A stretch of DNA of 64,000 bases from Acutalibacteraceae bacterium. GTDB taxonomy: Bacteria > Bacillota > Clostridia > Oscillospirales > Acutalibacteraceae. The stretch's first letter is position 1. Each line of letters opens with the position of its first letter. A model generated the notes under the pieces. That model did no database searches. It was not told where the DNA came from and was given only the letters and a program-made list of their open reading frames with translations. The stretch is from positions 292 through 64,291 of the forward strand of contig JAZUID010000013.1 of NCBI GenBank assembly GCA_045642065.1, in the 5' to 3' direction. Of the stretch, positions 1 to 64,000 are shown in pieces. Both the position numbers and the translations under genes were made by a program.

Positions 1-1
1 G

Positions 2-787
2 ACTTCTGCTCCTGCCGCTCCTGCAACAATAACCCCCGAAAAGCAGCAGGACGGCACCTATCAGTTCAAAATGCCCGCCGCAAACGTCACCGTCACGGCG
101 GAGTTTGAAGAAGTACCTGTCCATACCCATTCATTCACTTACACAGCTAACAATGGCAAGCTTACTGCAACCTGCACAGCGGGCTGTGATAAGGGGTATG
201 ACACGACTCCTCTCACTTTAACGCTGACCGCTCCGACAAGTCTTGTCTATGACGGAAATGCCAAAGCATTCATCTTTGCAGACGGCGAAGCGACCGCATG
301 GACGGGTGCAGGACTGGAACTTCCGACAATAATCTATTATGTGAAACAAAGCGGACAGTCTACATATATGCCACTGCTCGGTACTCTTAAATCTGTAGGC
401 AACTATATGGCGGAAATCACTGTGAATGAAAAAACCGCACAAGCGTATTTCAGCATTGAATCTCCCCACACCCACAATCCCGTTAAGGTCAACGGTCAGG
501 CGGCAACCGAAACGGCTTCCGGCTGGAAGGATTATTACAAGTGTGATTGCGGTGCATTGTTTGCGGATGAGAACGGAACTACGCCGATTGAAAATCTTGA
601 GGCTTGGAAAGCACAGGGCGGAAACGGATATATTGCAAAACTTGAAAAGCAGACAGACCCGACCGATCCGAAATCTCCGCAGACCGGAGACACAAGCAAT
701 ATGACTCTTTGGGTGATGCTGCTTGCACTTTCCTCTACGGGACTTTGTGCTTGCCTTGTTCTCGGCAAAAAGAGGAATAAGTGTTAA
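2..787 (+). CDS. Cell-wall-anchored surface protein, C-terminal part (5' end lies outside the window)
   Basis: The reading frame is open from the window edge. The C-terminus has SPQTGD, a hydrophobic stretch (MTLWVMLLALSSTGLCACLVLG) and a basic tail (KKRNKC), which is a sortase sorting signal of the (S/P)PxTG type. Confidence 0.7.
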   Translation, partial: TSAPAAPATITPEKQQDGTYQFKMPAANVTVTAEFEEVPVHTHSFTYTANNGKLTATCTAGCDKGYDTTPLTLTLTAPTSLVYDGNAKAFIFADGEATAWTGAGLELPTIIYYVKQSGQSTYMPLLGTLKSVGNYMAEITVNEKTAQAYFSIESPHTHNPVKVNGQAATETASGWKDYYKCDCGALFADENGTTPIENLEAWKAQGGNGYIAKLEKQTDPTDPKSPQTGDTSNMTLWVMLLALSSTGLCACLVLGKKRNKC

Positions 788-1245
788 GTGTTAAGTGTTA
801 AGTAAATCTTAAAACTTAAAACTTTTCAAAATATTTAATCGAAAACAGCGGCAAGGAGAAATCCCTGCCGCTGTTCGCATATCTATTCTATCTGCAATAA
901 TGGCAAGTCCATGCTTTGACCTCTTCGCCGCAGTTCACTTCAAAAATACGACTGCCTTTTTCAATTTCTTTAATTTTTCCTTACTGCCCGTTGCCTTTTT
1001 TGCAACACATTTGATGTTACTTCTTTATATAACAAAATTTATTGCAAATGTAAATAAAAGGTACAAAAACTATAGGGAATTTAAGAAGCGGTCAAAATAC
1101 AGTATCAAAAAATGAAAGCACCCGATTAAGACAAAACCGCCTTAAATCGGGTGCTGAATTTATACAAAGGGAAAAATCTGTGTTATAAACAATTAAAGTT
1201 AACATAATACCGCTTTAACCCTGTCGGTAAAGCTTAAAGGGTTTA

Positions 1246-1464
1246 TCAAAAATCGTCAAAGCCGTCATTATCAAAACTATCTTCAAAATCAGAATCGCCA
1301 TCAAAGCTATCGTCAAAATCGGAATCATCATCTTTATTATCGCACATAATTCTTTGAAAATCATCTTCCTCGTTTAAGTATTCTTCCAAATCAACACGGC
1401 CGTCGCCGTTTAAATCACCGAGCCCGCCTGTTAAGAAGCCGTAATCTTCATCATCAATAAACAT
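1246..1464 (-). CDS. Small, extremely acidic protein (72 aa) with one EF-hand/dockerin-like Ca2+-binding loop
   Basis: DLNGDGRVDLEE matches the 12-residue EF-hand loop pattern (D-x-N-x-D-G-x-V-D-x-x-E). The C-terminal half is almost entirely D/E/S/F (DDDSDFDDSFDGDSDFEDSFDNDGFDDF). A GGAGG RBS lies upstream. Confidence 0.5.
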   Translation of the reverse strand: MFIDDEDYGFLTGGLGDLNGDGRVDLEEYLNEEDDFQRIMCDNKDDDSDFDDSFDGDSDFEDSFDNDGFDDF

Positions 1465-1630
1465 AAAAAAACCTCCAAATAATTTTTGCGGTGCTTAACC
1501 GCTTTTTTGTTTGAAACTATTATAACACAGTTTACTGTCCTAAAATACGGACTTTAAAATCTCAAACAAGAAAAATTAAAAAAGTGCGCACAAACTTTTT
1601 ATACAGACTTTGTTTAGCTTTGAGAGAGCT

Positions 1631-2389
1631 CTATTTTATTTTGAAAGCGGTAGGGGATTTTCCTGTCTGCTTTTTAATGACCTTGCTAAAATATTTTTGA
1701 TTATCAAAGCCACTTTTTTCGGCAACCTCCTCAACAGAAAAGTATCCGGATTTTAACAATTCCACAGCATAAGAAACCCGCAAATTGATAATGTATTTAA
1801 GAGGTGTGGTGCCGAAAGACGAAACAAATATTTTTCTAAAATATGTATCACTCATTCCAAAAAAGGCGGAAAGCTTTGCGACAGTTAAATTTTGTTCGTT
1901 AAAATGGTCGTGTATATATTCCTTTGCGTCATTTACAACATTGCTTTTGAAATCAATTTTGTTTTGCATTTTTTGTTTATAAAGCCGTGAAAGAATTTTA
2001 TAAAATATTGAAGTGCACTCGTATTCATAGCCGAATTGTTTTTTTGACCACAAATCATACAGTGTCAGAAATTTATCATTCAGGTATTGCAAATCCATCG
2101 GTGTAATCAAATCAATTTCTTTTTCAGGTGCATTTTCCATATCAAAATGTACGACAATCAGTTTTTCATTTTCGGCACAAAGGTGATAATCATAATCCTT
2201 CGGAACGAAAACAACATCGCCGCCTTTAGCATATGTTTTTGTGCTTTTGTGAGAAAACGTCGCGTTCCCTTCAATGCGGTAAGAAAGCGCATTAAAAGGG
2301 CGTTTTGAGGCATATTTATCGCATTTTTCCCAGCCAAGAGAAAGAACCGATATAATGTTAACTTTTATATCATTCCGTTCAAAAAACAT
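1631..2389 (-). CDS. AraC-family transcriptional regulator (cupin-like N-domain + HTH)
   Basis: The C-terminal double HTH is typical of AraC/XylS (DTYFRKIFVSSFGTTPLKYIINLRVSYAVELL...SGFDNQKYFSKVIKKQTGKSPTAF). The gene is divergent from the sugar operon starting at 2539. Confidence 0.85.
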   Translation of the reverse strand: MFFERNDIKVNIISVLSLGWEKCDKYASKRPFNALSYRIEGNATFSHKSTKTYAKGGDVVFVPKDYDYHLCAENEKLIVVHFDMENAPEKEIDLITPMDLQYLNDKFLTLYDLWSKKQFGYEYECTSIFYKILSRLYKQKMQNKIDFKSNVVNDAKEYIHDHFNEQNLTVAKLSAFFGMSDTYFRKIFVSSFGTTPLKYIINLRVSYAVELLKSGYFSVEEVAEKSGFDNQKYFSKVIKKQTGKSPTAFKIK

Positions 2390-2538
2390 ATACTATCACC
2401 CAAATATAATTATATATTAAACTGCGGTTATGTCAATAAATTTTGTTGGGAAATTTGCACTTTTCAGTTGGAAAATTAGGTTTCAAAAATCGGTCCTTTA
2501 TGATAACATTTGCTTAAGAAATACTTGGAGGGATAATT

Positions 2539-3570
2539 ATGTCAATTAAGCACACGGCGGTCAGTTACTACGGTTTTAACTATGTAGAACACGCAAAGCA
2601 AGATTTTATCGAAATGAAGGAACACGGATGTGATACGGTTATTCTTGCAATTACCGAGTTTGATATGGATTTTTGGTTTCCGAATATCAACAATATTGTT
2701 AAGACGGCGCATGAAGTCGGTCTTCGCGTTTTAGCTGATACTTGGGGTATTGGCAAATACTTTGGCGGAGAGCAGGTATCGCTGTTTTTACAAAATAATA
2801 TTCATCACAGACAGGTTTCTGCATATACGGGCGAAGTATTAAATGCTGCTTGTTTTAATACAAATGCGTTTAGAGATTATTTTAAGGGTATTTGCTTAAA
2901 ACTTGCAAGAGAAACCGAGGTTGACGGATTTTTCTGGGATGAGCCACACTATGCTTATCCTAAATCCTATGCTTCAATCACCGGTGGCGCAGGCGACGAC
3001 TGGTCTTGCAGGTGTCCCGAATGCATGAAGAAATTCTATGATTATTACGGTTACGAAATGCCAAAGTTCATGAATGACGATGTAAAGCAGTTCAGATGGC
3101 GCGAGGCATTATTCACACTTTCCGATACATCAAAGGCGTTAAAGGAATATAACCCCAACCTTGAAATAACCTGTTGTGTTCACGCAACAATGAATACATA
3201 TTATGTAACCGAGCTTCGTGGTTACGATAATTGGGAAATGGTTGCCGCCTGCCCTTATTTTGACGTTTTTTCAACAACTATTATAAATTGGTCGCTCCCC
3301 GAAAGCTTCTTCAAGGATATTACCGAAAGAACGGTTGCTATGGCTAAAAAATACGGTAAACAGAGTGAGCGTTGGCTTATGGGTTATAATAAGCGTCCTG
3401 AGGATATGAATCAGGTGGATAAAGTAGTTGACCTATATGAGTCGATGGGTGTTGACCGACTTGCCACATGGACTTACCGTGGTGGCTACGGCACATCGGT
3501 TGCCGCAAAAGACCCGATAGAGCTTTGGGATAAAATCGGCGAAAATTACAGAAGAGTTTTAAAGAAATGA
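2539..3570 (+). CDS. Uncharacterised cytoplasmic enzyme, possibly (beta/alpha)8 glycosidase-like
   Basis: 343-aa ORF with a GGAGGG RBS and no signal peptide. It has an alternating beta/alpha pattern and a FWDEPH motif. It is the first gene of the operon and overlaps the next gene by 4 nt. I did not recognise its function. Confidence 0.4.
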   Translation: MSIKHTAVSYYGFNYVEHAKQDFIEMKEHGCDTVILAITEFDMDFWFPNINNIVKTAHEVGLRVLADTWGIGKYFGGEQVSLFLQNNIHHRQVSAYTGEVLNAACFNTNAFRDYFKGICLKLARETEVDGFFWDEPHYAYPKSYASITGGAGDDWSCRCPECMKKFYDYYGYEMPKFMNDDVKQFRWREALFTLSDTSKALKEYNPNLEITCCVHATMNTYYVTELRGYDNWEMVAACPYFDVFSTTIINWSLPESFFKDITERTVAMAKKYGKQSERWLMGYNKRPEDMNQVDKVVDLYESMGVDRLATWTYRGGYGTSVAAKDPIELWDKIGENYRRVLKK

Positions 3571-4283
3571 TTTCACAAAAATATTTTGGTGACATTACCA
3601 ATCTTCTCTCTAAAGTATCCACTACTCAAAAAGAGAGTATGGAAAAAGCTTCAAGGGCGGTTGCAAATACCATAAAAAAAGACGGAATTATCTATGTTTT
3701 CGGTTGCGGACATTCACATTTATTGGCGCTCGACTGTTTTTATCGTGCCGGTGGTCTTGCAAATGTTTCAGCCATGCTGGATACTGATTTAATGCTTCAT
3801 AACGGTGCCGCTAAAAGCAGTAGTATGGAAAAAATGTCAGGCATAGCAAAGTGCATTTTTGATAGATACCGCCTTACAAAAAACGATCTCTTGATAGTTA
3901 TTTCAACATCAGGTAAAAATGCTGTTCCGGTTGAAATGGCAAAGGAAGCAAAACTTAACGGAATTCCCAATTTTTCCATTGTGTCTTCAAATTATTTCGG
4001 CACAGGTAAAGAGATGTTATATGAGTACAGTGACTTTTTCATAGATAACTGCGTTCCATTAGGTGATGCAGTAATTGATATTCCGAATTGTGAAGCCAAA
4101 ATGGGAAGTACATCAACGATTATCGGTTCCTTTATTTTGCAAAGTGTGTTGGCACACGGCGCGGAAATTGCAGCAAACGAGGGAGTCAAAGTTCCGATAT
4201 ATAAAAGCGGAAATGTAAAGGGCGGTTCCGAATATAATAAGGCATTGATAGAAAAGTATTATTCCCGTATTAAACATTTATAG
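3567..4283 (+). CDS. SIS (sugar isomerase/phosphosugar-binding) domain protein, short stand-alone type
   Basis: IYVFGCGHSHLLA and LLIVISTSGKNAVP are typical SIS-fold motifs. It is paralogous to 5129..5881. Confidence 0.7.
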   Translation: MISQKYFGDITNLLSKVSTTQKESMEKASRAVANTIKKDGIIYVFGCGHSHLLALDCFYRAGGLANVSAMLDTDLMLHNGAAKSSSMEKMSGIAKCIFDRYRLTKNDLLIVISTSGKNAVPVEMAKEAKLNGIPNFSIVSSNYFGTGKEMLYEYSDFFIDNCVPLGDAVIDIPNCEAKMGSTSTIIGSFILQSVLAHGAEIAANEGVKVPIYKSGNVKGGSEYNKALIEKYYSRIKHL

Positions 4284-4296
4284 TGGAGAAAAGGAT

Positions 4297-5154
4297 ATGG
4301 CAAAGGTTTCTTGTATAGGCATTTGCGGGCAATCAACATTTTTAAGCGTTGACCATTTCCATAAAACCGGTGAAACTATTTTCACAAAAGAAATTTTTGA
4401 GGAGATAGGCGGAAAAGGAATAAATCAAGCAGTGGCTGCTGCACGAATGGATGTTGATGTTTCGTTTTTAGGAGCAATAGGAAACGATCAAAACGGACTT
4501 CTGTGCAAAAAGCTTCTTAAAAAAGAGAATATTAAGGATTGTCTTGTTGTAAAGGAAGGTATCCCGACAACTTTTGCATTTATTTTGGTTGATAAAAAAG
4601 GGGAAAATCAGGTTACAGGTTTTCACGGTGCAGAACTAACACGCCAAGATGTTCTCGATTTTTCCGAAGAAATAAAAACCAGTGATGTATTGTTGCTTCA
4701 ACAGGAAGTACCTTCCGAAGTAAACGAACTTGCAATTTCTATTGCAAATCAAAATAATATTCCCGTTATTTTAAACCCTGCTCCTGAGGGACTTAGTCCT
4801 GATTTTAAGGGCAAACTTTTTGCAGCAACACCTAACGAGCACGAAAGCCGATTTGTTGATTTTAATAAATTTGAGCATACAGCTGTTTCTCTCGGCAAAG
4901 ATGGGTGTCTGCTTGACGGCAAGACAAAAATTCCGGCTTTGAAAGTAACGGCGGTTGATACAACAGGCGCAGGAGATACTTTTAACGGTGTTATGTCAGC
5001 GATGATTGCAAAAAAATCAGATTTTGATAATGCTTGTCGATATGCTGTTGTGGCGTCATCAATGAGTGTTACAAAAAAATATGTAATAGACTCAATTCCA
5101 ACTATTAAAGACATAGAAAGGGTAATGAATGATGAACGACTTTGGATACTATAA
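4297..5154 (+). CDS. PfkB/ribokinase-family sugar kinase
   Basis: GGKGINQAVAAARM (ribokinase GG motif) and DTTGAGDTFNG (PfkB signature 2). Confidence 0.85.
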   Translation: MAKVSCIGICGQSTFLSVDHFHKTGETIFTKEIFEEIGGKGINQAVAAARMDVDVSFLGAIGNDQNGLLCKKLLKKENIKDCLVVKEGIPTTFAFILVDKKGENQVTGFHGAELTRQDVLDFSEEIKTSDVLLLQQEVPSEVNELAISIANQNNIPVILNPAPEGLSPDFKGKLFAATPNEHESRFVDFNKFEHTAVSLGKDGCLLDGKTKIPALKVTAVDTTGAGDTFNGVMSAMIAKKSDFDNACRYAVVASSMSVTKKYVIDSIPTIKDIERVMNDERLWIL

Positions 5155-5881
5155 ATCAATAATTGAAAATCTTGAAATGGTAAACTCAACACAAGAAGAA
5201 AACATAAAAAAAGCGGCGGAACTTATGACCGAAGCTATTGCAAATGACCGCCTTATCAATGTTTACGGCGGTGGCGGACACACTACACTTCCGGTAGGTG
5301 AAATGTTTTTCAGAGCAGGCGGACTTTCCTGCATAAATCCTGTTATGGAAACCGGACTTTCGGTATTTAACCAAGCGCTTAAATATCTGGAACTTGAAAG
5401 AACGGTTAATTTCGGTGCTGCAATAATTAAATATTATGACCTTAAAAAAGACGACGTTTTAATTATTTTTCATAATATCGGTATTAACCCTGCTACAATT
5501 GATGCTTGTATGGAAGCTAAAAAGCGAGGGGTTAAAATTATCGCAATTTCAAGCTCTGCTTGGCAAAACGAGATGCCGGCCGACCACTTTATCAGACATC
5601 CGAACAAGACAAATCTTTTTGATTATGCCGATGTTTGCATTGAAGATTTTAACCCCGTCGGTGATGCTGTTGTAAATGTACCGGGGCTTGAAACTCCAAT
5701 TGCACCTACATCAAATATTGTTGATTTTTACATCGCTCATTTACTTGAAATAGAGTGCGTTAAACAGTGTATTGAAAGAGGAATAACGCCTCCGGTTTGG
5801 TCTAGCGCAAATACACCGGGTGGCGATGAAAAAAATGCTGCATATTTAGAAAAATACAGACCGAGAGTTAAAATGCTTTAA
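5129..5881 (+). CDS. SIS domain protein, second paralogue
   Basis: INVYGGGGHTTLP and LIIFHNIGINPATID follow the same layout as 3567..4283. The start overlaps the end of the kinase gene. Confidence 0.65.
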   Translation: MMNDFGYYKSIIENLEMVNSTQEENIKKAAELMTEAIANDRLINVYGGGGHTTLPVGEMFFRAGGLSCINPVMETGLSVFNQALKYLELERTVNFGAAIIKYYDLKKDDVLIIFHNIGINPATIDACMEAKKRGVKIIAISSSAWQNEMPADHFIRHPNKTNLFDYADVCIEDFNPVGDAVVNVPGLETPIAPTSNIVDFYIAHLLEIECVKQCIERGITPPVWSSANTPGGDEKNAAYLEKYRPRVKML

Positions 5882-5898
5882 TAAAGGGGATTCTGATA

Positions 5899-6591
5899 AT
5901 GAAAAATTTACAGGAAAAATTGGATTTTTTGCTTGAAAAGTACTTCGTTCAAACAAAAGCGATATTAAAAGATTCCTCAACTGTGGTTATTGACTCGATT
6001 GATACACCTATTCTGCCGCACAGAGCCGAAAGAAGGTTTACTGAACTGAAAAATATTGTGCAGGGTGGAACTTTACAGGGAATCAGCGTAATGCGAGTTG
6101 CAAGGATTGTGCCAAATAACAATGATGTTTTTGATGCGCTTTACAGGGAATTTGATTTATGTCAGTATATACTCGGCCGGAAAATAGTGGGCGTTACGGC
6201 AATGCAAAATGATAACACGCTTAATGTAATTGCTACTGCCGAGGGCGGTATTGTATGCACAATAGAAATTTCCGCAACCCTTAAAGTCGGCGATGAGCCG
6301 AAAGATAAACACGAGATTATCTCACAGCGTGGTATTGCCTGCGATATCGCTGTTGATACACAGTTAAAACAAGATTCTCTTTATGTTTTCGGAATTGAGA
6401 ATAAAAAATATACCGATGTTGATTTTGAACTTTACGGTTTGTCTATTGAGGATGCAGCTATTGTTCGCGCGGCATTTTCGGTTGCGCAAAAAGGCAATAG
6501 GGATGAAATGATTTCTATTGACAAGAACTTAAATGGTTTGGTAGAAAAGGCGAAATTATCGGTAAAAACCGGCGAAAGGCAGGCGGTTTAA
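5899..6591 (+). CDS. Hypothetical protein, possibly a Gfo/Idh/MocA C-terminal-domain-like protein without a Rossmann domain
   Basis: 230-aa ORF with a GGGGA RBS. Its stop lies 1 nt before the start of the oxidoreductase gene (TAAAATG). It has no dinucleotide-binding motif. The similarity judgement was made by eye only. Confidence 0.3.
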   Translation: MKNLQEKLDFLLEKYFVQTKAILKDSSTVVIDSIDTPILPHRAERRFTELKNIVQGGTLQGISVMRVARIVPNNNDVFDALYREFDLCQYILGRKIVGVTAMQNDNTLNVIATAEGGIVCTIEISATLKVGDEPKDKHEIISQRGIACDIAVDTQLKQDSLYVFGIENKKYTDVDFELYGLSIEDAAIVRAAFSVAQKGNRDEMISIDKNLNGLVEKAKLSVKTGERQAV

Positions 6592-6592
6592 A

Positions 6593-7669
6593 ATGAAGCC
6601 ATTGAAAATTGCAATGATGAGTATGACTCACGGCCATACAAGAAAATATTATCAGGTTTTAAAAGAAAATCCAAAGCTTGATTGGGTTGCCGTTTCAACG
6701 GCAAATGATGAAGTTAAAAAAGTATTTTTAGATTCAGTTCAAGACATTCCTTGTTATGACAGTGAAATCCAAATGCTTGACGCACATCCTGAAATTGAAG
6801 CTGTTGTACTTGCAAGTGAAAACAGCGATCATTTAAGACAAATGAAGCTTTGTGCAGAGCGTGGCATTCATATCCTTTCAATGAAAATCCCGACATTCGA
6901 TATGGAAGAATATGACAAAATGATTGATATTGTCGAAAAAAACAATCTTGTTTGCCAAGTCGAGCTTGAAATGCATTATAATCCCGTGATTTCAAGAATG
7001 AAAGAACTGGTTAAGAACTGTGAAATAGGAAAAATCAAATCTTTTAATGCTACAAACATCACACTTTCACCTGTTTGGGCTTTTCCGTGGCAGGGAGTTC
7101 CGGAAAAAAGTTACGGCAAGCGTGTGCCTATCAAAAACGGTGACAACCGTTTCAGAGGCGGGGCACTTTGCGACCACCCGCATATATTCGATATGATAAG
7201 ACATATTACAGGCAGTGAATTTGATACAGTTTATGCAGAGGTAGCGCCTAATATCCGTCCGGATATAGAGGAAGAAGATATGCTTTCTGTTATTGGAAAA
7301 ATGAAAGACGGCACAATATTTTCGCTTGACCCGTCATGGTCAAAAATGGAAGAACGCATTAAAGTTCCGGCCCCCGGTTGGGAGGTTTTCCCAAAACGAA
7401 TGGAAGTTAACATCACACTTAACGGAGAAAAAGGAACAATTATGTCGGATTGTTTTGGACCGAATGTTTATCACAACGGTTGTCCTAATGACCGATACAC
7501 CGTTCAGTACACGTATTTTGATGAGTGGGTAGGTCTTATTGACGAGTTTGTGGATAATGTCAGAAACAATAAAACCCCTCTTATTAACTTAAGGTGGCAC
7601 AAAAAAACCATTGAAGCAATGAACGCTGTTTATGAAAGTATTGCAACCGGAAAACCGGTAAAATTGTAA
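6593..7669 (+). CDS. Gfo/Idh/MocA-family oxidoreductase
   Basis: The N-terminal Rossmann-like segment (KIAMMSMTHGH...EAVVLASENSDHLRQMKLCAERGIHILSMKIP) and the length and architecture are typical of the family. Confidence 0.7.
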   Translation: MKPLKIAMMSMTHGHTRKYYQVLKENPKLDWVAVSTANDEVKKVFLDSVQDIPCYDSEIQMLDAHPEIEAVVLASENSDHLRQMKLCAERGIHILSMKIPTFDMEEYDKMIDIVEKNNLVCQVELEMHYNPVISRMKELVKNCEIGKIKSFNATNITLSPVWAFPWQGVPEKSYGKRVPIKNGDNRFRGGALCDHPHIFDMIRHITGSEFDTVYAEVAPNIRPDIEEEDMLSVIGKMKDGTIFSLDPSWSKMEERIKVPAPGWEVFPKRMEVNITLNGEKGTIMSDCFGPNVYHNGCPNDRYTVQYTYFDEWVGLIDEFVDNVRNNKTPLINLRWHKKTIEAMNAVYESIATGKPVKL

Positions 7670-7770
7670 TTTTTTTAACTAAACCGTAAAACCGGATTGG
7701 CTTAAAAGCTTTGTGTTTAATAAGCACTTTAAATTAGCAATTTTAAGCCGATTTAAGATCAGATGAGAAA

Positions 7771-7811
7771 CGCCCGAAAGTCCGCATAAACAGAGGACTT
7801 TCGGGCGTTTT
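7771..7811 (+). terminator. Rho-independent terminator of the sugar operon
   Basis: CGCCCGAAAGTCC-loop-GGACTTTCGGGCG followed by TTTT. Confidence 0.7.
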
Positions 7812-7848
7812 GGCATAAAATAAAACCGTCTTAAAAAAGGCGGTTTTT

Positions 7849-7869
7849 TGGTGGGAGAGGGTGGATTCG
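7849..7869 (-). repeat. 21-nt duplicate of the tRNA-Tyr 3' end (att-like scar)
   Basis: TGGTGGGAGAGGGTGGATTCG is identical to 8003..8023, the 3' acceptor/T-arm of tRNA-Tyr. The upstream part of the tRNA is absent. Confidence 0.8.
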
Positions 7870-8002
7870 CCCTTTCGGGACCGCGGGTTAAAAACAGTCC
7901 ACCGGACTGTTTTTGCCGTCTGCGGACGGCACACCCTGTTCGAATCACATACTCTCAGCCAAAAATAAAAAAGCACCAACCTTACGGTGGTACTCTTTTA
8001 TT

Positions 8003-8087
8003 TGGTGGGAGAGGGTGGATTCGAACCACCGAAGCTGAAAGCAGCAGATTTACAGTCTGTCCCCTTTGGCCACTCGGGAACTCTCCC
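8003..8087 (-). tRNA. tRNA-Tyr (anticodon GTA), CCA encoded
   Basis: The reverse complement GGGAGAGTTCCCGAGTGGCCAAAGGGGACAGACTGTAAATCTG...GGTGGTTCGAATCCACCCTCTCCCACCA folds as a cloverleaf with a long variable arm. The anticodon loop is CTGTAAA. Confidence 0.9.
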
Positions 8088-8100
8088 ATATTTAATTGTC

Positions 8101-8150
8101 GCTTCAAGTCCGAAAAAAGCGGACAAAAAAGCTGGAGCTGGTGGACGGAC
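8101..8150 (-). repeat. 50-nt duplicate of the tRNA-Thr 3' end plus its downstream terminator
   Basis: GCTTCAAGTCCGAAAAAAGCGGACAAAAAAGCTGGAGCTGGTGGACGGAC is identical to 8257..8306. That region covers the last 18 nt of tRNA-Thr plus 32 nt downstream, including the GTCCGC/GCGGAC hairpin. Confidence 0.85.
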
Positions 8151-8288
8151 GCAACCTTTCAAAGAAAGTTTGCCGTGCTTGTGGCATAGCCACTGCACAC
8201 TTCGTGTCTAAAAACATCACACCGTGATGTTTTCTTAACGCCGCTCACCCTCTTAGGCTTCAAGTCCGAAAAAAGCGGACAAAAAAGC

Positions 8289-8364
8289 TGGAGCTGGTGG
8301 ACGGACTTGAACCCCCGACCTGCTGATTACAAATCAGCTGCTCTACCAACTGAGCTACACCAGC
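8289..8364 (-). tRNA. tRNA-Thr (anticodon TGT), CCA encoded
   Basis: The reverse complement is GCTGGTGTAGCTCAGTTGGTAGAGCAGCTGATTTGTAATCAGCAGGTCGGGGGTTCAAGTCCGTCCACCAGCTCCA. A TTGACT-17-TATATT promoter lies just upstream on the minus strand. Confidence 0.9.
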
Positions 8365-8628
8365 ATTTTCAAAGCGCCTAAATAATATACCATATAGAAG
8401 CCTCAAAGTCAAGTGAAAAAATGCAATTTTTTAAAAAAAGCTCAAAACAGTACAATTATATTTAAAAAATAAAAATCGTAAGTGAGTAAAACGGAGAAAA
8501 CGGAAGAAAATGAAAGAAAAACAGAGATAGCAAATTCTAAATTAAAATTTTCAAAAATAAGTGTTGACTTTGTATATTGCTTGTGGTATCATAACAAGGC
8601 TAAATAAATTTGTTGGAGGTTTTGAATT

Positions 8629-9057
8629 ATGTCTACATTTATGGCAAAACCTGCTGAAGTTCAGCGCAAGTGGTATATAATCGACGCTGCTAACCGTCCG
8701 TTAGGTCGTACCGCAACTAAGGTTGCTGATTTACTACGCGGTAAGGGTAAGCCCGAATTTACACCGCACGTTGACTGTGGCGATCATGTTATCGTTATCA
8801 ACGCTGAAAAGGCAGTTTTAACAGGCAAAAAGTTAGAAAACAAGTATTATCGTCGCCATACAGGTTACATCGGCGGTCTTAAGGAAGTTAAATATGACAC
8901 CCTTATGAAAACCCGTCCTGAACTTGCTATGGAACTTGCAGTTAAGGGTATGGTACCTGATACTACAATCGGCAGAAAAGCTTTATTAAGACTTCACATC
9001 TACGCCGGTGCTGAATATGCACAAGTAGCTCAGAAGCCTGAAAAGCTTGACATTTAA
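8629..9057 (+). CDS. rplM: 50S ribosomal protein L13
   Basis: The N-terminus [14 protein letters not shown]...LGR.A..VA.LLRGK is the L13 hallmark. A TTGACT-17-TATCAT promoter lies upstream. Confidence 0.95.
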
Positions 9058-9074
9058 GAAGGGAGACAGTAACT

Positions 9075-9473
9075 ATGTTTGAAGGAAAGCCTTATTTTTA
9101 CGGAACAGGCAGAAGAAAAAGTTCTGTTGCCCGTGTTCGTGTTTACAAAGGTACAGGTAAGATTACTATTAACGATCGTGACATTGACGATTATTTTGGT
9201 CTTGAAACCTTAAAGCTTATCGTTCGTCAGCCATTGGCTCTTACAAACACAGGCGATAAGTTCGACATCGTTTGCCGTGTTGCAGGCGGTGGCGTTACAG
9301 GTCAAGCAGGTGCAATCCGCCACGGTATTTCGCGTGCTCTTTTACAGTTCGACGGCGAGCTTCGTCCGGAACTTAAGAAGGCAGGCTTCCTAACACGTGA
9401 CCCACGTATGAAGGAAAGAAAGAAATACGGTCTTAAAGGCGCCCGTCGTGCACCGCAGTTCTCGAAGAGATAA
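9075..9473 (+). CDS. rpsI: 30S ribosomal protein S9
   Basis: [12 protein letters not shown] at the N-terminus and [14 protein letters not shown] at the C-terminus. A hairpin terminator follows (ATCCCGATACC/GGTATCGGGATTTTT). Confidence 0.95.
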
Positions 9474-9582
9474 TCTGTATTTTGCAAAAAATTATCCCGA
9501 TACCGTTTGGTATCGGGATTTTTGTTTAAAAAGTTGACAAAACAAATTATAATAGTGTAGAATAGATCTAAAATCAATCATG

Positions 9583-11352
9583 TTAATTAAATTCACCAAA
9601 TCGTTTCGAAGCTATATCAAAATATTCTTTTTCTAACTCAATACCGATAAACTTTCTATTGTTTTTAATTGAAGCAATACCGGTTGTACCGCTTCCCATA
9701 AAGGGGTCAAGAACGAGATCATTTTCATTGGTGTGAATTTTAATGATATCTTCCATTAATTTTAAACTTTTTTGTGTGGGATGTGATGTGCGTTCTTTAC
9801 CAGAAACAGTTGCTGTTTCATAACAAGAGCGAAGATAGGATTTATCCTTTGGTTTATTAAAAACCCATTTAGAGTTTTTCTTCACAGCCCAAATTGCAAA
9901 TTCAGTATCTTGAACGTATCTTCTTTCAATATTTCTTGGCATAGGATTTGTTTTTTTCCAAATCAAAATATCTTTAACATGCATATTACATAATTCAAGC
10001 TTATTTATAATAAAACTAATGAATTTGTAAGAACAAAAAATTATCATTGAACCGTTTTTATCAAGAATTTCTGAGTAGTCGCTTATCCAACTATATAGAT
10101 CAAAATCTTTATCCCATTCACCGAAATCAACACCTTTTCTAGGATTTTTCATTGAAGAAAAATTATTGTTTTGGGAAATGTTATAAGGTGGATCGGTTAT
10201 AATATGATTAACAGTAATGTTATTGAGCTTTAATTCCTTTATCAATGAATAAGAGTTACCACAAAACAGTTGATAGTTTTTTGCTTCAATCTGGTCTGTA
10301 TTATAAGCTTTAACAATAGCTTTGCCAATTGCTTTTGCTAAAAGTGGTGGGACGGCATTACCGATTTGTTTACAAATAGCAGTTTTAGGACCATAAAAGA
10401 CAAAATTATCACTAAAGCTTTGGATGCGAGCTGCTTCGCGCGGAGTAATAGCTCTATTTAAAAAAGGGTGTGAGTTTCTACCGTTTGAAGGAGTATCAAA
10501 TCTTGTGTCAATTGTAGGGCTAAATGTGTCCCATTGCAATCTTGACCAAGTTGTTGAAAATTTTTGTTTGCCTAATAGTTCTATTGGCAAAGCGCTTTTA
10601 TCGCCTTCGGGTGGTATCATATTTAATTTTTCCAAAGCGGTTTTCGAATGACTTGTGGCAATATGGTTATAAAGTTGTTTTCCCCTAAGTTTCTTTTGGT
10701 AATCGCTTTTTGGATCGGATTTATAGTTTGATACAAATGAGCCTTCCCCAGAGTTAAGATAAGCCAAATCAGAAATAGCATCTCTAACTGTAACAATTTT
10801 AGAATTGCCATTTGGCAAATCAATACTTTTAGTAAGAGATCCAATAATAAATGCTCTTTCTCTGCTTTCTGGCACGCCAAAATTCTTTGCATTAAGGACT
10901 CCAACATTAACAATGTAACCTAAAGAAGAAAACTTGTTTAGTATTTGATTTTTAAAATATCCGTTTTCCGAATTTAAAATGTTTTTAACATTTTCTATTA
11001 CAAATATTTCTGGGCGTATTTCTTTAACAAGATCAAGATATTCTAAAAACAAGAAATTTCTAGGATCATCCATTCCTAAATTTTTACCCTTAAGGCTAAA
11101 TCCTTGACAAGGCGGTCCACCAACAATCATATTAACATTTTTCCTTTTTGCAAGATCTATTATTTCTTTTTTTACATATTTATTTTTTATATCACCCGTA
11201 ACTACTTGTGCATCAGGAAAGTTTTTAGAAAATGTCTCTGTTGCATATCGATCAAAATCTAAAGCCACAACAGTTTTTATGTTTTTAACGCTATCTAATC
11301 CCGAAGAAAATCCGCCAGCGCCAGCAAACAAATCTAAAACATTAAATTGCAT
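9583..11352 (-). CDS. Fused DNA methyltransferase: N-terminal C5-cytosine MTase + C-terminal beta-class N4/N6 amino-MTase
   Basis: The m5C motifs are DLFAGAGGFSSG (I), GGPPCQGFS (IV), ENV (VI), SRERAF (VIII) and QIGNAVPP (X). After a short linker come IITDPPYNI (IV), HPTQKS and DPFMGSGTTG (I), in the order typical of N6_N4 MTases. The likely true start is the ATG at 11352 (MQFNVLDLF) with GGAGGGG upstream. The longer ORF-track start at 11433 has no RBS. Confidence 0.85.
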   Translation of the reverse strand: MQFNVLDLFAGAGGFSSGLDSVKNIKTVVALDFDRYATETFSKNFPDAQVVTGDIKNKYVKKEIIDLAKRKNVNMIVGGPPCQGFSLKGKNLGMDDPRNFLFLEYLDLVKEIRPEIFVIENVKNILNSENGYFKNQILNKFSSLGYIVNVGVLNAKNFGVPESRERAFIIGSLTKSIDLPNGNSKIVTVRDAISDLAYLNSGEGSFVSNYKSDPKSDYQKKLRGKQLYNHIATSHSKTALEKLNMIPPEGDKSALPIELLGKQKFSTTWSRLQWDTFSPTIDTRFDTPSNGRNSHPFLNRAITPREAARIQSFSDNFVFYGPKTAICKQIGNAVPPLLAKAIGKAIVKAYNTDQIEAKNYQLFCGNSYSLIKELKLNNITVNHIITDPPYNISQNNNFSSMKNPRKGVDFGEWDKDFDLYSWISDYSEILDKNGSMIIFCSYKFISFIINKLELCNMHVKDILIWKKTNPMPRNIERRYVQDTEFAIWAVKKNSKWVFNKPKDKSYLRSCYETATVSGKERTSHPTQKSLKLMEDIIKIHTNENDLVLDPFMGSGTTGIASIKNNRKFIGIELEKEYFDIASKRFGEFN

Positions 11353-11373
11353 TTGAATATCCCCTCCACAAAG

Positions 11374-11400
11374 CTGAGGTACCAAATTTTTGTACCTCAG
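11374..11400. promoter_or_regulatory. Perfect 9-bp inverted repeat in the divergent M/R intergenic region (possible operator)
   Basis: CTGAGGTAC-caaattttt-GTACCTCAG lies between the MTase start (11352) and the nuclease start (11485). Confidence 0.4.
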
Positions 11401-11484
11401 ACAAATTATATCACTAAAGCAAATTAATTGCAATACTTTAGATTAAAAAATATTAATATTAACAATTGAAAAGGAGAGAAATTT

Positions 11485-12744
11485 ATGAATTTTTTAAATG
11501 TTAGTGATTTTTTAGCAAAGGAAGTATCACCATTGGTACTTGGAGCTTTTTTTAGCAGAAGAATCTTTTCAAATAATGGGGAATATATTTTTGCATATAC
11601 TTCTTATAAGAAATCCGTAAAAATTAATACAAAGAAAGTAATTTTTAATACATATAATAGGCAGTATATAGAAATTTTAAATGAAAAGAGCTATCCTTTT
11701 TCGTTTTGGGCAACTAAAGAAGAAGTTTTAAATAATACAAGCATATTAAAGCACGAACTAAAGGGTCAAGCTTTTTTTGTCTTGAAGAACGATGTTAAAA
11801 TATCACCAGAAAGTTTTTACAATAAATTATATGTTAAAATCATATCAACTTGCGAATGGGCTTTCGACGAAAAATTGAATGAAAACAAGAAGGCTTTTAT
11901 ACGCGGATATATGGAATTGCGCGGAAGCATAGACACAAATCGAGATTATATTACACAAGATTATTTTTATAATACTCGCTATGAAATAAAAAAAGCAAGA
12001 ATATTTGTCGATTTTTTATCGGTGCCACACAATGTGATAAATATTAATTTTAGAGAATTACAAAAAGACTTTTATTCGGGGAAAAACAAAAGAAACACTC
12101 AGTTTAGGATAGATTTATGGTGGTATATGGAAAACATAGGAATTATCAATGCATATAAGGCGGAGATTTTTGCTTTATCTCGTGGATTAAAATTGAAATT
12201 GTCCAAAGAAAAAATTTATTATTTCTATAATGACGGCAAAGAGAGAAGAAAAATTAATAACTTGTTAGATGAAAGATTGAATTTTTATGCTTCTAATGTT
12301 TTATTAAAAGAGATAACAACGGATGACATAGCAAAAATGAGAAAAGAATTAGGATTTGATTCTGAAAGAAAAGTTGTAAGGAGCAACGCCTTAGTTGAAG
12401 CAATTAAATATTTTACACCAGACGAGTGTGTGTGTTGCAAACATAAGTATAACATTGCTGACAGATCATACATAAATAAAAACACAGGTAGATATTATTT
12501 TGAAATTCATCATGTAATATCTATAGGCGGAAACAAAGAACTTGATGATGAGAACAATATGGTTAAATTGTGCCCGACTTGTCATAGAAATTTAAAACGT
12601 GGATCTGGGACAGAAGAAGATCAAAGATCATTGATTAGAGACATATTTAACAATTCACCAAATACATTAGATTTTGCAAAACACTTTTTTGATACGAATG
12701 ATATCGAAAAAATTATTTATTTAACTTATAAAAACTTAAAATAA
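11485..12744 (+). CDS. Putative restriction endonuclease with a C-terminal HNH (beta-beta-alpha-Me) nuclease domain
   Basis: The C-terminus is CVCCKHKY...YFEIHHVISIG...NMVKLCPTCHRNL, i.e. CxxC...HH...N...CxxCH, a zinc-stabilised HNH motif. I recognised nothing in the N-terminal ~310 aa. An AGGAGAG RBS is present. The gene is divergent from the MTase. Confidence 0.65.
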   Translation: MNFLNVSDFLAKEVSPLVLGAFFSRRIFSNNGEYIFAYTSYKKSVKINTKKVIFNTYNRQYIEILNEKSYPFSFWATKEEVLNNTSILKHELKGQAFFVLKNDVKISPESFYNKLYVKIISTCEWAFDEKLNENKKAFIRGYMELRGSIDTNRDYITQDYFYNTRYEIKKARIFVDFLSVPHNVININFRELQKDFYSGKNKRNTQFRIDLWWYMENIGIINAYKAEIFALSRGLKLKLSKEKIYYFYNDGKERRKINNLLDERLNFYASNVLLKEITTDDIAKMRKELGFDSERKVVRSNALVEAIKYFTPDECVCCKHKYNIADRSYINKNTGRYYFEIHHVISIGGNKELDDENNMVKLCPTCHRNLKRGSGTEEDQRSLIRDIFNNSPNTLDFAKHFFDTNDIEKIIYLTYKNLK

Positions 12745-12746
12745 TA

Positions 12747-12774
12747 AAAGCCCACACTTTAAATGTGGGCTTTT
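12747..12774. terminator. Bidirectional hairpin terminator
   Basis: AAAAGCCCACA-ctttaaa-TGTGGGCTTTT lies between two convergent genes. Confidence 0.75.
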
Positions 12775-12786
12775 AATTTTATTTGT

Positions 12787-13767
12787 TTAGGCTATTGCAA
12801 ACGGGTTAAAGAAGCAAATAAACACAACATAGGCAAGGTAGCAAGCAAGCAACAAAATACCTTGAAGTCTTGTAAACTTTTTAGTTATAAGCATCGGTAT
12901 AACGGCGAGTGCCAAAACGCCTAAACAAATGGGGGTATCAATATAAATATTTTGCTTTAATGCCTTTAAACCGTCGTTTGAAACAAACGAACAAATAGGC
13001 AAGATAATTGCAATATCAATTAAGTTAGCACCGATAATGTTACCGACCGACAAAGCCGATTGCTTTTTAACGATAGCGGTGATGGTTGTAACAAGCTCGG
13101 GCAAAGAGGTGCCGATTGCAACAATAGTTGCCGAAATAACGGCTTCGGGCACGCCGCTTACCTTTGCAATTTCGGTTGATGTACCGACTAAAAAATCCGC
13201 CCCGACGACAATGCCGGCAGCCCCGACAATAAATTTTAAAATGTTTTTAGGCAAATCTTTTTTACTGAATTCGGTCTTTTCGGTTACTGCCGATTCTTTT
13301 TTAGCACTTAAAATGCTTTCAACCGTTGCGGCAATAAAAATGGCAAACAAAGCCACGCTGCCTAAAAGTGAAAATCTTTCACCGAGCGATGCAACATAAA
13401 GAATGATGGTTGCAACAAGCAAAAGAATTGATTTAAAAGCATATTGCTTTCTATTAACAATATGGGGAATACATATAATTGATATTGCCATTATAAGCCC
13501 GGTGTTTGCTGTAACCGAGCCGACGGCGTTGCCGATAGCGATAGCATTTGTACCGCGTGCCGCACCGAAGACCGATACTATAAGTTCGGGCAAGGTTGTT
13601 GCGATGCTTACAACGGTCGCGCCGATAACAAAGTGCGGTATGCCCGAAACTTCCGCCATCCAAGTAGCAGCATCAACAAAAAAGTCGCCACCTTTAACAA
13701 TCAGCACAAGACCTATTATAAAGGTAACAATCAGCGCAAGCATGGGCCAGCCTACAACATTAAGCAT
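12787..13767 (-). CDS. CaCA-family Ca2+/Na+ (cation) antiporter, YrbG-like
   Basis: About 10 TM segments with two alpha-repeats (GATVVSIATTLPELIVS...GNAVGSV and ATIVAIGTSLPELVTT...GNIIGANL). Confidence 0.8.
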   Translation of the reverse strand: MLNVVGWPMLALIVTFIIGLVLIVKGGDFFVDAATWMAEVSGIPHFVIGATVVSIATTLPELIVSVFGAARGTNAIAIGNAVGSVTANTGLIMAISIICIPHIVNRKQYAFKSILLLVATIILYVASLGERFSLLGSVALFAIFIAATVESILSAKKESAVTEKTEFSKKDLPKNILKFIVGAAGIVVGADFLVGTSTEIAKVSGVPEAVISATIVAIGTSLPELVTTITAIVKKQSALSVGNIIGANLIDIAIILPICSFVSNDGLKALKQNIYIDTPICLGVLALAVIPMLITKKFTRLQGILLLACYLAYVVFICFFNPFAIA

Positions 13768-13780
13768 ATAAAATCCTCCT

Positions 13781-13902
13781 AAAAATAAAAGACTTTCAGC
13801 ACCGAAAAGTGCTAAAAGTCTTGTTCCTTAAAAAAGGCGTGCGGCCATCGGTGTGACCCGAGGTTGTGTTGACCGAACGATTATAACTACTCCCTTTTAA
13901 CA
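13781..13902 (-). promoter_or_regulatory. Candidate yybP-ykoY-like (Mn2+-type) riboswitch leader with intrinsic terminator
   Basis: The minus-strand RNA is AAAAGGGAGUAG...GGUCAACA...CGGGUCACACCG...AACAAGACUUUUAGCAC-UUUUCGG-UGCUGAAAGUCUUUUAUUUUU, followed by the RBS and ATG. GGGAGUAG and CAAGAC flanked by complementary AAAAG/CUUUU resemble the conserved core. The 3' side of P1 overlaps the terminator stem. The match was judged from memory of the consensus. Confidence 0.4.
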
Positions 13903-13939
13903 AGTTAAATCTATCATATTTTATGCAGTTTGTCAAGTT

Positions 13940-14695
13940 TTATGCCTTTGCCATTTTCATAACAAGTTTTATAGGCAAAAGTTTAGAAACAAAGCGATAA
14001 AATTTGTAAAAAACTTTATTTGTATAAACGGTTTTACCTTTAATGGCGGCTTTCAAAGATTTCTCGGCCATAACAGCGGGATTCACGCGCGGCAGGGTAT
14101 CAAAAGTATGGCTTGAACCTTTTTCAATGCCGGCAACCGGCAAAAACTCGGTATCCATAGGGCCGGGGCAAACGGCAGTAACGGTAATGCCGTTTTCTTT
14201 TAATTCATCACTTAAAGCAAGAGATAAACTCATAACATACGCCTTGGTTGAGCTGTAAACGGCAAGTCTTGTATTAGGGGCAAAAGCGGCGATAGAACAG
14301 GTGTTAAGAATATGACCGCCGTTTTTTATATAAGGTAAAGTAACATTTGTCATAACGGTCAGCGCTTCGCAATTAAGGCGGACCATGTCGGCGTTGTCTT
14401 TTGTTGTTATGTCACAAAATTTATTAAGTCTGCCGAAACCGGCATTGTTAATTAAAAATTTAACTTCTGCGCCCGAATTTTTAAGCTCGTTTTCGTAAAG
14501 CTCAATGCCTTTTTGGTCGGTAATATCAAACGCCAAAACCTTTGATTTTGTATTTAATTTTCGGCTTAATTCCACCAGCCTGTCTTTCCGCCTTGCAACA
14601 AGCCAGATTTCATCTGCCAAGTTTAAAGCGTCAAGGGCTTTGCAATATTCCGTGCCAAGTCCGCTTGAAGCACCGGTAACAACCGCAATTTTCAA
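13940..14695 (-). CDS. Short-chain dehydrogenase/reductase (SDR) family oxidoreductase
   Basis: TGASSGLG cofactor motif, NNAG, and a YSSTK catalytic YxxxK. Confidence 0.85.
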   Translation of the reverse strand: MKIAVVTGASSGLGTEYCKALDALNLADEIWLVARRKDRLVELSRKLNTKSKVLAFDITDQKGIELYENELKNSGAEVKFLINNAGFGRLNKFCDITTKDNADMVRLNCEALTVMTNVTLPYIKNGGHILNTCSIAAFAPNTRLAVYSSTKAYVMSLSLALSDELKENGITVTAVCPGPMDTEFLPVAGIEKGSSHTFDTLPRVNPAVMAEKSLKAAIKGKTVYTNKVFYKFYRFVSKLLPIKLVMKMAKA

Positions 14696-14870
14696 AATAA
14701 TTACCTCCTAATCGGTAGTTTTAATTTATGGTAACATATTGTGTCTGCTTTGTAAAGGCGAAGAGCTTAAATTTGTTGACAAAATTTACATTTTAAAAAG
14801 CATTGCTTTTTTGAGCTTATTATGTTATAATTCAAAATAGAAATTTATATTTTATTAGGAGTGATTTTAG

Positions 14871-15998
14871 TTGTTAAAGCGTTTTAATAAACTATTGGCA
14901 TTGGTAGTTGCGGTGGTTCTGCTTATTTCAGCTTTGGGTATTTCAGCATCTGCAGCACCTGTCGTTCCCTCGCTTACTATTGGTACTGCCAGCGGTGCTG
15001 GCGGCAGTGATGTTACCGTTAATATTACCGCGCAAAACTTTAATTCGGTTTGCGGTATGGAGTTTTATATTAACTTTAACGGTCTTACCTTAAAAAGCGT
15101 TACATCAACCGTCTTTACGCTTAAACAAAACGAAAACTATGCAATAAGCTCATTGGGCGGTAATGTTTTATCCTTTGTTGAATCGGGCGAAGCCGGTACG
15201 GTAAGTGACACTATTAATCCTTTGGTGAATACAAACAGCAGTACAACGGTTATGACCCTTACATTTACCATTCCGAAGTCAGCAACATTAAACCAAAAAT
15301 TTGAAGTTTCATTTTTAACAACCGCCCCGAGAAAGAGCATTTTTGCTGATACAAACTCGGCTTTAATTACTAATGTTTCGTTAGTAAACGGTTCTGTCAC
15401 CTGCAACAAGGCAGTTCCCCAAATTTCTTTTGGTGATGTTACCGATGAAAGCATTTGGTTTTATGATGCAGTAATGTATTGTGCTGAAAACAAATACATT
15501 AACGGTTATGCTTCCAATAATTTATTCGGCGCCTTAGATGCTATTAAAAGGCAAGATTTTGTTTGTATTTTAGCAAACTATTGCGGTGCTGATTTAAGCG
15601 GATACCAGAACAAAAACTATTTCCCAGATGTGCCGGTAGGTACATACTATACGGGAGCTGTTAACTGGGCTTATGAAAACGGTGTTGTATCCGGTTACAG
15701 TAACGGTTATTTTGGCGCGGGCGACCTTATGGCGCGTGAACAGTTAGTAACGATGCTTTATAATTTCGCAAAACAATATTATAAGATAGATGTTACTGCG
15801 GACGGCACAAAAGCGCAAAGCATGGTCGATTACGGACAGGTAAGCAGTTGGGCTAAAGCACCGATAGAGTGGGCTATAGATAAGGGCGCTATCAGTGGTA
15901 AGGGTGGAACTAATATTGCACCGTACGATGCTGCGGCGCGTTGCGAAATAGCGCAAATAATTAAAAACATTGATGACCGCGGAATATTTAAAAAGTAA
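14871..15998 (+). CDS. Secreted cohesin-like domain protein with three C-terminal SLH repeats (cell-surface anchoring protein)
   Basis: TTG start with an AGGAG RBS and a signal peptide (LLALVVAVVLLISALGISASA). The N-domain has the cohesin pattern (LTIGTASGAGGSDVTVNITAQNF..VCGMEFYINFN...FADTNSALITNVSLVNGSVT). Three SLH-like repeats follow (FGDV..W.YDAV..., FPDVP...YYTGAVNWAYENGVVSGY, W.KAPIEWAIDKGAISGK). Confidence 0.6.
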   Translation: MLKRFNKLLALVVAVVLLISALGISASAAPVVPSLTIGTASGAGGSDVTVNITAQNFNSVCGMEFYINFNGLTLKSVTSTVFTLKQNENYAISSLGGNVLSFVESGEAGTVSDTINPLVNTNSSTTVMTLTFTIPKSATLNQKFEVSFLTTAPRKSIFADTNSALITNVSLVNGSVTCNKAVPQISFGDVTDESIWFYDAVMYCAENKYINGYASNNLFGALDAIKRQDFVCILANYCGADLSGYQNKNYFPDVPVGTYYTGAVNWAYENGVVSGYSNGYFGAGDLMAREQLVTMLYNFAKQYYKIDVTADGTKAQSMVDYGQVSSWAKAPIEWAIDKGAISGKGGTNIAPYDAAARCEIAQIIKNIDDRGIFKK

Positions 15999-16003
15999 AA
16001 AAG

Positions 16004-16038
16004 AAAACAGCCAATTGATTCCAATTGGCTGTTTTTTT
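16004..16038. terminator. Bidirectional hairpin terminator
   Basis: AAAACAGCCAATTG-attc-CAATTGGCTGTTTTTTT lies between convergent genes. Confidence 0.8.
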
Positions 16039-16045
16039 ATATGGT

Positions 16046-16939
16046 TTAGCGGGGAAGCTCGTTTTTATGAAAGGTTTGCCAAATAATGCGTTTGACGGCA
16101 AATTTGTAAAAACCAACTTTATCAACAATTTTCATATGGTTCCAAAATTCCCTAAGCCACCAAGATTTATAATTTACCTTCCAAGGCTTATCAACACCGG
16201 CGTAATGAAGAATTATAGAATTTTGGAGTCTGTAAATAGCCTCGTTTCTATCTTTTATATGTAAAATGGTCTGATTCCAAATATGCCAATCAAGGTATTT
16301 GATTCTGTCATAGAACATAGCATTTATAGTATCTTGATCGTGATATTTAAGAACATTATGGTGTTCGGCGATAAATTCCCAAAAAGAATTTTTAGTTAAT
16401 TCTTTACGCATAGCGTTAAGGTTCATCATCATAACACCGCCATTGCAATACAGCTTATCATGTGGAATGTTTAGGCTGTCATAAACACTGAAATCTCTTT
16501 GAGAAACTCCGGGCCCTTCGCATGCAATAAACATAGCCTCTTTGCCGTCGTCCATAGAAAAAGAAGTGTTATAAAAAGCCTCAAGCGAGCCATGAACAAT
16601 GATGTCACTGTCAAGATAAAAAACCCGATCAAGATTTTTTGGTAAGAGTTCAAAAGCTAATAGCCGATAGTATGTTTCAACGGTTATATGGTTTGAAACA
16701 GGCAAATCACCAAGATCGCTTGTTTTTATTTTATAAAACTTAATTGCAGCACCGTTTTTCAAAACGAATTTTTCTATTTTTTTTACATTTTTTTCGCTTA
16801 AATCGGAGTGAATAATATAGAAATTAAGTTCGCACTTATTATATTTGAAAATTGATGCCAATAGCGCCATAGCAGGCATGGTATAATAATTATTGGGACA
16901 TAACAGAATATTCAAAATTTTTCTCCTTTCAAAAGCCAA
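16046..16939 (-). CDS. Glycosyltransferase family 8 (retaining Gal/Glc-transferase-like)
   Basis: The N-terminus NILLCPNNYY..PAMALLASI, the DxD motif (YLDSDIIV) and HYAGVDKPW are typical of GT8. Confidence 0.75.
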   Translation of the reverse strand: MAFERRKILNILLCPNNYYTMPAMALLASIFKYNKCELNFYIIHSDLSEKNVKKIEKFVLKNGAAIKFYKIKTSDLGDLPVSNHITVETYYRLLAFELLPKNLDRVFYLDSDIIVHGSLEAFYNTSFSMDDGKEAMFIACEGPGVSQRDFSVYDSLNIPHDKLYCNGGVMMMNLNAMRKELTKNSFWEFIAEHHNVLKYHDQDTINAMFYDRIKYLDWHIWNQTILHIKDRNEAIYRLQNSIILHYAGVDKPWKVNYKSWWLREFWNHMKIVDKVGFYKFAVKRIIWQTFHKNELPR

Positions 16940-17056
16940 AAGGGATATTTTTTATAAAAATATTATATTATAAAAAACAATACAAGTCAAGTAAATAAAG
17001 TTTGGTAAAATAAAAAGCCTACGCTTCGCGGCGTAGGCTTTTTTATGAAGGGTTGA

Positions 17057-17938
17057 TTATAAATTTTTATAAAGTCCCATATCGGTAAGTTTAGCCAAAG
17101 CGTCAACAACGGTTTGCTTATCTTCCTTATAGGTTACGCCGTACCATTTGTCTTCGGCAACTAAGACACTTACCTTCTTTGTGCCGTTTTCAATTAAGCT
17201 TGAAACAACACTTGGCAGATAATATTCGGATTTAGGAACATTTATCTTTTCTTCTAAGAAAGCCTTAAAGCCGGTTTCGATATAATTAAAGATGTCAGGC
17301 GTAAAGCCCCAAAGGTTCATAGAAACGATAGCGTCGCTTGGCAGGCTTGTCCAAGTGGCACCGTCGTCTTCGGTAAAGTTGCAGTCCATAATTTTCGTGC
17401 GTTCGGTAACGGTTTTTAATTCACCGTTTTCAACCTCACAAACACCGCGGGAAACATATCCGTTTTCGGTTAATGTGTTTGAAAGTCGGAAACCAACCAT
17501 GCAATAGTCACCGGTGCTGTTTTTTAAGAACTCTGCAATTTGCTTGTATGCGTTAACGCCGTAATAGTCGTCGGCATTAACAACTGCAAAAGGCTCTTTG
17601 ACAACATCTTTGCAACAAAGAATTGCGTGTGCGGTGCCCCATGGCTTTTGACGGTCATCGGGGCAGGTGAAGCCTTCCGGCAAAGCGTCAATTTCCTGAT
17701 ACACATATTGGACCTTAACGAGTTTTGCAATGCGTTTTTCAACGATTGCTTTAAAATCTTCTTCAATGGCATGCTTAATAACAAAAACAACCTTTGTAAA
17801 ACCTGCGCGAACTGCATCATATACAGTATAGTCAAGTAAAATTTCGCCGTTTTTGCCAACCGGCTCAATTTGTTTAAGACCGCCGAAACGACTGCCCATG
17901 CCTGCTGCCATAACAACAAGTGTAATGTCCTTTTCCAT
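17057..17938 (-). CDS. Sugar-1-phosphate nucleotidyltransferase-like protein
   Basis: VVMAAGMGSRFGGLKQ is the NTP-transferase G-loop. The ATG at 17938 has a GAAGGTG RBS; the ORF-track start at 17947 is a GTG without an RBS. Confidence 0.65.
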   Translation of the reverse strand: MEKDITLVVMAAGMGSRFGGLKQIEPVGKNGEILLDYTVYDAVRAGFTKVVFVIKHAIEEDFKAIVEKRIAKLVKVQYVYQEIDALPEGFTCPDDRQKPWGTAHAILCCKDVVKEPFAVVNADDYYGVNAYKQIAEFLKNSTGDYCMVGFRLSNTLTENGYVSRGVCEVENGELKTVTERTKIMDCNFTEDDGATWTSLPSDAIVSMNLWGFTPDIFNYIETGFKAFLEEKINVPKSEYYLPSVVSSLIENGTKKVSVLVAEDKWYGVTYKEDKQTVVDALAKLTDMGLYKNL

Positions 17939-18004
17939 TATAAACACCTTCTAAAATAAAAAGATAAAATATAAACCCCATCACTACTGCGATAGGGTTT
18001 TATT

Positions 18005-18081
18005 TGGCGCGCTGAAGAAGATTCGAACTCCCGACCTTCTGGTCCGTAGCCAGACGCTCTATCCAGCTGAGCTATCAGCGC
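18005..18081 (-). tRNA. tRNA-Arg (anticodon ACG), CCA encoded
   Basis: The reverse complement is GCGCTGATAGCTCAGCTGGATAGAGCGTCTGGCTACGGACCAGAAGGTCGGGAGTTCGAATCTTCTTCAGCGCGCCA. Confidence 0.9.
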
Positions 18082-18234
18082 ATTTTTCGTGCCAAAATAT
18101 AATAACACAAAATAATAATAAAATCAATACCCAATTTAAAAATTTTTTTAAAACGCAAAAACACAGGGCATAAGATAAAACTTATACCCTGTGTTAAAAT
18201 GCCCCTAAGCGAAAAGGTCGGGGGCGGCAATATA

Positions 18235-18930
18235 TTATTCTGCAATTCCCAATATAGAATAAGGCGAAACACATTCGTCATTCTTGTAGGTTTCTATATG
18301 AATGTGACTTTGGTCGGCAGATTCGTTCGGAACAACACTTACATTTCCTATTAAGGTGTTTTCGCTGATAACGTCACCGCTTTTAACCGCAATATCCTTT
18401 AATCCGCAATATTTAATAACAATATCGTTGCCGTGGTCTATTATTACGGTACCGCCTAAGGTCGCGCTGTCAATAACATCTGTAACGGTGCCGACGCCGC
18501 AGGCAAACACTTCTGCACCTTCTTCAGCGGCTATATCAATGCCGGTATGAATTCTTAAATCGCCGAATGTTGCCGAGTATTGAAGCTCTTTATCGTTATA
18601 AGCTTTTGTGATATTGCCGTTTATCGGAATGGTAAAATATTCGGCGGCAGGTTGCGGGGCGGCGGAGCTTTCTTCACTCGAATATGTTTCGTTTTTTACA
18701 TTTTTGCCGACGGATTTTTCTTCACTTACGGTCTTTTCACTATTAGTATATGACGAGGCAGAGGAAGAATATTCTTTAATGTTGTTTTCCTTTTTGCCGA
18801 CATCTGCCGATCTGTATCTTGAAACGGCAAACCAAGAGGCCGCGCCAATCGCTATAATGCAAATTGCAACGGTTGTATAAAAACCGCGACTGCCAATAAA
18901 CTTTTGAAACTTTGTTTCGGTATATCTCAT
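18235..18930 (-). CDS. Membrane-anchored M23 (LytM) family metallopeptidase
   Basis: N-terminal TM segment (FYTTVAICIIAIGAASWFAV), HTGIDIAA, and the HIHIE metal-binding motif. A hairpin terminator lies downstream at about 18154..18195. Confidence 0.8.
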   Translation of the reverse strand: MRYTETKFQKFIGSRGFYTTVAICIIAIGAASWFAVSRYRSADVGKKENNIKEYSSSASSYTNSEKTVSEEKSVGKNVKNETYSSEESSAAPQPAAEYFTIPINGNITKAYNDKELQYSATFGDLRIHTGIDIAAEEGAEVFACGVGTVTDVIDSATLGGTVIIDHGNDIVIKYCGLKDIAVKSGDVISENTLIGNVSVVPNESADQSHIHIETYKNDECVSPYSILGIAE

Positions 18931-19284
18931 TATTAAATGCTTCCTTTCTGTTTTTAGTATTATTGCCTTCTGTAAAGCAAAAAATACAAAAAGTTCAAAA
19001 AATATTCATAAAAAGAAAACAGTTTAATAAAATTTACCCGTTATTATATATAATGTACATTAAAGGAAAACCGCAAGCCTTTTAATGTATGTTTTCGTAT
19101 GAACGGAAACCTCTCCTTAAACCCCTAAAACAAAAAAGTTCCTTAAAAACATTCGTTGTTTTAAGGGGCTTTTTTGTTTTTGTTAAAACTTAACCTTTTT
19201 GCTTGATTTTTAAAGCGTCTTGTGTTATTATGTTATGGCAATAATAGGTGCACTATCTCTATTTATATTAAGGTGGAGTTTTAT

Positions 19285-21288
19285 ATGGAAAAAGCCGCGG
19301 CAGGTATAACGGTCTTTAATCCGAATATTGACAGGCTTAAGCAAAACATAGAAAGCATTTACCCACAGGTAGAAAAGGTTTATATTATTGACAATCATTC
19401 GGACAATATTGACTTTATTCGCCCGTTAGCGCAAATAAGCGATAACATAGTGCTTGTTGAAAACTGTGAAAACTACGGCATAGCAACAGCGCTTAACCAA
19501 ATGTGCAAGCTGGCTCTCAGAGATGGGTTTGAGTGGATATTAACCCTCGACCAAGATTCTATTGCCGAGCCCGAGTTAATTGAAAAGTATTCGGAAGTAA
19601 CCGACAGAACGGATGTTGCTATTGTAACGCCATATATTGATGATGAAAATGAAGCGGATATTGTAAAGTCGTCAATCGAAAACCGGTACGAAGCGGTACA
19701 CAGGTGCTACACTTCGGCAAGCTTTATGCGTCTTTCGGTTTGGTACGAGGTCGGCGGTTTTGATGAACGCATGTTTATTGACTGCGTTGATTTTGATTAT
19801 TGCACAACCGTTGAAGAGCACGGGTATATTATTTTAAGAGATAATCTCGCCAAGATAAAGCATATGTTAGGTGTTGCAAAGGAAGTTCGCTTCTTTATGC
19901 CTATCGGTCGCTTTTTCGGAATTAAAAAATTAAAAAAACCGTTTTATACATATAATCATTCTCCGCTTCGCACATATTATTATGCGCGCAACATAAGGTA
20001 TTATATGTTTAAGCACAAAGACTTTATAAATATGTTTACCGAAAGACGTGTTTATTTGCAATGGCTTGTTTTAAAAATCGGTTTTGAAGAAGACAAAATT
20101 GCAAAAATCAAGGCAATATTAAAAGCAAAAAAAGATGCAAAAATACTTATTAAAGAATTCAAAAACTCAAAAGGGGAGTCCGAGTTAATGAGAGAACATA
20201 AAAACGTAAGTGAGCGCGTAAGCAGGTTTAAATTAAGCGGTACCGTAACATATTGTGAGCCTTACGGTAACGGTCACATCAACGACACTTATTTAGTTGT
20301 TATGGATAAGGGCGAAGGTGTTACAAAACGCTACATTTTACAAGCTCTTAACAAAACCGTTTTTCCGCATCCTGAAGAGGTAATTGAAAATATTGAAAGA
20401 GTAACTTCTTTCTTAAAATCAAAAACCGACGGTACAAACGGTGTTTTAAGGTTGGTTACCGCGCGTGACGGCGGAAATTTTGTTATTGACGATGAAGGCG
20501 AATATTGGAGAATGTATAACTTCATCGAAAATTCCATTTGTATTGACATTCCCGAAACACCGGCAGATTTTTATGAATCCGGCTTTGGCTTCGGTAATTT
20601 CCAAAGCAAGCTTTGCGATTTTCCGGCAGAGGTTTTGCACGAAACCATTCGTGATTTCCACAACACACCAAAGCGTTATAACGACTTCCTTAATGCCGTT
20701 AACGAAAATGCTTCGGGCAGAGCAAATACCGCCCAAAAGGAAATCGAATTTGTTAAGGCAAGGGCCGATTTCTATCCGATACTGATGGATGCCTGCAAAG
20801 AAGGAAAGCTTCCTTTAAGAGTTACACATAATGATACAAAGCTTAATAACGTTTTGTTGGATGAAAAAACAAGAAAAGCTCTTTGCGTAATCGACCTTGA
20901 TACTATCATGCCGGGCTTCTCGGTAACCGATTTCGGCGACTCTATTCGCTTTGGCGCTTCTACTGCCGCCGAAGATGAAAAGGATTTGGATAAGGTTAGT
21001 TTAAGCATGGAAATGTTTAAAGCTTATACCGACGGCTTCTTAAAAGGTTGCGACGGCCGTCTTACCGACCAAGAAATTATGCTTTTACCCGAAGGCGCTA
21101 AAATGATGACGGTTGAATGCGGTATGCGATTCTTAGCTGACTATATAGCAGGCGATACATATTTCAGAACGGCTTACAAAGAGCACAATTTAGTCAGATG
21201 TCGCACACAGTTTAAGCTGGTAGAAGAAATGGAAGCCCATTGGGATGAAATGAAAGCTATCGTTAAAGAATATTGCAAGGAGAAATAA
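19285..21288 (+). CDS. Fusion protein: GT2 (rhamnosyltransferase-like) glycosyltransferase + APH-fold anomeric sugar kinase-like domain
   Basis: The N-domain has VFNPN...YIIDNHSDN...LTLDQDS (GT2 DxD region). From about aa 310 come YGNGHINDTYLV, HNDTKLNNVLLD (HxDxxxxN catalytic loop) and VIDLDT, as in N-acetylhexosamine-1-kinase/MTR-kinase-type phosphotransferases. The frame is continuous. The ATG at 19285 has an AAGGTGGAG RBS. Confidence 0.65.
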   Translation: MEKAAAGITVFNPNIDRLKQNIESIYPQVEKVYIIDNHSDNIDFIRPLAQISDNIVLVENCENYGIATALNQMCKLALRDGFEWILTLDQDSIAEPELIEKYSEVTDRTDVAIVTPYIDDENEADIVKSSIENRYEAVHRCYTSASFMRLSVWYEVGGFDERMFIDCVDFDYCTTVEEHGYIILRDNLAKIKHMLGVAKEVRFFMPIGRFFGIKKLKKPFYTYNHSPLRTYYYARNIRYYMFKHKDFINMFTERRVYLQWLVLKIGFEEDKIAKIKAILKAKKDAKILIKEFKNSKGESELMREHKNVSERVSRFKLSGTVTYCEPYGNGHINDTYLVVMDKGEGVTKRYILQALNKTVFPHPEEVIENIERVTSFLKSKTDGTNGVLRLVTARDGGNFVIDDEGEYWRMYNFIENSICIDIPETPADFYESGFGFGNFQSKLCDFPAEVLHETIRDFHNTPKRYNDFLNAVNENASGRANTAQKEIEFVKARADFYPILMDACKEGKLPLRVTHNDTKLNNVLLDEKTRKALCVIDLDTIMPGFSVTDFGDSIRFGASTAAEDEKDLDKVSLSMEMFKAYTDGFLKGCDGRLTDQEIMLLPEGAKMMTVECGMRFLADYIAGDTYFRTAYKEHNLVRCRTQFKLVEEMEAHWDEMKAIVKEYCKEK

Positions 21289-21290
21289 TT

Positions 21291-22439
21291 ATGTTAAACA
21301 CTTTTGATATTTGTGATTTCGGCGCAAAGGCCGACGGCAAAACCGACTGTACCGCAGCTATACAAGCAGCGTTAGATGCTGCCGCAAAGGTTGGCGGTAA
21401 GGTAATTGTTCCTCCCGGTGAATTTTTATGCGGTTATGTAAAAATGGGCAGAAATGTTACATTAGAGGGTACATACGCTTGGGAATTCAGAAATTTCGGC
21501 GGTTCAATTTTAAAGCTTAACGACAGAAAAGCAAAGTGCCTTGTTGATATGACCGGTGCTTTCGGCGCCGCTATTGTCGGTATGAATATTAAGGGCTGTA
21601 TGCCTGATGTTAAATCGGGCGGTGTTGCAAATGCCGGTGAATCAGAACTTAAAGACGGCGAATGCACACACGGCGTTATGGTTGACTGGCGCGACGGTTG
21701 GAGCCACCGTAAAGAATACGGCGGTGCGGAAGATACCCTTTCAATAGTTGACTGCCGTATCGGTAATTTCAGCGGTGACGCCGTTCACTGGCAAAACATC
21801 TGGTGTGTTTCTATCCGCCATACAATGCTTTGCTATTCAAGAAACGGACTTTATATGAACGGCTGCGACGGATTTTTTGTTGACAACTGGTTTAGTGTAA
21901 ACCGCGAAGCCGGCGTTTACGGTGACGGCTTTATGTCGGGTACATTCAGCGACAACCGTTTTGAATGTAATTTAGGACATGGCGTTTATTACAAAAATAC
22001 CGGCGCAATGCAGTTTACAAACAACTACTTTGACGCAAACCATTTAGCAGGCTTCTATTCGGCAGAAGAAGGCGAAGACTACCGCGGTAACATTATTCTT
22101 AACAGCAATATTTTCTACCGTTCGGGCTGTGAAGAAGAAAGAGAAATTCCGGACGAATTTAATACACATATCAATCTTTCAAGGGCTGTTAATGTTTCGA
22201 TTGTCGGCAACGACTTCTTCGGCGACTATGCCGCTTGCAAGGGACCTAAATTCGGTATGATAGTCGGCAAGCTTCGTTCTTGCGTAATTAAGGATAACGT
22301 TATGAAAAATGCCGGTTACGAAAAGAATTTTGTTGACCTTGGCGGTCATAAGGAAGATGTTATTATTAAGGATAACGCCGGCATCGACCACGCTATGCCT
22401 ACTGATAACAAGAAATTCTGGCCGAGATTTGATGATTGA
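21291..22439 (+). CDS. Right-handed beta-helix (pectate-lyase-superfamily) protein, no signal peptide
   Basis: FGAKADGKTDCTAAIQAALDAAAKVGGKVIVPPGEF is the typical N-terminal cap of this superfamily. Periodic G/N-rich coils follow. An AAGGAG RBS is present. The start lies 3 nt after the preceding stop. Confidence 0.6.
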   Translation: MLNTFDICDFGAKADGKTDCTAAIQAALDAAAKVGGKVIVPPGEFLCGYVKMGRNVTLEGTYAWEFRNFGGSILKLNDRKAKCLVDMTGAFGAAIVGMNIKGCMPDVKSGGVANAGESELKDGECTHGVMVDWRDGWSHRKEYGGAEDTLSIVDCRIGNFSGDAVHWQNIWCVSIRHTMLCYSRNGLYMNGCDGFFVDNWFSVNREAGVYGDGFMSGTFSDNRFECNLGHGVYYKNTGAMQFTNNYFDANHLAGFYSAEEGEDYRGNIILNSNIFYRSGCEEEREIPDEFNTHINLSRAVNVSIVGNDFFGDYAACKGPKFGMIVGKLRSCVIKDNVMKNAGYEKNFVDLGGHKEDVIIKDNAGIDHAMPTDNKKFWPRFDD

Positions 22440-22571
22440 TTTATAATCAAAAAAATAAATTTTTGTTGACAATGTGGGTATATACCAGTATAATCAATAA
22501 TTGATAGTTTGAGTATAAGGGCAAAAATACCCACTCAAAAAGACTCGAAACCAAGAAGGAGGTTTAAAATC

Positions 22572-22706
22572 ATGAAAAGAACTTATCAACCAAAGAAGCT
22601 TCATCGTAAAAAAGAGCACGGCTTTTTAAAGAGAATGGCTACTGCTAACGGCCGCAAAGTACTCGCACGTCGTAGAGCAAAAGGCAGAAAGCAATTAACA
22701 TACTAA
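22572..22706 (+). CDS. rpmH: 50S ribosomal protein L34
   Basis: [51 protein letters not shown]-17-TATAAT promoter lies upstream and a hairpin terminator downstream. Confidence 0.95.
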
Positions 22707-22748
22707 AGCCACAAACTTTGTGGCTTTCCTTTTTTTAAGGCTTTAAAA

Positions 22749-23093
22749 ATGGAAAAGATTATTAAGTTAAAGGAACGACGCGATTATAACCGCCTATACA
22801 AAATAGGAAAGACATTTGTTGACCCTTGCTTTGTACTTTATAAAGCAAAGGGAAGAACAGCGGGAATAAGACTTGGCATTACTACGGGTAAAAAGCTCGG
22901 AATCGCCGTTATGCGAAACCGTGCACGCAGGGTTATTACCGCGGCGTTTAGGGAATGTTTACCGCACATTAAAAGCGGGACCGACATTGTAATAGTTGCA
23001 AGGACCAGAATTTTAAAATTAAAAAGCACGGAAGTTGCCGTTTTACTCGAGAAGCAACTGAAAAATGCCGACTTGTGGAAAGAAAATGCGTAA
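22749..23093 (+). CDS. rnpA: Ribonuclease P protein component
   Basis: Small basic protein in the conserved position after rpmH, with the RNRARRVI motif region. Confidence 0.9.
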
Positions 23094-23316
23094 AGTTTTA
23101 ATTTCACTTATTAAATTTTACAGGCGCAACATTTCGCCTGCAAAAATATCTTGCTGTCGGTTTACTCCGACATGCTCTGCCTATGCTATTGAAGCAATAG
23201 AGAAACACGGAAGTTTTAAGGGGTGCGCCCTTGCGTTGTGGCGCTTAATAAGATGCAATCCTTTTTGCAAAGGTGGTTTTGACCCCGTACCACCGCCAAA
23301 ACAAACTAAAAAATAA
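23086..23316 (+). CDS. yidD: Membrane protein insertion efficiency factor YidD
   Basis: [11 protein letters not shown]...[19 protein letters not shown] is the YidD signature. The start overlaps the rnpA stop. Confidence 0.9.
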
Positions 23317-23349
23317 CCACCGCCTTCGGGCGTGAATGGACGGTGTATA

Positions 23350-24279
23350 ATGGATAAACTTTTTTATATAATCAATAAACCTTTAAGTATTTTGCTTAAA
23401 TGGCTTATGGGACTTTTCGGCGGTAATTTTGCAATAGCTGTATTTTTGTTTACACTCGTTGCAAACTTAGTGCTTATTCCGTTAAGCATTAAAAGCCAAA
23501 AATCAACCATACAACAAACCCGCATTAAGCCGAAATTAGATGAGCTTAAAAAGCGCTATGGCGATGATAAGCAAAAGTACAATCAGGCAATGCAACAGCT
23601 TTATTCTGAAGAGGGCGTTTCAATGTCCGGCGGTTGCTTGCCGATGATTTTGCGCCTTATCTTTATGATGAGTATTTTCTATCTTTTAACAAGACCGCTT
23701 ACTTATCTTGTAAACGGCGCAACTGCTGATGTAATTTCCAATATGATTAAGACCTTTGACCTTAAAAAAGGCGCAAGCGAATTGCAGGTTATTAAGGAAC
23801 TTATTAAAGCACCAAAAGCTTTTCCGGAAATTACAAATCAGTTAAAGCACATAGACTTTACATTATTCGGTCTTGACCTTACCGCAACTCCGAAATTCTC
23901 TTTTGACATTTTCCATGATGCCCAAGCACTTTGGTTAATGCCTATTATAGCCTTTTTGGCGCAGCTTTTAACAAGTGCGCTTACTCTTGTTGTAAACAAA
24001 AAGACCAATCCTGACGCTCCGAGCATGGCGGGTATGATGCTTACAATGCCGCTTTTGTCGTTGTTTATCGGTTTCGGTTTGCCGGGTGGCGTTACTTTCT
24101 ATTGGATTTGCTCATCCATTATCGGCGGTGCAATTCAACTTATTATTCAAACACTTTACGGCCCGCACAGAATGCTTTCTCGCGAGCGTATTAAAGAGCT
24201 TTCAAAGCAATGTGACTTTGAAAACAAAAAGCATAAAGTCAGCGACGAAGCCGTTTTGAACGGCAACGCCGAAAAGTAA
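23350..24279 (+). CDS. yidC: Membrane protein insertase YidC/SpoIIIJ family
   Basis: Conserved position, multi-TM, and the GCLPMILRLIFMMSIFY and LPGGVTFYW motif regions. The start is uncertain (ATG 23350 or GTG 23332). Confidence 0.85.
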   Translation: MDKLFYIINKPLSILLKWLMGLFGGNFAIAVFLFTLVANLVLIPLSIKSQKSTIQQTRIKPKLDELKKRYGDDKQKYNQAMQQLYSEEGVSMSGGCLPMILRLIFMMSIFYLLTRPLTYLVNGATADVISNMIKTFDLKKGASELQVIKELIKAPKAFPEITNQLKHIDFTLFGLDLTATPKFSFDIFHDAQALWLMPIIAFLAQLLTSALTLVVNKKTNPDAPSMAGMMLTMPLLSLFIGFGLPGGVTFYWICSSIIGGAIQLIIQTLYGPHRMLSRERIKELSKQCDFENKKHKVSDEAVLNGNAEK

Positions 24280-24295
24280 TTTGGAGGGAATTTTC

Positions 24296-25213
24296 TTGAT
24301 TAAGGAAGCACACGGCTTCGGCACTACAATAGACGAAGCAAGGGAAGACGCTATACTTAAACTTGCAGCACCGGAAAGCGCTGACGTTCAGTTTGAAGTA
24401 ATAGCTACACCTAAGAAAAAAGCACTTGGCCTTTTCGGTGGCAACAAAGCCGAAGTTAAGGCTTATATAGAATTACCGGATGAAAAGCCGGCAAAAAAAG
24501 CAAATAAGGCTTTAACAACAGAAAAACCTGCTAAACAGCCAAAGGCTAAAAAGGAAAACGATTTAAGCTTTGCAGAACCGGTTGATTTCAGCGAAATTGA
24601 CCCTTCTTCAAAGGCAGCAACAGCCGTTAAGTATATCCGCACAGTATTGGATTCTTTACATTGCGGTGAGGTTGAAATTAAGGTTGCAGAAAAAGATAAT
24701 GCCGCTTTGATTTTACTAAACGGCGAAGATGTCGGTGTTGTTATAGGACGCAGGGGCGAAACACTTGACGCTTTGCAATATCTTGCCGGTCTTGCCGCTA
24801 ACAATGGCGGTGGATATTATAAAATCACGCTCAACATCGGCAACTATCGTGAAAAGCGTGAAGAAACCTTAAAATCCTTGGCATCGCGTGTGTCTGCACA
24901 GGTTTTAAAGACAGGGAAATGTCGCGCTCTTGAACCCATGAACCCTTATGAAAGAAGAATTATTCACACCGCCGTTCAAGATATTGAAGGCGTATATTCG
25001 GGCTCGTTCGGTGAAGGTGAAAACCGTCGCGTTGTAATCGGTGTTGAAGGCACCGAGCTTTATATGCCGCGTCACAGCTCTTCACGCGAGCGCGGTAACG
25101 AAAGACGTCACGGTGGCAGAAGCGACCGTCATTCGATGTCTTCGGTTGTTTCCGACCCTGCAAGAGAGCCGAAGAAGGATACTGAAATTCCGCTTTACGG
25201 AAAAATTAACTAA
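24296..25213 (+). CDS. jag: Jag/KhpB RNA-binding protein (Jag_N + KH + R3H)
   Basis: R3H motif NPYERRIIHTAV, and the conserved position after yidC. The likely TTG start at 24296 has a GGAGGG RBS; the ORF track starts at 24281. Confidence 0.85.
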   Translation: MIKEAHGFGTTIDEAREDAILKLAAPESADVQFEVIATPKKKALGLFGGNKAEVKAYIELPDEKPAKKANKALTTEKPAKQPKAKKENDLSFAEPVDFSEIDPSSKAATAVKYIRTVLDSLHCGEVEIKVAEKDNAALILLNGEDVGVVIGRRGETLDALQYLAGLAANNGGGYYKITLNIGNYREKREETLKSLASRVSAQVLKTGKCRALEPMNPYERRIIHTAVQDIEGVYSGSFGEGENRRVVIGVEGTELYMPRHSSSRERGNERRHGGRSDRHSMSSVVSDPAREPKKDTEIPLYGKIN

Positions 25214-25424
25214 AAATTTTTAACGGCAGAATGTACCTGTTCTGCCGTTTTTTGTCGCTTTTTTTGGTTTTTTGTACCTTAAAAAAAGGAAATAAAAATT
25301 GACAAACAGAACAAAAATAATTATAATAAGTATGTATGTGAAAGTTTATTTTTAAATTTTCGGGACATACTTTTTTTAGGTCCGTTCAAATGGAACTTTT
25401 ACCTTTTAATGGGGTGTTATTATT

Positions 25425-26711
25425 TTGGAGAAGTTTGTAATCGCCGGCGGTACTCCGCTTAAAGGCGAAGTGCGTATAAGCGGTGCTAAAAATGCGGCGG
25501 TTGCAATATTGCCGGCAGTACTGCTTGCGGACGAGCCGTGCGTTATAGAAAATCTGCCTAATATTTCGGACGTTAACGCTATTTTGCATGTTATGCAAGC
25601 GTTGGGCGCAGATATTAAGATGATAAATAAATCTACCGTTGAAATCGACCCGAGACACGCGAATTCTTACATTGTTACCAAAGAAATGGCTGAGGGTATG
25701 CGTGCTTCAAGTTACTTTATGGGTACCTTACTCGGCCGTCACGGCAAGGCAAAAGTTGCCCCTCCGGGCGGTTGTGATTTCGGCGTCAGACCAATAGACC
25801 AGCACATTAAAGGGTTTGAAGCCTTGGGCGCTACCGTTACCATAGAAAACGGCATGGTGGACGCTAAGAGTGAGTCTTTAACCGGTTGCTCGGTTTATTT
25901 AGATGTTGTGTCTGTCGGTGCCACAATAAACATTATGCTTGCCGCCGTGAAGGTTAAGGGCTTAACTGTTATTGAAAACGCCGCAAGGGAACCGCACATT
26001 GTTGACCTTGCCAACTTCCTTAACAGCATGGGTGCCAATATTATGGGCGCCGGTACCGGTGTTATTAAAATTCGCGGTGTTGAGCATTTAAGCGGTACGA
26101 CTTACAGCATTATTCCCGACCAAATTGAAGCAGGAACTTATATGGTTGCCGCTGCCGCCACTATGGGTGACGTGCTTATTGATAATGTTACACCAAAGCA
26201 CTTGGAATCTATTATTGCAAAGCTTAAAGAAGTCGGCGCAACCGTTACAGAGTACGATGAATCGGTGCGCGTCACAATGACCAAAAGGCCTAAAAAGTGC
26301 AATGTTAAAACTATGCCTCACCCCGGTTTCCCGACAGATATGCAACCGCAAATTGCCACTTTGTTAGCTATTGCGGACGGCACAAGCATTGTAACTGAAG
26401 GTGTTTGGGATAACAGGTTCAGATATGTTGAGCAATTAACCCTTATGGGTGCAGATATTCAGGTTGACGGCAAAATGGCGGTTATTACGGGTGTTAAAGA
26501 GTTAAATCCGGCTCCGCTTAAAGCAGTTGACCTTCGTGCAGGCGCCGCTATGATTATTGCGGGGCTTATGACAAACGGCGTAACCGAAGTTGATGAAATT
26601 GACCACATTGACCGTGGTTATGAAGACGTTGTTAAAAAGCTTACAGCATTAGGCGCCGATATTAAGCGCGTTCCGGTCGAGGCAGGCGCAGTTAAGTTAA
26701 AACAAGCGTAA
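25425..26711 (+). CDS. murA: UDP-N-acetylglucosamine 1-carboxyvinyltransferase
   Basis: GAKNAAV, the active-site region PPGGCDFGVRPIDQH, and full-length collinearity with MurA. TTG start. A TTGACA-17-TATAAT promoter lies at about 25300. Confidence 0.9.
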   Translation: MEKFVIAGGTPLKGEVRISGAKNAAVAILPAVLLADEPCVIENLPNISDVNAILHVMQALGADIKMINKSTVEIDPRHANSYIVTKEMAEGMRASSYFMGTLLGRHGKAKVAPPGGCDFGVRPIDQHIKGFEALGATVTIENGMVDAKSESLTGCSVYLDVVSVGATINIMLAAVKVKGLTVIENAAREPHIVDLANFLNSMGANIMGAGTGVIKIRGVEHLSGTTYSIIPDQIEAGTYMVAAAATMGDVLIDNVTPKHLESIIAKLKEVGATVTEYDESVRVTMTKRPKKCNVKTMPHPGFPTDMQPQIATLLAIADGTSIVTEGVWDNRFRYVEQLTLMGADIQVDGKMAVITGVKELNPAPLKAVDLRAGAAMIIAGLMTNGVTEVDEIDHIDRGYEDVVKKLTALGADIKRVPVEAGAVKLKQA

Positions 26712-26763
26712 ATAAAAATTTAAAGGCTTCGTTAAGAAGCCTTTTTTGATAGGATGTGAAAAA

Positions 26764-27555
26764 ATGGCAACAGTTTGTCCGCTTTTCAGCGGTTCTACGG
26801 GAAACAGTACATATATCGCGGCACAAAACGGTGCCATTTTAGTTGATGCAGGGGTTTCACTTAAAGCCATAACCTCGGCAGTTGATAATATGGGCGGAAG
26901 CATTGAAAAAATCGCCGCCGTCGCTGTAACCCACACTCACGGCGACCACATTTGCGGTATAAAGGCTGTGCTTAATAAAACAAAAGCGCCGATTGTCGCT
27001 TCAAAGCTAACGATTGAATATTTAGCAAGCCATGATAAAATACCGAGCCATACCGAGATTATTGAGATAGACAGTAAAAGCCCTGTTGAAATTGCGGGCT
27101 TCGGCCTTTCTTTTTTTGATACTCCGCATGACTGTGAAGGCTCGGGCGGATATTCCGTCTTTTTGCCTGACGGGAAAAAGATGACGGTTTGTACCGATTT
27201 AGGGGTTGTTACCGAAGACATCAGAAAAAGCTTAATGGGCAGTAACTGCGTATTGCTCGAATCAAATCACGATATTACCATGCTTAAAAACGGACCCTAC
27301 CCACCGCAATTAAAGGTCCGCATTTTGTCGGACCAAGGGCACATATCCAATTTAGCTTGTGCCGCCGAACTGCAAAATCTTTTAAAAAGCGGTACAACAA
27401 GGTTTGTTTTAGGGCATTTAAGTCAGCAAAATAATATGCCGATGCTGGCAAAAAGCACAAGTGAAAACGCACTTGCCGATATGGGCGCTAAAAACGGCGA
27501 AGATTATATTTTACGCGTTGCCGCACCCACAGGAAACGGGGTAACGGTATTTTGA
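26764..27555 (+). CDS. MBL-fold metallo-hydrolase (YycJ-like)
   Basis: HTHGDH (HxHxDH) motif. The ATG at 26764 gives MATVCPLFSGSTGNS. Confidence 0.8.
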   Translation: MATVCPLFSGSTGNSTYIAAQNGAILVDAGVSLKAITSAVDNMGGSIEKIAAVAVTHTHGDHICGIKAVLNKTKAPIVASKLTIEYLASHDKIPSHTEIIEIDSKSPVEIAGFGLSFFDTPHDCEGSGGYSVFLPDGKKMTVCTDLGVVTEDIRKSLMGSNCVLLESNHDITMLKNGPYPPQLKVRILSDQGHISNLACAAELQNLLKSGTTRFVLGHLSQQNNMPMLAKSTSENALADMGAKNGEDYILRVAAPTGNGVTVF

Positions 27556-28031
27556 TTAAGGTTACAGTAATAGCTCTCGGCAAGCTTAAAGAAGATTATT
27601 TGAGAAAAGCTTCCGCCGAATATGAAAAAAGACTTTCGGGCTTTTGCAAACTTAACATTGTTGAGATTGAGCCCGTAAAATTACCCGACAATCCGTCAGA
27701 CAAAGAAATCGAAACGGCGCTTTTAAAAGAAGCCGTGTTAATTGATAAAAACATTCCGAAGAACACCTTTAATGTGGCTTGCTGTATTGAAGGCAAGATG
27801 ATAACAAGCGAAGAATTATCGACTTGTATCGAGAAATCCGCTATACAGACAGGTAGTGTTACGTTTATAATCGGCTCGTCTTACGGACTAAGCGAAGCGG
27901 TCAAGAAAAAGGCAGATTTAAAGCTGTCGGTTTCGGCCATGACCTTTCCGCACCAGCTATTCAGGGTAATGTTGTTAGAGCAACTTTACAGAGCCTTTAA
28001 AATAGAGGAAGGCACCCCTTATCACAAATAA
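27552..28031 (+). CDS. rlmH: 23S rRNA (pseudouridine1915-N3)-methyltransferase
   Basis: 159-aa SPOUT protein with FIIGSSYGLS and LSVSAMTFPHQLFRVMLLEQLYRA. Confidence 0.9.
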   Translation: MIKVTVIALGKLKEDYLRKASAEYEKRLSGFCKLNIVEIEPVKLPDNPSDKEIETALLKEAVLIDKNIPKNTFNVACCIEGKMITSEELSTCIEKSAIQTGSVTFIIGSSYGLSEAVKKKADLKLSVSAMTFPHQLFRVMLLEQLYRAFKIEEGTPYHK

Positions 28032-28061
28032 AATTTTATCGCAAAAATCGGCAAAAAACAC

Positions 28062-28090
28062 TTGACCTTACAAGAGGTATGTGGTATAAT
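28062..28090 (+). promoter_or_regulatory. Near-consensus sigma-A promoter with extended -10
   Basis: TTGACC, a 17-nt spacer ending in TGG, then TATAAT. It lies about 215 nt upstream of rpmG. Confidence 0.6.
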
Positions 28091-28305
28091 ATCCATACCT
28101 CTGAAAAGGTTCTTTTTTTTTGTTTAAAAAGAGCCGGTTAGCATATCTGCAACATGTTGCGTTGTGCTTTACGCGCGGTGCTATATGTAGCGTGCGTTGC
28201 GGTGTGTTCAGGTATAACCGAGGGAGGCGTACCTTTTAAAAATCTTGGTCTTGTCAGGATTTTTTAAAAGGCAAAAAATAATTCCGTAAAGCGGGAGGTG
28301 CCGTT

Positions 28306-28455
28306 ATGAGAGTTAAAATTACACTCGCTTGTACTGAGTGCAAGCAGCGCAACTACAACACAATGAAGAACAAGAAAAACGATCCGGATAGGCTTGAAAT
28401 GAACAAGTACTGTAGGTTCTGTAAGAAGCACACCCTACACAAGGAAACAAAGTAG
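28306..28455 (+). CDS. rpmG: 50S ribosomal protein L33 (49 aa, below the ORF-track cut-off)
   Basis: My translation is [61 protein letters not shown] is present. Confidence 0.9.
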
Positions 28456-28465
28456 GAGGGTCGCA

Positions 28466-29155
28466 ATGAAAGTATTAAACAGAATTTGCCAGATTCTTAC
28501 CGTTGTTTTCGGTGTGACCGCGCTTGTATTATTCTTTACAAGATTTGCGACAATTGTAAGCGCCGGTAATGACGTTAATGTTGTAGGTGCTCAATTAGCT
28601 TTCGGAAGCAAGGTTAAAATTGCCGACAGAACTGTTGATATGGCTCGTTCGGCTGATTTGCTTTTCTGCTTCTGGCTCACGGTTATTTCGTTGGCGTGCA
28701 GCGCTTTCTCCTTCAAGTTTAAGGGTTTACGCTATGCAGCTCCGGCCTTTGGCATTGTAACAGCAGTTTATATGTTGGTTGTTGCAGTTTCAAATCCTTG
28801 GAAGTTTGTTGATACACGTCCGTTAACCGATGTTACAAAGGTTACTTATGGACCTTTTGTATTGTTCCTTGCAATCGCTTTGTTTGCTTTTGTAGTGGCA
28901 GGCGTTGCATATCTTTTAGTTGACGATTATCTTGAAGTTTTGGCTTCAAAGGGCAGCAAGCTCACAATTCCTAAGCGTATTATTCGTTTCTTTAGGGATT
29001 ATAAGAGTGAGGTTAAGAAAATTGTTTGGCCCGGCTTTAAGGATGTTGCCAAAAACACAATAATCGTTATCGTAATGTGCGCATTAGCCGGCATACTTAT
29101 TTGGGCTGTTGACTTTGGCCTTGGTAAGTTACTTGCCTTAATTCTTGGCGCATAA
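28466..29155 (+). CDS. secE: Preprotein translocase subunit SecE with a ~165-aa, ~4-TM N-terminal extension
   Basis: The C-terminal 60 aa (RFFRDYKSEVKKIVWPGFKDVAKNTIIVIVMCALAGILIWAVDFGLGKLL) is canonical SecE. The gene sits in the conserved rpmG-secE-nusG position. The N-terminal part has about four hydrophobic helices. I found no internal start/RBS before the SecE core. Confidence 0.8.
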   Translation: MKVLNRICQILTVVFGVTALVLFFTRFATIVSAGNDVNVVGAQLAFGSKVKIADRTVDMARSADLLFCFWLTVISLACSAFSFKFKGLRYAAPAFGIVTAVYMLVVAVSNPWKFVDTRPLTDVTKVTYGPFVLFLAIALFAFVVAGVAYLLVDDYLEVLASKGSKLTIPKRIIRFFRDYKSEVKKIVWPGFKDVAKNTIIVIVMCALAGILIWAVDFGLGKLLALILGA

Positions 29156-29174
29156 ATTTCCGGGAGGGTGAAAA

Positions 29175-29702
29175 ATGGCTGAAAATAACCAAGCAAGATG
29201 GTATGTTGTACATACTTATTCGGGTTATGAAAATAAAGTTGCAAGCGACCTTGCAACAATGGTTGAAAGCCGTGGAATGCAGGATTTGATACAGGACATC
29301 AAAATTCCTACTGAAACCGTCACAGAAATCAAAGAGGATCAAAAGCGTGAAGTTGAGAGGAAGATTTTCCCCGGCTACGTTTTGATTAAGATGATAGTAA
29401 CCGACGACAGCTGGTATGTTGTAAGAAACATTCGCGGTTGTACAGGTTTCGTGGGTCCGGCTTCTAAACCGGTTCCGCTAACCGATGAAGAGGTAGCTGC
29501 ATTAGGCGTTGAAAAGCACAGCGTTGAGGTTGGCTACAATGTAGGCGATCAGGTTAAGATCATCAGCGGACCGTTAGAAGGTTACTCGGGTACGGTTAAA
29601 GAGTTGGATACTGCCAACAACAACGTATGCGTAGTTCTTTCTATGTTCGGCAGGGAAACACCGGTTGAATTAGAACTCGACCAAATTTCCCGCGCAGAAT
29701 AA
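29175..29702 (+). CDS. nusG: Transcription termination/antitermination factor NusG
   Basis: WYVVHTYSGYENKV (NGN) and the KOW motif GDQVKIISGPLEGYSGTV. Confidence 0.95.
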   Translation: MAENNQARWYVVHTYSGYENKVASDLATMVESRGMQDLIQDIKIPTETVTEIKEDQKREVERKIFPGYVLIKMIVTDDSWYVVRNIRGCTGFVGPASKPVPLTDEEVAALGVEKHSVEVGYNVGDQVKIISGPLEGYSGTVKELDTANNNVCVVLSMFGRETPVELELDQISRAE

Positions 29703-29819
29703 CAGTTTAACTGTTATAAGTCTCATGGCACGAAAAGTGCCACGGTGGGAGGAACGGGTAGATGACTGTTCCGCCAAGCGCAAAAGCGCTGTTACCACGA
29801 ATAATGGAGGTGCAAATAA

Positions 29820-30245
29820 ATGGCTCAAAAAATTGAAGGTTACATTAAACTGCAGATTCCTGCAGGCAAGGCAACACCGGCTCCACCGGTAGGCCCTGCT
29901 CTCGGTCAACACGGCGTCAACATTATGGCGTTTACTAAGGAGTTTAACGAGAGAACAAAGAACGACGCAGGTCTTATTATTCCGGTAGTAATTACCGTAT
30001 ATGCTGACCGTTCGTTCAGCTTTATCACAAAGACTCCGCCTGCTGCTGTACTTATCAAAAAGGCATGCGGCATTGAGAGTGCTTCCGGCACACCTAACAA
30101 AACAAAGGTTGCCAAGATCACCAGAGAGCAAGTTAAGAAAATCGCAGAAACAAAGATGCCCGACCTTAATGCAGCAAGCATTGAATCCGCTATGAGTATG
30201 ATAGCCGGTACCGCTCGCAGCATGGGCATTGAAGTTGTAGATTAA
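29820..30245 (+). CDS. rplK: 50S ribosomal protein L11
   Basis: [30 protein letters not shown]. Confidence 0.95.
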
Positions 30246-30299
30246 GTTCTCTCTCGTGGGAGGATAATTCCGATTTAACCACTTATTGGGAGGTAAATA

Positions 30300-30995
30300 A
30301 TGAAACACGGTAAAAAGTATATTGCCGGCGCTGAACTTATTGAAAACGGCAAATTCTATGACGCTAACGAAGCTGTAGAAATTGCAGTTAAAACAGGCAC
30401 GGCAAAATTTGATGAAACAGTAGAAATCCACGTTCGTTTAGGTGTTGACTCTCGCCACGCTGACCAACAGGTTAGAGGCGCTGTAGTTCTTCCTAACGGT
30501 ACTGGTAAAAAAATCAGAACTCTTGTTATAGCTAAGGGTGACAAGGCAGATGCTGCTAAAGAAGCAGGTTCCGACTATGTTGGTGCTGAAGAGCTTGTTG
30601 CAAAGATTCAAAACGAAAACTGGTTAGATTTCGATGTTGTTATTGCAACACCCGACATGATGGGCCTTGTTGGCCGTCTTGGTAAGGTTTTAGGCCCGCG
30701 CGGTTTAATGCCGACACCAAAGGCCGGTACAGTTACACCTGATGTTGCAAAGGCTGTTACCGAAGCAAAATCCGGTAAGATTGAATACCGTCTTGACAAG
30801 ACAAACATCATCCACTGCCCAATCGGCAAAGTTTCTTTCGGTGCTGAAAAGCTTCAAGAAAACTTTGACGCTCTTATGGGTGCTATCGTTAAAGCTAAAC
30901 CGGCTTCCACAAAAGGCCAATACATTAAGTCTTGCGTCATCGCAACAACAATGGGCCCCGGTATAAAGCTAAACGTTGCTAAGTTTGGTGCATAA
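30300..30995 (+). CDS. rplA: 50S ribosomal protein L1
   Basis: The position after rplK, plus [14 protein letters not shown] and [16 protein letters not shown] hairpin terminator follows. Confidence 0.95.
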
Positions 30996-31099
30996 ATTTG
31001 ATTTTAAAGTCCGCGATTACATTTTGTAATTGCGGACTTTTTTTATTGACTTTGTTGGGTTTTGTGGTAAAATGAAATTTGTATAAAGGGGTGTTTAAA

Positions 31100-32368
31100 A
31101 TGTCCGAAACATTAAGAAGATTTTATAGCAATATTGATATTAAAAATGCAGGATTAGAGGCAGAAGTCAACAGCAATATCGAAAAATACCGAAAGGGCAA
31201 TTTTACTGTAAAACTGCCTGCGGATATTAAGGCAAAAAGCATAAAGGTTAAGCAAACAAAGCACAAATTTATGTTTGGTGCCAACACCTTTATGCTTGAT
31301 TCTTTTAAGTCAGAAGACCAAAATACAGAATACAGGCAAAAGTTTTTAAAACTCTTTAATACTGCGGTTGTCGGCACTTTTTGGAAGGACTATGAACCGC
31401 AAAAAGGCGTTTACAGATTTGATAAAAACAGCGAATTTGTTTACAGAAGACCGCCCATTGAATCGGTGTTGGATTTTTGCAAAGAGAACGACTTAACCCC
31501 AAAAGCGCACAACCTTATTTGGCATCAAGGCGTTATGCACCCCGACTGGGTTAACAAGGACAAAACAAAAATTATGCCTGATATTTTAGATTATATGAAG
31601 GCGTTAAGTGACCGTTTTAGGAATGAATTCCCCTATATTGATGTTGCCAACGAGCATCTTTGCCGCGGAAGAATCGGGCAATGGGGCAACGACCAAATGC
31701 CTTGGGACTATGTTTATAAAGTTTACGAAGAAGCCGATAAGCTTTTTCCGAACTCTAAGCTTATGACCAACGAAAATCATATGTTCTGCTGGGTTGATTA
31801 TTGCTTGGATTCAAGCCCCTATTATATTCATTTGCAAAATATGTTGTCACGCGGATACAGAGTTGACTCTATCGGCATGCAGTACCATGCCTTTATAAGC
31901 GACGTCCACGAAAAATTCTTCGGTACGGGTATGATGGATATTAACTGCATTGATACCGTGCTTAAAGGGTTCAGCCGTTTAAACAAACCGCTTCAAATTT
32001 CGGAGATTACAATTCCCTCAACCCTTTTCGGCGAAAAGGTGGATGAAGGTTTACAAAGAGAAATCACCGAAAACCTTTTAAGACTGTGGTTTTCAACACC
32101 TAATATGGAAGCGATTATTTGGTGGAATTTGCTTGACGGCACGGCCTATCAAAATGAAGATATGTATAAGGGTGCTTTGCTCGACAAGGATATGCGTGAG
32201 AAACCGGTTTACACCATGATCGATAGGTTAATTAACCATGAATGGCGCACCGAGGAAACCGTTTTTGCCGATGAAAACGGCGAATTTAAGTTTAACGGTT
32301 TTTACGGTGATTATGACATAATCGTCCAAACCGAAAAGGGCGAAAAAACATTAAAATATTCTTTTTAG
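31100..32368 (+). CDS. GH10-like endo-beta-1,4-xylanase, apparently cytoplasmic
   Basis: KAHNLIWHQ, DVANEH (acid/base NE) and ISEITI (nucleophile, compare ITELD). No signal peptide. The ATG at 31100 has an AAGGGG RBS. Confidence 0.6.
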   Translation: MSETLRRFYSNIDIKNAGLEAEVNSNIEKYRKGNFTVKLPADIKAKSIKVKQTKHKFMFGANTFMLDSFKSEDQNTEYRQKFLKLFNTAVVGTFWKDYEPQKGVYRFDKNSEFVYRRPPIESVLDFCKENDLTPKAHNLIWHQGVMHPDWVNKDKTKIMPDILDYMKALSDRFRNEFPYIDVANEHLCRGRIGQWGNDQMPWDYVYKVYEEADKLFPNSKLMTNENHMFCWVDYCLDSSPYYIHLQNMLSRGYRVDSIGMQYHAFISDVHEKFFGTGMMDINCIDTVLKGFSRLNKPLQISEITIPSTLFGEKVDEGLQREITENLLRLWFSTPNMEAIIWWNLLDGTAYQNEDMYKGALLDKDMREKPVYTMIDRLINHEWRTEETVFADENGEFKFNGFYGDYDIIVQTEKGEKTLKYSF

Positions 32369-32509
32369 AAAAACAAAATCTAAGCTTTCTTTTGTTTGCA
32401 AAAGAAAGCTTATTTTTATGCCCGAAATTTAACAAAATGTCTTTATTTTTTGAAAGTTTTATGTTATAATCTATTATATATAAGTATATACAATAGGGGT
32501 GGTATGCGG

Positions 32510-33823
32510 ATGCGTAAAGTTATAACAATTTTAACACTTTGTTTGTGCCTTGCTTTCTCGGCCTGCGGTTGCAAATCCGCAACTCACGAACCAGCTGATA
32601 TGTTGAGCCCTCCAAAGCTCAGCGGTGCATTAGAACCGATAGAAGAAGCACTCAAAAAAAGCATCACGGGGGACTATACGCTTATGTACCCGACTATCGG
32701 CGAATATAGTTCCGCTGTTATTAAGCGCAGTCTTTCTAAGAACGGCAAGAGTATTGCGCTTGCCTTTTACAAAACGGTTGACGGCAACGAAACTTTTATG
32801 CATTTGAATGTAATTACCAAAAAAGGCGACGAATGGCAAAGCGTTGCCGACCAAAAGGTTTATGCCGGCGGTGTTAACCGTGTTGACTTTTGCGATTTAG
32901 ACGGGGACGGCGTTTGCGAAATTTTAGTCGGTTGGGAAGTTTACGGAACAAGTGAGATGCGCTTGTCGGTTTATAAGTTTAATAATAAAAAGCTTACCGA
33001 AGAAATGAATGAGCGTTATTCCTACTTCCTTTGCTCGGACCTAAATGAAGACAGCAAAAACGAAATTCTGATTATTAACTTTAACAAGGTTGAAGGCACT
33101 AACTATGCCGGACTTTATGAACTCGGGAAAGACGGTCCTGCCGAAATCGGCGGTTGCGGACTTGACCCGACGGTTAAAGCTGTAAGCCAACCCGTGCTTT
33201 CGAAACTTTCCAATAATAAGCCCGCCGTTTATGTTGAAGAAACAAAGGGCGCCGGCGCCGTAACCGAAGTGTTGTTTTGGGAAAAAGGCGTACTTGTTAA
33301 TCCGCTTTTGGATACGGTTACCAACGAAACAAGCAGAACATTACATTCCTCCGCAACATATTGCAGAGATATAAACGGCGATAATATTATTGAAATTCCG
33401 ATTCGTGAAGTTCTGCCGTCCTTCGGGAAGACAAGCGAAGAAATTCTTTACTACACCAACTGGTGCAAGTATAACGGTGAAAGCCTGCTTTCTATTGATA
33501 CAATGCTGATTAACTTTGTTGACGGCTATTACATTGATGTTCCCGAAAAGTGGTACGGTAATATTTCGGCCACAAAAAACAGCGACAGCGGTCTTAGGGA
33601 ATTTTACCGTTACGACGCGCAAAACGATGTGTCGGGCAGAAAGTTAGTGGCAATTAAAACCTTTAACGCTAAAAAGTGGGATAAGGGCGATTATAAAAAT
33701 CTTGATTACACTTTACTTTGCCGAAACGGCGAAACGGTTATTGTCGGTTGGGTTTGTGCTACCGATGACCCACTTGCCGTTAATATTGAAGAGCTTAAGT
33801 CCTATATAAAAATCATTGAGTAG
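32510..33823 (+). CDS. Lipoprotein with FG-GAP/VCBS-like Ca2+-binding repeats
   Basis: Signal peptide and lipobox (ILTLCLCLAFSAC). The repeated motifs are DLDGDGVCEILVGW, DLNEDSKNEILIINF and DINGDNIIEIPI. The ORF-track 5' extension is AT-rich and has no RBS. Confidence 0.55.
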   Translation: MRKVITILTLCLCLAFSACGCKSATHEPADMLSPPKLSGALEPIEEALKKSITGDYTLMYPTIGEYSSAVIKRSLSKNGKSIALAFYKTVDGNETFMHLNVITKKGDEWQSVADQKVYAGGVNRVDFCDLDGDGVCEILVGWEVYGTSEMRLSVYKFNNKKLTEEMNERYSYFLCSDLNEDSKNEILIINFNKVEGTNYAGLYELGKDGPAEIGGCGLDPTVKAVSQPVLSKLSNNKPAVYVEETKGAGAVTEVLFWEKGVLVNPLLDTVTNETSRTLHSSATYCRDINGDNIIEIPIREVLPSFGKTSEEILYYTNWCKYNGESLLSIDTMLINFVDGYYIDVPEKWYGNISATKNSDSGLREFYRYDAQNDVSGRKLVAIKTFNAKKWDKGDYKNLDYTLLCRNGETVIVGWVCATDDPLAVNIEELKSYIKIIE

Positions 33824-33833
33824 GGGAAAAGAT

Positions 33834-34535
33834 ATGAAAAAAATCCTTATTGTTGAAGACGAAACCGCGATACGCGAATTTGAAGCAATAAATCTTACTC
33901 GTGCGGGTTACTCGGTAACCGAAGCCGCTTCGGGCGAAGAAGCGCTTGACCTATATGAAGCCGAGGGCGGAAATTTCGACATTGCCCTATTAGATATTTC
34001 AATGCCCGGCATGGACGGTTTTACACTTTGTAAGGAGCTTCGCAAAAAGAGCGGTAGCATCGGCATTATAATGCTAACTGCAAGAACGCAGGAAATGGAT
34101 AAGATAAGCGGGCTTATGATGGGTGCTGATGACTATATTACAAAGCCTTTCAGTCCGGCGGAGCTTTTAGCCCGTGTCGATTCGCTTTACCGCAGGGTTG
34201 AAATGCAGGCAGCAAAGAGCGAGCCTACATATCTTGAAGAAATCACTTTGGGTGATTTTACACTAAACATTCACCGCCGCACACTTTTAAAGCGCGGTCA
34301 AAATATTGAACTTACACAGGTCGAGTTCCAAATGGTTGAATATTTCTTTAACCATCCCGATGTTATATTGGAACGCAACGACATTTTAACAAAGGTTTGG
34401 GGCAGCAGTTATTTTGGTGATGACAAAGTAGTTGATGTTAATATAAGGCGCCTTCGCATGAAGGTAGAAGACGACCCGTCTGCGCCAGTTCACCTATTGA
34501 CCGTTTGGGGCAGAGGATATAAGTGGAGTATTTGA
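33834..34535 (+). CDS. OmpR-family response regulator
   Basis: Receiver domain (ILIVEDE, LLDISMPGMDG, MLTAR) plus a winged-helix output (VWG...VDVNIRRLRMK). Confidence 0.9.
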   Translation: MKKILIVEDETAIREFEAINLTRAGYSVTEAASGEEALDLYEAEGGNFDIALLDISMPGMDGFTLCKELRKKSGSIGIIMLTARTQEMDKISGLMMGADDYITKPFSPAELLARVDSLYRRVEMQAAKSEPTYLEEITLGDFTLNIHRRTLLKRGQNIELTQVEFQMVEYFFNHPDVILERNDILTKVWGSSYFGDDKVVDVNIRRLRMKVEDDPSAPVHLLTVWGRGYKWSI

Positions 34536-34577
34536 TTCATAACGAATTTTACTAAATAAAAAAAGGAGGAATTTAAA

Positions 34578-36026
34578 ATGCAGTTTGAGCTGAAATTTAA
34601 AAGCATTGCGGTTAGATGGTTTGTAAACGTTTTCTTAATTGTTGCCATTATTGTAACCGGTATGGTTATCGGCTTTTCTGTGTCATATTCCTCCATTTAC
34701 CGTGAGAGAATAAGAAACACGGCGGATTCTTATGCCGAAGAATTTTCGGCGCTTTCAAACGCAACAAAGCAAACCTTTTATGCTTCGGCAGTTGCTATTT
34801 CCGCGAACTTTGCTTATAAAGATAAAATTGAAGTTCAAGCAATTAACGCCGACGGCAAGATTGTCCTTTCAACAACCGGTTTCCAGTCTGCCGACACGAT
34901 AACATCAATGCCCGACTATGACGAGGCATTAAAAAGCAAAAGCGGAACGGCTTATTTTAACGGTAAAAGTCAAAACGGCGAAAGCATTATGGCGAGAACC
35001 GTTCTTGTTAAAGATTCTTCGGGTAAGCATATCGGTGCTTACCGTTGGATAACCTCTATGGAACCGTTCTATGCAAGGACAACCACAACGACCGTTGCGG
35101 CAATTTTGGTCGGCACGCTCTTCTTGGCTTTAAGCGCCTTTTCGGGACTTTACTTTACCCGTTCAATAATTATCCCGATAAGAGATGTAAGTAATATGGC
35201 AAGGAAAATCGCAGCAGGCGATTTTGAAAGCCGGATTGAAATTGAAAAGAACGATGAAATCGGCGAGCTTTGCGACACGATTAACTATATGGCGTCGGAA
35301 CTCAGCGAAACGCAAAATCTTAAAAATGATTTTATTTCATCTGTTTCTCATGAACTCAGAACACCGCTTACCGCAATACGCGGTTGGGGTGAAACTGCAA
35401 AAATGTCGGTCGGCACTGACGACGAACTTGTCAGTCGCGGACTTGATGTTGTGCTGTCCGAAGCCGACCGCCTTTCGGGACTTGTAGAAGACTTGTTAGA
35501 CTTTTCGCGAATGGAGAACGGCCGTTTAACCCTTTTGGAAGCTCCTGTCGATGTTACTCTTCTATTAAACGAAGCGGCAGATATGTACACCGAGCTTGCC
35601 CGAAAGCAGGGCATTGACCTTATTATAACAAGGGCGAGTCACCCCAAAATGGTTATGGGCGACCACGACCGGTTAAAGCAGGTGTTTATTAACATTATTG
35701 ATAACGCCGTCAAGTACACCGAAAACGGCGGTCAGGTTTTAGTCGAACAATTATCCGACGAAGCCTGCGTTAAGGTTGTTGTTACCGATACAGGTGTCGG
35801 TATTCCAGCGCAGGACCTTGACAGGGTAAAAGAAAAATTTTATAAGGCAAACAAAACCGTGCGTGGCTCCGGCATCGGACTTGCCGTTGCGGATGAAATT
35901 ATTAAGCAACACAAAGGCCTTTTGTTTGTAGAAAGTACCGAAGGTGTCGGTACAAAGGTTACGATTGTTTTGCCGGTCATTGAAGAGGTTTCCGACAACA
36001 AGAAAACCGAGCAAGAAAATCTTTAA
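34578..36026 (+). CDS. Sensor histidine kinase (2 TM, HAMP, HisKA, HATPase_c)
   Basis: H-box SHELRTPLTAIRGW, N-box NIIDNAVKYT, and G-boxes DTGVGI and GSGIGLAVA. Confidence 0.9.
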   Translation: MQFELKFKSIAVRWFVNVFLIVAIIVTGMVIGFSVSYSSIYRERIRNTADSYAEEFSALSNATKQTFYASAVAISANFAYKDKIEVQAINADGKIVLSTTGFQSADTITSMPDYDEALKSKSGTAYFNGKSQNGESIMARTVLVKDSSGKHIGAYRWITSMEPFYARTTTTTVAAILVGTLFLALSAFSGLYFTRSIIIPIRDVSNMARKIAAGDFESRIEIEKNDEIGELCDTINYMASELSETQNLKNDFISSVSHELRTPLTAIRGWGETAKMSVGTDDELVSRGLDVVLSEADRLSGLVEDLLDFSRMENGRLTLLEAPVDVTLLLNEAADMYTELARKQGIDLIITRASHPKMVMGDHDRLKQVFINIIDNAVKYTENGGQVLVEQLSDEACVKVVVTDTGVGIPAQDLDRVKEKFYKANKTVRGSGIGLAVADEIIKQHKGLLFVESTEGVGTKVTIVLPVIEEVSDNKKTEQENL

Positions 36027-36049
36027 ATTATCCCCGAAAGGAAAGCAAA

Positions 36050-37033
36050 ATGGGTAAATTTACATCAATAGGCGGTCAAGCACTTATTGAGGGCATTATG
36101 ATGAAAAGTCCCGAAAAAACTGCACTTGCGGTAAGGTGCCCCGATAAGCAAATCGACATAACCTATTTAGAAGAAAAAAGTTTAAGAACTAAATACAAAT
36201 TTTTCGCTTTGCCGATTATTCGCGGTGTTGTCGCTTTTGTTGAATCAATGATTCAGGGATATAAAGCGATGATGCTTTCGGCTGAAAAATCGGGATATAC
36301 CGATTTTGAAGAAGAGGGCGAAGAAAAAATTGACGATAAAAAGAAAAATGCTATTGTAAATGCGATTATGGTTGTCGGCACAGTACTCGGCGTTTTGTTG
36401 GCACTTGTACTCTTTATGTACCTTCCGCGCCTTGCGGTCGGCGGTTTGCAAAAGCTTTTTTCGGTTTCTTTTTCTAAAATAATCCGCTCTTCAATAGAGC
36501 AGTTAATTAAACTTGCCTTTTTTGTTCTTTATGTTTGGCTTGTATCATTTATGAAAGATATTAAGCGTGTGTTTATGTACCACGGTGCCGAGCACAAGAC
36601 AATCTTTTGTTACGAAGCAGGTTTAAAGTTAACTGTTGAAAATGTCAAAAAGCAAAAAAGATTTCACCCGCGTTGCGGCACGTCGTTTATGATTTTGATG
36701 ATATTGGTAAGCATCATTATTTCGACGGTAGTTCAAATGATTTGGAAAGACGTTTATAACATTGCTTGGCTTTGGGTAGCAATTAAAATTTTAATGATAC
36801 CTGTTATTTGCGGCATCGGTTTTGAAATTTTGAAAATTTGCGGCAAATACGATAATGTCATAACTCGAATAATCTCTGCTCCGGGGCTTTGGTTGCAAAG
36901 AATAACAACAAAAGAGCCCGAAGAGGATATGATTGAAATTGCCATTGCGGCATTAAAGGCTTGCGAGCCCGAAAACCCCGATGTTGACCGCAGTATAGAT
37001 AGCGAGGAACAAGTTGGCAATGACGATATTTGA
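36050..37033 (+). CDS. DUF1385-family membrane protein (commonly precedes prmC)
   Basis: GGQALIEGIMMKSP, YHGAEHKTI and HPRCGTSF are motifs I associate with DUF1385. The gene overlaps prmC. Confidence 0.65.
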   Translation: MGKFTSIGGQALIEGIMMKSPEKTALAVRCPDKQIDITYLEEKSLRTKYKFFALPIIRGVVAFVESMIQGYKAMMLSAEKSGYTDFEEEGEEKIDDKKKNAIVNAIMVVGTVLGVLLALVLFMYLPRLAVGGLQKLFSVSFSKIIRSSIEQLIKLAFFVLYVWLVSFMKDIKRVFMYHGAEHKTIFCYEAGLKLTVENVKKQKRFHPRCGTSFMILMILVSIIISTVVQMIWKDVYNIAWLWVAIKILMIPVICGIGFEILKICGKYDNVITRIISAPGLWLQRITTKEPEEDMIEIAIAALKACEPENPDVDRSIDSEEQVGNDDI

Positions 37034-37862
37034 AGCATATAATCTTACAAAACAAAATTTAGAAAAAGCGGGAATAGAAGATTACGTTTTTGAAGCAAAG
37101 CAAATTATTAAACATATAACCGGTATGACAAATGTTGAAATATTAAATCATTACACAAATGTTTTAACGAAGTACCAGTTGGATAATTTAAACGCTATTG
37201 CAGAAAAACGCGCTGCGCGGTATCCGTTGCAATATATCTTCGGGAACTGGGGCTTTTACGGGCTGACCTTTAAAGTGGGAAGCGGTGTTTTGTGTCCGCG
37301 GGCGGATACAGAGCTTCTTGTCGAAACGGGCAAAGAATTAGTTGGGGGAATTAAAAACCCGAAAATTTTAGACCTTTGTTCGGGAAGCGGATGTATCGGA
37401 ATTGCGCTTGCGAAAGAGATAGACGGCGCGAAGGTCGATTGCCTTGAAAAATACGATGAAGCGTTAAACTATTTAAAGCAGAACATTGAACTTAACAAAG
37501 CCTTTAACGCTTGCGCTTTTAGCGGTGACATTTTTAATTGCGATAAGGCCGACGGAAAGTACGATTTAATTGTTTCAAATCCGCCTTATGTTTCGGCTGA
37601 CGAAATGTGTGAGATTTCGCCCGAGGCCGAGTATGAGCCCGAAACGGCTTTGTACGGTGGTGAAGACGGACTTATGTTCTACCGCGCTATTACCAAAAAC
37701 TATAAAAGCAGTTTAAATAAAGGCGGTGCGCTCGCCTTTGAAATCGGATTGACACAGGCTAAGGCTGTCAGCGAAATTTTAGCGGTGAACGGCTTTAAAA
37801 ACATTACTGTTAAAAAGGATATCGAAGACCGCGAGAGAGTAGTTTTCGGGACACTTGATTAG
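37020..37862 (+). CDS. prmC: Peptide chain release factor N5-glutamine methyltransferase
   Basis: PLQYIFG, DLCSGSGCIGIA (SAM motif) and IVSNPPYV. The start is ATG 37020 or TTG 37014. Confidence 0.85.
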   Translation: MTIFEAYNLTKQNLEKAGIEDYVFEAKQIIKHITGMTNVEILNHYTNVLTKYQLDNLNAIAEKRAARYPLQYIFGNWGFYGLTFKVGSGVLCPRADTELLVETGKELVGGIKNPKILDLCSGSGCIGIALAKEIDGAKVDCLEKYDEALNYLKQNIELNKAFNACAFSGDIFNCDKADGKYDLIVSNPPYVSADEMCEISPEAEYEPETALYGGEDGLMFYRAITKNYKSSLNKGGALAFEIGLTQAKAVSEILAVNGFKNITVKKDIEDRERVVFGTLD

Positions 37863-37902
37863 TTAAAATATAACCACATTAAATATAATGGAGGAAATAA
37901 AA

Positions 37903-39030
37903 ATGGCAGGAAAAACAGTTACAACCACAAAGGCTCCCAACGAAGATAGGGAAAAGGCTTTGCAAACTGCAATGGCGCAAATCGAAAAGCAATACGGCAA
38001 GGGTGCCGTTATGCGACTTGGCGAAAATGTCTCAATGGAAGTTGAACACATTCGCACGGGCTCGTTAACGCTTGATTTGGCACTCGGCATCGGCGGTATT
38101 CCAAAGGGCAGAATTGTAGAAATCTACGGTCCTGAATCTTCGGGTAAAACAACAGTTGCACTTCACTGTGTGGCAGAATGCCAAAAGGCAGGCGGTACAG
38201 CAGCGTTTATTGATGTTGAACACGCACTTGACCCTAAATATGCCGCCAACTTAGGCGTTGATATTGACAGTCTTTTAGTTTCTCAACCCGATTCGGGCGA
38301 GCAAGCTTTGGAAATTGCCGAAGCATTGGTTCGTTCGGGCGCTGTTGATATTATTGTTATCGACTCGGTTGCGGCATTGGTTACAAAGGCTGAAATTGAG
38401 GGCGAAATGGGTGACGCACATGTTGGTCAGTTAGCGCGTTTAATGAGCCAAGCTTTAAGAAAATTAACCGGCGCACTGTCTAAAACCGGTTGTGCGGCAA
38501 TATTTATTAACCAACTGCGCGATAAAATCGGCGTTCTTTACGGCAGCAGCGAAACAACAACCGGCGGCCGCGCTTTAAAGTTCTATACAAGTGTTCGTAT
38601 TGATGTCAGACGAATTGAATCAATTAAAGAAAACGGCGAGCTTATCGGCTCACGCACAAGAGCTAAGGTTGTTAAAAATAAGGTTGCGCCACCGTTTAGA
38701 GAAGCCGAATTTGACATTATGTATGGCAAGGGTATTTCGCATGACGGCGAAATTCTTGACTGTGCTTTAACGCTTGGCATTCTTAACCGCTCGGGCGCTT
38801 GGTTCTACTATGGCGATACGCGCTTAGGTCAAGGCCGTGACAATGTTAAAAAGTTGTTTGCCGAAAACCGCGAGTTAGCCGCCGAAATCGAAGAAAAGAT
38901 TTTTGCAAAACTTCAAAGCAACGATAACGGCGAACCGGAAGAAACAAACGAAGAAGTAATTATTCCCGAACAGGCCGAAACCGCACGCCCGCATAAGAAA
39001 GTTAATATCGACATCGCGGTTGACGACTGA
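37903..39030 (+). CDS. recA: Recombinase RecA
   Basis: Walker [10 protein letters not shown] and [10 protein letters not shown]. An acidic C-terminal tail is present. The ATG at 37903 has a GGAGG RBS. Confidence 0.95.
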
Positions 39031-39653
39031 TGTTAGTTTTAGAAATCAAACCGAATAGAAAGCATTTAACGAATATTTTGTTCGATAACGGCGAAACGGT
39101 TTTGCTCGATAACGATACGGTTTACGAAAACTGTATAAAAGAGGGAAGCGAATTAACCGAAGAAAAGGTTAAAGAATTAAAAGAAGATTCCGATTACCGC
39201 CGTGCAAAATCACGCGCACTTTGGTATTTAGACAGAATGCCGTTGACCGAAAAAGCGCTTTACGAAAAACTCGTTAAGGCGGGGTTTTCGTCTTCGGCAT
39301 CGGCTAAGGTGCTTGCTAAGCTTGTTGAACTTGGCCTTATGGATGATTACCGTTATGCTGAAAATTTTGCCGCTTTTTGCGCCGAAAGAAATATTTCTAA
39401 AAGGGAAATAAAACAAAAGATGTATTTAAAAGGCGTACCGAAAGAAATTTCGGAAAAGGTGCTTGAAAATTTGGACCAAAGTGAAGAAGACCAGATTAAA
39501 GCGCTGATAGCCACAAAATACAAAACAAAAATAACGGCTGAAAATGGCATTCAAAAGGTTTACGCCGCGCTAATAAGAAAGGGCTTTTCCTTTGGTGCCG
39601 TTAAAGCCGCGTTAAAGCAATACAGCGAAGAACTGGAATATAGTGAGGAATAA
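39030..39653 (+). CDS. recX: Regulatory protein RecX
   Basis: The position immediately after recA (overlapping TGATG), plus three-helix repeats (AL.YL..R...E.EL..KL). Confidence 0.8.
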   Translation: MLVLEIKPNRKHLTNILFDNGETVLLDNDTVYENCIKEGSELTEEKVKELKEDSDYRRAKSRALWYLDRMPLTEKALYEKLVKAGFSSSASAKVLAKLVELGLMDDYRYAENFAAFCAERNISKREIKQKMYLKGVPKEISEKVLENLDQSEEDQIKALIATKYKTKITAENGIQKVYAALIRKGFSFGAVKAALKQYSEELEYSEE

Positions 39654-39659
39654 AAAAGG

Positions 39660-40982
39660 ATGTATAAAGTAAGTATGGTTTCGCTTGGCTGTCCTAAAAA
39701 TCAGGTTGACGCCGAGCACATGCTTTCGCTTTTATCGGTTGCAGGGTTTACTATAACCCCCGAAGAAGCCGCTGCGGATGCGATTATTATTAACACCTGC
39801 GGTTTTATAGAAGCGGCTAAAAGCGAAGCTATTGAAAATATACTTGAAGCGGCAAAATACAAAACCGACGGCAAGTGCAAAGCGCTGATTGTTACGGGTT
39901 GTTTAGCCGAAAGATATAAGGATGACGTCACAAACGAGATACCGGAAGTTGATGTTTGTGTCGGCATCGGCTCCAACGAAAAAATTGCCGAAATAGTGAA
40001 AAATGCTATCGAAGGCAACTGTAAAAACAGCTTTGGTCCTAAGGAAGACATTGTGCTTTCGGGCGAGCGTATTTTAGGTGGCTTCCCTTTTAGTACATAC
40101 TTAAAAATCGGCGACGGTTGCGACAACTGTTGTACCTATTGCGCTATTCCGAAAATACGGGGCAGAATGCGAAGCCGCACTATTGAAGATTGCGTAAAAG
40201 AAGCCGAAAATCTTGCAAAGCGCGGTGTTAAAGAGCTTGTTGTCGTAGCGCAGGATACAACGGCTTACGGCGAAGACCTTTACGGCAAATCAATGTTACC
40301 CGAACTTTTAAAGCGCCTTTGCAAAATTGACGGACTTCATTGGATACGCACTTTATACACCTATCCCGAACGAATTACCGATGAATTGCTTGACACAATA
40401 GCAAGCGAAGAAAAGCTGGTAAAATATTTAGATATACCGCTTCAACATGTTGACGGCGATATTTTAAAACGAATGAACAGAAGGGGCAACCTTCAAACGA
40501 TTGAAGCGCTTATAGAAAAAATAAGGGCGAAAATACCGGATATCACATTAAGAACGACCTTCATTACCGGTTTTCCGGGCGAAACCGATGAGCAGTTTAA
40601 TACTTTAGCCGAATTTGTAAAGAAAACCCGATTTGACAGACTTGGTTGCTTTACATATTCAGCCGAAGAAGATACCGCCGCCGCTTTATTTGATAATCAG
40701 GTGGACGCGCAGGTAAAGCAAGACCGCATGGAAAACATAATGGAAACTCAACTTACCATTTCGGCAGAGAAAAACGCCGAAAAGCAGGGCACTTTAACCG
40801 AAGTGCTGATTGAGGGTTGGGATGATTATATAAAGTGTTATTACGGCAGAACACCTGCCGATGCACCCGAGGTTGACGGTAAAATATTCTTTATTTCTAC
40901 AAAGCGCCTTAATATAGGCGATTTTGCAACAGTCAGGGTAAATGACTGTATAGATTATGATTTGTTGGGGGAACTTGAATAA
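39660..40982 (+). CDS. rimO: Ribosomal protein S12 methylthiotransferase
   Basis: MTTase N-domain (SLGCPKNQVDAE), radical-SAM CDNCCTYC, and a C-terminal TRAM domain. Confidence 0.85.
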   Translation: MYKVSMVSLGCPKNQVDAEHMLSLLSVAGFTITPEEAAADAIIINTCGFIEAAKSEAIENILEAAKYKTDGKCKALIVTGCLAERYKDDVTNEIPEVDVCVGIGSNEKIAEIVKNAIEGNCKNSFGPKEDIVLSGERILGGFPFSTYLKIGDGCDNCCTYCAIPKIRGRMRSRTIEDCVKEAENLAKRGVKELVVVAQDTTAYGEDLYGKSMLPELLKRLCKIDGLHWIRTLYTYPERITDELLDTIASEEKLVKYLDIPLQHVDGDILKRMNRRGNLQTIEALIEKIRAKIPDITLRTTFITGFPGETDEQFNTLAEFVKKTRFDRLGCFTYSAEEDTAAALFDNQVDAQVKQDRMENIMETQLTISAEKNAEKQGTLTEVLIEGWDDYIKCYYGRTPADAPEVDGKIFFISTKRLNIGDFATVRVNDCIDYDLLGELE

Positions 40983-40983
40983 A

Positions 40984-41559
40984 ATGAACACACCGAATAA
41001 ATTAACAATTGGCAGAATTATTGCAACACCGCTTTTTATGGCGGCACTTATGATTGAATTTCCATACCACTATACTGTGGCGCTTGTAATCTTCATTTTG
41101 GCTTCTTTAACCGATATGATTGACGGCAAGATGGCAAGAAAATACAATTTAGTAACCGATTTCGGCAAATTTTTAGATCCGCTTGCCGACAAGATGTTGA
41201 CAACCGCCGCATTTTTAGGCTTTATTAAAATGGGCATCGGTTGGCAGGTTACTTGGATATCATTTATAGTTTTGTTCCGCGAATTTGCGGTTTCGTCTTT
41301 AAGGCTTGTTGTCGTTTCAAGCGGCGGCAAGGTTGTGGCCGCAAATATCTACGGCAAGCTTAAAACCGTAACCCAAATGGTCGGCATTATTGTTGCCCTT
41401 TTCGGTTATGCGCTGATTTCGGATTACAGCTTAATCGCTGTTAAACCGGCTATGGATATTATTATTAGCATACTCTTATGGATCTCCGCCGTATTATGTA
41501 TTATATCAGGCGTAATTTATTTTGTTGCTTGTAAAGAACATATTGACCCAAGTAAATAA
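40984..41559 (+). CDS. pgsA: CDP-diacylglycerol--glycerol-3-phosphate 3-phosphatidyltransferase
   Basis: CDP-alcohol phosphotransferase motif DMIDGKMARKYNLVTDFGKFLDPLADK. Confidence 0.85.
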   Translation: MNTPNKLTIGRIIATPLFMAALMIEFPYHYTVALVIFILASLTDMIDGKMARKYNLVTDFGKFLDPLADKMLTTAAFLGFIKMGIGWQVTWISFIVLFREFAVSSLRLVVVSSGGKVVAANIYGKLKTVTQMVGIIVALFGYALISDYSLIAVKPAMDIIISILLWISAVLCIISGVIYFVACKEHIDPSK

Positions 41560-41585
41560 CAGTTTGGGTTTTAGGGGGAATTATT

Positions 41586-42227
41586 TTGTTTGACCGTATA
41601 AGAGAAGACGTTCAAGCGGTTAGAGAACGCGACCCTGCGGCACGAAGCTTTTTGGAAGTTCTGCTTTTATATCCGGGGGTTAAAGCTATTAGAATGCACC
41701 GCAGAGCAAACTTTTATTATAGACACGGACTTTTGTTTTTAGCCCGTTATGTTTCGCAAAAGGCCGTTAGAAAAACGGGTATAGAAATTCATCCGGCCGC
41801 CAAAATCGGCCGTAGGTTGGTTATCGACCACGGTGTCGGCATTGTTATCGGCGAAACTGCCGAAATAGGCGATGATGTACTTATTTATCAAGGTGTTACA
41901 CTGGGTGGTACCGGTAAGGATGTCGGTAAGCGTCACCCAACCATCGGCAATAATGTTATGTTAAGTGCGGGCGCTAAGGTTTTAGGACCCTTTAAAATAG
42001 GTGATAATTCTCGCGTTGCGGCGGGTGCCGTTGTGCTTGAAGAAGTACCGCCTAATTCTACTGTTGTCGGCGTTCCGGCTCGCATTGTCCGTCAAGACGG
42101 CAGAAAAATTTGCAAAGAGCCACTTGACCAAATTCACATTTCCGACCCTGTGGGTCAAAAGATTGATTGCCTTGAAGCTAAGGTTGCCGAGCTTGAAGGT
42201 TTGGTTTCAATTAAAGGAGAAAAGTAA
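41586..42227 (+). CDS. cysE: Serine O-acetyltransferase
   Basis: The N-terminus DPAARSFLEVLLLYPG and left-handed beta-helix hexapeptides (IHPAAKIGRRLVIDHGVGIVIGETAEIG). TTG start with an AGGGGGA RBS. Confidence 0.85.
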   Translation: MFDRIREDVQAVRERDPAARSFLEVLLLYPGVKAIRMHRRANFYYRHGLLFLARYVSQKAVRKTGIEIHPAAKIGRRLVIDHGVGIVIGETAEIGDDVLIYQGVTLGGTGKDVGKRHPTIGNNVMLSAGAKVLGPFKIGDNSRVAAGAVVLEEVPPNSTVVGVPARIVRQDGRKICKEPLDQIHISDPVGQKIDCLEAKVAELEGLVSIKGEK

Positions 42228-42229
42228 AA

Positions 42230-43609
42230 ATGCGCATTTTCAACACACTAACACGCAATAAGGACGAATTCGTTCCCATTAACGAAGGCGAGGTTAAAAT
42301 TTACGCCTGCGGTCCTACTGTTTACAACTTTATTCACATCGGTAACGCAAGACCGCTTTGCGTGTTTGATGTTTTGCGCCGTTATCTTGAATGGCGCGGA
42401 AACAAGGTGACTTTTGTTCAAAACTTCACCGATATTGACGATAAGCTTATAAAAAAAGCGAATGAGGAAGGCATTACCGTGCCCGAGGTTGCCGAAAGAT
42501 ATATTAAGGAATTTTGGGTAGATGCAAAGGGTATGAATATCCGCGAAGCTTCGGTTCATCCGAGAGCTACCGAAAACATTGCCGAAATTCAAGGCATTAT
42601 CAAAAAGCTTATGGATAAAGGCTTTGCTTATGTTTCGGGTGGGGATGTTTACTTCCGTGCTAAAAAATTTGATGAATACGGCAAGCTTTCGCATCAACCG
42701 CTTGAAGATTTAGAGGCAGGCGCCAGAATAGATGTTGCCGATATTAAAGAAGACCCAATGGACTTTTGCCTTTGGAAAGGCGCCAAAGCCGGCGAACCGT
42801 TTTGGGAATCGCCTTGGGGTAACGGCCGACCGGGTTGGCATATCGAATGCTCGGCTATGGCAGGCAGATATTTAGGTAAAACCATTGATATTCATTGTGG
42901 CGGTCTTGACCTTATCTTCCCGCACCATGAAAACGAAATAGCACAAAGCGAATGCGCAAACGGTTGCGAATTTGCACATTATTGGATGCATAATGGCTTT
43001 ATAAATGTTGACAATCATAAAATGTCTAAGTCTTTAAACAACTTCTTTACCGTAAGGGATGTTGCCAACACCTACGGTTATGAGCCAATTAGATATTTAA
43101 TGATTTCTTCGCAATACAGAAGCCCTATTAACTATTCTGTTGAAATTATCGAGCAAGGCAAAAAAGCCCTTGAAAGACTTTATACCTGCCGTGACAATAT
43201 TGATTTTGCACTTAAAAGCGCACCGGAAGGCGGAGAAATCCCTGCCTTCTTAAAGCAACGCGAAGACGAGTTCATTACCGCCATGGAAGATGACCTTAAC
43301 ACCGCCGACGCCTTAGCCGCCGTATTTAATCTTGTAAGGGATATTAACACCCTAATCGCAGGCGGTGCCGGCAAAGCTTCGCTAAAAGCGGCCGCAGAGG
43401 AATTTGACACCTTGACCGGTGTTTTAGGTCTTGTTTACAACCGCGGAAATAACGATTTAGACAGTGAAATTGAAGCTCTTATCGAAAAGCGTACCGAAGC
43501 GAGAAAGAATAAGGACTTTAAGACTGCCGATGAAATAAGGGACAAATTAAAAGAAATGGGTATTGTGCTCGAAGATACCCCACAAGGTGTAAAATGGAGT
43601 CGCAGTTAA
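42230..43609 (+). CDS. cysS: Cysteine--tRNA ligase
   Basis: HIGH-type motif FIHIGNARP, and KMSKS (HKMSKSLNN). Confidence 0.95.
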   Translation: MRIFNTLTRNKDEFVPINEGEVKIYACGPTVYNFIHIGNARPLCVFDVLRRYLEWRGNKVTFVQNFTDIDDKLIKKANEEGITVPEVAERYIKEFWVDAKGMNIREASVHPRATENIAEIQGIIKKLMDKGFAYVSGGDVYFRAKKFDEYGKLSHQPLEDLEAGARIDVADIKEDPMDFCLWKGAKAGEPFWESPWGNGRPGWHIECSAMAGRYLGKTIDIHCGGLDLIFPHHENEIAQSECANGCEFAHYWMHNGFINVDNHKMSKSLNNFFTVRDVANTYGYEPIRYLMISSQYRSPINYSVEIIEQGKKALERLYTCRDNIDFALKSAPEGGEIPAFLKQREDEFITAMEDDLNTADALAAVFNLVRDINTLIAGGAGKASLKAAAEEFDTLTGVLGLVYNRGNNDLDSEIEALIEKRTEARKNKDFKTADEIRDKLKEMGIVLEDTPQGVKWSRS

Positions 43610-44325
43610 AAAAGGAGCCAATCGGCAAAAACCTTTTTATAAACGTTTCACCGCACCATACTTTTGGTACTGATGCGGTGTTGCTCTCTTACTTTGCTTG
43701 CCCTAAACGCAAGGACAAGCTTGTGGATTTAGGCACAGGTTGCGGTATTATTCCGTTTTTAATGTTAAGGGATGTTGAACTTTCTTCTGCCACAGGTGTT
43801 GACATTAGCGAGGAAGCAATTTTTACTGCCGACAAAACCCTAAAAGAGCAGAACTTTAAAAATTTAAATTTTGTTTTAAGTGACCTTAAAGATTTAAAGG
43901 GCAAAGTGCCGTTTGGTGCCAATACCCTTGTAACCTGTAACCCACCGTATAAAGCTCCGAATGCGGGGCTTAAAAATGACGACAGCATTGTCACTACCGC
44001 ACGCCACGAGGTTGACTGCACTTTGAGTGATATTATAAAAGTATCGGCAAAGCTTTTGCAAACCTCGGGCAGACTTTGTATGTGCCACCGCCCCGAACGG
44101 TTAAGCGAACTTATGTCACTTATGTCGGCTAATGGCATTGAGCCTAAAAGACTTCGCCTTGTATCTAAGCAAAACGGCAGTGCACCTTGGCTTGTTTTGG
44201 TTGAAGGCAGGCGTGGCGGTAATATAGGTCTTACTGTCGAGCCGACCCTTTATGTTTATGAAAACGGGGAGTTAAGCCCCGAAATGTTAGATATTTACGG
44301 ACCGTATAAGGAGGCGTATTTATAA
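43594..44325 (+). CDS. SAM-dependent N6-adenine methyltransferase, tRNA1(Val) m6A37 (YfiC/TrmN6)-like
   Basis: DLGTGCGIIP (motif I) and VTCNPPYK (NPPY). Confidence 0.65.
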   Translation: MESQLKKEPIGKNLFINVSPHHTFGTDAVLLSYFACPKRKDKLVDLGTGCGIIPFLMLRDVELSSATGVDISEEAIFTADKTLKEQNFKNLNFVLSDLKDLKGKVPFGANTLVTCNPPYKAPNAGLKNDDSIVTTARHEVDCTLSDIIKVSAKLLQTSGRLCMCHRPERLSELMSLMSANGIEPKRLRLVSKQNGSAPWLVLVEGRRGGNIGLTVEPTLYVYENGELSPEMLDIYGPYKEAYL

Positions 44326-44327
44326 AA

Positions 44328-45158
44328 ATGTCCGGTACATTATATGTTGTTGGTACGCCCATCGGCAATCTTTCGGATTTTAGCCCAAGAGCCATTGAAA
44401 CCTTAGAAAAGGTTGATTTTATTGCGGCAGAAGATACGCGCGTTACGGTAAAACTTTTAAATCATTTCGGAATTAAGAAAGAAATGCTTTCTTATTACGA
44501 GCATAATAAAATGGAACGCGGCGGTGCCATTATTGCGAGATTACTGGAAGGGGAAGACTGTGCCATTGTTTCGGATGCCGGCATGCCTGCTATTTCCGAC
44601 CCCGGTGAGCAGCTTGTGAAAACGGCGCATGAAAACGGCATTAAGGTTGAGGCTATACCCGGTCCTTCGGCATTCGTTACGGCGCTTGCCATTTCGGGCA
44701 TGCCGTCGGGCAGGTTCTGTTTTGAAGGCTTTTTGTCTGTAAACAAGCCGAGCCGACGCTCGCATTTAAACGAGCTTAAAAACGAAAAGCGCACAATGAT
44801 TTTTTACGAAGCACCGCACAAGCTTTTGGCAACCTTAAAAGATATGCTTGAAGTTTTCGGCGACCGCGAAATTGCCATTGCGCGCGAACTTACAAAAATT
44901 CACGAGGAATTAACAAATACCACCCTTTATGACGCGTATAATTATTATAGCGAAAATGCGCCAAAAGGTGAATTTGTTTTAATAATATCGGGCGCACCCG
45001 AAGAAGCCCCCGCACTTTACACATTGGATGATGCCGTAAAAATCGCAAAACAACTTATGGCAAAAGGTGATTCGGCGTCTGTGGCAGCTAAAGAAGCCGC
45101 CGCCACATGCGGTGTAAAAAAAGGTGATATTTATAAAAAAATATCGGAATTAAAATAA
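44328..45158 (+). CDS. rsmI: 16S rRNA (cytidine1402-2'-O)-methyltransferase
   Basis: LYVVGTPIGNLSDFSPRA, SDAGMPAISDPG and FYEAPHKL. Confidence 0.9.
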   Translation: MSGTLYVVGTPIGNLSDFSPRAIETLEKVDFIAAEDTRVTVKLLNHFGIKKEMLSYYEHNKMERGGAIIARLLEGEDCAIVSDAGMPAISDPGEQLVKTAHENGIKVEAIPGPSAFVTALAISGMPSGRFCFEGFLSVNKPSRRSHLNELKNEKRTMIFYEAPHKLLATLKDMLEVFGDREIAIARELTKIHEELTNTTLYDAYNYYSENAPKGEFVLIISGAPEEAPALYTLDDAVKIAKQLMAKGDSASVAAKEAAATCGVKKGDIYKKISELK

Positions 45159-45175
45159 TTTTTTTGGAGTTTTAA

Positions 45176-46558
45176 ATGGAAAATAACAACAATTCTTTTG
45201 AAGAACAAGAAAATATTTCCGAGTTCGAGGATATTGTGAGCGACAGCGCTTTTGTTACAGGTAACGGCAAAAAGTACCGCAAAAAGAAGCGTGGCATTAA
45301 AAGACTGTTTGAAAGAATCGGTTTTTGGTGGTACAGCCTTAAAAAATGGCAAAAACAAACGATAATAACCGTTACATCGGTTCTTCTTGTTTTTGCAATG
45401 CTTATCGGCGCTTTCTTTATTGTATTTAACTATAATTACAATAACATCACGGGCGACCCCGATGACTTGGGCTTCGAAAATGTAATCAACAAAAAAATAA
45501 TAAATATTGCTTTATTCGGCATCGACTCGCGCGACCCGAAATCCTTCAAAGGCCTTTCGGACAGTATTATGGTTATGAGCCTTAATACCGAAACAAAGAC
45601 GGTTAAGATTATTTCGATAATGAGGGACAGTTTAGTACCAATCGAGCAAAACGGAAAAACCGTTTACAGCAAAATCACAACCGCCTATTCGCGCGGCGGC
45701 CCTGAGCTTGCAATTAAAACCTTAAACCAAAATTTCGGGCTTGATATTTCAGAATATGCCACCGTTAATTTTTATGGCATGACAGATATTATTGATGCCG
45801 TTGGCGGTATTGATGTTGAACTTTCCAAGGGCGAAATTAATGTTATGGGATATGAAGACGGCCACTCGGTTAACTTTGGTATTAACGGTATGATTTGCGA
45901 GCAATGCGAATATATGGAAATTGATCCGGAGCCGTATTATATCAGCTCTGCCGGCAAGCAACATCTAAACGGTGTTCAAGCCGTTGCCTACGCACGAATA
46001 AGACACGCCGCTAACATTGACGGCACAAACAATGACTATGGCCGTACCGACCGTCAGCGTTATGTTATGGAGCAGCTCTTTAATAAGGCCGTTAAGATGA
46101 AAAGCAGCCGTTATATCAAACTTGCAAAGGCACTTATTCCTTGCAGTGAAACTTCACTTTCTTATAAAGAAATCATGGGTCTTGCAACCAACATATTGCT
46201 GAAATCACCGGAATTTTTGCAAACAAGAATTCCCTTTACCGAGTATCAAATGGAATCAAAGTCAGTTAAGGGTGCAGGCTCTTGCATTTACTATGACTTA
46301 AATTTTGCAAAAAAGATTTTGCATGCTTTTATTTATGATAATATAACACCCGAAGACTACATTGCACAAAACGGCATTGAAAAGCACGACTGGTACGGTA
46401 ATCGAAACGCCACAACACAAAGTGTGACTTCAAGCACTTATAACGAAGAGCCAAGAAGTCACACAACCACAAGCGAGGACGCTTATTCTTCTGTCTATAC
46501 ATCAAGTGAAGACACTTCGAGTGAAGACACTTCAAGTGAAGAGGGTAACGAAGAATGA
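45176..46558 (+). CDS. LytR-CpsA-Psr (LCP) family cell-envelope phosphotransferase
   Basis: N-terminal TM segment, then LFGIDSRD...SDSIMVMSLN...SIMRDS and ARIRH, the LCP core motifs. The C-terminus is S/E/D/T-rich with a 15-bp tandem repeat (SSEDT x3). Confidence 0.8.
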   Translation: MENNNNSFEEQENISEFEDIVSDSAFVTGNGKKYRKKKRGIKRLFERIGFWWYSLKKWQKQTIITVTSVLLVFAMLIGAFFIVFNYNYNNITGDPDDLGFENVINKKIINIALFGIDSRDPKSFKGLSDSIMVMSLNTETKTVKIISIMRDSLVPIEQNGKTVYSKITTAYSRGGPELAIKTLNQNFGLDISEYATVNFYGMTDIIDAVGGIDVELSKGEINVMGYEDGHSVNFGINGMICEQCEYMEIDPEPYYISSAGKQHLNGVQAVAYARIRHAANIDGTNNDYGRTDRQRYVMEQLFNKAVKMKSSRYIKLAKALIPCSETSLSYKEIMGLATNILLKSPEFLQTRIPFTEYQMESKSVKGAGSCIYYDLNFAKKILHAFIYDNITPEDYIAQNGIEKHDWYGNRNATTQSVTSSTYNEEPRSHTTTSEDAYSSVYTSSEDTSSEDTSSEEGNEE

Positions 46559-46734
46559 AAAGCACCATTTGCGAAAACTGCGCTAATTACGTTTATGATG
46601 AAGAATATGACGAATATGTTTGTGATGCATATTTAGATGAAGATGATATGGAAAGGTTTTTATCTTCTGACAATTCCGCCTGCCCTTACTTTAACGGGTA
46701 TGACGAATACGGCATTGTCAGAAAGCAAAATTAG
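46555..46734 (+). CDS. Small acidic Cys-containing protein (59 aa, below the ORF-track cut-off)
   Basis: My translation is MKSTICENCANYVYDEEYDEYVCDAYLDEDDMERFLSSDNSACPYFNGYDEYGIVRKQN. The start overlaps the LCP stop (ATGA). CxxC...C...C suggests a small zinc-binding fold. Confidence 0.5.
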   Translation: MKSTICENCANYVYDEEYDEYVCDAYLDEDDMERFLSSDNSACPYFNGYDEYGIVRKQN

Positions 46735-46744
46735 GCGGTGAAAA

Positions 46745-47572
46745 ATGCTTTATATTTATTTAATAATCAGCGCGGCGGTCGTGCCGGTTTTAAACAACTT
46801 TTTGCCGATTTTAAAACAAAGTTATTCTTATTGGTTAGTACCGTTAATTTTTGTCGGCTGTTTTGCTTCGCTCATAATTTTGCACTTTTTGTTCTTTGCC
46901 GTTTGCGTTTTTTTGGTAAATATGAATTCGAAACAGCAAAAAGGCTCTAAATTTTACCGTGCTTTGGTATCGGCAACTTTGCCGATAGGCTTTAAACTTA
47001 TGGGTATTGAAGTTTTGGCAACGGGGCTTGAAAAGGTCCCTGACGACACAAGATTTTTGCTTGTTTGCAATCATCAATTCGACTTTGACCCTGCGATTAT
47101 TCTTTCGGCTTTACCCGAAAGCGAGCTTGCTTTTGTCGCTAAAAAGGAAGTTTACAGGGACCTTAAATTTGTGGCACGGGTTATGCACGCCTTAAACTGT
47201 TTGCCGATTGACAGAGAAAATAACAGGGAAGCGGTTAAGACAATTTTAAAAGCCACAAATATTATTAAAGAGGATAAGAACTCTATCGCAATTTTTCCCG
47301 AAGGCTATACCTCTAAAACATGCGAGCTTTTGCCGATGCGCAATGGCGCTTTTAAAATAGCAACTAAGGCTAAGGTGCCGATTGTCGTTTGTGTTATCGA
47401 CAAAACAAGGGAAATACCGAAAAGCATGTTCAGAAGAAAAATCACAATACCGTTTAGCGTTTTAGATGTCATTTATCCCGAAGATTATGCCGATAAAACT
47501 ACCACCGAAATAGGTAATGCAGTAACAGAAAAAATGCAAAAAGGTTTAGATTTAATAAGAAAAAACAATTAA
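46745..47572 (+). CDS. plsC: 1-acyl-sn-glycerol-3-phosphate acyltransferase
   Basis: N-terminal TM segments, the HX4D motif (CNHQFDFD) and the FPEGYTS motif. Confidence 0.8.
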   Translation: MLYIYLIISAAVVPVLNNFLPILKQSYSYWLVPLIFVGCFASLIILHFLFFAVCVFLVNMNSKQQKGSKFYRALVSATLPIGFKLMGIEVLATGLEKVPDDTRFLLVCNHQFDFDPAIILSALPESELAFVAKKEVYRDLKFVARVMHALNCLPIDRENNREAVKTILKATNIIKEDKNSIAIFPEGYTSKTCELLPMRNGAFKIATKAKVPIVVCVIDKTREIPKSMFRRKITIPFSVLDVIYPEDYADKTTTEIGNAVTEKMQKGLDLIRKNN

Positions 47573-47630
47573 GCAATATAACAAAAGAACTCTGCCTTTT
47601 ACTGAAAGGCAGAGTTCTTTATTTTAGTTA

Positions 47631-50234
47631 TTATTCTTCTTTATTTTCGCCGCCGAAAAGGTTGTCGTCTATTTTAAAACCGCCTTCAAAACCGCTTTCA
47701 ATATGGGGGATGATAATTTCATCGTCATCATCTAAAATGCTTTTTCGGCTTGGATTAGAAAGTGCTTCATCTTCTTCGGATTCTTGAGTTTTCCATTGTT
47801 CTAAAAGAATATCGCCTTCGGGGTAAACCTCTTCTGAGGGATGATTCTTTTTATAGATTAAGCAAACAAGCATATAAACAATAAATACTGCTACACCGCC
47901 GGCGGTTGTTTTAAGACCGAGCGAGAGGCCGGGAGTTTTATAACTGAATTCAATGGTGCTGTCGCCCTTAGGAACTAAAACTGCCATAAAGCCGACATTG
48001 ACGCGCTCAATCTTTGCGGGCTTGCCGTTTACTGTTGCCGACCAGCCTTCGTCATACGGAACCGAGAAGAAAACAAGGTTCTTTTTCTCGCGTTTTACTT
48101 TTGCCGTAAATCCGTTTTTGGTGGTATTGAAATAATAAGCCGAAGTTTTTGAGAGTTCTTTGCAATCAGCTTTATATGCTTCTTGTGTTAAAGATAATTT
48201 TGAGTTATTAGCACCCGACTTTTTGAGGTCTTCAATATTATCCAAAATGCCCGAATACTCTTTAATTTGTCGGTCACTTAAAGCGATGGCTTTAAGCATT
48301 AAAGCACCGCGGTCGCTTTGCTTATAGTTGTCGCAAAAGCTTTTACTCATATAATAGTCATAAGAGAAGCCGTAGGGAATATAACATTCGTTTTGGTAAA
48401 TGTAATATCCGCCGCTTGTTGTTACATATTTGTAGTAAGGCATTTTTGTGTCGCCTGAATTTTCAACAAAGCTTTCACCACCGGTGCGGTTAAGCAAATA
48501 TTTTACCGAAAGCAACGGTCTTATAGCATATTGATTAACTTCGGGGCGACTGCCGACATCACGGGTAACGCCGATGTAGGTGTAAAAATCAATTATAGAA
48601 CTCGGCACAACCGAATGGAATGCGTTAATACCTGCAAGCCCCAATGTCATTGAGGTATTATCGGCGCAGGAATAAGTATCCACCCTGTAATTATAAGATT
48701 TTTCAAGTGCAACATCGCCTTCGATAAGCTGGTCAATAACAACAGATTTGGGGTCGAAAGAGTGACTTCTGCCTTCATAGATAAATAATCCGCCATATAC
48801 TATTGAGGCGATGCAAACACACGCAACCGAAGCTGTAAAGAAGGCTTTTCTGTTTCGCTTTAAAAGTCCTAATAATAGGTAAAGAACGAAGAGAGAAATT
48901 ATTGCAATAAGGCAGGCGGCAATAAACCGAAGGGTGTAGGTATTGCCTGCATCTTGAGTATAAAGGCCAAACGAAATGTTACCGTCTTCATCGGTTTGCG
49001 GGAACAAACCGATAACTAAGGTAAATGCAAAGGTTATGCCTAAAACCCATTTAAATCCGCTTGACCAGTCGGCTGAGCTGTCTTCCGCCAGCATAACCGT
49101 AGCCAAAGCCATCATAAGTATCGGCATATAGAACCAACGCGCATAATAGGCGTTGTTGAATGCATAAAAAGAGCTATTTAAAATCGGAACAAGAGCCATA
49201 AACGCGCTAATACCGATTAAACGTTTCAGCCAGTTACCTTTTCGGTTGGCAAACCACGCGAAGACACCGACCATACTGAATATAGGCATCCAACCGCCAA
49301 GGCTCGACCACTTAACATCGGCACCGGGGAAGAAGACCGGACGCGCCGGAATGTCGGGCGGGAAGAAGAAACACTCAATAACATTAAGATAAATTTGCTC
49401 TTTACCGTACATTATTGAGTTCCAACCGAGTGTAATCTCACTAATACGGCCGTTTCCGATAATAGCGAGTATTGATGGTATCAGCAAGAAGCAAGCTAAG
49501 GATAAACCGATAACCGCTTCTAAAACCAAAATTAAAAATCTTGAAAATTTAGGTTTAATTGCATGGGAAAAGAGTCGTACAAAGAAGTAAATTATCGAGA
49601 AAACTACCATGCCGAAGAAGAAGAAATAGTTAACAACGGCACAAAGGGCAACCGTTATTGCCACAACACCGCGTTTGTTTTCGGTTATAAGCATTTCAAT
49701 AGCCAAAAGCAAAAGCGGGAAAACGATTATCGCTTCGTGGAAGTGGTTGAAGAAAATGTTGTAAATTGAAAATCCCGAAAAGGCATAGAGCAAAGCGCCT
49801 AACCTTGCGGCTTCGGGTGTTTTTGTGAAACGGCGTATGTAAAGGTAGGCCGTAAAAGCAGCGCAACCGAATTTTAAAATAAGCAACGGTCCCATTAGGT
49901 AGGGTACGACAGAATTAGGGAAAGGAATAGTAAGCCAGAAAAACGGACTGCCTAAAAGATAAAAACTGTAAGAGCCGACAAAATTGGCACCCAAGTCGGT
50001 AAGCCAGTTCCAACCCATTGTACCGTTTCTGATTGCATTATGGCATTGCATATAAAACGGAATTTGCTGAACATTAAAATCCCCATAAAAAATAAAATAA
50101 CCTTTGCCCAGAATAATAAAAGGCAAGAAAAAAGCCGTCGCAGTTATTATCGCAATAATAAAGGTTGAAAGCTTTTTTTCCTTATTAGGGCAAAGAAGTG
50201 TGGCTTTATTATAAGAAAAACCCATAACAGCCAA
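47631..50234 (-). CDS. YfhO-family polytopic membrane protein (putative cell-wall polymer glycosyltransferase)
   Basis: 867 aa. About 13 N-terminal TM helices, a large extracytoplasmic domain, a C-terminal TM and an acidic tail match the YfhO architecture as I remember it. Confidence 0.55.
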   Translation of the reverse strand: MAVMGFSYNKATLLCPNKEKKLSTFIIAIITATAFFLPFIILGKGYFIFYGDFNVQQIPFYMQCHNAIRNGTMGWNWLTDLGANFVGSYSFYLLGSPFFWLTIPFPNSVVPYLMGPLLILKFGCAAFTAYLYIRRFTKTPEAARLGALLYAFSGFSIYNIFFNHFHEAIIVFPLLLLAIEMLITENKRGVVAITVALCAVVNYFFFFGMVVFSIIYFFVRLFSHAIKPKFSRFLILVLEAVIGLSLACFLLIPSILAIIGNGRISEITLGWNSIMYGKEQIYLNVIECFFFPPDIPARPVFFPGADVKWSSLGGWMPIFSMVGVFAWFANRKGNWLKRLIGISAFMALVPILNSSFYAFNNAYYARWFYMPILMMALATVMLAEDSSADWSSGFKWVLGITFAFTLVIGLFPQTDEDGNISFGLYTQDAGNTYTLRFIAACLIAIISLFVLYLLLGLLKRNRKAFFTASVACVCIASIVYGGLFIYEGRSHSFDPKSVVIDQLIEGDVALEKSYNYRVDTYSCADNTSMTLGLAGINAFHSVVPSSIIDFYTYIGVTRDVGSRPEVNQYAIRPLLSVKYLLNRTGGESFVENSGDTKMPYYKYVTTSGGYYIYQNECYIPYGFSYDYYMSKSFCDNYKQSDRGALMLKAIALSDRQIKEYSGILDNIEDLKKSGANNSKLSLTQEAYKADCKELSKTSAYYFNTTKNGFTAKVKREKKNLVFFSVPYDEGWSATVNGKPAKIERVNVGFMAVLVPKGDSTIEFSYKTPGLSLGLKTTAGGVAVFIVYMLVCLIYKKNHPSEEVYPEGDILLEQWKTQESEEDEALSNPSRKSILDDDDEIIIPHIESGFEGGFKIDDNLFGGENKEE

Positions 50235-50303
50235 CCTCCTTTATATTTCCTTATTGATATTATAACAATAAATGGTATAATATTCAAGAAGGGATGTGTT
50301 TTT

Positions 50304-50876
50304 TTGAACAGTCATTTTTATGCTTTTATGTCGAGAATGAAGAATATATATCGTTGGGGGCTGATGCGTAATACCCACAGCGAAAATTTGAGCGAGCATT
50401 CGCTTGAAGTCGCTATGGTGGCGCACGCGCTTGCGGTAATCGGCAACAAGCGTTTGAATAAAAATTATAATCCTTATTATATTGCAACCGTTGCTATGTT
50501 TCATGACACGGGTGAGATTATAACGGGCGACATGCCGACACCTATTAAATATTATAACGAAACGATTAAGAATGCCTATAAAGAGATTGAAGAAGCGGCT
50601 GAAGAAAGCCTTATGAATATGTTGCCGAGCGATTTGCGCGAAGAATTTGTCCCGCTTTATAAATTTGATGACGAAACTAAAAGATTGGTAAAGGCGGCCG
50701 ATAAAATTTCGGCACTTATTAAGTGCATTGAAGAAACCGAAAGCGGTAATAAAGAATTTGCCACCGCGAAAGAGTCCACCCTTAAAGCAATTAAGGATAT
50801 GGATGTTACTGAAGCGGATATATTTTTAGAAGAGTTTATAGAAAGCTTTTCACTATCATTAGATGAACAAAAGTAA
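50304..50876 (+). CDS. HD-domain 5'-deoxynucleotidase (YfbR-like)
   Basis: NLSEHSLEVAMVAHAL and FHDTGEIITGDMPTP (H...HD...D). TTG start. Confidence 0.75.
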   Translation: MNSHFYAFMSRMKNIYRWGLMRNTHSENLSEHSLEVAMVAHALAVIGNKRLNKNYNPYYIATVAMFHDTGEIITGDMPTPIKYYNETIKNAYKEIEEAAEESLMNMLPSDLREEFVPLYKFDDETKRLVKAADKISALIKCIEETESGNKEFATAKESTLKAIKDMDVTEADIFLEEFIESFSLSLDEQK

Positions 50877-50930
50877 GTATAAAAAGAAAGACCTGAAGAA
50901 TTTTCTTCAGGTCTTTTAGTTTTAATTAAA

Positions 50931-51842
50931 TTATTTAATCATGCTTGCAACTTCGCTGGCAAAATCGTCAACGCGTTTTTCAATGCCTTCGCCCTTTTCG
51001 TAACGGATAAAGGATTTAATCTTTAAGTCTGCACCAAGCTCTTTAGCTGTCTTTTCAACATACTTACCAACGGTTAAGTCGCCGTCAATAACATATTGTT
51101 GTTCAACAAGGCAGTTTTCTTTATAGTACTTGCCAATCTTGCCTTCAACAATTTTACCTAAAACTGCTTCCGGCTTGTTAGCCATCTTAGGATCTTCCTT
51201 CATCTGTGCAATAAGGATTTCCTTTTCCTTATCAAGAACTTCTGCAGGAACAGAAGCTTCATCTAAGTAAGCGGGGTTCATTGCGGCAATTTGCATTGCA
51301 ATGTTTTTACCCATGGCAACAAAGTTAGCATCGTTAGCATCAAGAGTGGTTTCAAAGTCAACCATAACACCGATTTTACCGCCGGCATGGATGTAAGTTA
51401 CAACATTGCCTTCGATACGAACGAAACGGCGGATTTTAATGTTTTCGCGAATGGCAAGGAAAAGTTCCTGTACCATTGCTTCAACGGTCATGCCGTCCTT
51501 TTCGCATTTGTTAAGTGCGTCAAGGTCGGCAGGATTTTGTTCGGCAACAATTTCGGCAACCTTAGCAGCCAAAGCCTTAAAGCCGTCGCCATTAGCAACG
51601 AAGTCTGTTTCGGCGTTAAGCTCAACCATAGCGCCGACACCGTTTTTAACCGTAGCACAAACTGTACCTTCAGCAGCAACACGGCTGGCCTTCTTAGCTT
51701 GGGAAGCAAGGCCTTTTTCTCTTAAATAATCGGTAGCGGCTTCCATATTGCCGTCACATTCAACAAGAGCTTTCTTGCAATCCATCATACCGCAACCGGT
51801 TTTTTCACGCAAAGTCTGTACGTCTTTTGCTGTAAAAGCCAT
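50931..51842 (-). CDS. tsf: Elongation factor Ts
   Basis: LREKTGCGMMDCKKAL at the N-terminus (UBA-like). Located downstream of rpsB. Confidence 0.95.
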   Translation of the reverse strand: MAFTAKDVQTLREKTGCGMMDCKKALVECDGNMEAATDYLREKGLASQAKKASRVAAEGTVCATVKNGVGAMVELNAETDFVANGDGFKALAAKVAEIVAEQNPADLDALNKCEKDGMTVEAMVQELFLAIRENIKIRRFVRIEGNVVTYIHAGGKIGVMVDFETTLDANDANFVAMGKNIAMQIAAMNPAYLDEASVPAEVLDKEKEILIAQMKEDPKMANKPEAVLGKIVEGKIGKYYKENCLVEQQYVIDGDLTVGKYVEKTAKELGADLKIKSFIRYEKGEGIEKRVDDFASEVASMIK

Positions 51843-51859
51843 TTTAATTCCCTCCTAAA

Positions 51860-52627
51860 TTATTCAGCAGCTTCTTCTGTTGCTTCTTCTGTTTCTTCAA
51901 CAGTTTCGTCATCAGCATCATCAATAGCAGCGGTGCCCATTTCGGTGCCTTGTCTGCCTTCAATTACTGCATTTGCAATTGCTTCTGAAATAAGCTTAAC
52001 TGCACGAATAGCATCGTCGTTACCGGGGATAACAGCATCAATTTCATCCGGATCGCAGTTAGTGTCAACGATAGCGATGATCGGAATGCCTAATTTCTTA
52101 GCTTCGGCAACGGCAATTCTTTCTTTTCTCGGGTCAACAATAAATAATGCACCCGGAATTTTCTTCATTTCTTGAATACCGCCAAGGAACTTTTCAAGCT
52201 TTTCAATTTCAAGGTTTAACTTGATAACTTCCTTTTTAGGAAGAAGCTCAAAAGTACCGTCGTCACGCATATTGCGTAATTGATTTAAGCGTGCGATACG
52301 AGTGCGGATGGTTGTGAAGTTGGTAAGCATACCGCCCAACCAACGAGCGTTAACGTAAGGCATACCGCAATGCTCTGCTTCTTCTTTAACAGAGTCCTGA
52401 GCTTGCTTTTTGGTACCAACGAACAAAATGTCGTCGCCGTTTGCTGCGATTTCACGAGCAAACAAATAAGCTTCGTTAAGCTTTTTAACGGTTTTTTGCA
52501 AGTCGATAATGTAAATACCGTTACGTTCTGTGAAAATGTACTCAGCCATTTTCGGGTTCCAACGTCTTGTTTGATGTCCGAAATGAACACCGGCTTCAAG
52601 AAGTTGTTTCATGGATACTACTGCCAT
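51860..52627 (-). CDS. rpsB: 30S ribosomal protein S2
   Basis: [22 protein letters not shown]. The ATG at 52627 has an AGGAGG RBS; the ORF-track start at 52735 is an untranslated-leader artefact. A TTGCAA-17-TATAAT promoter lies about 115 nt upstream. Confidence 0.95.
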
Positions 52628-52894
52628 TTCTTTTTCCTCCTGAGGTTTTCCCTCCATCCCGTTGCACTTTGGGGAAACTGCGCTTTTAAGCACAACACCT
52701 GCCCAACAAAACGGAATGTGTGTAATATTTACCAATGTTTTTACATTAGCCTAAAAATTATATCATAAAGAGCGGTGCTTTGCAAGCATTTTTTGAAGAA
52801 AAATAACAAAAAATCCGCACTTTTTACGGTGCGGATATATAGTGTGTTTTAGGGGGATTTTAACCACTAAATAATGTGTATATTTATATGTATA

Positions 52895-53683
52895 TTAAAC
52901 GCCGAATAAACATTTTGCGTTTCTATAAGCTTGGTTTAGCACTTCTTCCGTGCTAATGCCCTTAATCAGTGCTATCTTTTCGGCGGTTAGATATATCATA
53001 CCGCTGTGGCAAAGCTTACCTCTAAACGGCTCGGGCGCTAAATACGGGCAGTCGGTTTCAAGCAAAAAACGGTCTAACGGAACCTTCTTTATAACTTCGG
53101 GCAAGCGCCTTGCATTTTTAAAGGTGGCAACACCGCCGATACCGATATACATACCGAGTTTCAGTATTTCTTCGGCCATTTCTTCGCTACCCGAAAAGCA
53201 ATGCACAACGCCCTTTGGCTTGGTTTCTTTTAAAATTTCAAGAGTGTCGGCATGGGCGTCGCGGTCATGCACAATTATAGGCAAATGGGCCATCTTTGAA
53301 AGTTCAATTTGACCTTTAAAAAGTTCAATTTGTTCTTTTTTGTTTTCTTCGTTAAAGTTGTAATCAAGACCGATTTCACCGATAGCAACAACGCCTTTTT
53401 CCTTTGTAAGAGGTAAAATTTCGGTTGCCGTGTCACCGCTGTCAATATTTTCGGGGTGAACGCCGACGGCGGCGAAAACCCCGTTAAACTTGTTAGCAAA
53501 GCTAATTGCGGTTTTACTTGACAACGCGTCACACCCGCAGGTTATAACACCCTTAACGCCGTAAGAATTAAGATTACTTAAATAATCTTCATAAATGCCT
53601 TTAAATCGGGCATCGTCATAGTGCGCGTGGGTGTCGAAAATAAGCGGCTTCGATAAAGGTGGGGAAAACAGTATTTCTTCCAT
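52895..53683 (-). CDS. tatD: TatD-family metal-dependent hydrolase/DNase
   Basis: IFDTHAHYD, GEIGLDY, HDRDAH, HCFSG and ETDCPYL. The start overlaps the metG stop (TAATG). Confidence 0.9.
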   Translation of the reverse strand: MEEILFSPPLSKPLIFDTHAHYDDARFKGIYEDYLSNLNSYGVKGVITCGCDALSSKTAISFANKFNGVFAAVGVHPENIDSGDTATEILPLTKEKGVVAIGEIGLDYNFNEENKKEQIELFKGQIELSKMAHLPIIVHDRDAHADTLEILKETKPKGVVHCFSGSEEMAEEILKLGMYIGIGGVATFKNARRLPEVIKKVPLDRFLLETDCPYLAPEPFRGKLCHSGMIYLTAEKIALIKGISTEEVLNQAYRNAKCLFGV

Positions 53684-55599
53684 TATCTGACCTTGCACCC
53701 TGCCGGAATATTGTCGGCAAAAATAACCTTAATGTCATCATCTTTGCAGTCTGCCGCAAGAATCATACCGTTAGACTCAACACCGCAAAGCTTGGCAGGT
53801 TTAAGGTTGGAAACCAAAATTACTGTGTGACCTACCAACTCTTCGGGTTTATAGTATTTGGCAATGCCCGATGCTACCGTACGGGGTGTATCGGTGCCGT
53901 CATTTAGTGTCAATTTTAACAGCTTCTTGGCTTTCGGCACGGGCTCGCAGGCGGTAACGGTTGCGGTTGTCAGCTCAACCTTGCAAAAATCTTCAATGCC
54001 GATTTGGCTGACGGTTGCAACATTTTCGGCATTTGCTTTTTTGGCCTTTTCGGCTTCCTCTGCTAATTCTTTTAAGGTAGCTTCCATATCAATTCTTGCA
54101 AACAAAGGCTTTGCTTCACCGACGGTAAAGCTGTCGGTTGTGCCGAATTCGTTACTGCTGTTTGCCGTGCAAAGCTGAGCCAAAATGCTGTCGGCACTTT
54201 GCGGAATAATCGGCTTTAACATATTAGCAAGTAATCTAATACATTCAAGTAAGTTATAAAGGACATCATTAAGGCGCGACCTTTGTTCTTCATCTTTGGC
54301 AAGCGCCCAAGGCATAGTTTCGTCAATATACTTATTGCACCTTCTTGCAAGGTCCATAACGGCGTTAACCGCATCGGCATTACGGTATTCGTCCATAAGT
54401 CTTGTAAAGTCGGCAAAGCTCTTTTTAGCGGTGGCTAAAAGGTCTTTGTCAAGCTCATTAAACTCTTTTGATTTGCTGACGGTACCGCCGAAGTATTTGT
54501 TAGTCATGGCGATACTTCTGTTTACAAGATTGCCGAGTGTATTGGCAAGGTCGGTGTTAAATTTAGTAATAAAACTTTCGTAGGTAATAGTGCCGTCTTG
54601 CGAGAAAGGAATTTCAGAAAGAAGGTAGTAACGAACTGCGTCAATACCGAAGCGGTGCGCTAAATCGTCGGCGTAAATAACATTGCCTTTTGACTTTGAC
54701 ATTTTGTCTTCGCCGACCAGTACCCATGGGTGACCTAAAACCTGTTTTGGTAAAGGCTCGCCTAACGCCATAAGAATAATCGGCCAGTAGATAGTGTGAA
54801 AACGGACAATATCTTTACCGATAACATGAAGGTCAGCAGGCCAAAGCTTTTTATATTGCTCGCTACTGCCATCAGGGTCATAGCCGATACCGGTAATGTA
54901 GTTGGAAAGCGCATCAAGCCAAACATAAACAACATGCTTGTCATCAAAATCAACAGGTATGCCCCATTTAAAAGACGTTCTTGAAACGCAAAGATCGTTA
55001 AGACCCGGCTTTAAGAAGTTGTTAATCATTTCGTTCTTTCTTGACTCCGGCTTAATAAAGTCGGGCTCATTCTCCAAGAACTCTAAAAGTCTTGCTTGAT
55101 ATTTGCTTAATTTTAAGAAATATGCTTCTTCCTTAGCGTCGGTAACTTCTCTTCCGCAGTCGGGGCATTTGCCGTCAACTAATTGCGAAGGGGTAAAGAA
55201 GGATTCGCAAGGCACGCAATATTTGCCTTCGTAATGGCCTTTATAAATATCGCCTTGTTCGTAAAGCTTTTTGAATATTTTTTGAACGGTTTTAACATGG
55301 TCTTCATCGGTTGTGCGAATAAACTTGTCATAGCTTGTGTTAAGGCTGTCCCAAACACCGCGAATTTCCGAAGAAACGCCGTCAACATATTCTTTCGGCG
55401 TAACACCCGCTTTATTCGCATATTCTTCTATCTTTTGACCGTGCTCATCAGACCCTGTCATAAGAAAAACGTCGTAACCTTGACCGCGTTTATAACGAGC
55501 GATAGCATCGGCTAAAACGATGTCATAAGCATTGCCGATGTGCGGTTTTCTCGAAGTGTAGGCGATGGCGGTGGTAATATAAAACTTCTTGTTTTGCAT
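53683..55599 (-). CDS. metG: Methionine--tRNA ligase with C-terminal tRNA-binding (Trbp111/EMAP-like) domain
   Basis: HIGH-type PHIGNAYD, KMSKS (DKMSKSKGN), a CxxC...CPDC zinc knuckle, and the C-terminal GIEDFCKVEL...LCGVESNGMILAA. Confidence 0.95.
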   Translation of the reverse strand: MQNKKFYITTAIAYTSRKPHIGNAYDIVLADAIARYKRGQGYDVFLMTGSDEHGQKIEEYANKAGVTPKEYVDGVSSEIRGVWDSLNTSYDKFIRTTDEDHVKTVQKIFKKLYEQGDIYKGHYEGKYCVPCESFFTPSQLVDGKCPDCGREVTDAKEEAYFLKLSKYQARLLEFLENEPDFIKPESRKNEMINNFLKPGLNDLCVSRTSFKWGIPVDFDDKHVVYVWLDALSNYITGIGYDPDGSSEQYKKLWPADLHVIGKDIVRFHTIYWPIILMALGEPLPKQVLGHPWVLVGEDKMSKSKGNVIYADDLAHRFGIDAVRYYLLSEIPFSQDGTITYESFITKFNTDLANTLGNLVNRSIAMTNKYFGGTVSKSKEFNELDKDLLATAKKSFADFTRLMDEYRNADAVNAVMDLARRCNKYIDETMPWALAKDEEQRSRLNDVLYNLLECIRLLANMLKPIIPQSADSILAQLCTANSSNEFGTTDSFTVGEAKPLFARIDMEATLKELAEEAEKAKKANAENVATVSQIGIEDFCKVELTTATVTACEPVPKAKKLLKLTLNDGTDTPRTVASGIAKYYKPEELVGHTVILVSNLKPAKLCGVESNGMILAADCKDDDIKVIFADNIPAGCKVR

Positions 55600-55617
55600 A
55601 AAATATCTCCCTTTAAA

Positions 55618-58443
55618 CTACGGTTTTTCTATTAAGAAAAGCAGGTATGAAATCACCGTAGAAACAATACTGAATAATAAAACGAAACTACTGCTTAAAA
55701 GCTCGCCCGAGCCCGAGAACGGGGCATATAGGAACATAAGTATTCCGGCGCAAAGGGCAAGTATGTATGTAACGGTTAAAAGCAGGTTTGATTTGCGGAT
55801 TTTAGCCGAGCAGTTTACAAGTGAAGTAAGACCCGTCGGATTGCCCTTATAAAGACCGGGGGCAGAAGTTTCGGCAACGGGGTGAACGGCATTTTTATAC
55901 ATATTGCTGCCCGCAAAACGCATAACCTTAACCGAGTCTTCGTAAAGACCTAAATAGTCGCAGAGCATCTCTTCGGTTAAGTTGGGGTCACAGCTGTTAA
56001 CCAAAACGGTAATACCGCTTGCGGTAACCTTTTTAAGCTCGCGCGCAACATCGGGGTCAACACCGTATTGAACAATAAGCAAAGCATAGGCTTCACCGTC
56101 GCTTGCAACATAAATGGGGAAGAAGCCGTTTCTTAAAATTTTGTAATCGGTTTCAACCGGCGGTGCGGAAATCCCATGAGATTCAAGCAAGGTACGGTTG
56201 CCGATAAGTAAAAGTTTATCATCAACCCAACCTGAAATACCGCGCGTTTCTTCATACTTAACGCTGTCAACCTTAGGCTCGGGCGAAGTACTGTTAAGCG
56301 TGCTGACAATCCGGCTGAATACACCGTCAAGCGGTGAGTCGATATATTTGGTAAGCGCCGCAGCGCGAATGATAGTATCGTCAATACTGTTTTCACCTAA
56401 AACGTGCATATTGTGTAAGGTGATGGTACCCGACGGGAAAATGTCGCTCGAGTTAAGAATAACGGCGTTAGCGGCTTCAATTTGAGCGGCGCCCGATTTT
56501 CCGATAACGGCGGCACCTTTTTTCTTTAATTTTTTGTTTGCGGCAAAAAGCGGCAGGCTGTCAATAAAGAAAAGTGTGGGTAAAGCCGAAAAGCACAAAA
56601 CCGAAGCAAATGTTAAATAACCCGAATAAGAATTATTCGTAACGCTTGCGTTGACAAACGCAAAAACAACAGCTAAAAACAGTGTAACGGCGGTTATAAG
56701 AATTTGCTTTCCGCCTAAGAAAGTGCCGTATTCCGAATATTTCATAAAGTCAAGAATTTGACCGGTTTTTTGAGGTGCCGCAATAAGTGCTTCACCCTCA
56801 ACAGCGTCACCTGCCATAGCATTAGTAACGGCAGGCTCGTTAATAAGCTTAACGGCCCTTTTTTGGCTTATGGCCGAAATCGACTTGAAGGTTGAAAGCA
56901 TTTGCGAAGCATACATAAATTTGCCGAGTGAACGGAAACACAGTATAAATTGCAAAAGCAAAAGAATATCAATATTGGGCTCACCCGAATTAAAACAGGT
57001 GGCGGTGAAAACGCCGGTACCGAGAACTGCCAACAAAGCCGAAATATCACCTGTGGCTTTTTTCTTAACAAGGTCCTTAACTGATTTAAAAATATCGATA
57101 TTTGCAATTACACAAAGAAATGCAAAGACGGCGCAAACACCCATACAAGGTGTCGGATAGGCAACCATAAAATCATATAAAACCGGAATTTTAAAGGTCG
57201 CGGTCAAGAGCAGCAAAACAAGTGATGCGGAAAATTGTAAAAATCCGTTACGGTTTTTTACCGAGAGCATTCGCAAAATGCGTTTTAGGTCGCCGGGGCC
57301 TTCGTATTCGGTAGAAGGTGTAAACTCATCAAAATCGTTTACTTCAAGCTTAACGGTTTCGGGCTCAAATTTTTCTTCGTGTGGGAGTTCGGTGGCTAAA
57401 AGTTCGCCGGTTAAATCAATTTTTCTTGTGCTGTGGGAAACAACAACGCGTTCAACATCATCACCCTTTTTAATGGGTGTGAAGCGGATGGTTTCGCCAA
57501 GCTCGGCTGTGGCTTCAATAGGATTAGGGGCAACCTTTTCTGCCACTAAGGAAATGTTGTCAATATCCGAAATGTCGGGCAAGCTTGTTTGAACTTCGGT
57601 CACCGGTACGGATTCTTCCTTGACGGGTAAAGGTTTTTCCTCATTTTTATCGACTTTTGTCGGCGTTTCTGCAAGGGTGGTGGCATAACGGCCCAAATTA
57701 TCAAAAGTAACCTCATACTTTTTAGCCAACTGTTCGACAATCTTATCGCTGTCGGCATTTAAAATATTTTCCACACTTTCGAGTGTGTATGACGGCTTTT
57801 CTTCGGCAGCATTGTTACCCGTGTCGTCAATAATATAAGGCATACATTTTTCTAAAAGTGAAGGCTCATCACTCTTTTCTTGCTTGGGCGCCTTTTCTTC
57901 TGAATTAACTTCGATCTTATAATCATCTAAAATCTTTTCTACAAAAGCGGCGGCTTCGGTTTTTTCTTTATTTTCTGCAACCGATTCGTAAGCCGGATTT
58001 TCTTGACCGTTCTTTTCGTCAACCACTTTTTCTGTATTAACGTTAAGGTTTTCTTCAACACTCGCGATTATATCGTCAATAGAAAAGTTGATTTCGGCTT
58101 CTTCCTTTTTTGATTCTAAAACGATAGGGTAGTCAGATTCCTTAACAAGCTCATCAACGGGCAAGGATTCACTTTTTTCTTCTTTAACAGGCACCGTTTT
58201 TTCTGCCGGCGGTGCTTCGGCGACAACTCCGCGCGCGGAATTACGCATGCGCGCCTTCAACGATTCAAGCGGATTATTGCCAGACTCGGCGGTTTGCTTT
58301 GTTTCGCCACCGGCAATTTCGTCTGCGGTAAGCGCATGGTTAGGCATAATTTTCTCGTGCTCCGAAAGATTAAAAATTAAATCTTCGGCTTCTAATTCTT
58401 CTAAGATGTCGTTATTGTCTGACTTCTTTGAAAACAATCCCAT
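55618..58443 (-). CDS. Large membrane protein: acidic low-complexity N-terminal ~390 aa + P1B-ATPase-like membrane/HAD core lacking catalytic motifs
   Basis: By-eye collinearity with CopA-type ATPases: ALLAVLGTG, LGKFMYASQ...ISQKRAVKL, then AAVIGKSGAAQIEAANAVILNSSDIFPSGTITL where GILIKGG.ALE....VVFDKTGTLT is expected. It continues with GWVDDKLLLIGNRTLLESHGI and YVASDGEAYALLIVQYGVDPDVARELKKVTASGITVLVNSCDPNLTEE where MLTGD is expected. The start overlaps the rlmB stop (TAATG), and metG follows 18 nt downstream. Confidence 0.45.
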   Translation of the reverse strand: MGLFSKKSDNNDILEELEAEDLIFNLSEHEKIMPNHALTADEIAGGETKQTAESGNNPLESLKARMRNSARGVVAEAPPAEKTVPVKEEKSESLPVDELVKESDYPIVLESKKEEAEINFSIDDIIASVEENLNVNTEKVVDEKNGQENPAYESVAENKEKTEAAAFVEKILDDYKIEVNSEEKAPKQEKSDEPSLLEKCMPYIIDDTGNNAAEEKPSYTLESVENILNADSDKIVEQLAKKYEVTFDNLGRYATTLAETPTKVDKNEEKPLPVKEESVPVTEVQTSLPDISDIDNISLVAEKVAPNPIEATAELGETIRFTPIKKGDDVERVVVSHSTRKIDLTGELLATELPHEEKFEPETVKLEVNDFDEFTPSTEYEGPGDLKRILRMLSVKNRNGFLQFSASLVLLLLTATFKIPVLYDFMVAYPTPCMGVCAVFAFLCVIANIDIFKSVKDLVKKKATGDISALLAVLGTGVFTATCFNSGEPNIDILLLLQFILCFRSLGKFMYASQMLSTFKSISAISQKRAVKLINEPAVTNAMAGDAVEGEALIAAPQKTGQILDFMKYSEYGTFLGGKQILITAVTLFLAVVFAFVNASVTNNSYSGYLTFASVLCFSALPTLFFIDSLPLFAANKKLKKKGAAVIGKSGAAQIEAANAVILNSSDIFPSGTITLHNMHVLGENSIDDTIIRAAALTKYIDSPLDGVFSRIVSTLNSTSPEPKVDSVKYEETRGISGWVDDKLLLIGNRTLLESHGISAPPVETDYKILRNGFFPIYVASDGEAYALLIVQYGVDPDVARELKKVTASGITVLVNSCDPNLTEEMLCDYLGLYEDSVKVMRFAGSNMYKNAVHPVAETSAPGLYKGNPTGLTSLVNCSAKIRKSNLLLTVTYILALCAGILMFLYAPFSGSGELLSSSFVLLFSIVSTVISYLLFLIEKP

Positions 58444-59198
58444 TAACTTCTCCTCTTTCGTACAACTTCATACATAAGAATGCCGGCTGCAACCGATGCG
58501 TTCAGCGAATTTATTTTGCCGAGCATAGGTAAACTTACAATACCGTCGCAACGTTTTGCGGTTAAAGCGCCGATTCCGTGTCCCTCATTCCCGATAACGA
58601 TGGCGCAGGGCACATTAAAATCAACTTCTTCATAGTCGGTGCCGTCCATATCCGCACCAAACACCCAAACACCCTGCTTTTTAAGGTCTTCAATAGTGTT
58701 TGCAATATTTGTAACGCGGGCAACCGACATATATTCAAGCGCACCGCTTGATGCCTTGGCAACCGTAGCGTTAAGAGAGGCGCTTCGGCGTTTCGGAATG
58801 ATGATGCCGTGAACACCGCTTGCTTCTGCCGTACGGATGATAGCACCAAGGTTGTGCGGATCTTCCAACTCGTCGCAAATAATAATAAAAGGCTTTTCGT
58901 TTCTGTCATAAGCGTTTTGCAAAATATCCGAAACTTCGCAATAATTTTGAGTTGCGAACATAACCGCAACGCCTTGATGGTTGGCACCGCCACAATAATA
59001 GTCAAGCTTTTGGGGGCTAATTTCTTTTATCAAAATTCCCTTTGCAGAGCATTTTGCGATTATTTCGGTGACACTGCCGCCCGAAACACCGTGTGCCACA
59101 AACAAACGGTCAATCTCACGGCCCGAACGTATTGCTTCAAGCACCGAATTGCGACCGCAAATTATATTGTTCTGTTTTTCTTCAAAATTGTTTTCCAT
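58443..59198 (-). CDS. rlmB: TrmH/SpoU-family 23S rRNA (guanosine-2'-O)-methyltransferase
   Basis: N-terminal SpoU_sub_bind region (ICGRNSVLEAI), PHNLGAIIRTA, VIGNEGHGI and LNASVAAGILMYE. Confidence 0.85.
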   Translation of the reverse strand: MENNFEEKQNNIICGRNSVLEAIRSGREIDRLFVAHGVSGGSVTEIIAKCSAKGILIKEISPQKLDYYCGGANHQGVAVMFATQNYCEVSDILQNAYDRNEKPFIIICDELEDPHNLGAIIRTAEASGVHGIIIPKRRSASLNATVAKASSGALEYMSVARVTNIANTIEDLKKQGVWVFGADMDGTDYEEVDFNVPCAIVIGNEGHGIGALTAKRCDGIVSLPMLGKINSLNASVAAGILMYEVVRKRRS

Positions 59199-59371
59199 AA
59201 TGTATCCCTTTTAAAGTCATATATAAGACATTATAACATACAATATATAAATTTTAAATAGAAAATTGAAAAATTTTTAAAATTTATTTTTGGAATATAT
59301 TGTATTTCTAATTGCAAACGACAACTATTTGTGGTATAATATAGCAAATATTATCTTGGGGGAAGTTTAAT

Positions 59372-60610
59372 ATGAATTTTTTTGAAGATTTAAAAGATTA
59401 CGATAGCGAAGTAGCGGCGGCTTGCGAAAAAGAATTAAACCGTCAGCGCCATAATATTGAGCTTATCGCTTCTGAAAATATTGTTTCTAAGGGTGTCTTA
59501 TTAGCAGCCGGCGGAATTCTTACAAATAAGTATGCCGAAGGCTACCCCGGCAAGCGCTATTACGGTGGCTGTCAATATGTTGATATTGTTGAAGATATCG
59601 GCAGAGAACGCGCTAAAAAGCTGTTCGGTGCAGAGCATGCCAACCTGCAACCGCATTCGGGTGCAAATGCCAACTTAGCCGTTTTCTTTGCACTTTTAGA
59701 GACGGGTGACACCGTTATGGGTATGAACCTTGCCGAAGGCGGACATTTATCCCACGGCTCACCTGTAAACATTTCGGGTAAATATTTTAATATTGTGCCT
59801 TACGGTGTTAATAAGGATACCGCGTTAATAGATTATGATGAGATGGAAAGAACAGCACTTGAATGCAAACCGAAGCTTTTAGTTGTCGGCGCCAGTGCAT
59901 ATTCGCGCATCATCGACTTTAAGCGTTGCCGTGAAATTGCAGATAAGGTCGGTGCATACCTAATGGTTGATATGGCACATATTGCAGGTCTTGTTGCAGC
60001 CGGCATTCATCCGTCACCGGTGCCTTATGCCGATGTTGTAACAACCACAACACACAAGACTTTGCGCGGTCCGCGTGGCGGTATGATTTTGTGTAAAAAA
60101 GAATTTGCACAAAAAATTGACAAGGCTATTTTCCCCGGCACACAAGGCGGCCCCTTAATGCATATTATTGCCGCCAAAACAGTAGCACTTGGCGAAGCAA
60201 TGACCGACGAATTTAAAGAATATCAAAAACAAATTGTTAAAAATACAGCCGCACTTTGCAAAGCCTTTGACAAAAACGGCATCAAGATGGTTTCGGGCGG
60301 CAGCGATAACCATTTGGTTTTATTGGATTTGCGCGGTACGGGAATTACCGGCAAAGAGCTTGAAAGCCGGCTTGACGAAGTGCATATTACCGCCAACAAA
60401 AATACGATACCCAACGACCCCCAAAGTCCGTTTATTACAAGCGGTTTAAGGCTTGGATCCCCTGCCGTTACTTCACGCGGTTTTAAAGAGCCCCAAATGG
60501 AGCTTATTGCCAGCTGGATTAAGGATATAATGATCGATTTTGAAGGCAATAAAGACCGAATCACAAAAGAAGTTATTGAGCTTTGCGAAAAGTTCCCGAT
60601 TTACGAATAA
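59372..60610 (+). CDS. glyA: Serine hydroxymethyltransferase
   Basis: [11 protein letters not shown], and the PLP-lysine region [23 protein letters not shown]-17-TATAAT promoter lies upstream. Confidence 0.95.
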
Positions 60611-60626
60611 AAGAGGTAAATTTTAT

Positions 60627-61331
60627 ATGTTGCAAATAAACAATCTTACCAAGATTTACGGTGAAAAGAAAGCAGTTGACAATCTTTCAATTCACATCAA
60701 ATCCGGTGAAATATACGGTTTTATCGGTCATAACGGTGCCGGCAAAACAACGACTTTAAAGTCCGCCGTCGGCATTTTAAAGTTTGAGCAAGGTGAGATT
60801 TTCGTAGGCGGTATTTCGATTAAAGAAAACCCGTTGGAATGCAAAAAGCAAATTGCCTACATTCCCGACAACCCCGATTTATATGAGTATATGACCGGCA
60901 TTAAGTATCTTAATTTTGTGGCCGATGTTTACGGTGTTTCTACTGCCGAGCGCCAGTCAAAAATTAAGAAATATGCCGATATGTTTGAAATTTACGGTGA
61001 TTTAGGGCAGTCAATCGCCTCTTACTCACACGGAATGAAGCAAAAATTAGCCATTGTTTCCGCTTGGCTTCATTCACCGAAGCTGATTCTCATGGATGAG
61101 CCGTTTGTTGGGTTAGACCCAAAAGCCGCCCACACCTTAAAGGAAATGATGCGTGAGCATTGCGATAACGGCGGTGCGATTTTCTTCTCCACCCATGTGC
61201 TTGAAGTTGCCGAAAAGCTTTGTGATAAGGTTGCAATTATTAAGGGCGGAAAGCTCATTAAATCAGGTACTATGGAAGAGGTTAAGGGCGACGAATCGTT
61301 AGAGGAAGTTTTCCTTGAATTGGAGGACTAA
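60627..61331 (+). CDS. ABC transporter ATP-binding protein (ABC-2 exporter type)
   Basis: Walker A GHNGAGKTT, signature YSHGMKQK, and Walker B LILMDEPFVGLD. The ATG at 60627 has an AGAGGT RBS. Confidence 0.9.
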   Translation: MLQINNLTKIYGEKKAVDNLSIHIKSGEIYGFIGHNGAGKTTTLKSAVGILKFEQGEIFVGGISIKENPLECKKQIAYIPDNPDLYEYMTGIKYLNFVADVYGVSTAERQSKIKKYADMFEIYGDLGQSIASYSHGMKQKLAIVSAWLHSPKLILMDEPFVGLDPKAAHTLKEMMREHCDNGGAIFFSTHVLEVAEKLCDKVAIIKGGKLIKSGTMEEVKGDESLEEVFLELED

Positions 61332-61334
61332 CCG

Positions 61335-62930
61335 ATGCTTAAAACTTTAATAAAAAAGCAGTTGGCAGAGCTTAACAGAGGCATCTATGTTGACAAAAAA
61401 GGAAAGACACGCTCTAAAAAATCTTCGCTTTTAGTCTTTTTGGCAACCTATGTGTTGTTGTTTTTAATAGCCATCGGCGGTTCTTTTACGGCGGTTAGTA
61501 TTTTACTTGCAAAGCCGTTGGCACCGGCGGGTTACGGCTGGCTTTATTATTTGGTTATGACCGGCGTTGCTCTTGTTTTAGGCGTTTTTTCATCATCCTT
61601 TAACACCTTTGCAAGTCTTTATAACGCGAAGGATAATGAAACACTTCTTGCGATGCCTATTAAAACTTCGGATATTATCCTTTCGCGTATGATCGGCATT
61701 TATATTTTTTCATTGTTCTTTACGGGAATGGTTATGTTGCCGGCAGTTATTGTTTATGCCATTGTCATTAAAAGTGTTTATGCACTTGTTACCGGTTTGA
61801 TTTTCAGCTTTGCAATTACTGTTTTGGTAATGGTGATTTCTTGTATTTTAGGCTATTTTGTTGCAAGAATAAGCAAAATTGTTAAAAACAAAAGCTTTAC
61901 GACCGTTTTGGCCACACTGCTGTTTATCGGTATTTATTATGTGGTTTATTTTAAGGCGCAGGTTGCCATAAGAAATCTTGTAGAAAACTTTGCGACAGTC
62001 GGTAAACAGGTAAAGGACAGCTCATATTTGCTCTACTTTATCGGTAAGTCCGCCACAGGCGATATTATACCGCTTTTAGCGGTTGTGGCAGCAGTTGCAT
62101 TGCTTGCATATTTAATCTATTCCCTAATTGAAAAAAGTTTCATAAAGGTCACTACAACAGCCGACCGCCAAGCACGAAAAGAAGTAAGAAAAGAAAGTAT
62201 GGCGGAAAAAAAGTTAAGCTCAACCTTGTTCGGAAGGGAAGCTTCACGGTTTGTTTCAAGCCCGACATATATGCTTAACTGCGGTTTTGGTGTTTTGCTT
62301 TATTTAGCGCTCGGCATCATTGTCTTAATTAAGGCAAAGGATATTAACAGCGTCGTTTTGTCCTTTAACTTTGTTAATAAATATTTACCGCTTATTGCGT
62401 CGGGGCTTCTTTGCTTAATTTCGGTTATGAATGATATTACGGCACCTTCGGTTTCTATCGAAGGCAAAAGCATTTGGGTTGCTTTATCAATGCCGATTGA
62501 CATTAAAAAAATATTTAAAGCCAAAATTAAGCTCAATATGGTCTTAACCTTAATACCCCTTGCAATTTGTGTTTTTTCACTTTCAATAGCGGTGCCGATT
62601 AAGATTTACAACATAATTTTAATTCTTTTAACGCCGTCAATATTTACTTGGCTTATTGCTAATTTTGGGCTTTTTGCCAATCTTAAATTTCCCAATCTTG
62701 ATTGGGCTAACGAGACGGTTGCAGTAAAGCAGGGTCTGGCACCTGTTATTGCAATTTTCGGCAGTTGGATTTATCTTGCGGCGCTTGCCGGAATTTACAT
62801 TTTGGCACGAAAAGCAATCAGTGTCAGCTTGTTTTTAGTTCTTGCGAATATTTTAAACATTGTAATATCCTTAGCTTTACGCAAATGGATTATGACAAAA
62901 GGCAAAGAAATTTACGAAAATTTAGCATAA
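61335..62930 (+). CDS. Polytopic ABC-transporter-associated permease (unknown substrate)
   Basis: 531 aa with about 12 hydrophobic helices. It starts 4 nt after the ATPase gene and is followed by a strong hairpin (AACCCCACAAC...GTTGTGGGGTTTGTTTTT). Confidence 0.6.
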   Translation: MLKTLIKKQLAELNRGIYVDKKGKTRSKKSSLLVFLATYVLLFLIAIGGSFTAVSILLAKPLAPAGYGWLYYLVMTGVALVLGVFSSSFNTFASLYNAKDNETLLAMPIKTSDIILSRMIGIYIFSLFFTGMVMLPAVIVYAIVIKSVYALVTGLIFSFAITVLVMVISCILGYFVARISKIVKNKSFTTVLATLLFIGIYYVVYFKAQVAIRNLVENFATVGKQVKDSSYLLYFIGKSATGDIIPLLAVVAAVALLAYLIYSLIEKSFIKVTTTADRQARKEVRKESMAEKKLSSTLFGREASRFVSSPTYMLNCGFGVLLYLALGIIVLIKAKDINSVVLSFNFVNKYLPLIASGLLCLISVMNDITAPSVSIEGKSIWVALSMPIDIKKIFKAKIKLNMVLTLIPLAICVFSLSIAVPIKIYNIILILLTPSIFTWLIANFGLFANLKFPNLDWANETVAVKQGLAPVIAIFGSWIYLAALAGIYILARKAISVSLFLVLANILNIVISLALRKWIMTKGKEIYENLA

Positions 62931-63025
62931 AAGCAACAAACCCCACAACCTTAAATAAAGTTGTGGGGGTTTGTTTTTATAATGTTTAAAGACAAAATAA
63001 AAAGCACCGCTATTGCAGTGCTTTA

Positions 63026-63143
<118 letters not shown>

Positions 63144-63174
63144 GTGTTTTGTTATCACTCTTGACAACGATGCA

Positions 63175-63203
63175 ATTATATCATAGTGATACTGTTTTGT
63201 CAA
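63175..63203 (-). promoter_or_regulatory. Consensus sigma-A promoter driving the 5S gene
   Basis: On the minus strand, TTGACA (63203..63198), a 17-nt spacer, then TATAAT (63180..63175), about 30 nt upstream of the 5S 5' end. Confidence 0.65.
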
Positions 63204-63442
63204 GTGTTTTTTTAAATATTTTTTTAAAAAAATTCTCTTATAATGCTGTATATGTGGATTATTGTACTCTTTGCCTAATGATTTATCTATTTTAAAATCA
63301 AATTAAGTGTTTTTTGTAGAAAATGCACAAATTTCGGTGAAAATATAGTTCTTGATACTACTTGAAAAAATTGACAGAATAATGTATTATATAATGTATA
63401 TAATAATATAAAAATAATTTTTCTGTATATGGAGATGTTTAT

Positions 63443-64000
63443 ATGACTGAATATTCTGTTTCAAGGCTTACCGATATGCTCGAAAAAAAGCTGTCACATA
63501 ACTTCGGTGTAACACCCGAGCAGGCGTCTGACGAAATCTTTTATAAGGCTTGCGTACTTGTTTTACTCGAAATTATGAGCGAGAAAAAGGCACAGTTTAA
63601 AAACAAAGTCGATGAACAGTCGGCAAAAACCGTTTACTATTTAAGTATGGAATTTTTAATGGGCAGGTCGCTTAAAAACAATCTTTATAATTTAGACCTT
63701 ACCGAAAAAATGAGTAAGGCGCTTCAAAAATTCAAGGTTAAACTTGATAATCTTTATGATTTTGAGCCTGATGCAGGTCTCGGTAACGGAGGTCTCGGCA
63801 GACTTGCCGCCTGTTTCCTTGACGGACTTTCTTCAAACAGTTATTCCGCAATGGGATACTGTATTAAGTATGAGCTTGGTATTTTCCGTCAAAAATTAGT
63901 TGACGGCTGGCAGACCGAGATGCCCGATTTCTGGCTTCCCGGCGGAAGTGTTTGGCTTGAACAACGCCCGTCTTCTGCCGTTGATATTCATTTTGACGGT
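63443..64000 (+). CDS. glgP: Glycogen/maltodextrin phosphorylase, N-terminal part (runs off the window)
   Basis: My translation is MTEYSVSRLTDMLEKKL...YYLSMEFLMGRSL.NNL...EPDAGLGNGGLGRLAACFLDGLSS, the alpha-glucan phosphorylase hallmark. A GGAGATG RBS is present. The frame is open to position 64000. Confidence 0.9.
   Translation, partial: MTEYSVSRLTDMLEKKLSHNFGVTPEQASDEIFYKACVLVLLEIMSEKKAQFKNKVDEQSAKTVYYLSMEFLMGRSLKNNLYNLDLTEKMSKALQKFKVKLDNLYDFEPDAGLGNGGLGRLAACFLDGLSSNSYSAMGYCIKYELGIFRQKLVDGWQTEMPDFWLPGGSVWLEQRPSSAVDIHFDG

Follow-up and report, generated by a model that had tools for sequence, protein, structure and literature searches.

A probable Type IIS-style restriction-modification module of the MnlI/HpyAVI-isospecific family with a conserved target-site dyad at the predicted methylase transcript start in an uncultured Clostridia genome

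The restriction-modification (R-M) systems MnlI of Moraxella nonliquefaciens and HpyAVI of H. pylori act at CCTC(N7/N6), and in both systems m6A is placed on GAGG and m5C on CCTC by two methyltransferases encoded by separate genes, while the nuclease carries a colicin-like C-terminal HNH domain. In Staphylococcus haemolyticus, a gene pair represented by the models PDLC03279 and PDLC03514 comprises a methylase that gives G(m6A)GG and methylated CCTC and that protects DNA from MnlI when expressed in E. coli; passage of target-edited minicircles through methylase-expressing E. coli resulted in 2.2-fold more transformants (PMC13417997, 2026). The M. hominis methylase DCM3 (592 aa) consists of a C5 domain (residues 1-360) and a beta-class N6_N4 domain (361-592); an HNH protein of 409 aa, with the HNH domain at its C-terminus, is encoded upstream of it, and 5mC is present at CCTC. 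A single methylase of M. agalactiae (13377_16.426 / M.MboH1ORF688P) gives both C(m5C)TC and G(m6A)GG and was cited together with REBASE M.Cal5972II and the prototype MnlI (PMC10305163; bioRxiv 10.1101/2021.06.21.448925). Fused C5 and N6A methyltransferases combined with an HNH nuclease of about 419 aa (HNH at residues 294-320) are also known from HpyAV/Hin4II, which act at CCTTC (6/5) with methylases of 810-860 aa or, in an alternative form, with M1 of 387 aa and M2 of 445 aa (PMC2816704). With respect to regulation, CfrBI, AhdI and LlaDII are controlled by their own target sites in the promoter, a mode that is rarely used (review PMC12707154).

Here, a two-gene R-M block flanked by rpsI and a Ca2+/Na+ antiporter gene was analysed in a 64-kb stretch of DNA (the window) from an uncultured gut/rumen Oscillospirales-like Clostridia metagenome-assembled genome (MAG). 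The features of the block were as follows:

9494..9519, + strand: rpsI intrinsic terminator at the left edge of the block (11-pair stem followed by a T-run)
9583..11352 including the stop codon, - strand: fused methyltransferase gene, 589 aa (ORF 9583..11433, ATG at 11352)
9592..10272, - strand: predicted beta-class N6-adenine methyltransferase domain, aa 361-587, M1.HpyAVI homologue (by homology)
10285..11352, - strand: C5-cytosine methyltransferase domain, aa 1-356 (profile matches and motifs in the translation)
11375..11399, unstranded: dyad of presumed target sites T-GAGG-N15-CCTC-A, proposed operator (conservation and position)
11405..11433, - strand: predicted sigma-70-like methylase promoter with TTGCAA, 17-nt spacer, TATAAT and a TG before the -10 box (consensus, 10/12 matches)
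11428..11456, + strand: putative nuclease promoter with TTGCAA, 17-nt spacer and TATTAA (read by eye; not called by the promoter scan)
11485..12744, + strand: restriction endonuclease gene, 419 aa, divergent from the methyltransferase gene (ORF; PADLOC match)
11485..12234, + strand: N-terminal domain of the nuclease, about aa 1-250, presumed to recognise DNA (conserved motifs; AlphaFold)
12421..12594, + strand: HNH (beta-beta-alpha-metal) domain with a CxxC...CxxC zinc site (PF01844; structure matches)
12745..12775, both strands called: bidirectional terminator at the right edge, serving both the nuclease gene and the antiporter gene that converges on it

The island (9474-12786) has a GC content of 29.9% compared to 40.9% in the rest of the window and is the GC minimum among the 3.3-kb stretches of the 64 kb. 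The initial annotation had described an AT-rich block bracketed by terminators, had noted neither an integrase nor flanking direct repeats and had considered horizontal acquisition, and these points were borne out: both terminators were recovered, none of the window's ORFs encodes an integrase and no convincing repeats flank the block. The synteny comparison proposed there was performed with locus L003 of a related MAG (antiporter 76% and rpsI 92% identical), in which rpsI is directly followed by the antiporter gene, the two stop codons being about 85 bp apart with one terminator between them. Because this relative has the two genes side by side, the block is an insertion, and its horizontal acquisition is supported by the empty site and by the lowest GC content in the window. 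The module would have entered between rpsI and the antiporter gene, a direction of the event that we infer.

The 589-aa product is a fusion of an m5C domain with a beta-class amino-methyltransferase domain, as had been read from its motifs. Pfam assigned PF00145 (C-5 methylase) to aa 3-348 (E 1e-75; TIGR00675, E 2e-66) and PF01555 (N6_N4_Mtase) to aa 381-582 (E 1.5e-46), and the stand-alone C5 model PDLC03234 spans aa 2-354 (E 6e-112). The C5 motifs FAGAGG, GGPPCQGFS, ENV, RE..RIQSF and GNAVPP were found in the translation, and in the C-terminal half DPPY precedes FMGSGTTG, as is typical of the beta class. This half is matched by the structures of M1.HpyAVI (PDB 5HEK/5HFJ) with an E-value of 8e-88 and 59% identity. 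Among the M1.HpyAVI residues with described roles (PMC5173035), the equivalents of D29 (DPPY) and E216 (GIE) are both kept and that of P41 is Ser. The former designation as an N4/N6 methyltransferase was thus narrowed; the beta class stood, and by homology the amino-methylation would be N6-adenine rather than N4. Over its whole length, the protein matches PADLOC MTase_II PDLC03279 (E 6e-230; residues 1-586 align to positions 1-585 of the 587-position model), and an identical 589-aa sequence (P0121), originating from an NCBI contig, is present in the protein collection. Membership in the Alw26I/Esp3I/Eco31I group (GTCTC-core) was rejected: in that family, reportedly defined by Bitinaite et al. 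in 2002, the m6A domain is said to come first and to be followed by a circularly permuted m5C domain at the C-terminus, whereas here the C5 domain comes first and its motifs follow the canonical order I, IV, VI, VIII, IX, X.

For the divergent 419-aa protein, a C-terminal HNH domain and an unrecognisable N-terminal region had been noted, in agreement with Pfam, by which PF01844 was found only at aa 332-370 (HNH motif 342-367), while the first 300 residues remained without a family assignment in all 39 homologues examined. PADLOC REase_II PDLC03514 matches aa 79-412 (E 8e-49) and the model mREase_IV gave a weak match (E 1e-7). The homologues form 427 clusters, the best 120 of 427 being mostly 400-437 aa long, and among the matches listed none exceeds 70% identity to the nuclease. 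In the alignment with 39 homologues the ORF is full length, and C315, C318, H342, H343, N358, C363, C366 and H367 are invariant. The HNH domain is matched by McrA (6GHC; single-sequence search, E 1.5e-5; profile search, E 1.8e-7) and by the pyocin AP41 DNase (E 5e-3). The N-terminal domain shows the motifs LGAFFSR, FIRGxxELRGSID and NFRELQ..RNTQ.R conserved among the homologues, and 10-residue blocks of its AlphaFold model (aa 1-250) have average pLDDT values of 72-96. Foldseek returned weak matches to WhiA (3hyi; E 0.04, probability 0.82) and I-DmoI (E 0.055, probability 0.75, TM about 0.4), hhalign against I-CreI gave a probability of 0.65%, and a LAGLIDADG-like match was not found in the PDB profile search. 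The N-terminal domain offers no more than a weak hint of a LAGLIDADG-like fold. More tentatively, the nuclease may read CCTC via a double LAGLIDADG-like scaffold that is catalytically dead and linked to the HNH domain, a combination for which no description was found in the searchable literature.

The association of the two genes is conserved in relatives. Nuclease homologues with 64%, 44% and 40% identity each adjoin a fused methylase of 589-604 aa, the fused methylase is adjacent to the nuclease in every sufficiently long locus, including those from metagenomes, and the pairing persists among nucleases of as little as about 30% identity, whether the genes are divergent, M-then-R or R-then-M. 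A Ureaplasma-like homologue with a nuclease of 44% identity has its genes in tandem, overlapping and M-then-R, whereas those of the window are divergent. Judged by their sequences, both proteins belong to the MnlI-isospecific family of fused methylase plus HNH Type IIS systems (PDLC03279/PDLC03514). The layout equals that described for M. agalactiae and for M. hominis DCM3, the latter a fused C5 and beta-class methylase beside a C-terminal-HNH protein. As in S. haemolyticus, with the likeness established via the PADLOC models, a single methylase would serve both GAGG/CCTC strands next to an HNH-type nuclease; the two systems differ in their hosts (S. haemolyticus and an uncultured Clostridia MAG) and in that the S. 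haemolyticus cytosine mark was called m4C from SMRT (PMC13417997), whereas the domain in the window is a C5 methyltransferase. With MnlI/HpyAVI the system presumably has in common its target and the division of labour between m6A on GAGG and m5C on CCTC, and the nucleases are alike by layout; however, the methyltransferases are fused in the window, with the C5 domain first. HpyAV/Hin4II was set apart by its published description, since the methylase size and the HNH position disagree with those of the window (PMC2816704); in addition, the amino-methyltransferase half in the window is of the M1.HpyAVI type. The MnlI-like Type IIS reading in the initial annotation is supported by the PADLOC pair, the systems described in S. 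haemolyticus and Mycoplasma and the 59% identity to M1.HpyAVI. The idea that one protein with two chemistries protects the two strands of an asymmetric site agrees with homologues that methylate both GAGG and CCTC. The implied novelty was not upheld: REBASE-derived model sets already include exactly this two-gene architecture, and it has been studied experimentally in other bacteria.

By homology, the target of the module is probably CCTC/GAGG, that is, the MnlI/HpyAVI specificity. Sequence composition provides independent in silico support: this site is depleted about 2.8-fold in the coding regions of 18 distinct systems, with 53 sites observed and 118-168 in three composition-matched permutations, and it is CCTC, not CTCC, CCCT or TCCC, that is depleted. 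Within the island, CCTC/GAGG occurs only in the region between the methylase and nuclease genes, the nuclease coding sequence containing zero sites; in the host window the site is not clearly avoided (observed/expected 0.90). Motif statistics of any kind are complicated by the similarity of GAGG to Shine-Dalgarno sequences.

Taken as a whole, the block very probably represents a complete and presumably active Type IIS-style R-M module of the MnlI/HpyAVI-isospecific family with the likely target 5'-CCTC-3'/5'-GAGG-3'. From homology and the published homologues, the N-terminal C5 domain is predicted to methylate a cytosine of CCTC, and the C-terminal beta-class domain would modify the GAGG adenine of the opposite strand; the 419-aa nuclease would recognise the unmethylated site via its N-terminal domain and cut nearby DNA with its single colicin/McrA-like HNH domain. 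A different asymmetric site within the same family, such as GGAG, GAAG or CCTTC, is quite unlikely. In strain 26695, GGAG and GAAG are further substrates of M1.HpyAVI, few substitutions can change specificity and the nuclease shares no more than the 70% identity given above, but the methylase fits a GAGG/CCTC-validated model from end to end, the position of P41, a residue that broadens specificity, is occupied by Ser as in GAGG-only variants, and the known CCTTC methylases of HpyAV/Hin4II are larger and differently arranged. Moreover, both the depletion of CCTC over its permuted forms and the invariance of GAGG and CCTC in the dyad described below point to CCTC/GAGG itself.

An inactive or silenced nuclease next to a methylase that acts as an orphan epigenetic regulator, restriction having been lost, was considered as well, since orphan and decayed R-M systems are common and the m6A activity of the M. 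hominis homologue was not detected. The 419-aa product is also missing from the gene-position index, which carries little weight because the identical methylase P0121 is missing there too. This loss of restriction is unlikely, given that the nuclease is full length with all invariant HNH and zinc-site residues, that its gene has its own Shine-Dalgarno sequence and terminator and that its coding sequence is free of CCTC/GAGG, consistent with continuing selection. Least probable by far is that the HNH protein is a methylation-dependent, McrA-like Type IV nuclease standing beside the methylase by chance: EcoKMcrA is indeed the best match among solved structures and the mREase_IV model responds weakly, but only the HNH domain is similar to McrA, the match to the Type II REase model is much stronger, the pairing with the fused methylase persists at low nuclease identity in three gene layouts, and a methyl-dependent nuclease beside a methylase that makes its substrate would be lethal. 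As an R-M system, the Type IIS-style module is routine, being one more member of a documented GAGG/CCTC fused-methylase family, and of limited practical use; from its presence, the organism is expected to have a barrier to transformation and phages, which MnlI-protective methylation is predicted to bypass.

In the window, the methylase -10 box is followed after 6 nt by the dyad T-GAGG-N15-CCTC-A, and the dyad after 23 nt by the methylase ATG; the dyad spans roughly +1 to +25 of the predicted methylase transcript. The element is present in 27 distinct loci with homologous systems; its spacer is 15 nt in every one of them, and in most it lies 2-7 nt downstream of a -10-like box. The GAGG/CCTC spacer was 15 nt in 41 of 41 occurrences, and other spacers from 5 to 30 nt had 0-5 occurrences each (521 kb). 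The extended consensus is T-GAGG-N-A-N11-T-N-CCTC-A. As judged from conservation and position, the dyad is probably an autoregulatory operator; no report of a conserved target-site dyad at the methylase transcript start was found in the searchable literature. The complementarity of GAGG and CCUC, their resemblance to Shine-Dalgarno and anti-Shine-Dalgarno sequences, the location in the predicted 5' UTR and the arms of the window copy, an inverted repeat of 13 nt with one mismatch, would also suit an RNA feature, either a 5'-UTR hairpin or an anti-Shine-Dalgarno switch. To such an RNA feature we assign a low probability, as no RNA covariation was detected in the dyad and its paired fraction equals that of the shuffled control (77.3% and 78.5%); of 24 sequences, 15 lack pairing directly beside the tetranucleotides, and the position after that is a conserved A/T. 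A stem of 4 bp enclosing 15 nt is unstable, and the constant spacing together with the symmetry of the flanks (T...A) suggests that the partner is a dimer that binds DNA.

With the dyad read as a DNA operator, it is conceivable, and somewhat short of an even chance, that the methylase is controlled family-wide through this fixed geometry, with a dimeric methylase or its methylation reading out how far the cell is protected and adjusting methylase expression accordingly. By analogy to CfrBI, AhdI and LlaDII, the methylase would most likely sense its own activity or occupancy at the dyad and hold its promoter in check. The beta-class methyltransferase dimers studied so far engage one site and are not known to engage two, so that occupation of both half-sites at once is hypothetical. 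Own recognition sites in the methylase promoter or transcription-start region are common to the window system and CfrBI, AhdI and LlaDII; the window dyad differs from these in that it combines two inverted copies of an asymmetric 4-bp site, always 15 bp apart and on the downstream side of the -10 box, and in that it is found family-wide. If true, this would mean promoter-site regulation of strict 15-bp geometry throughout a family, where such regulation is rare (PMC12707154). From their consensus matches, the methylase and nuclease genes are predicted to be transcribed divergently from closely apposed promoters, as in CfrBI, and in this divergent layout the dyad would also set nuclease expression. 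The -35 hexamer TTGCAA is palindromic, and one copy is common to the methylase promoter and the putative nuclease promoter.

The following features, taken from ORF, promoter and terminator scans and from motif positions, were placed in and beside the island at 9474-12786, which lies between rpsI and the antiporter gene:

8003-8087 and 8289-8364, minus strand, tRNA-Tyr (GTA) and tRNA-Thr (TGT) genes, just upstream of rplM-rpsI
9494-9519, terminator-like hairpin after rpsI (terminator scan)
9534-9563, plus strand, strong promoter-like match (TTGACA, 18-nt spacer, TAGAAT; 11/12 consensus positions)
9583-11433, minus strand, methylase ORF (ORF scan)
11376-11398, GAGG-N15-CCTC dyad
11485-12744, plus strand, nuclease ORF of 419 aa, divergent to the methylase ORF (ORF scan)
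12745-12775, both strands, bidirectional terminator-like hairpin (terminator scan)

The first ATG of the methylase ORF is located at 11352 with GGAGG just before it, and the resulting product comprises 589 aa. Pfam assigned residues 3-348 to PF00145 (C-5 cytosine methylase, E 1e-75) and residues 381-582 to PF01555 (N6_N4_Mtase, E 1.5e-46). The C5 motifs FAGAGG, GGPPCQGFS, ENV and GNAVPP were read in the translation, and in the second half DPPY stands ahead of FMGSGTTG, the order typical of the beta class. The PADLOC Type II methyltransferase model PDLC03279 (587 positions) matched the protein end to end (E 6e-230), and the stand-alone models PDLC03234 and PDLC03371 split it into residues 2-354 and 355-587. 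Since each half has its own stand-alone model, the protein unites two enzymes that other systems encode as separate genes. In the search against solved structures, residues 361-587 matched M1.HpyAVI of H. pylori (5HEK/5HFJ) with E 8e-88 and 59% identity. This enzyme is an N6-adenine methyltransferase of the beta class with GAGG as its target; it requires D29 (in DPPY) and E216, and its P41 widens the specificity to GGAG (PMC5173035). The equivalents of D29 and E216 are retained in the methylase, and the position of P41 is occupied by Ser as in GAGG-only variants. An identical 589-aa protein (P0121), derived from an NCBI contig, is present in the protein collection, although neither it nor the nuclease has an entry in the gene-position index. 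The fusion is very common in the collection: of the best 120 matches, nearly every one is a complete fusion about 590 aa long.

For the nuclease, the only Pfam match was PF01844 (HNH) at residues 332-370, and the PADLOC Type II restriction-enzyme model PDLC03514 covered residues 79-412 (E 8e-49). The domain content of both proteins, their intact catalytic motifs and their profile-based family membership are thus established, in agreement with the initial annotation, which had described a fused m5C and beta-class amino-methyltransferase of 589 aa and a divergent partner with a C-terminal HNH domain. The protein search with the nuclease returned 427 homologue clusters, the closest homologue being 70% identical and the best 120 of the 427 mostly 400-437 aa long. 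Across 39 aligned homologues C315, C318, H342, H343, N358, C363, C366 and H367 are invariant among others, and by these residues the nuclease carries a complete HNH (beta-beta-alpha-metal) site and a four-cysteine zinc site. The sole relatives of solved structure detected were the HNH domains of EcoKMcrA and the pyocin AP41 DNase, which agrees with the colicin-like HNH domain ascribed to MnlI in passages citing it (PMC2816704, PMC5714182).

The N-terminal 250 residues of the nuclease are strongly conserved in the family (LGAFFSR, FIRGxxELRGSID, NFRELQ..RNTQ.R) and matched no Pfam family at E up to 10 in 39 members. The AlphaFold model of the nuclease (mean pLDDT 83.6, pTM 0.77) shows the N-terminal part as an alpha/beta domain. 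Apart from HNH proteins, the best Foldseek matches were WhiA and the monomeric LAGLIDADG enzyme I-DmoI, both weak (E 0.04-0.1, TM about 0.4), and a LAGLIDADG link by sequence was not obtained with Pfam, with the PDB profile search or with hhalign against an I-CreI sequence. A degenerate LAGLIDADG-like recognition domain at the nuclease N-terminus may therefore be taken from the model as a lead only.

The pairing of the two genes is conserved. Nuclease homologues of 64%, 44% (source name Ureaplasma parvum) and 40% identity each adjoin a C5 + N6_N4 fusion of 589-604 aa, and the fused methylase also adjoins the nuclease gene in metagenome loci fetched by nuclease alignment, the layouts being divergent, methylase-then-nuclease or nuclease-then-methylase.

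Several characterized systems share this architecture. A Type II system of S. haemolyticus, composed of methylase PDLC03279 and nuclease PDLC03514, has the target GAGG/CCTC; its methylase by itself marks both strands. Plasmid DNA was shielded from MnlI when the methylase was expressed in E. coli, and the use of this E. coli strain together with motif removal raised transformation 2.2-fold (PMC13417997). The 592-aa DCM3 of Metamycoplasma hominis is likewise a fusion (C5 domain 1-360, beta-class N6_N4 361-592); an HNH protein of 409 aa is encoded next to it, and DCM3 correlates with 5mC at CCTC (PMC10305163). In Mycoplasma agalactiae one homologous methylase explains both C(m5C)TC and G(m6A)GG, and the authors of that study cite REBASE M.Cal5972II and the prototype MnlI, CCTC(N)7 (bioRxiv 10.1101/2021.06.21.448925). 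Because the published S. haemolyticus and Mycoplasma systems share the architecture, the earlier analogy to MnlI was apt; the MnlI-like Type IIS reading is upheld by the PADLOC pair match and the published homologues, and its specificity can be sharpened to CCTC/GAGG. Judged from its sequence, the pair belongs to an established family with experimental support, and the module itself is not new in kind.

The closest known systems are S. haemolyticus PDLC03279/PDLC03514, the DCM3-type Mycoplasma systems with M.Cal5972II, and MnlI and HpyAVI; the latter two have the same target as the one presumed here, but their methylases are separate proteins. HpyAV/Hin4II and Alw26I/Esp3I are likewise Type IIS systems with an HNH nuclease and m5C + m6A methylation, but differ in domain sizes or order: the methylase length and HNH position do not fit HpyAV/Hin4II (CCTTC), and the bifunctional methylase of Alw26I/Esp3I/Eco31I reportedly has its m6A domain first, followed by a permuted m5C domain. 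Assignment to the Alw26I/Esp3I/Eco31I family was rejected, the order here being C5 and then an amino-methyltransferase of the M1.HpyAVI type. MboII was also rejected, as the M.MboIIA structure 1G60 aligns with no more than the last 68 residues (E 8e-16), a far weaker match than M1.HpyAVI.

The distribution of the presumed target lends the assignment independent in silico support. The island contains three CCTC/GAGG sites, all in the 132-bp region between the two genes, and none in either coding sequence, where about 8 would be expected from mononucleotide composition. In both genes of 18 distinct full-length systems 53 CCTC/GAGG sites were counted, against 168, 118 and 156 for the composition-matched permutations CTCC, CCCT and TCCC, a depletion whose nominal P value is inflated by codon effects and shared ancestry. 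The observed/expected ratio across the whole 64-kb window is 0.90, which is uninformative as to avoidance of the target by the host.

Of the three intergenic sites, two make up the dyad GAGG-N15-CCTC, located 6 nt downstream of the methylase -10 box and 23 nt before the methylase ATG. In 40 loci with 27 distinct sequences among them, the same arrangement precedes the methylase start codon by 6-25 nt; methylase-then-nuclease and nuclease-then-methylase layouts are included, and nuclease identity falls as low as about 30%. The 15-nt spacer occurred 41 times in the 521 kb of loci fetched, and each other spacer from 5 to 30 nt 0-5 times. The consensus reads T-GAGG-n-A-N11-T-n-CCTC-A, and most loci have a -10-like box 2-7 nt upstream of it. 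Sub-branches whose methylase gene directly adjoins the nuclease gene end lack the dyad, as does one distant methylase-then-nuclease branch. An RNA hairpin as an explanation of the dyad was rejected, as covariation was not detected (paired cells 77.3% vs 78.5% in shuffles); next to the tetranucleotides, pairing is missing in 15 of 24 sequences. The lack of RNA covariation implies that conservation acts on the symmetry of the DNA dyad. In a Ureaplasma-like locus (L085, 3218-6266), the nuclease gene overlaps the methylase 3′ end by 32 nt in a methylase-then-nuclease operon and the dyad is kept upstream of the methylase gene. Translated with table 11, the stored gene of this locus does not yield the query protein, presumably owing to the Mollicutes genetic code. 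Distant nuclease branches of about 26-40% identity (L115-L120, L139, L167, L133-L146), with an often unalignable N-terminus, keep a fused or adjacent methylase without the dyad and may have another specificity or another control mode.

From homology and the published homologues, the fused methylase would place m6A on GAGG and m5C on CCTC, and the HNH domain would cut unmethylated DNA near CCTC. The position of the dyad, together with the analogy to promoter-site control in CfrBI, AhdI and LlaDII (review PMC12707154), suggests that it may let the methylase turn down its own promoter when protection of the cell has been achieved, either by methylase occupancy or by methylation; occupancy is conceivable because M1.HpyAVI is a dimer (PMC5173035). 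The predicted methylase promoter (promoter scan) is TTGCAA-17-TATAAT, and its palindromic TTGCAA could serve as -35 hexamer for a plausible nuclease promoter as well, the putative TTGCAA-17-TATTAA read by eye. As far as the reading of the sequence goes, this apposition is reminiscent of CfrBI, whose divergent promoters exclude each other, and in the divergent layout the dyad may also tilt the balance toward the nuclease promoter. Argued by analogy, such a regulatory role is tentative, its chances falling slightly short of even. The searchable literature contained no description of a target-site dyad or operator in this restriction-modification family, and the family-wide, operator-like dyad is a modest, testable addition to an otherwise known system. 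The promoter-like match at 9534-9563, between the rpsI terminator and the methylase 3′ end, faces the methylase gene in antisense direction. It could serve control by an antisense RNA, of the kind described for EcoRI, or have arisen by chance in a sequence so rich in AT.

The island has 29.9% GC compared with 40.9% in the remainder of the window and is the lowest-GC 3.3-kb stretch within the 64 kb. The antiporter search of species-representative genomes gave a best match of 77% identity, and the relatives were uncultured gut/rumen Clostridia labelled as Eubacteriales, Acutalibacteraceae or Ruminococcaceae MAGs. In one related MAG (L003; antiporter 76% and rpsI 92% identical) the rpsI stop, one terminator and the antiporter stop follow each other within about 85 bp, and a second related MAG (L002) carries a different, unrelated 221-aa ORF (9121-9786) at the same junction. 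The empty junction and the different ORF indicate that the 3.3-kb module is an insertion at a variable intergenic site, in agreement with its low GC, and the junction looks like a recurrent insertion spot. The exact boundaries cannot be placed, since L003 is too diverged and the terminators are non-homologous between the loci. The picture drawn in the initial annotation, an AT-rich block bracketed by terminators and consistent with horizontal acquisition, is supported by these data. As also noted there, an integrase or flanking direct repeats were not seen: ORF and repeat scans around the island found no integrase ORF and no convincing direct or inverted repeats.

A plasmid or phage origin was not favoured, as close relatives were absent from the plasmid collection (three records, of which the closest shares 32.5% identity across 62% of the query), relatives were absent from the phage collection, and IMG/VR gave two distant matches only. 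In Hadza gut metagenome loci (L081-L084; nuclease 64% identical) the module adjoins a 108-aa phage-integrase fragment (about 2468-2794; 1450-1776 in L084), a hint that an integrative element may once have carried it. The long ORFs reported by the ORF scan at 8003-8087 and 8289-8364 are translations of the tRNA genes. Several 4-bp palindromes are strongly under-represented in the window (observed/expected, Markov: CTAG 0.06, GATC 0.33, GGCC 0.37, ACGT 0.38, CCGG 0.50, CATG 0.54). Together with the near-expected frequency of CCTC/GAGG, this suggests that other restriction systems have long exerted pressure on this lineage and that the CCTC system arrived recently.

Follow-up and report, generated by a model that had tools for sequence, protein, structure and literature searches.

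The defining feature of P-type ATPases is a catalytic cycle through a phospho-aspartate. For TMEM94 (ERMA), a human ER membrane protein, no ATPase activity was detected in one structural study, in which AMPPCP was still bound (PMC12134183), and its catalytic status is disputed (PMC13322241). Among bacterial proteins, the PcrP (PA2803) HAD subfamily is no longer catalytically active and acts by binding to other proteins (PMC12632274); by analogy, it may serve as a precedent for a dead HAD-type module that works by binding. The text of a recent broad review of P-type ATPases contains no mention of non-catalytic bacterial members (PMC10654040), and nothing relevant to such proteins was found in the literature that is accessible without subscription.

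The gene described here, X, lies on the minus strand of the 64,000-nucleotide stretch that was analysed (the window), among the following features:

52813..52836, minus strand: intrinsic-terminator-like hairpin and T-run, 59 nt past tatD (sequence scan)
52895..53698, minus strand: tatD/YchF-family hydrolase gene; the ORF shares 16 nt with the end of metG (ORF and family-model match)
53683..55599, minus strand: metG, methionine-tRNA ligase, with a GGGAG Shine-Dalgarno sequence before its start (sequence and family-model match)
55618..58443, minus strand: X, a P1B-ATPase-derived protein that lacks the catalytic and transport motifs (profile searches, AlphaFold model, Foldseek)
58443..59198, minus strand: rlmB, 23S rRNA (guanosine2251-2'-O)-methyltransferase (TIGR00186, 244.9 bits; cut-off 160)
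59230..59258, minus strand: promoter-like site upstream of rlmB, candidate start of rlmB-X-metG-tatD, with an extended -10 (TTTAAA-17-TgtTATAAT; a consensus match only)

The X reading frame lies where the initial annotation placed it, is intact and encodes 941 amino acids. That annotation had also noted a TAATG shared by the rlmB stop and the X start and a gap of 18 nt before metG; both are present in the sequence, the gap running from the TAG stop of X to the ATG of metG. An AGGAG Shine-Dalgarno sequence for X lies within the 3' end of rlmB. In a scan, one promoter-like and one terminator-like site bracket rlmB-X-metG-tatD, and these probably mark where a common transcript starts and where the operon ends. 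An Rfam scan of the operon found neither a T-box nor any other leader. Read in this way, synthesis of X would be tied to that of RlmB through the predicted shared promoter and, often, through translational coupling.

X is almost certainly homologous to the P1B ATPases, with the same predicted fold. The protein matches Legionella pneumophila CopA (3rfu_A) in phmmer with E=2.7e-8, and a profile of the X family matches LpCopA (3rfu) with E=7.4e-19 over M4, the P domain and the N domain. The NCBIfam models for CopA (E=1e-8, 33.7-35 bits against a curated cut-off of 1316) and for P1B pumps (ATPase-IB; E=1.5e-7, 30.6 bits against a curated cut-off of 346) also find X, and the CopA model weakly matches 16 of 17 diverse family members, with a best E-value of 6e-18. 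The AlphaFold (AF2) model has pLDDT >90 over residues 370-941, and its best Foldseek match is 4bbj (E=2e-17), with some 620-740 aligned columns; the top matches are all P-type ATPases, P1B pumps (ATP7B, ZntA) first and then KdpB. By hydropathy there are eight hydrophobic segments, the outer loops carry no K or R, and the pattern is positive-inside. Model, Foldseek, hydropathy and profile thus agree on eight TM helices (MA, MB, M1-M6), with a P domain and an inserted N domain between M4 and M5. The P-type fold had first been proposed by eye, and the profile and structure searches returned a P1B-type ATPase fold rather than an absence of fold. Pfam gave no match, to PF00122, PF00702 or any other family, for X itself, for any of 57 relatives or for 8 long, distant ones; these scans, which were also meant to reveal a domain in the N-terminal extension, gave sub-threshold noise only (XendoU, 0.034; Bac_DNA_binding, 0.23). 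The best explanation of the alignments and the model is that the ancestor of X was a P1B ATPase of the Cu(I) type, whose pump architecture X has kept with an N-in topology. Its parts can be laid out as follows:

57349..58443, minus strand: residues 1-365, acidic, predicted disordered (composition; pLDDT mostly below 50)
57244..57348, minus strand: residues 366-400, conserved juxtamembrane segment (E/D-Y...D.K...KR..F) leading into TM1 (alignments; model helix 383-418)
56875..57243, minus strand: residues 401-523, four predicted TM helices equivalent to MA, MB, M1 and M2 (hydropathy, positive-inside rule, model, Foldseek alignment)
56707..56874, minus strand: residues 524-579, what remains of the actuator (A) domain, 56 aa with no TGE (translation; two strands and short helices in the model)
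56521..56706, minus strand: residues 580-641, M3 and M4 (alignments, translation)
55834..56520, minus strand: residues 642-870, cytosolic head, P-like and N-like domain (alignments, model, conservation)
55621..55833, minus strand: residues 871-941, M5 and M6, ending in K-P and then the stop, as in most relatives (model, hydropathy, alignments)

The membrane part keeps the pump layout and loses the metal site. Within residues 401-523, N448 is conserved and the MB' stretch is amphipathic. Between M2 and M3 the actuator, estimated beforehand at about 55 aa, measures 56 aa; since the A domain is reduced to this stub, X has no TGE dephosphorylation loop, and TGE occurs in this region in just 2 of 287 full-length relatives. 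The CPC motif of M4 (CopA 382-384) falls in HMMER alignments on A620-L621-P622 (56578-56586), which leaves X with a proline but with neither cysteine; within residues 580-641, the conserved prolines are P622 and P631. The initial annotation was thus right that the metal site is gone, but had placed the replacement at C617-F-S619, which is not the true column. Inspection of M5 and M6 by eye found no YN or MxxSS metal-ligand motif, and X contains no CxxC.

The catalytic motifs of the cytosolic head are lost as well. The DKTGT motif (CopA D426-T430) aligns with N664-S-S-D-I668 (56440-56454). The phosphorylated Asp has indeed been replaced, by N664, as had been claimed, but not within the string SDIFPSGT given as the counterpart of DKTGT; that string starts at S666, two residues late, and so does not contain the catalytic column. 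At the TGD site, HMMER alignments and translation both give the SCD read by eye (S817-C-D819; SCDPN at 55981-55995), in which only the Asp is retained, inside a family-specific D-[PQ]-N motif. GDGxND is absent from X, as stated at the outset. From V838-K-V-M841 to M5 there are only about 30 aa in X against about 80 in CopA, implying that the half of the P domain carrying the motif III Lys and GDGxND is missing; it is through this deletion that X lacks the Mg-binding GDGxND.

The N-like domain presents a different picture. In ATP7B the nucleotide pocket is, as we take it, formed by E1064, H1069, G1099, G1101, I1102, G1149 and N1150, with E459, H464, G492, G494, V495, G507 and N508 presumably equivalent in LpCopA. 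By alignment, four of these seven positions are kept in X (G735, I736, G748 and N749), while at the other three T698 stands in place of the Glu, S703 in place of the His and T733 in place of the first Gly; T698 and S703 are conserved across the family and position 733 is variable. With three of the seven positions replaced, nucleotide binding by X is uncertain. The claim that every catalytic signature had been replaced is therefore sound for the catalysis and transport motifs, but the nucleotide pocket is partly kept, and ligand binding is not necessarily lost. The head also has features of its own: G735, G738, G748, H756 and P761 are invariant in the family, and W739, H756, P761 and D819-P-N821 are family-specific residues that are invariant or nearly so.

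The same motif state extends across the family. Neither DKTG at its site nor GDGxND occurs in any of the 287 full-length relatives, implying that the loss is ancient and not a sequence error. The column of the catalytic Asp is variable (S in 90, N in 66, D in 60, T in 27, others in the remainder). In a second subfamily of 120 members DKTG and GDGxND are likewise absent, and an invariant Asp stands one residue past the catalytic column (AF[ED]-D-T-[ED]-IFG). Conservation is greatest in the cytosolic head, the mean frequency of the top residue being 0.70 in the N-like domain and 0.67 and 0.61 in the P-like parts; the membrane helices (0.44-0.49) are among the least conserved parts, and the disordered region stands at 0.32. 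A close relative is present in at least 290 species genomes. At E <= 1e-3 X matched 2,542 clusters at 50% identity, the weakest of which may be genuine P1B pumps.

There is next to no chance that the X gene is a pseudogene in decay or a product of misassembly, or that its likeness to P-type ATPases is fortuitous. The absence of motifs is all that speaks for such a reading, whereas the gene has an intact reading frame of 941 codons, a Shine-Dalgarno sequence and a conserved N-terminus, the family shows strong domain-specific conservation, and the profile and Foldseek E-values lie at 1e-17 to 1e-19. The same motif state in hundreds of independent assemblies rejects recent decay or sequencing error, and the profile and Foldseek E-values, the breadth of the family and the survey of the 287 relatives together refute the reading. 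X qualifies instead as a predicted pseudoenzyme in the operational sense: an enzyme homologue, by sequence and model, that has lost its catalytic residues and, judged by conservation and breadth, is maintained by purifying selection.

The family is large, is found in uncultured gut Oscillospirales-type Clostridia, and is unnamed and without a model of its own; no Pfam or NCBIfam family among the curated models covers it. The sources of the homologues are all MAGs, in which they are named 'hypothetical protein', 'cation-translocating P-type ATPase' or 'Cu+-exporting ATPase', and no cultured or studied carrier surfaced among their source records. Copper-ATPase labels, which are sometimes wrongly put on this family, would inflate the copper-resistance capacity predicted from gut metagenomes.

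Could X be active all the same, as a very divergent P-type pump or HAD-type phosphatase using non-canonical residues such as D667 or D819? The fold is kept at high model confidence, D819 and N821 are nearly invariant, N659 is kept in 284 of the 287 members, the M4 proline is retained and some public annotations name a cation-translocating ATPase. We nevertheless regard this as highly improbable. No conserved acidic residue stands at or beside the phosphorylation site, the D667 column being D in 184 relatives, E in 57, Q in 19 and S in 15; TGE, the motif III Lys region, GDGxND and CPC are all lost; the TM region shows little of the conservation expected of an ion-binding core; and the family-model scores lie far under the curated cut-offs (35 against 1316 bits). 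Lacking a conserved phospho-acceptor Asp, TGE, GDGxND and CPC, X could not run the P-type cycle and is best read as a pseudo-pump, and very probably has neither P-type catalysis nor metal transport.

The 60 of 287 members with Asp in the catalytic column count against a dead pump. Taken with the invariant Asp of the second subfamily, they make residual or altered phosphoryl chemistry possible in some branches.

The region N-terminal to the membrane helices is long, acidic and predicted to be disordered, as initially described, with a net charge of -42 (60 Glu, 24 Asp) and low pLDDT, but it is not a tail, since it occupies residues 1-365. Conserved short motifs are scattered through it: MGLFSKK (1-7), HALTADEI (36-43), PLESL (58-62), SLLEKCMPYI...PSYTLESV (194-224), ISDID (291-295), TIRFTP (318-323) and T339..D343. 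Forms of the first two, M-x-[FLI]-F-S-K-K and HALT-x-EE, also recur in distant homologues. About 120 aa of the region (approximately residues 72-190) are an insertion that is absent from most homologues.

The gene directly upstream of X is rlmB in each of ten homologue loci that were inspected one by one, and likewise in the 80 loci of the scan as far as they include the upstream flank. The rlmB stop and the X start overlap by 1 or 4 nt in 39 of 86 junctions, and the spacer between X and metG is 10-19 nt in most loci. The rlmB-X-metG-tatD order is found in essentially all 80 species-level loci whose contig reaches far enough. Of the linkage originally proposed, the rlmB part is universal, but metG-tatD is confined to this clade; between lineages the other neighbours of X change while the adjacency of rlmB stays. 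This constant linkage offers a concrete, testable lead to function.

One explanation for the linkage is that X tethers RlmB, late 50S precursors or translating ribosomes to the membrane through its acidic region and conserved head, which would couple ribosome maturation or translation to the membrane. The adjacency is constant in every lineage while other neighbours vary, the stop and start codons frequently overlap, and translation genes are frequent nearby (metG in this clade; an ABC-F ATPase and a pseudouridine synthase in lineage L089). A region of net charge -42 would also suit basic ribosomal or RNA-binding proteins. On the other hand, the RlmB of the window is an ordinary equivalog without extra domains, and conservation of an operon can be purely regulatory; RlmB is not known to act at the membrane. 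We consider such a tether unlikely. Its fullest form, in which a P1B pump family has been converted to a membrane scaffold for ribosome production, the arm and the dead P/N head holding RlmB, late 50S or translating ribosomes at the membrane, would explain why the rlmB linkage persists, often by overlapping codons, across lineages sharing as little as 21% identity, and is quite unlikely. A partner linked in some way to RlmB or to ribosome production is a speculative suggestion that we hold to be doubtful.

The adjacency of rlmB may also reflect shared expression alone and not shared function.

Other lineages point towards the envelope, where X might be a regulatory or scaffolding subunit for enzymes of polymer synthesis or remodelling, its TM bundle contacting polytopic partners. 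In three separate lineages (L008, L090 and L093) the next gene downstream of X encodes a Wzy_C (O-antigen-ligase-like) protein, the L008 and L090 copies being homologous with 34% identity, and in L092 X is followed by genes for an M23 peptidase and an M50-like protein. Such neighbours are, however, absent from the window and the 80 closest loci, by which Wzy_C was rejected as a general partner of X for this clade; the helices that would make the contacts are among the least conserved parts of the protein, and Pfam scans find no envelope-related domain in X. We give this role little credence. A match to known defence systems was likewise sought: PADLOC returned none for X, which is thus not a known defence protein.

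We conclude that X is probably a non-catalytic, membrane-anchored binding platform made up of a head and a disordered arm, this being the best overall explanation of its sequence. The poorly conserved TM bundle would serve as a membrane anchor. The strongly conserved head would provide the functional surface, to which either a protein or a small ligand resembling a nucleotide would bind; its conservation is what suggests that the head may be a binding surface. The acidic N-terminus, with its short conserved motifs, would recruit or regulate partners at the cytoplasmic face. As to what X does in the cell, the balance tips slightly towards action as an anchor and binding platform.

Comparison with described proteins places X closest to the CopA-type P1B-1 Cu(I)-ATPases (LpCopA, 3RFU/4BBJ; ATP7B, AfCopA, ZntA), with which it shares homology over M4, P and N, the 8-TM MA/MB/M1-M6 topology, the architecture of the head, the M4 proline and the 'G-I/V-x-G ... 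I-G-N-x-x-L-M' signature of the P1B N domain. It differs from them in lacking the DKTGT Asp, TGE, GDGxND and CPC, in an A domain cut to 56 aa and a P domain with about 50 aa deleted, in a poorly conserved TM region, and in having about 365 aa of acidic, predicted disordered sequence where CopA has HMA metal-binding domains. PcrP was not recovered as a homologue in sequence or structure searches, and the analogy with X is functional only: PcrP is a member of the broad superfamily that includes the P domain and is non-catalytic, as X is predicted to be, but it is small and soluble, with neither a TM domain nor an N domain. TMEM94, which was not among the best 50 Foldseek matches of the X model, resembles X in its P-type-ATPase-like architecture, its proline-broken M4 and its lack of the TGES dephosphorylation motif. 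It is, in contrast, eukaryotic, with 10 TM helices, full-size A-, P- and N-like domains and the Asp (D417) kept. The X family thus offers a natural test case for a P-type fold without pumping, comparable to the disputed TMEM94.

The 941-aa protein X, encoded by the minus-strand ORF 55618..58443, has no match in Pfam. The NCBIfam CopA and P1B models match its residues 585-833 (E=1e-8 and 1.5e-7) with scores far under the model cut-offs, and no Pfam or NCBIfam model covers the family. A phmmer search of PDB sequences pairs X with Legionella pneumophila CopA (LpCopA; 3rfu, E=2.7e-8), and a profile of 57 homologues matches the same entry at E=7.4e-19 over M4 and the P and N domains; when 17 highly diverse family members were compared singly with the CopA model, 16 matched it (best E=6e-18). 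An AlphaFold2 model, calculated from the 57-sequence alignment, has pLDDT values >90 at approximately residues 370-941 and <50 over most of residues 1-365. Its top Foldseek matches in the PDB are all P-type ATPases, aligned over ~620-740 columns, with P1B pumps leading (CopA 4bbj at E=2.2e-17, ATP7B, AfCopA, ZntA) and KdpB following. Hydropathy gives eight TM segments, and Lys and Arg are absent from four short loops and present in the predicted cytoplasmic loops, a pattern consistent with the N-in arrangement (MA/MB/M1-M6) of P1B pumps. Together these searches show X to be homologous to P1B ATPases and to share the fold of these pumps, as the initial annotation had proposed by eye.

The same annotation held that the catalytic signatures had been replaced, and HMMER alignments to LpCopA, in which the numbering gives the known C382-P-C384 and D426, bear this out (coordinates in X were verified by translation). 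The phosphorylated Asp is gone, D426-K-T-G-T corresponding to N664-S-S-D-I, and T577-G-D aligns with S817-C-D819, the SCD read originally. The M2-M3 stretch, thought to hold an actuator of only ~55 aa, measures 56 aa and contains no TGE. Only ~30 residues separate V838-K-V-M841 from M5, compared with ~80 in CopA, implying that the segment carrying the motif III Lys and GDGxNDxP, the latter already reported missing, has been deleted. Loss of the CPC metal site also stands, but not at the CFS first suggested, which lies three residues upstream of the aligned A620-L621-P622; there, both cysteines are lost and one proline is present. No CxxC or HMA domain was found anywhere in X. In the N-like domain, the equivalent of the P1B adenine pocket, as defined in the ATP7B and CopA N-domain literature, is kept in part: G735, I736, G748 and N749 are present, but T698 and S703 stand in place of the pocket Glu and His, and the first Gly position (733) varies. 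We strongly infer that X can neither form nor dephosphorylate an aspartyl-phosphate, nor use the canonical hinge motif to bind Mg2+, that it has no canonical metal site, and that it is a pseudo-pump. Set beside these losses, a cryptically active enzyme seems unlikely.

How old is this motif loss? A word-indexed search gave 57 homologues of 820-950 aa, and an exhaustive HMMER search, with residues 552-941 as the query, gave 2,542 clusters (50% identity) at E <= 1e-3, 1,647 of them at E <= 1e-10 and 561 at E <= 1e-30. Among the best 150 of the 2,542 matches, fragments aside, the homologous part is the C-terminus of 800-1,600-aa proteins. When each GTDB species was represented by one genome, at least 290 species had relatives; the 80 loci listed are all from MAGs, labelled as Acutalibacteraceae, Oscillospiraceae, Ruminococcaceae or Clostridia, and titles that name a source refer to gut or faecal samples. 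DKTG at the site and GDGxND are each present in 0/287 full-length members. The catalytic-Asp column holds Ser (90), Asn (66), Asp (60), Thr (27) and others, and the D667 column Asp (184), Glu (57), Gln (19) and Ser (15); two family-specific motifs, N-x7-[DEQ]-[LI]-F-P-x-G and D-[PQ]-N, show conservation. The loss is thus shared by orthologues and is ancient, not an error, and an origin of X by decay or artefact is refuted by the profile and fold matches, the breadth of the family and the absence of the motifs from 287/287 members.

A second large subfamily (typified by the homologue P0057; 611 matches) has AF[ED]-D-T-[ED]-IFG at the site, with an invariant Asp one residue past the catalytic column, and neither DKTG nor GDGxND. 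Residual chemistry may persist there, and the site may be a stage on the way to full loss or serve some other chemistry. This subfamily (loci L006/L007, proteins P0315-P0433) likewise sits 3' of rlmB. Public pipelines name four homologues (P0003, P0252, P0284 and P0293) 'cation-translocating P-type ATPase' or 'Cu+-exporting ATPase'; all lack every catalytic and metal-site motif, and the names are probably over-annotation.

Regional conservation, as mean top-residue frequency in the 57-sequence alignment, is distributed as follows.

N-like domain, 0.70
P domain, first part, 0.67
P domain, second part, 0.61
A-domain remnant, 0.59
TM helices, 0.44-0.49
N-terminal region, 0.32

All five invariant residues (G735, G738, G748, H756 and P761) are in the N-like domain. 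The M4-M6 ion site ranks with the best-conserved parts of working pumps, so that the pattern in X is the reverse of that expected for a pump. This argues, from sequence, that the head (residues 642-870, the P-like and N-like domains between M4 and M5) would be the module that carries the function, anchored by the membrane part.

Residues 1-365 carry a net charge of -42 (60 Glu, 24 Asp) and are predicted from their low pLDDT to be disordered, in keeping with the acidic, probably disordered region described initially. Approximately residues 72-190 are an insertion missing from most homologues. Conserved blocks are MGLFSKK at the extreme N-terminus, HALTADEI, PLESL, SLLEKCxPYI…PxYxLESV, ISDID, TIxFTP and T339..D343; the MGLFSKK and HALTADEI blocks reappear in distant homologues, whose N-terminal regions reach ~1,040 aa. 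Short linear motifs in an acidic linker of variable length suggest that this region may recruit partners or act in autoregulation.

The neighbours of X are, as first annotated, rlmB (TIGR00186, 244.9 bits against a cut-off of 160) on the 5' side, and methionine-tRNA ligase (metG) and a TatD/YchF-family hydrolase (tatD). The described overlap and 18-nt gap are both seen in the sequence: the X ATG, with an AGGAG Shine-Dalgarno 8 nt 5' of it, has one base in common with the upstream TAA stop (…AGGAGAAGTTAATGGGA…), and 18 nt (TTTAAAGGGAGATATTTT) lie between the TAG stop and the metG ATG. Two signals flank the genes.

59258-59230, minus strand, promoter-like site with extended -10, 5' of rlmB
52836-52813, minus strand, strong terminator-like hairpin, 3' of tatD

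One promoter-like site and one terminator-like hairpin suggest that rlmB, X, metG and tatD are transcribed as one unit. The operon yielded no riboswitch or T-box. Many Firmicutes methionyl-tRNA synthetase genes carry a T-box; metG here (53683-55617 with the 18-nt spacer, minus strand; its 3' end overlapped 16 nt by the tatD ORF) has neither T-box nor other recognised leader, so that the rlmB promoter would have to provide its control. X and most relatives terminate in [K/R]-Pro before the stop codon (55618-55626, minus strand), P941 being conserved in 89% of the 57-sequence alignment; a C-terminal proline slows translation termination in E. coli.

Elsewhere in the window, a 616-aa ORF (9583-11433, minus strand) fuses a C5-cytosine DNA methylase (PF00145) to an N6/N4 DNA methylase (PF01555), and a 688-aa ORF (19222-21288, plus strand) has family-2 glycosyltransferase and APH-type phosphotransferase domains. 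Envelope genes at 45176-50234 (an LCP-family protein, an acyltransferase and an 867-aa YfhO-family membrane protein) adjoin the tsf-rpsB pair just downstream of the X operon. A 531-aa polytopic membrane ORF (61335-62930, plus strand), without a Pfam match, lies 3' of an ABC ATPase gene (60540-61331). A 5S rRNA gene (63026-63142, minus strand) lies close to the window edge, and an rRNA operon probably extends past position 64000.

Conservation of the whole rlmB-X-metG-tatD linkage had been put forward as a test, and only the first part of the linkage holds throughout the loci inspected. An rlmB-type gene (SpoU_sub_bind plus SpoU_methylase) is directly upstream on the same strand in 10/10 separately inspected loci, which range down to 21% X identity and differ in their remaining neighbours. 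Of 86 loci, 39 have rlmB and X overlapping, by 4 or 1 nt, and in most others the two are <=35 nt apart; the X-metG spacer is mostly 10-19 nt. Across 80 related loci RlmB is ~80% and MetG ~77% identical, X only 40-50%. A translation-related operon is likewise confined to this clade, metG-tatD following X in essentially all 80 close loci and also in locus L008, with a Wzy_C gene in between, but not in distant lineages. With rlmB constant and the downstream genes changing, the robust linkage is rlmB-X, and its unbroken state makes a specific RlmB or ribosome tether an attractive, if less probable, rival reading.

Distant lineages carry other genes 3' of X: Wzy_C (three lineages, L008 included); an M23 peptidase with an M50-like gene; an ABC-F ATPase together with a HAD-type hydrolase and a pseudouridine synthase; or Radical-SAM genes. 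The Wzy_C (O-antigen-ligase-like) gene is directly 3' of X in loci L008 (8539-9756), L090 (9510-10655) and L093 (8551-9744), and is 34% identical between L008 and L090; neither the window nor any of the 80 closest loci has it. In L092, one distant lineage, the M23 and M50-like genes (8187-9689) form an arrangement that recalls spoIVFA-spoIVFB. The Wzy_C and M23 neighbours seen in some lineages would fit another rival reading, an envelope-related role. In L093 a 12TM_1 permease and ABC ATPase pair adjoins rlmB.

We favour X as a membrane-anchored binding platform, in which the conserved head would bind a protein or a ligand, which may still be a nucleotide, the acidic motif-bearing arm would recruit or regulate partners, and production would be tied to that of RlmB. 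Judged by its sequences, the family is large, conserved and unnamed, and comprises apparently dead P1B pumps that have a disordered, acidic arm and whose genes stay next to rlmB. No bacterial non-catalytic P-type family was found described in the searchable literature. Although X is built on the CopA-type pump scaffold, it fails six of the testable defining features of these pumps and shows a seventh, the nucleotide pocket, in part; it should therefore be neither classed nor annotated as a P-type ATPase. Its conceptual near relatives are human TMEM94, a P-type-like fold without TGES, for which one study found no ATPase activity (PMC12134183), a result that a second study disputes (PMC13322241), and PcrP, a non-catalytic HAD protein that works by partner binding (PMC12632274).
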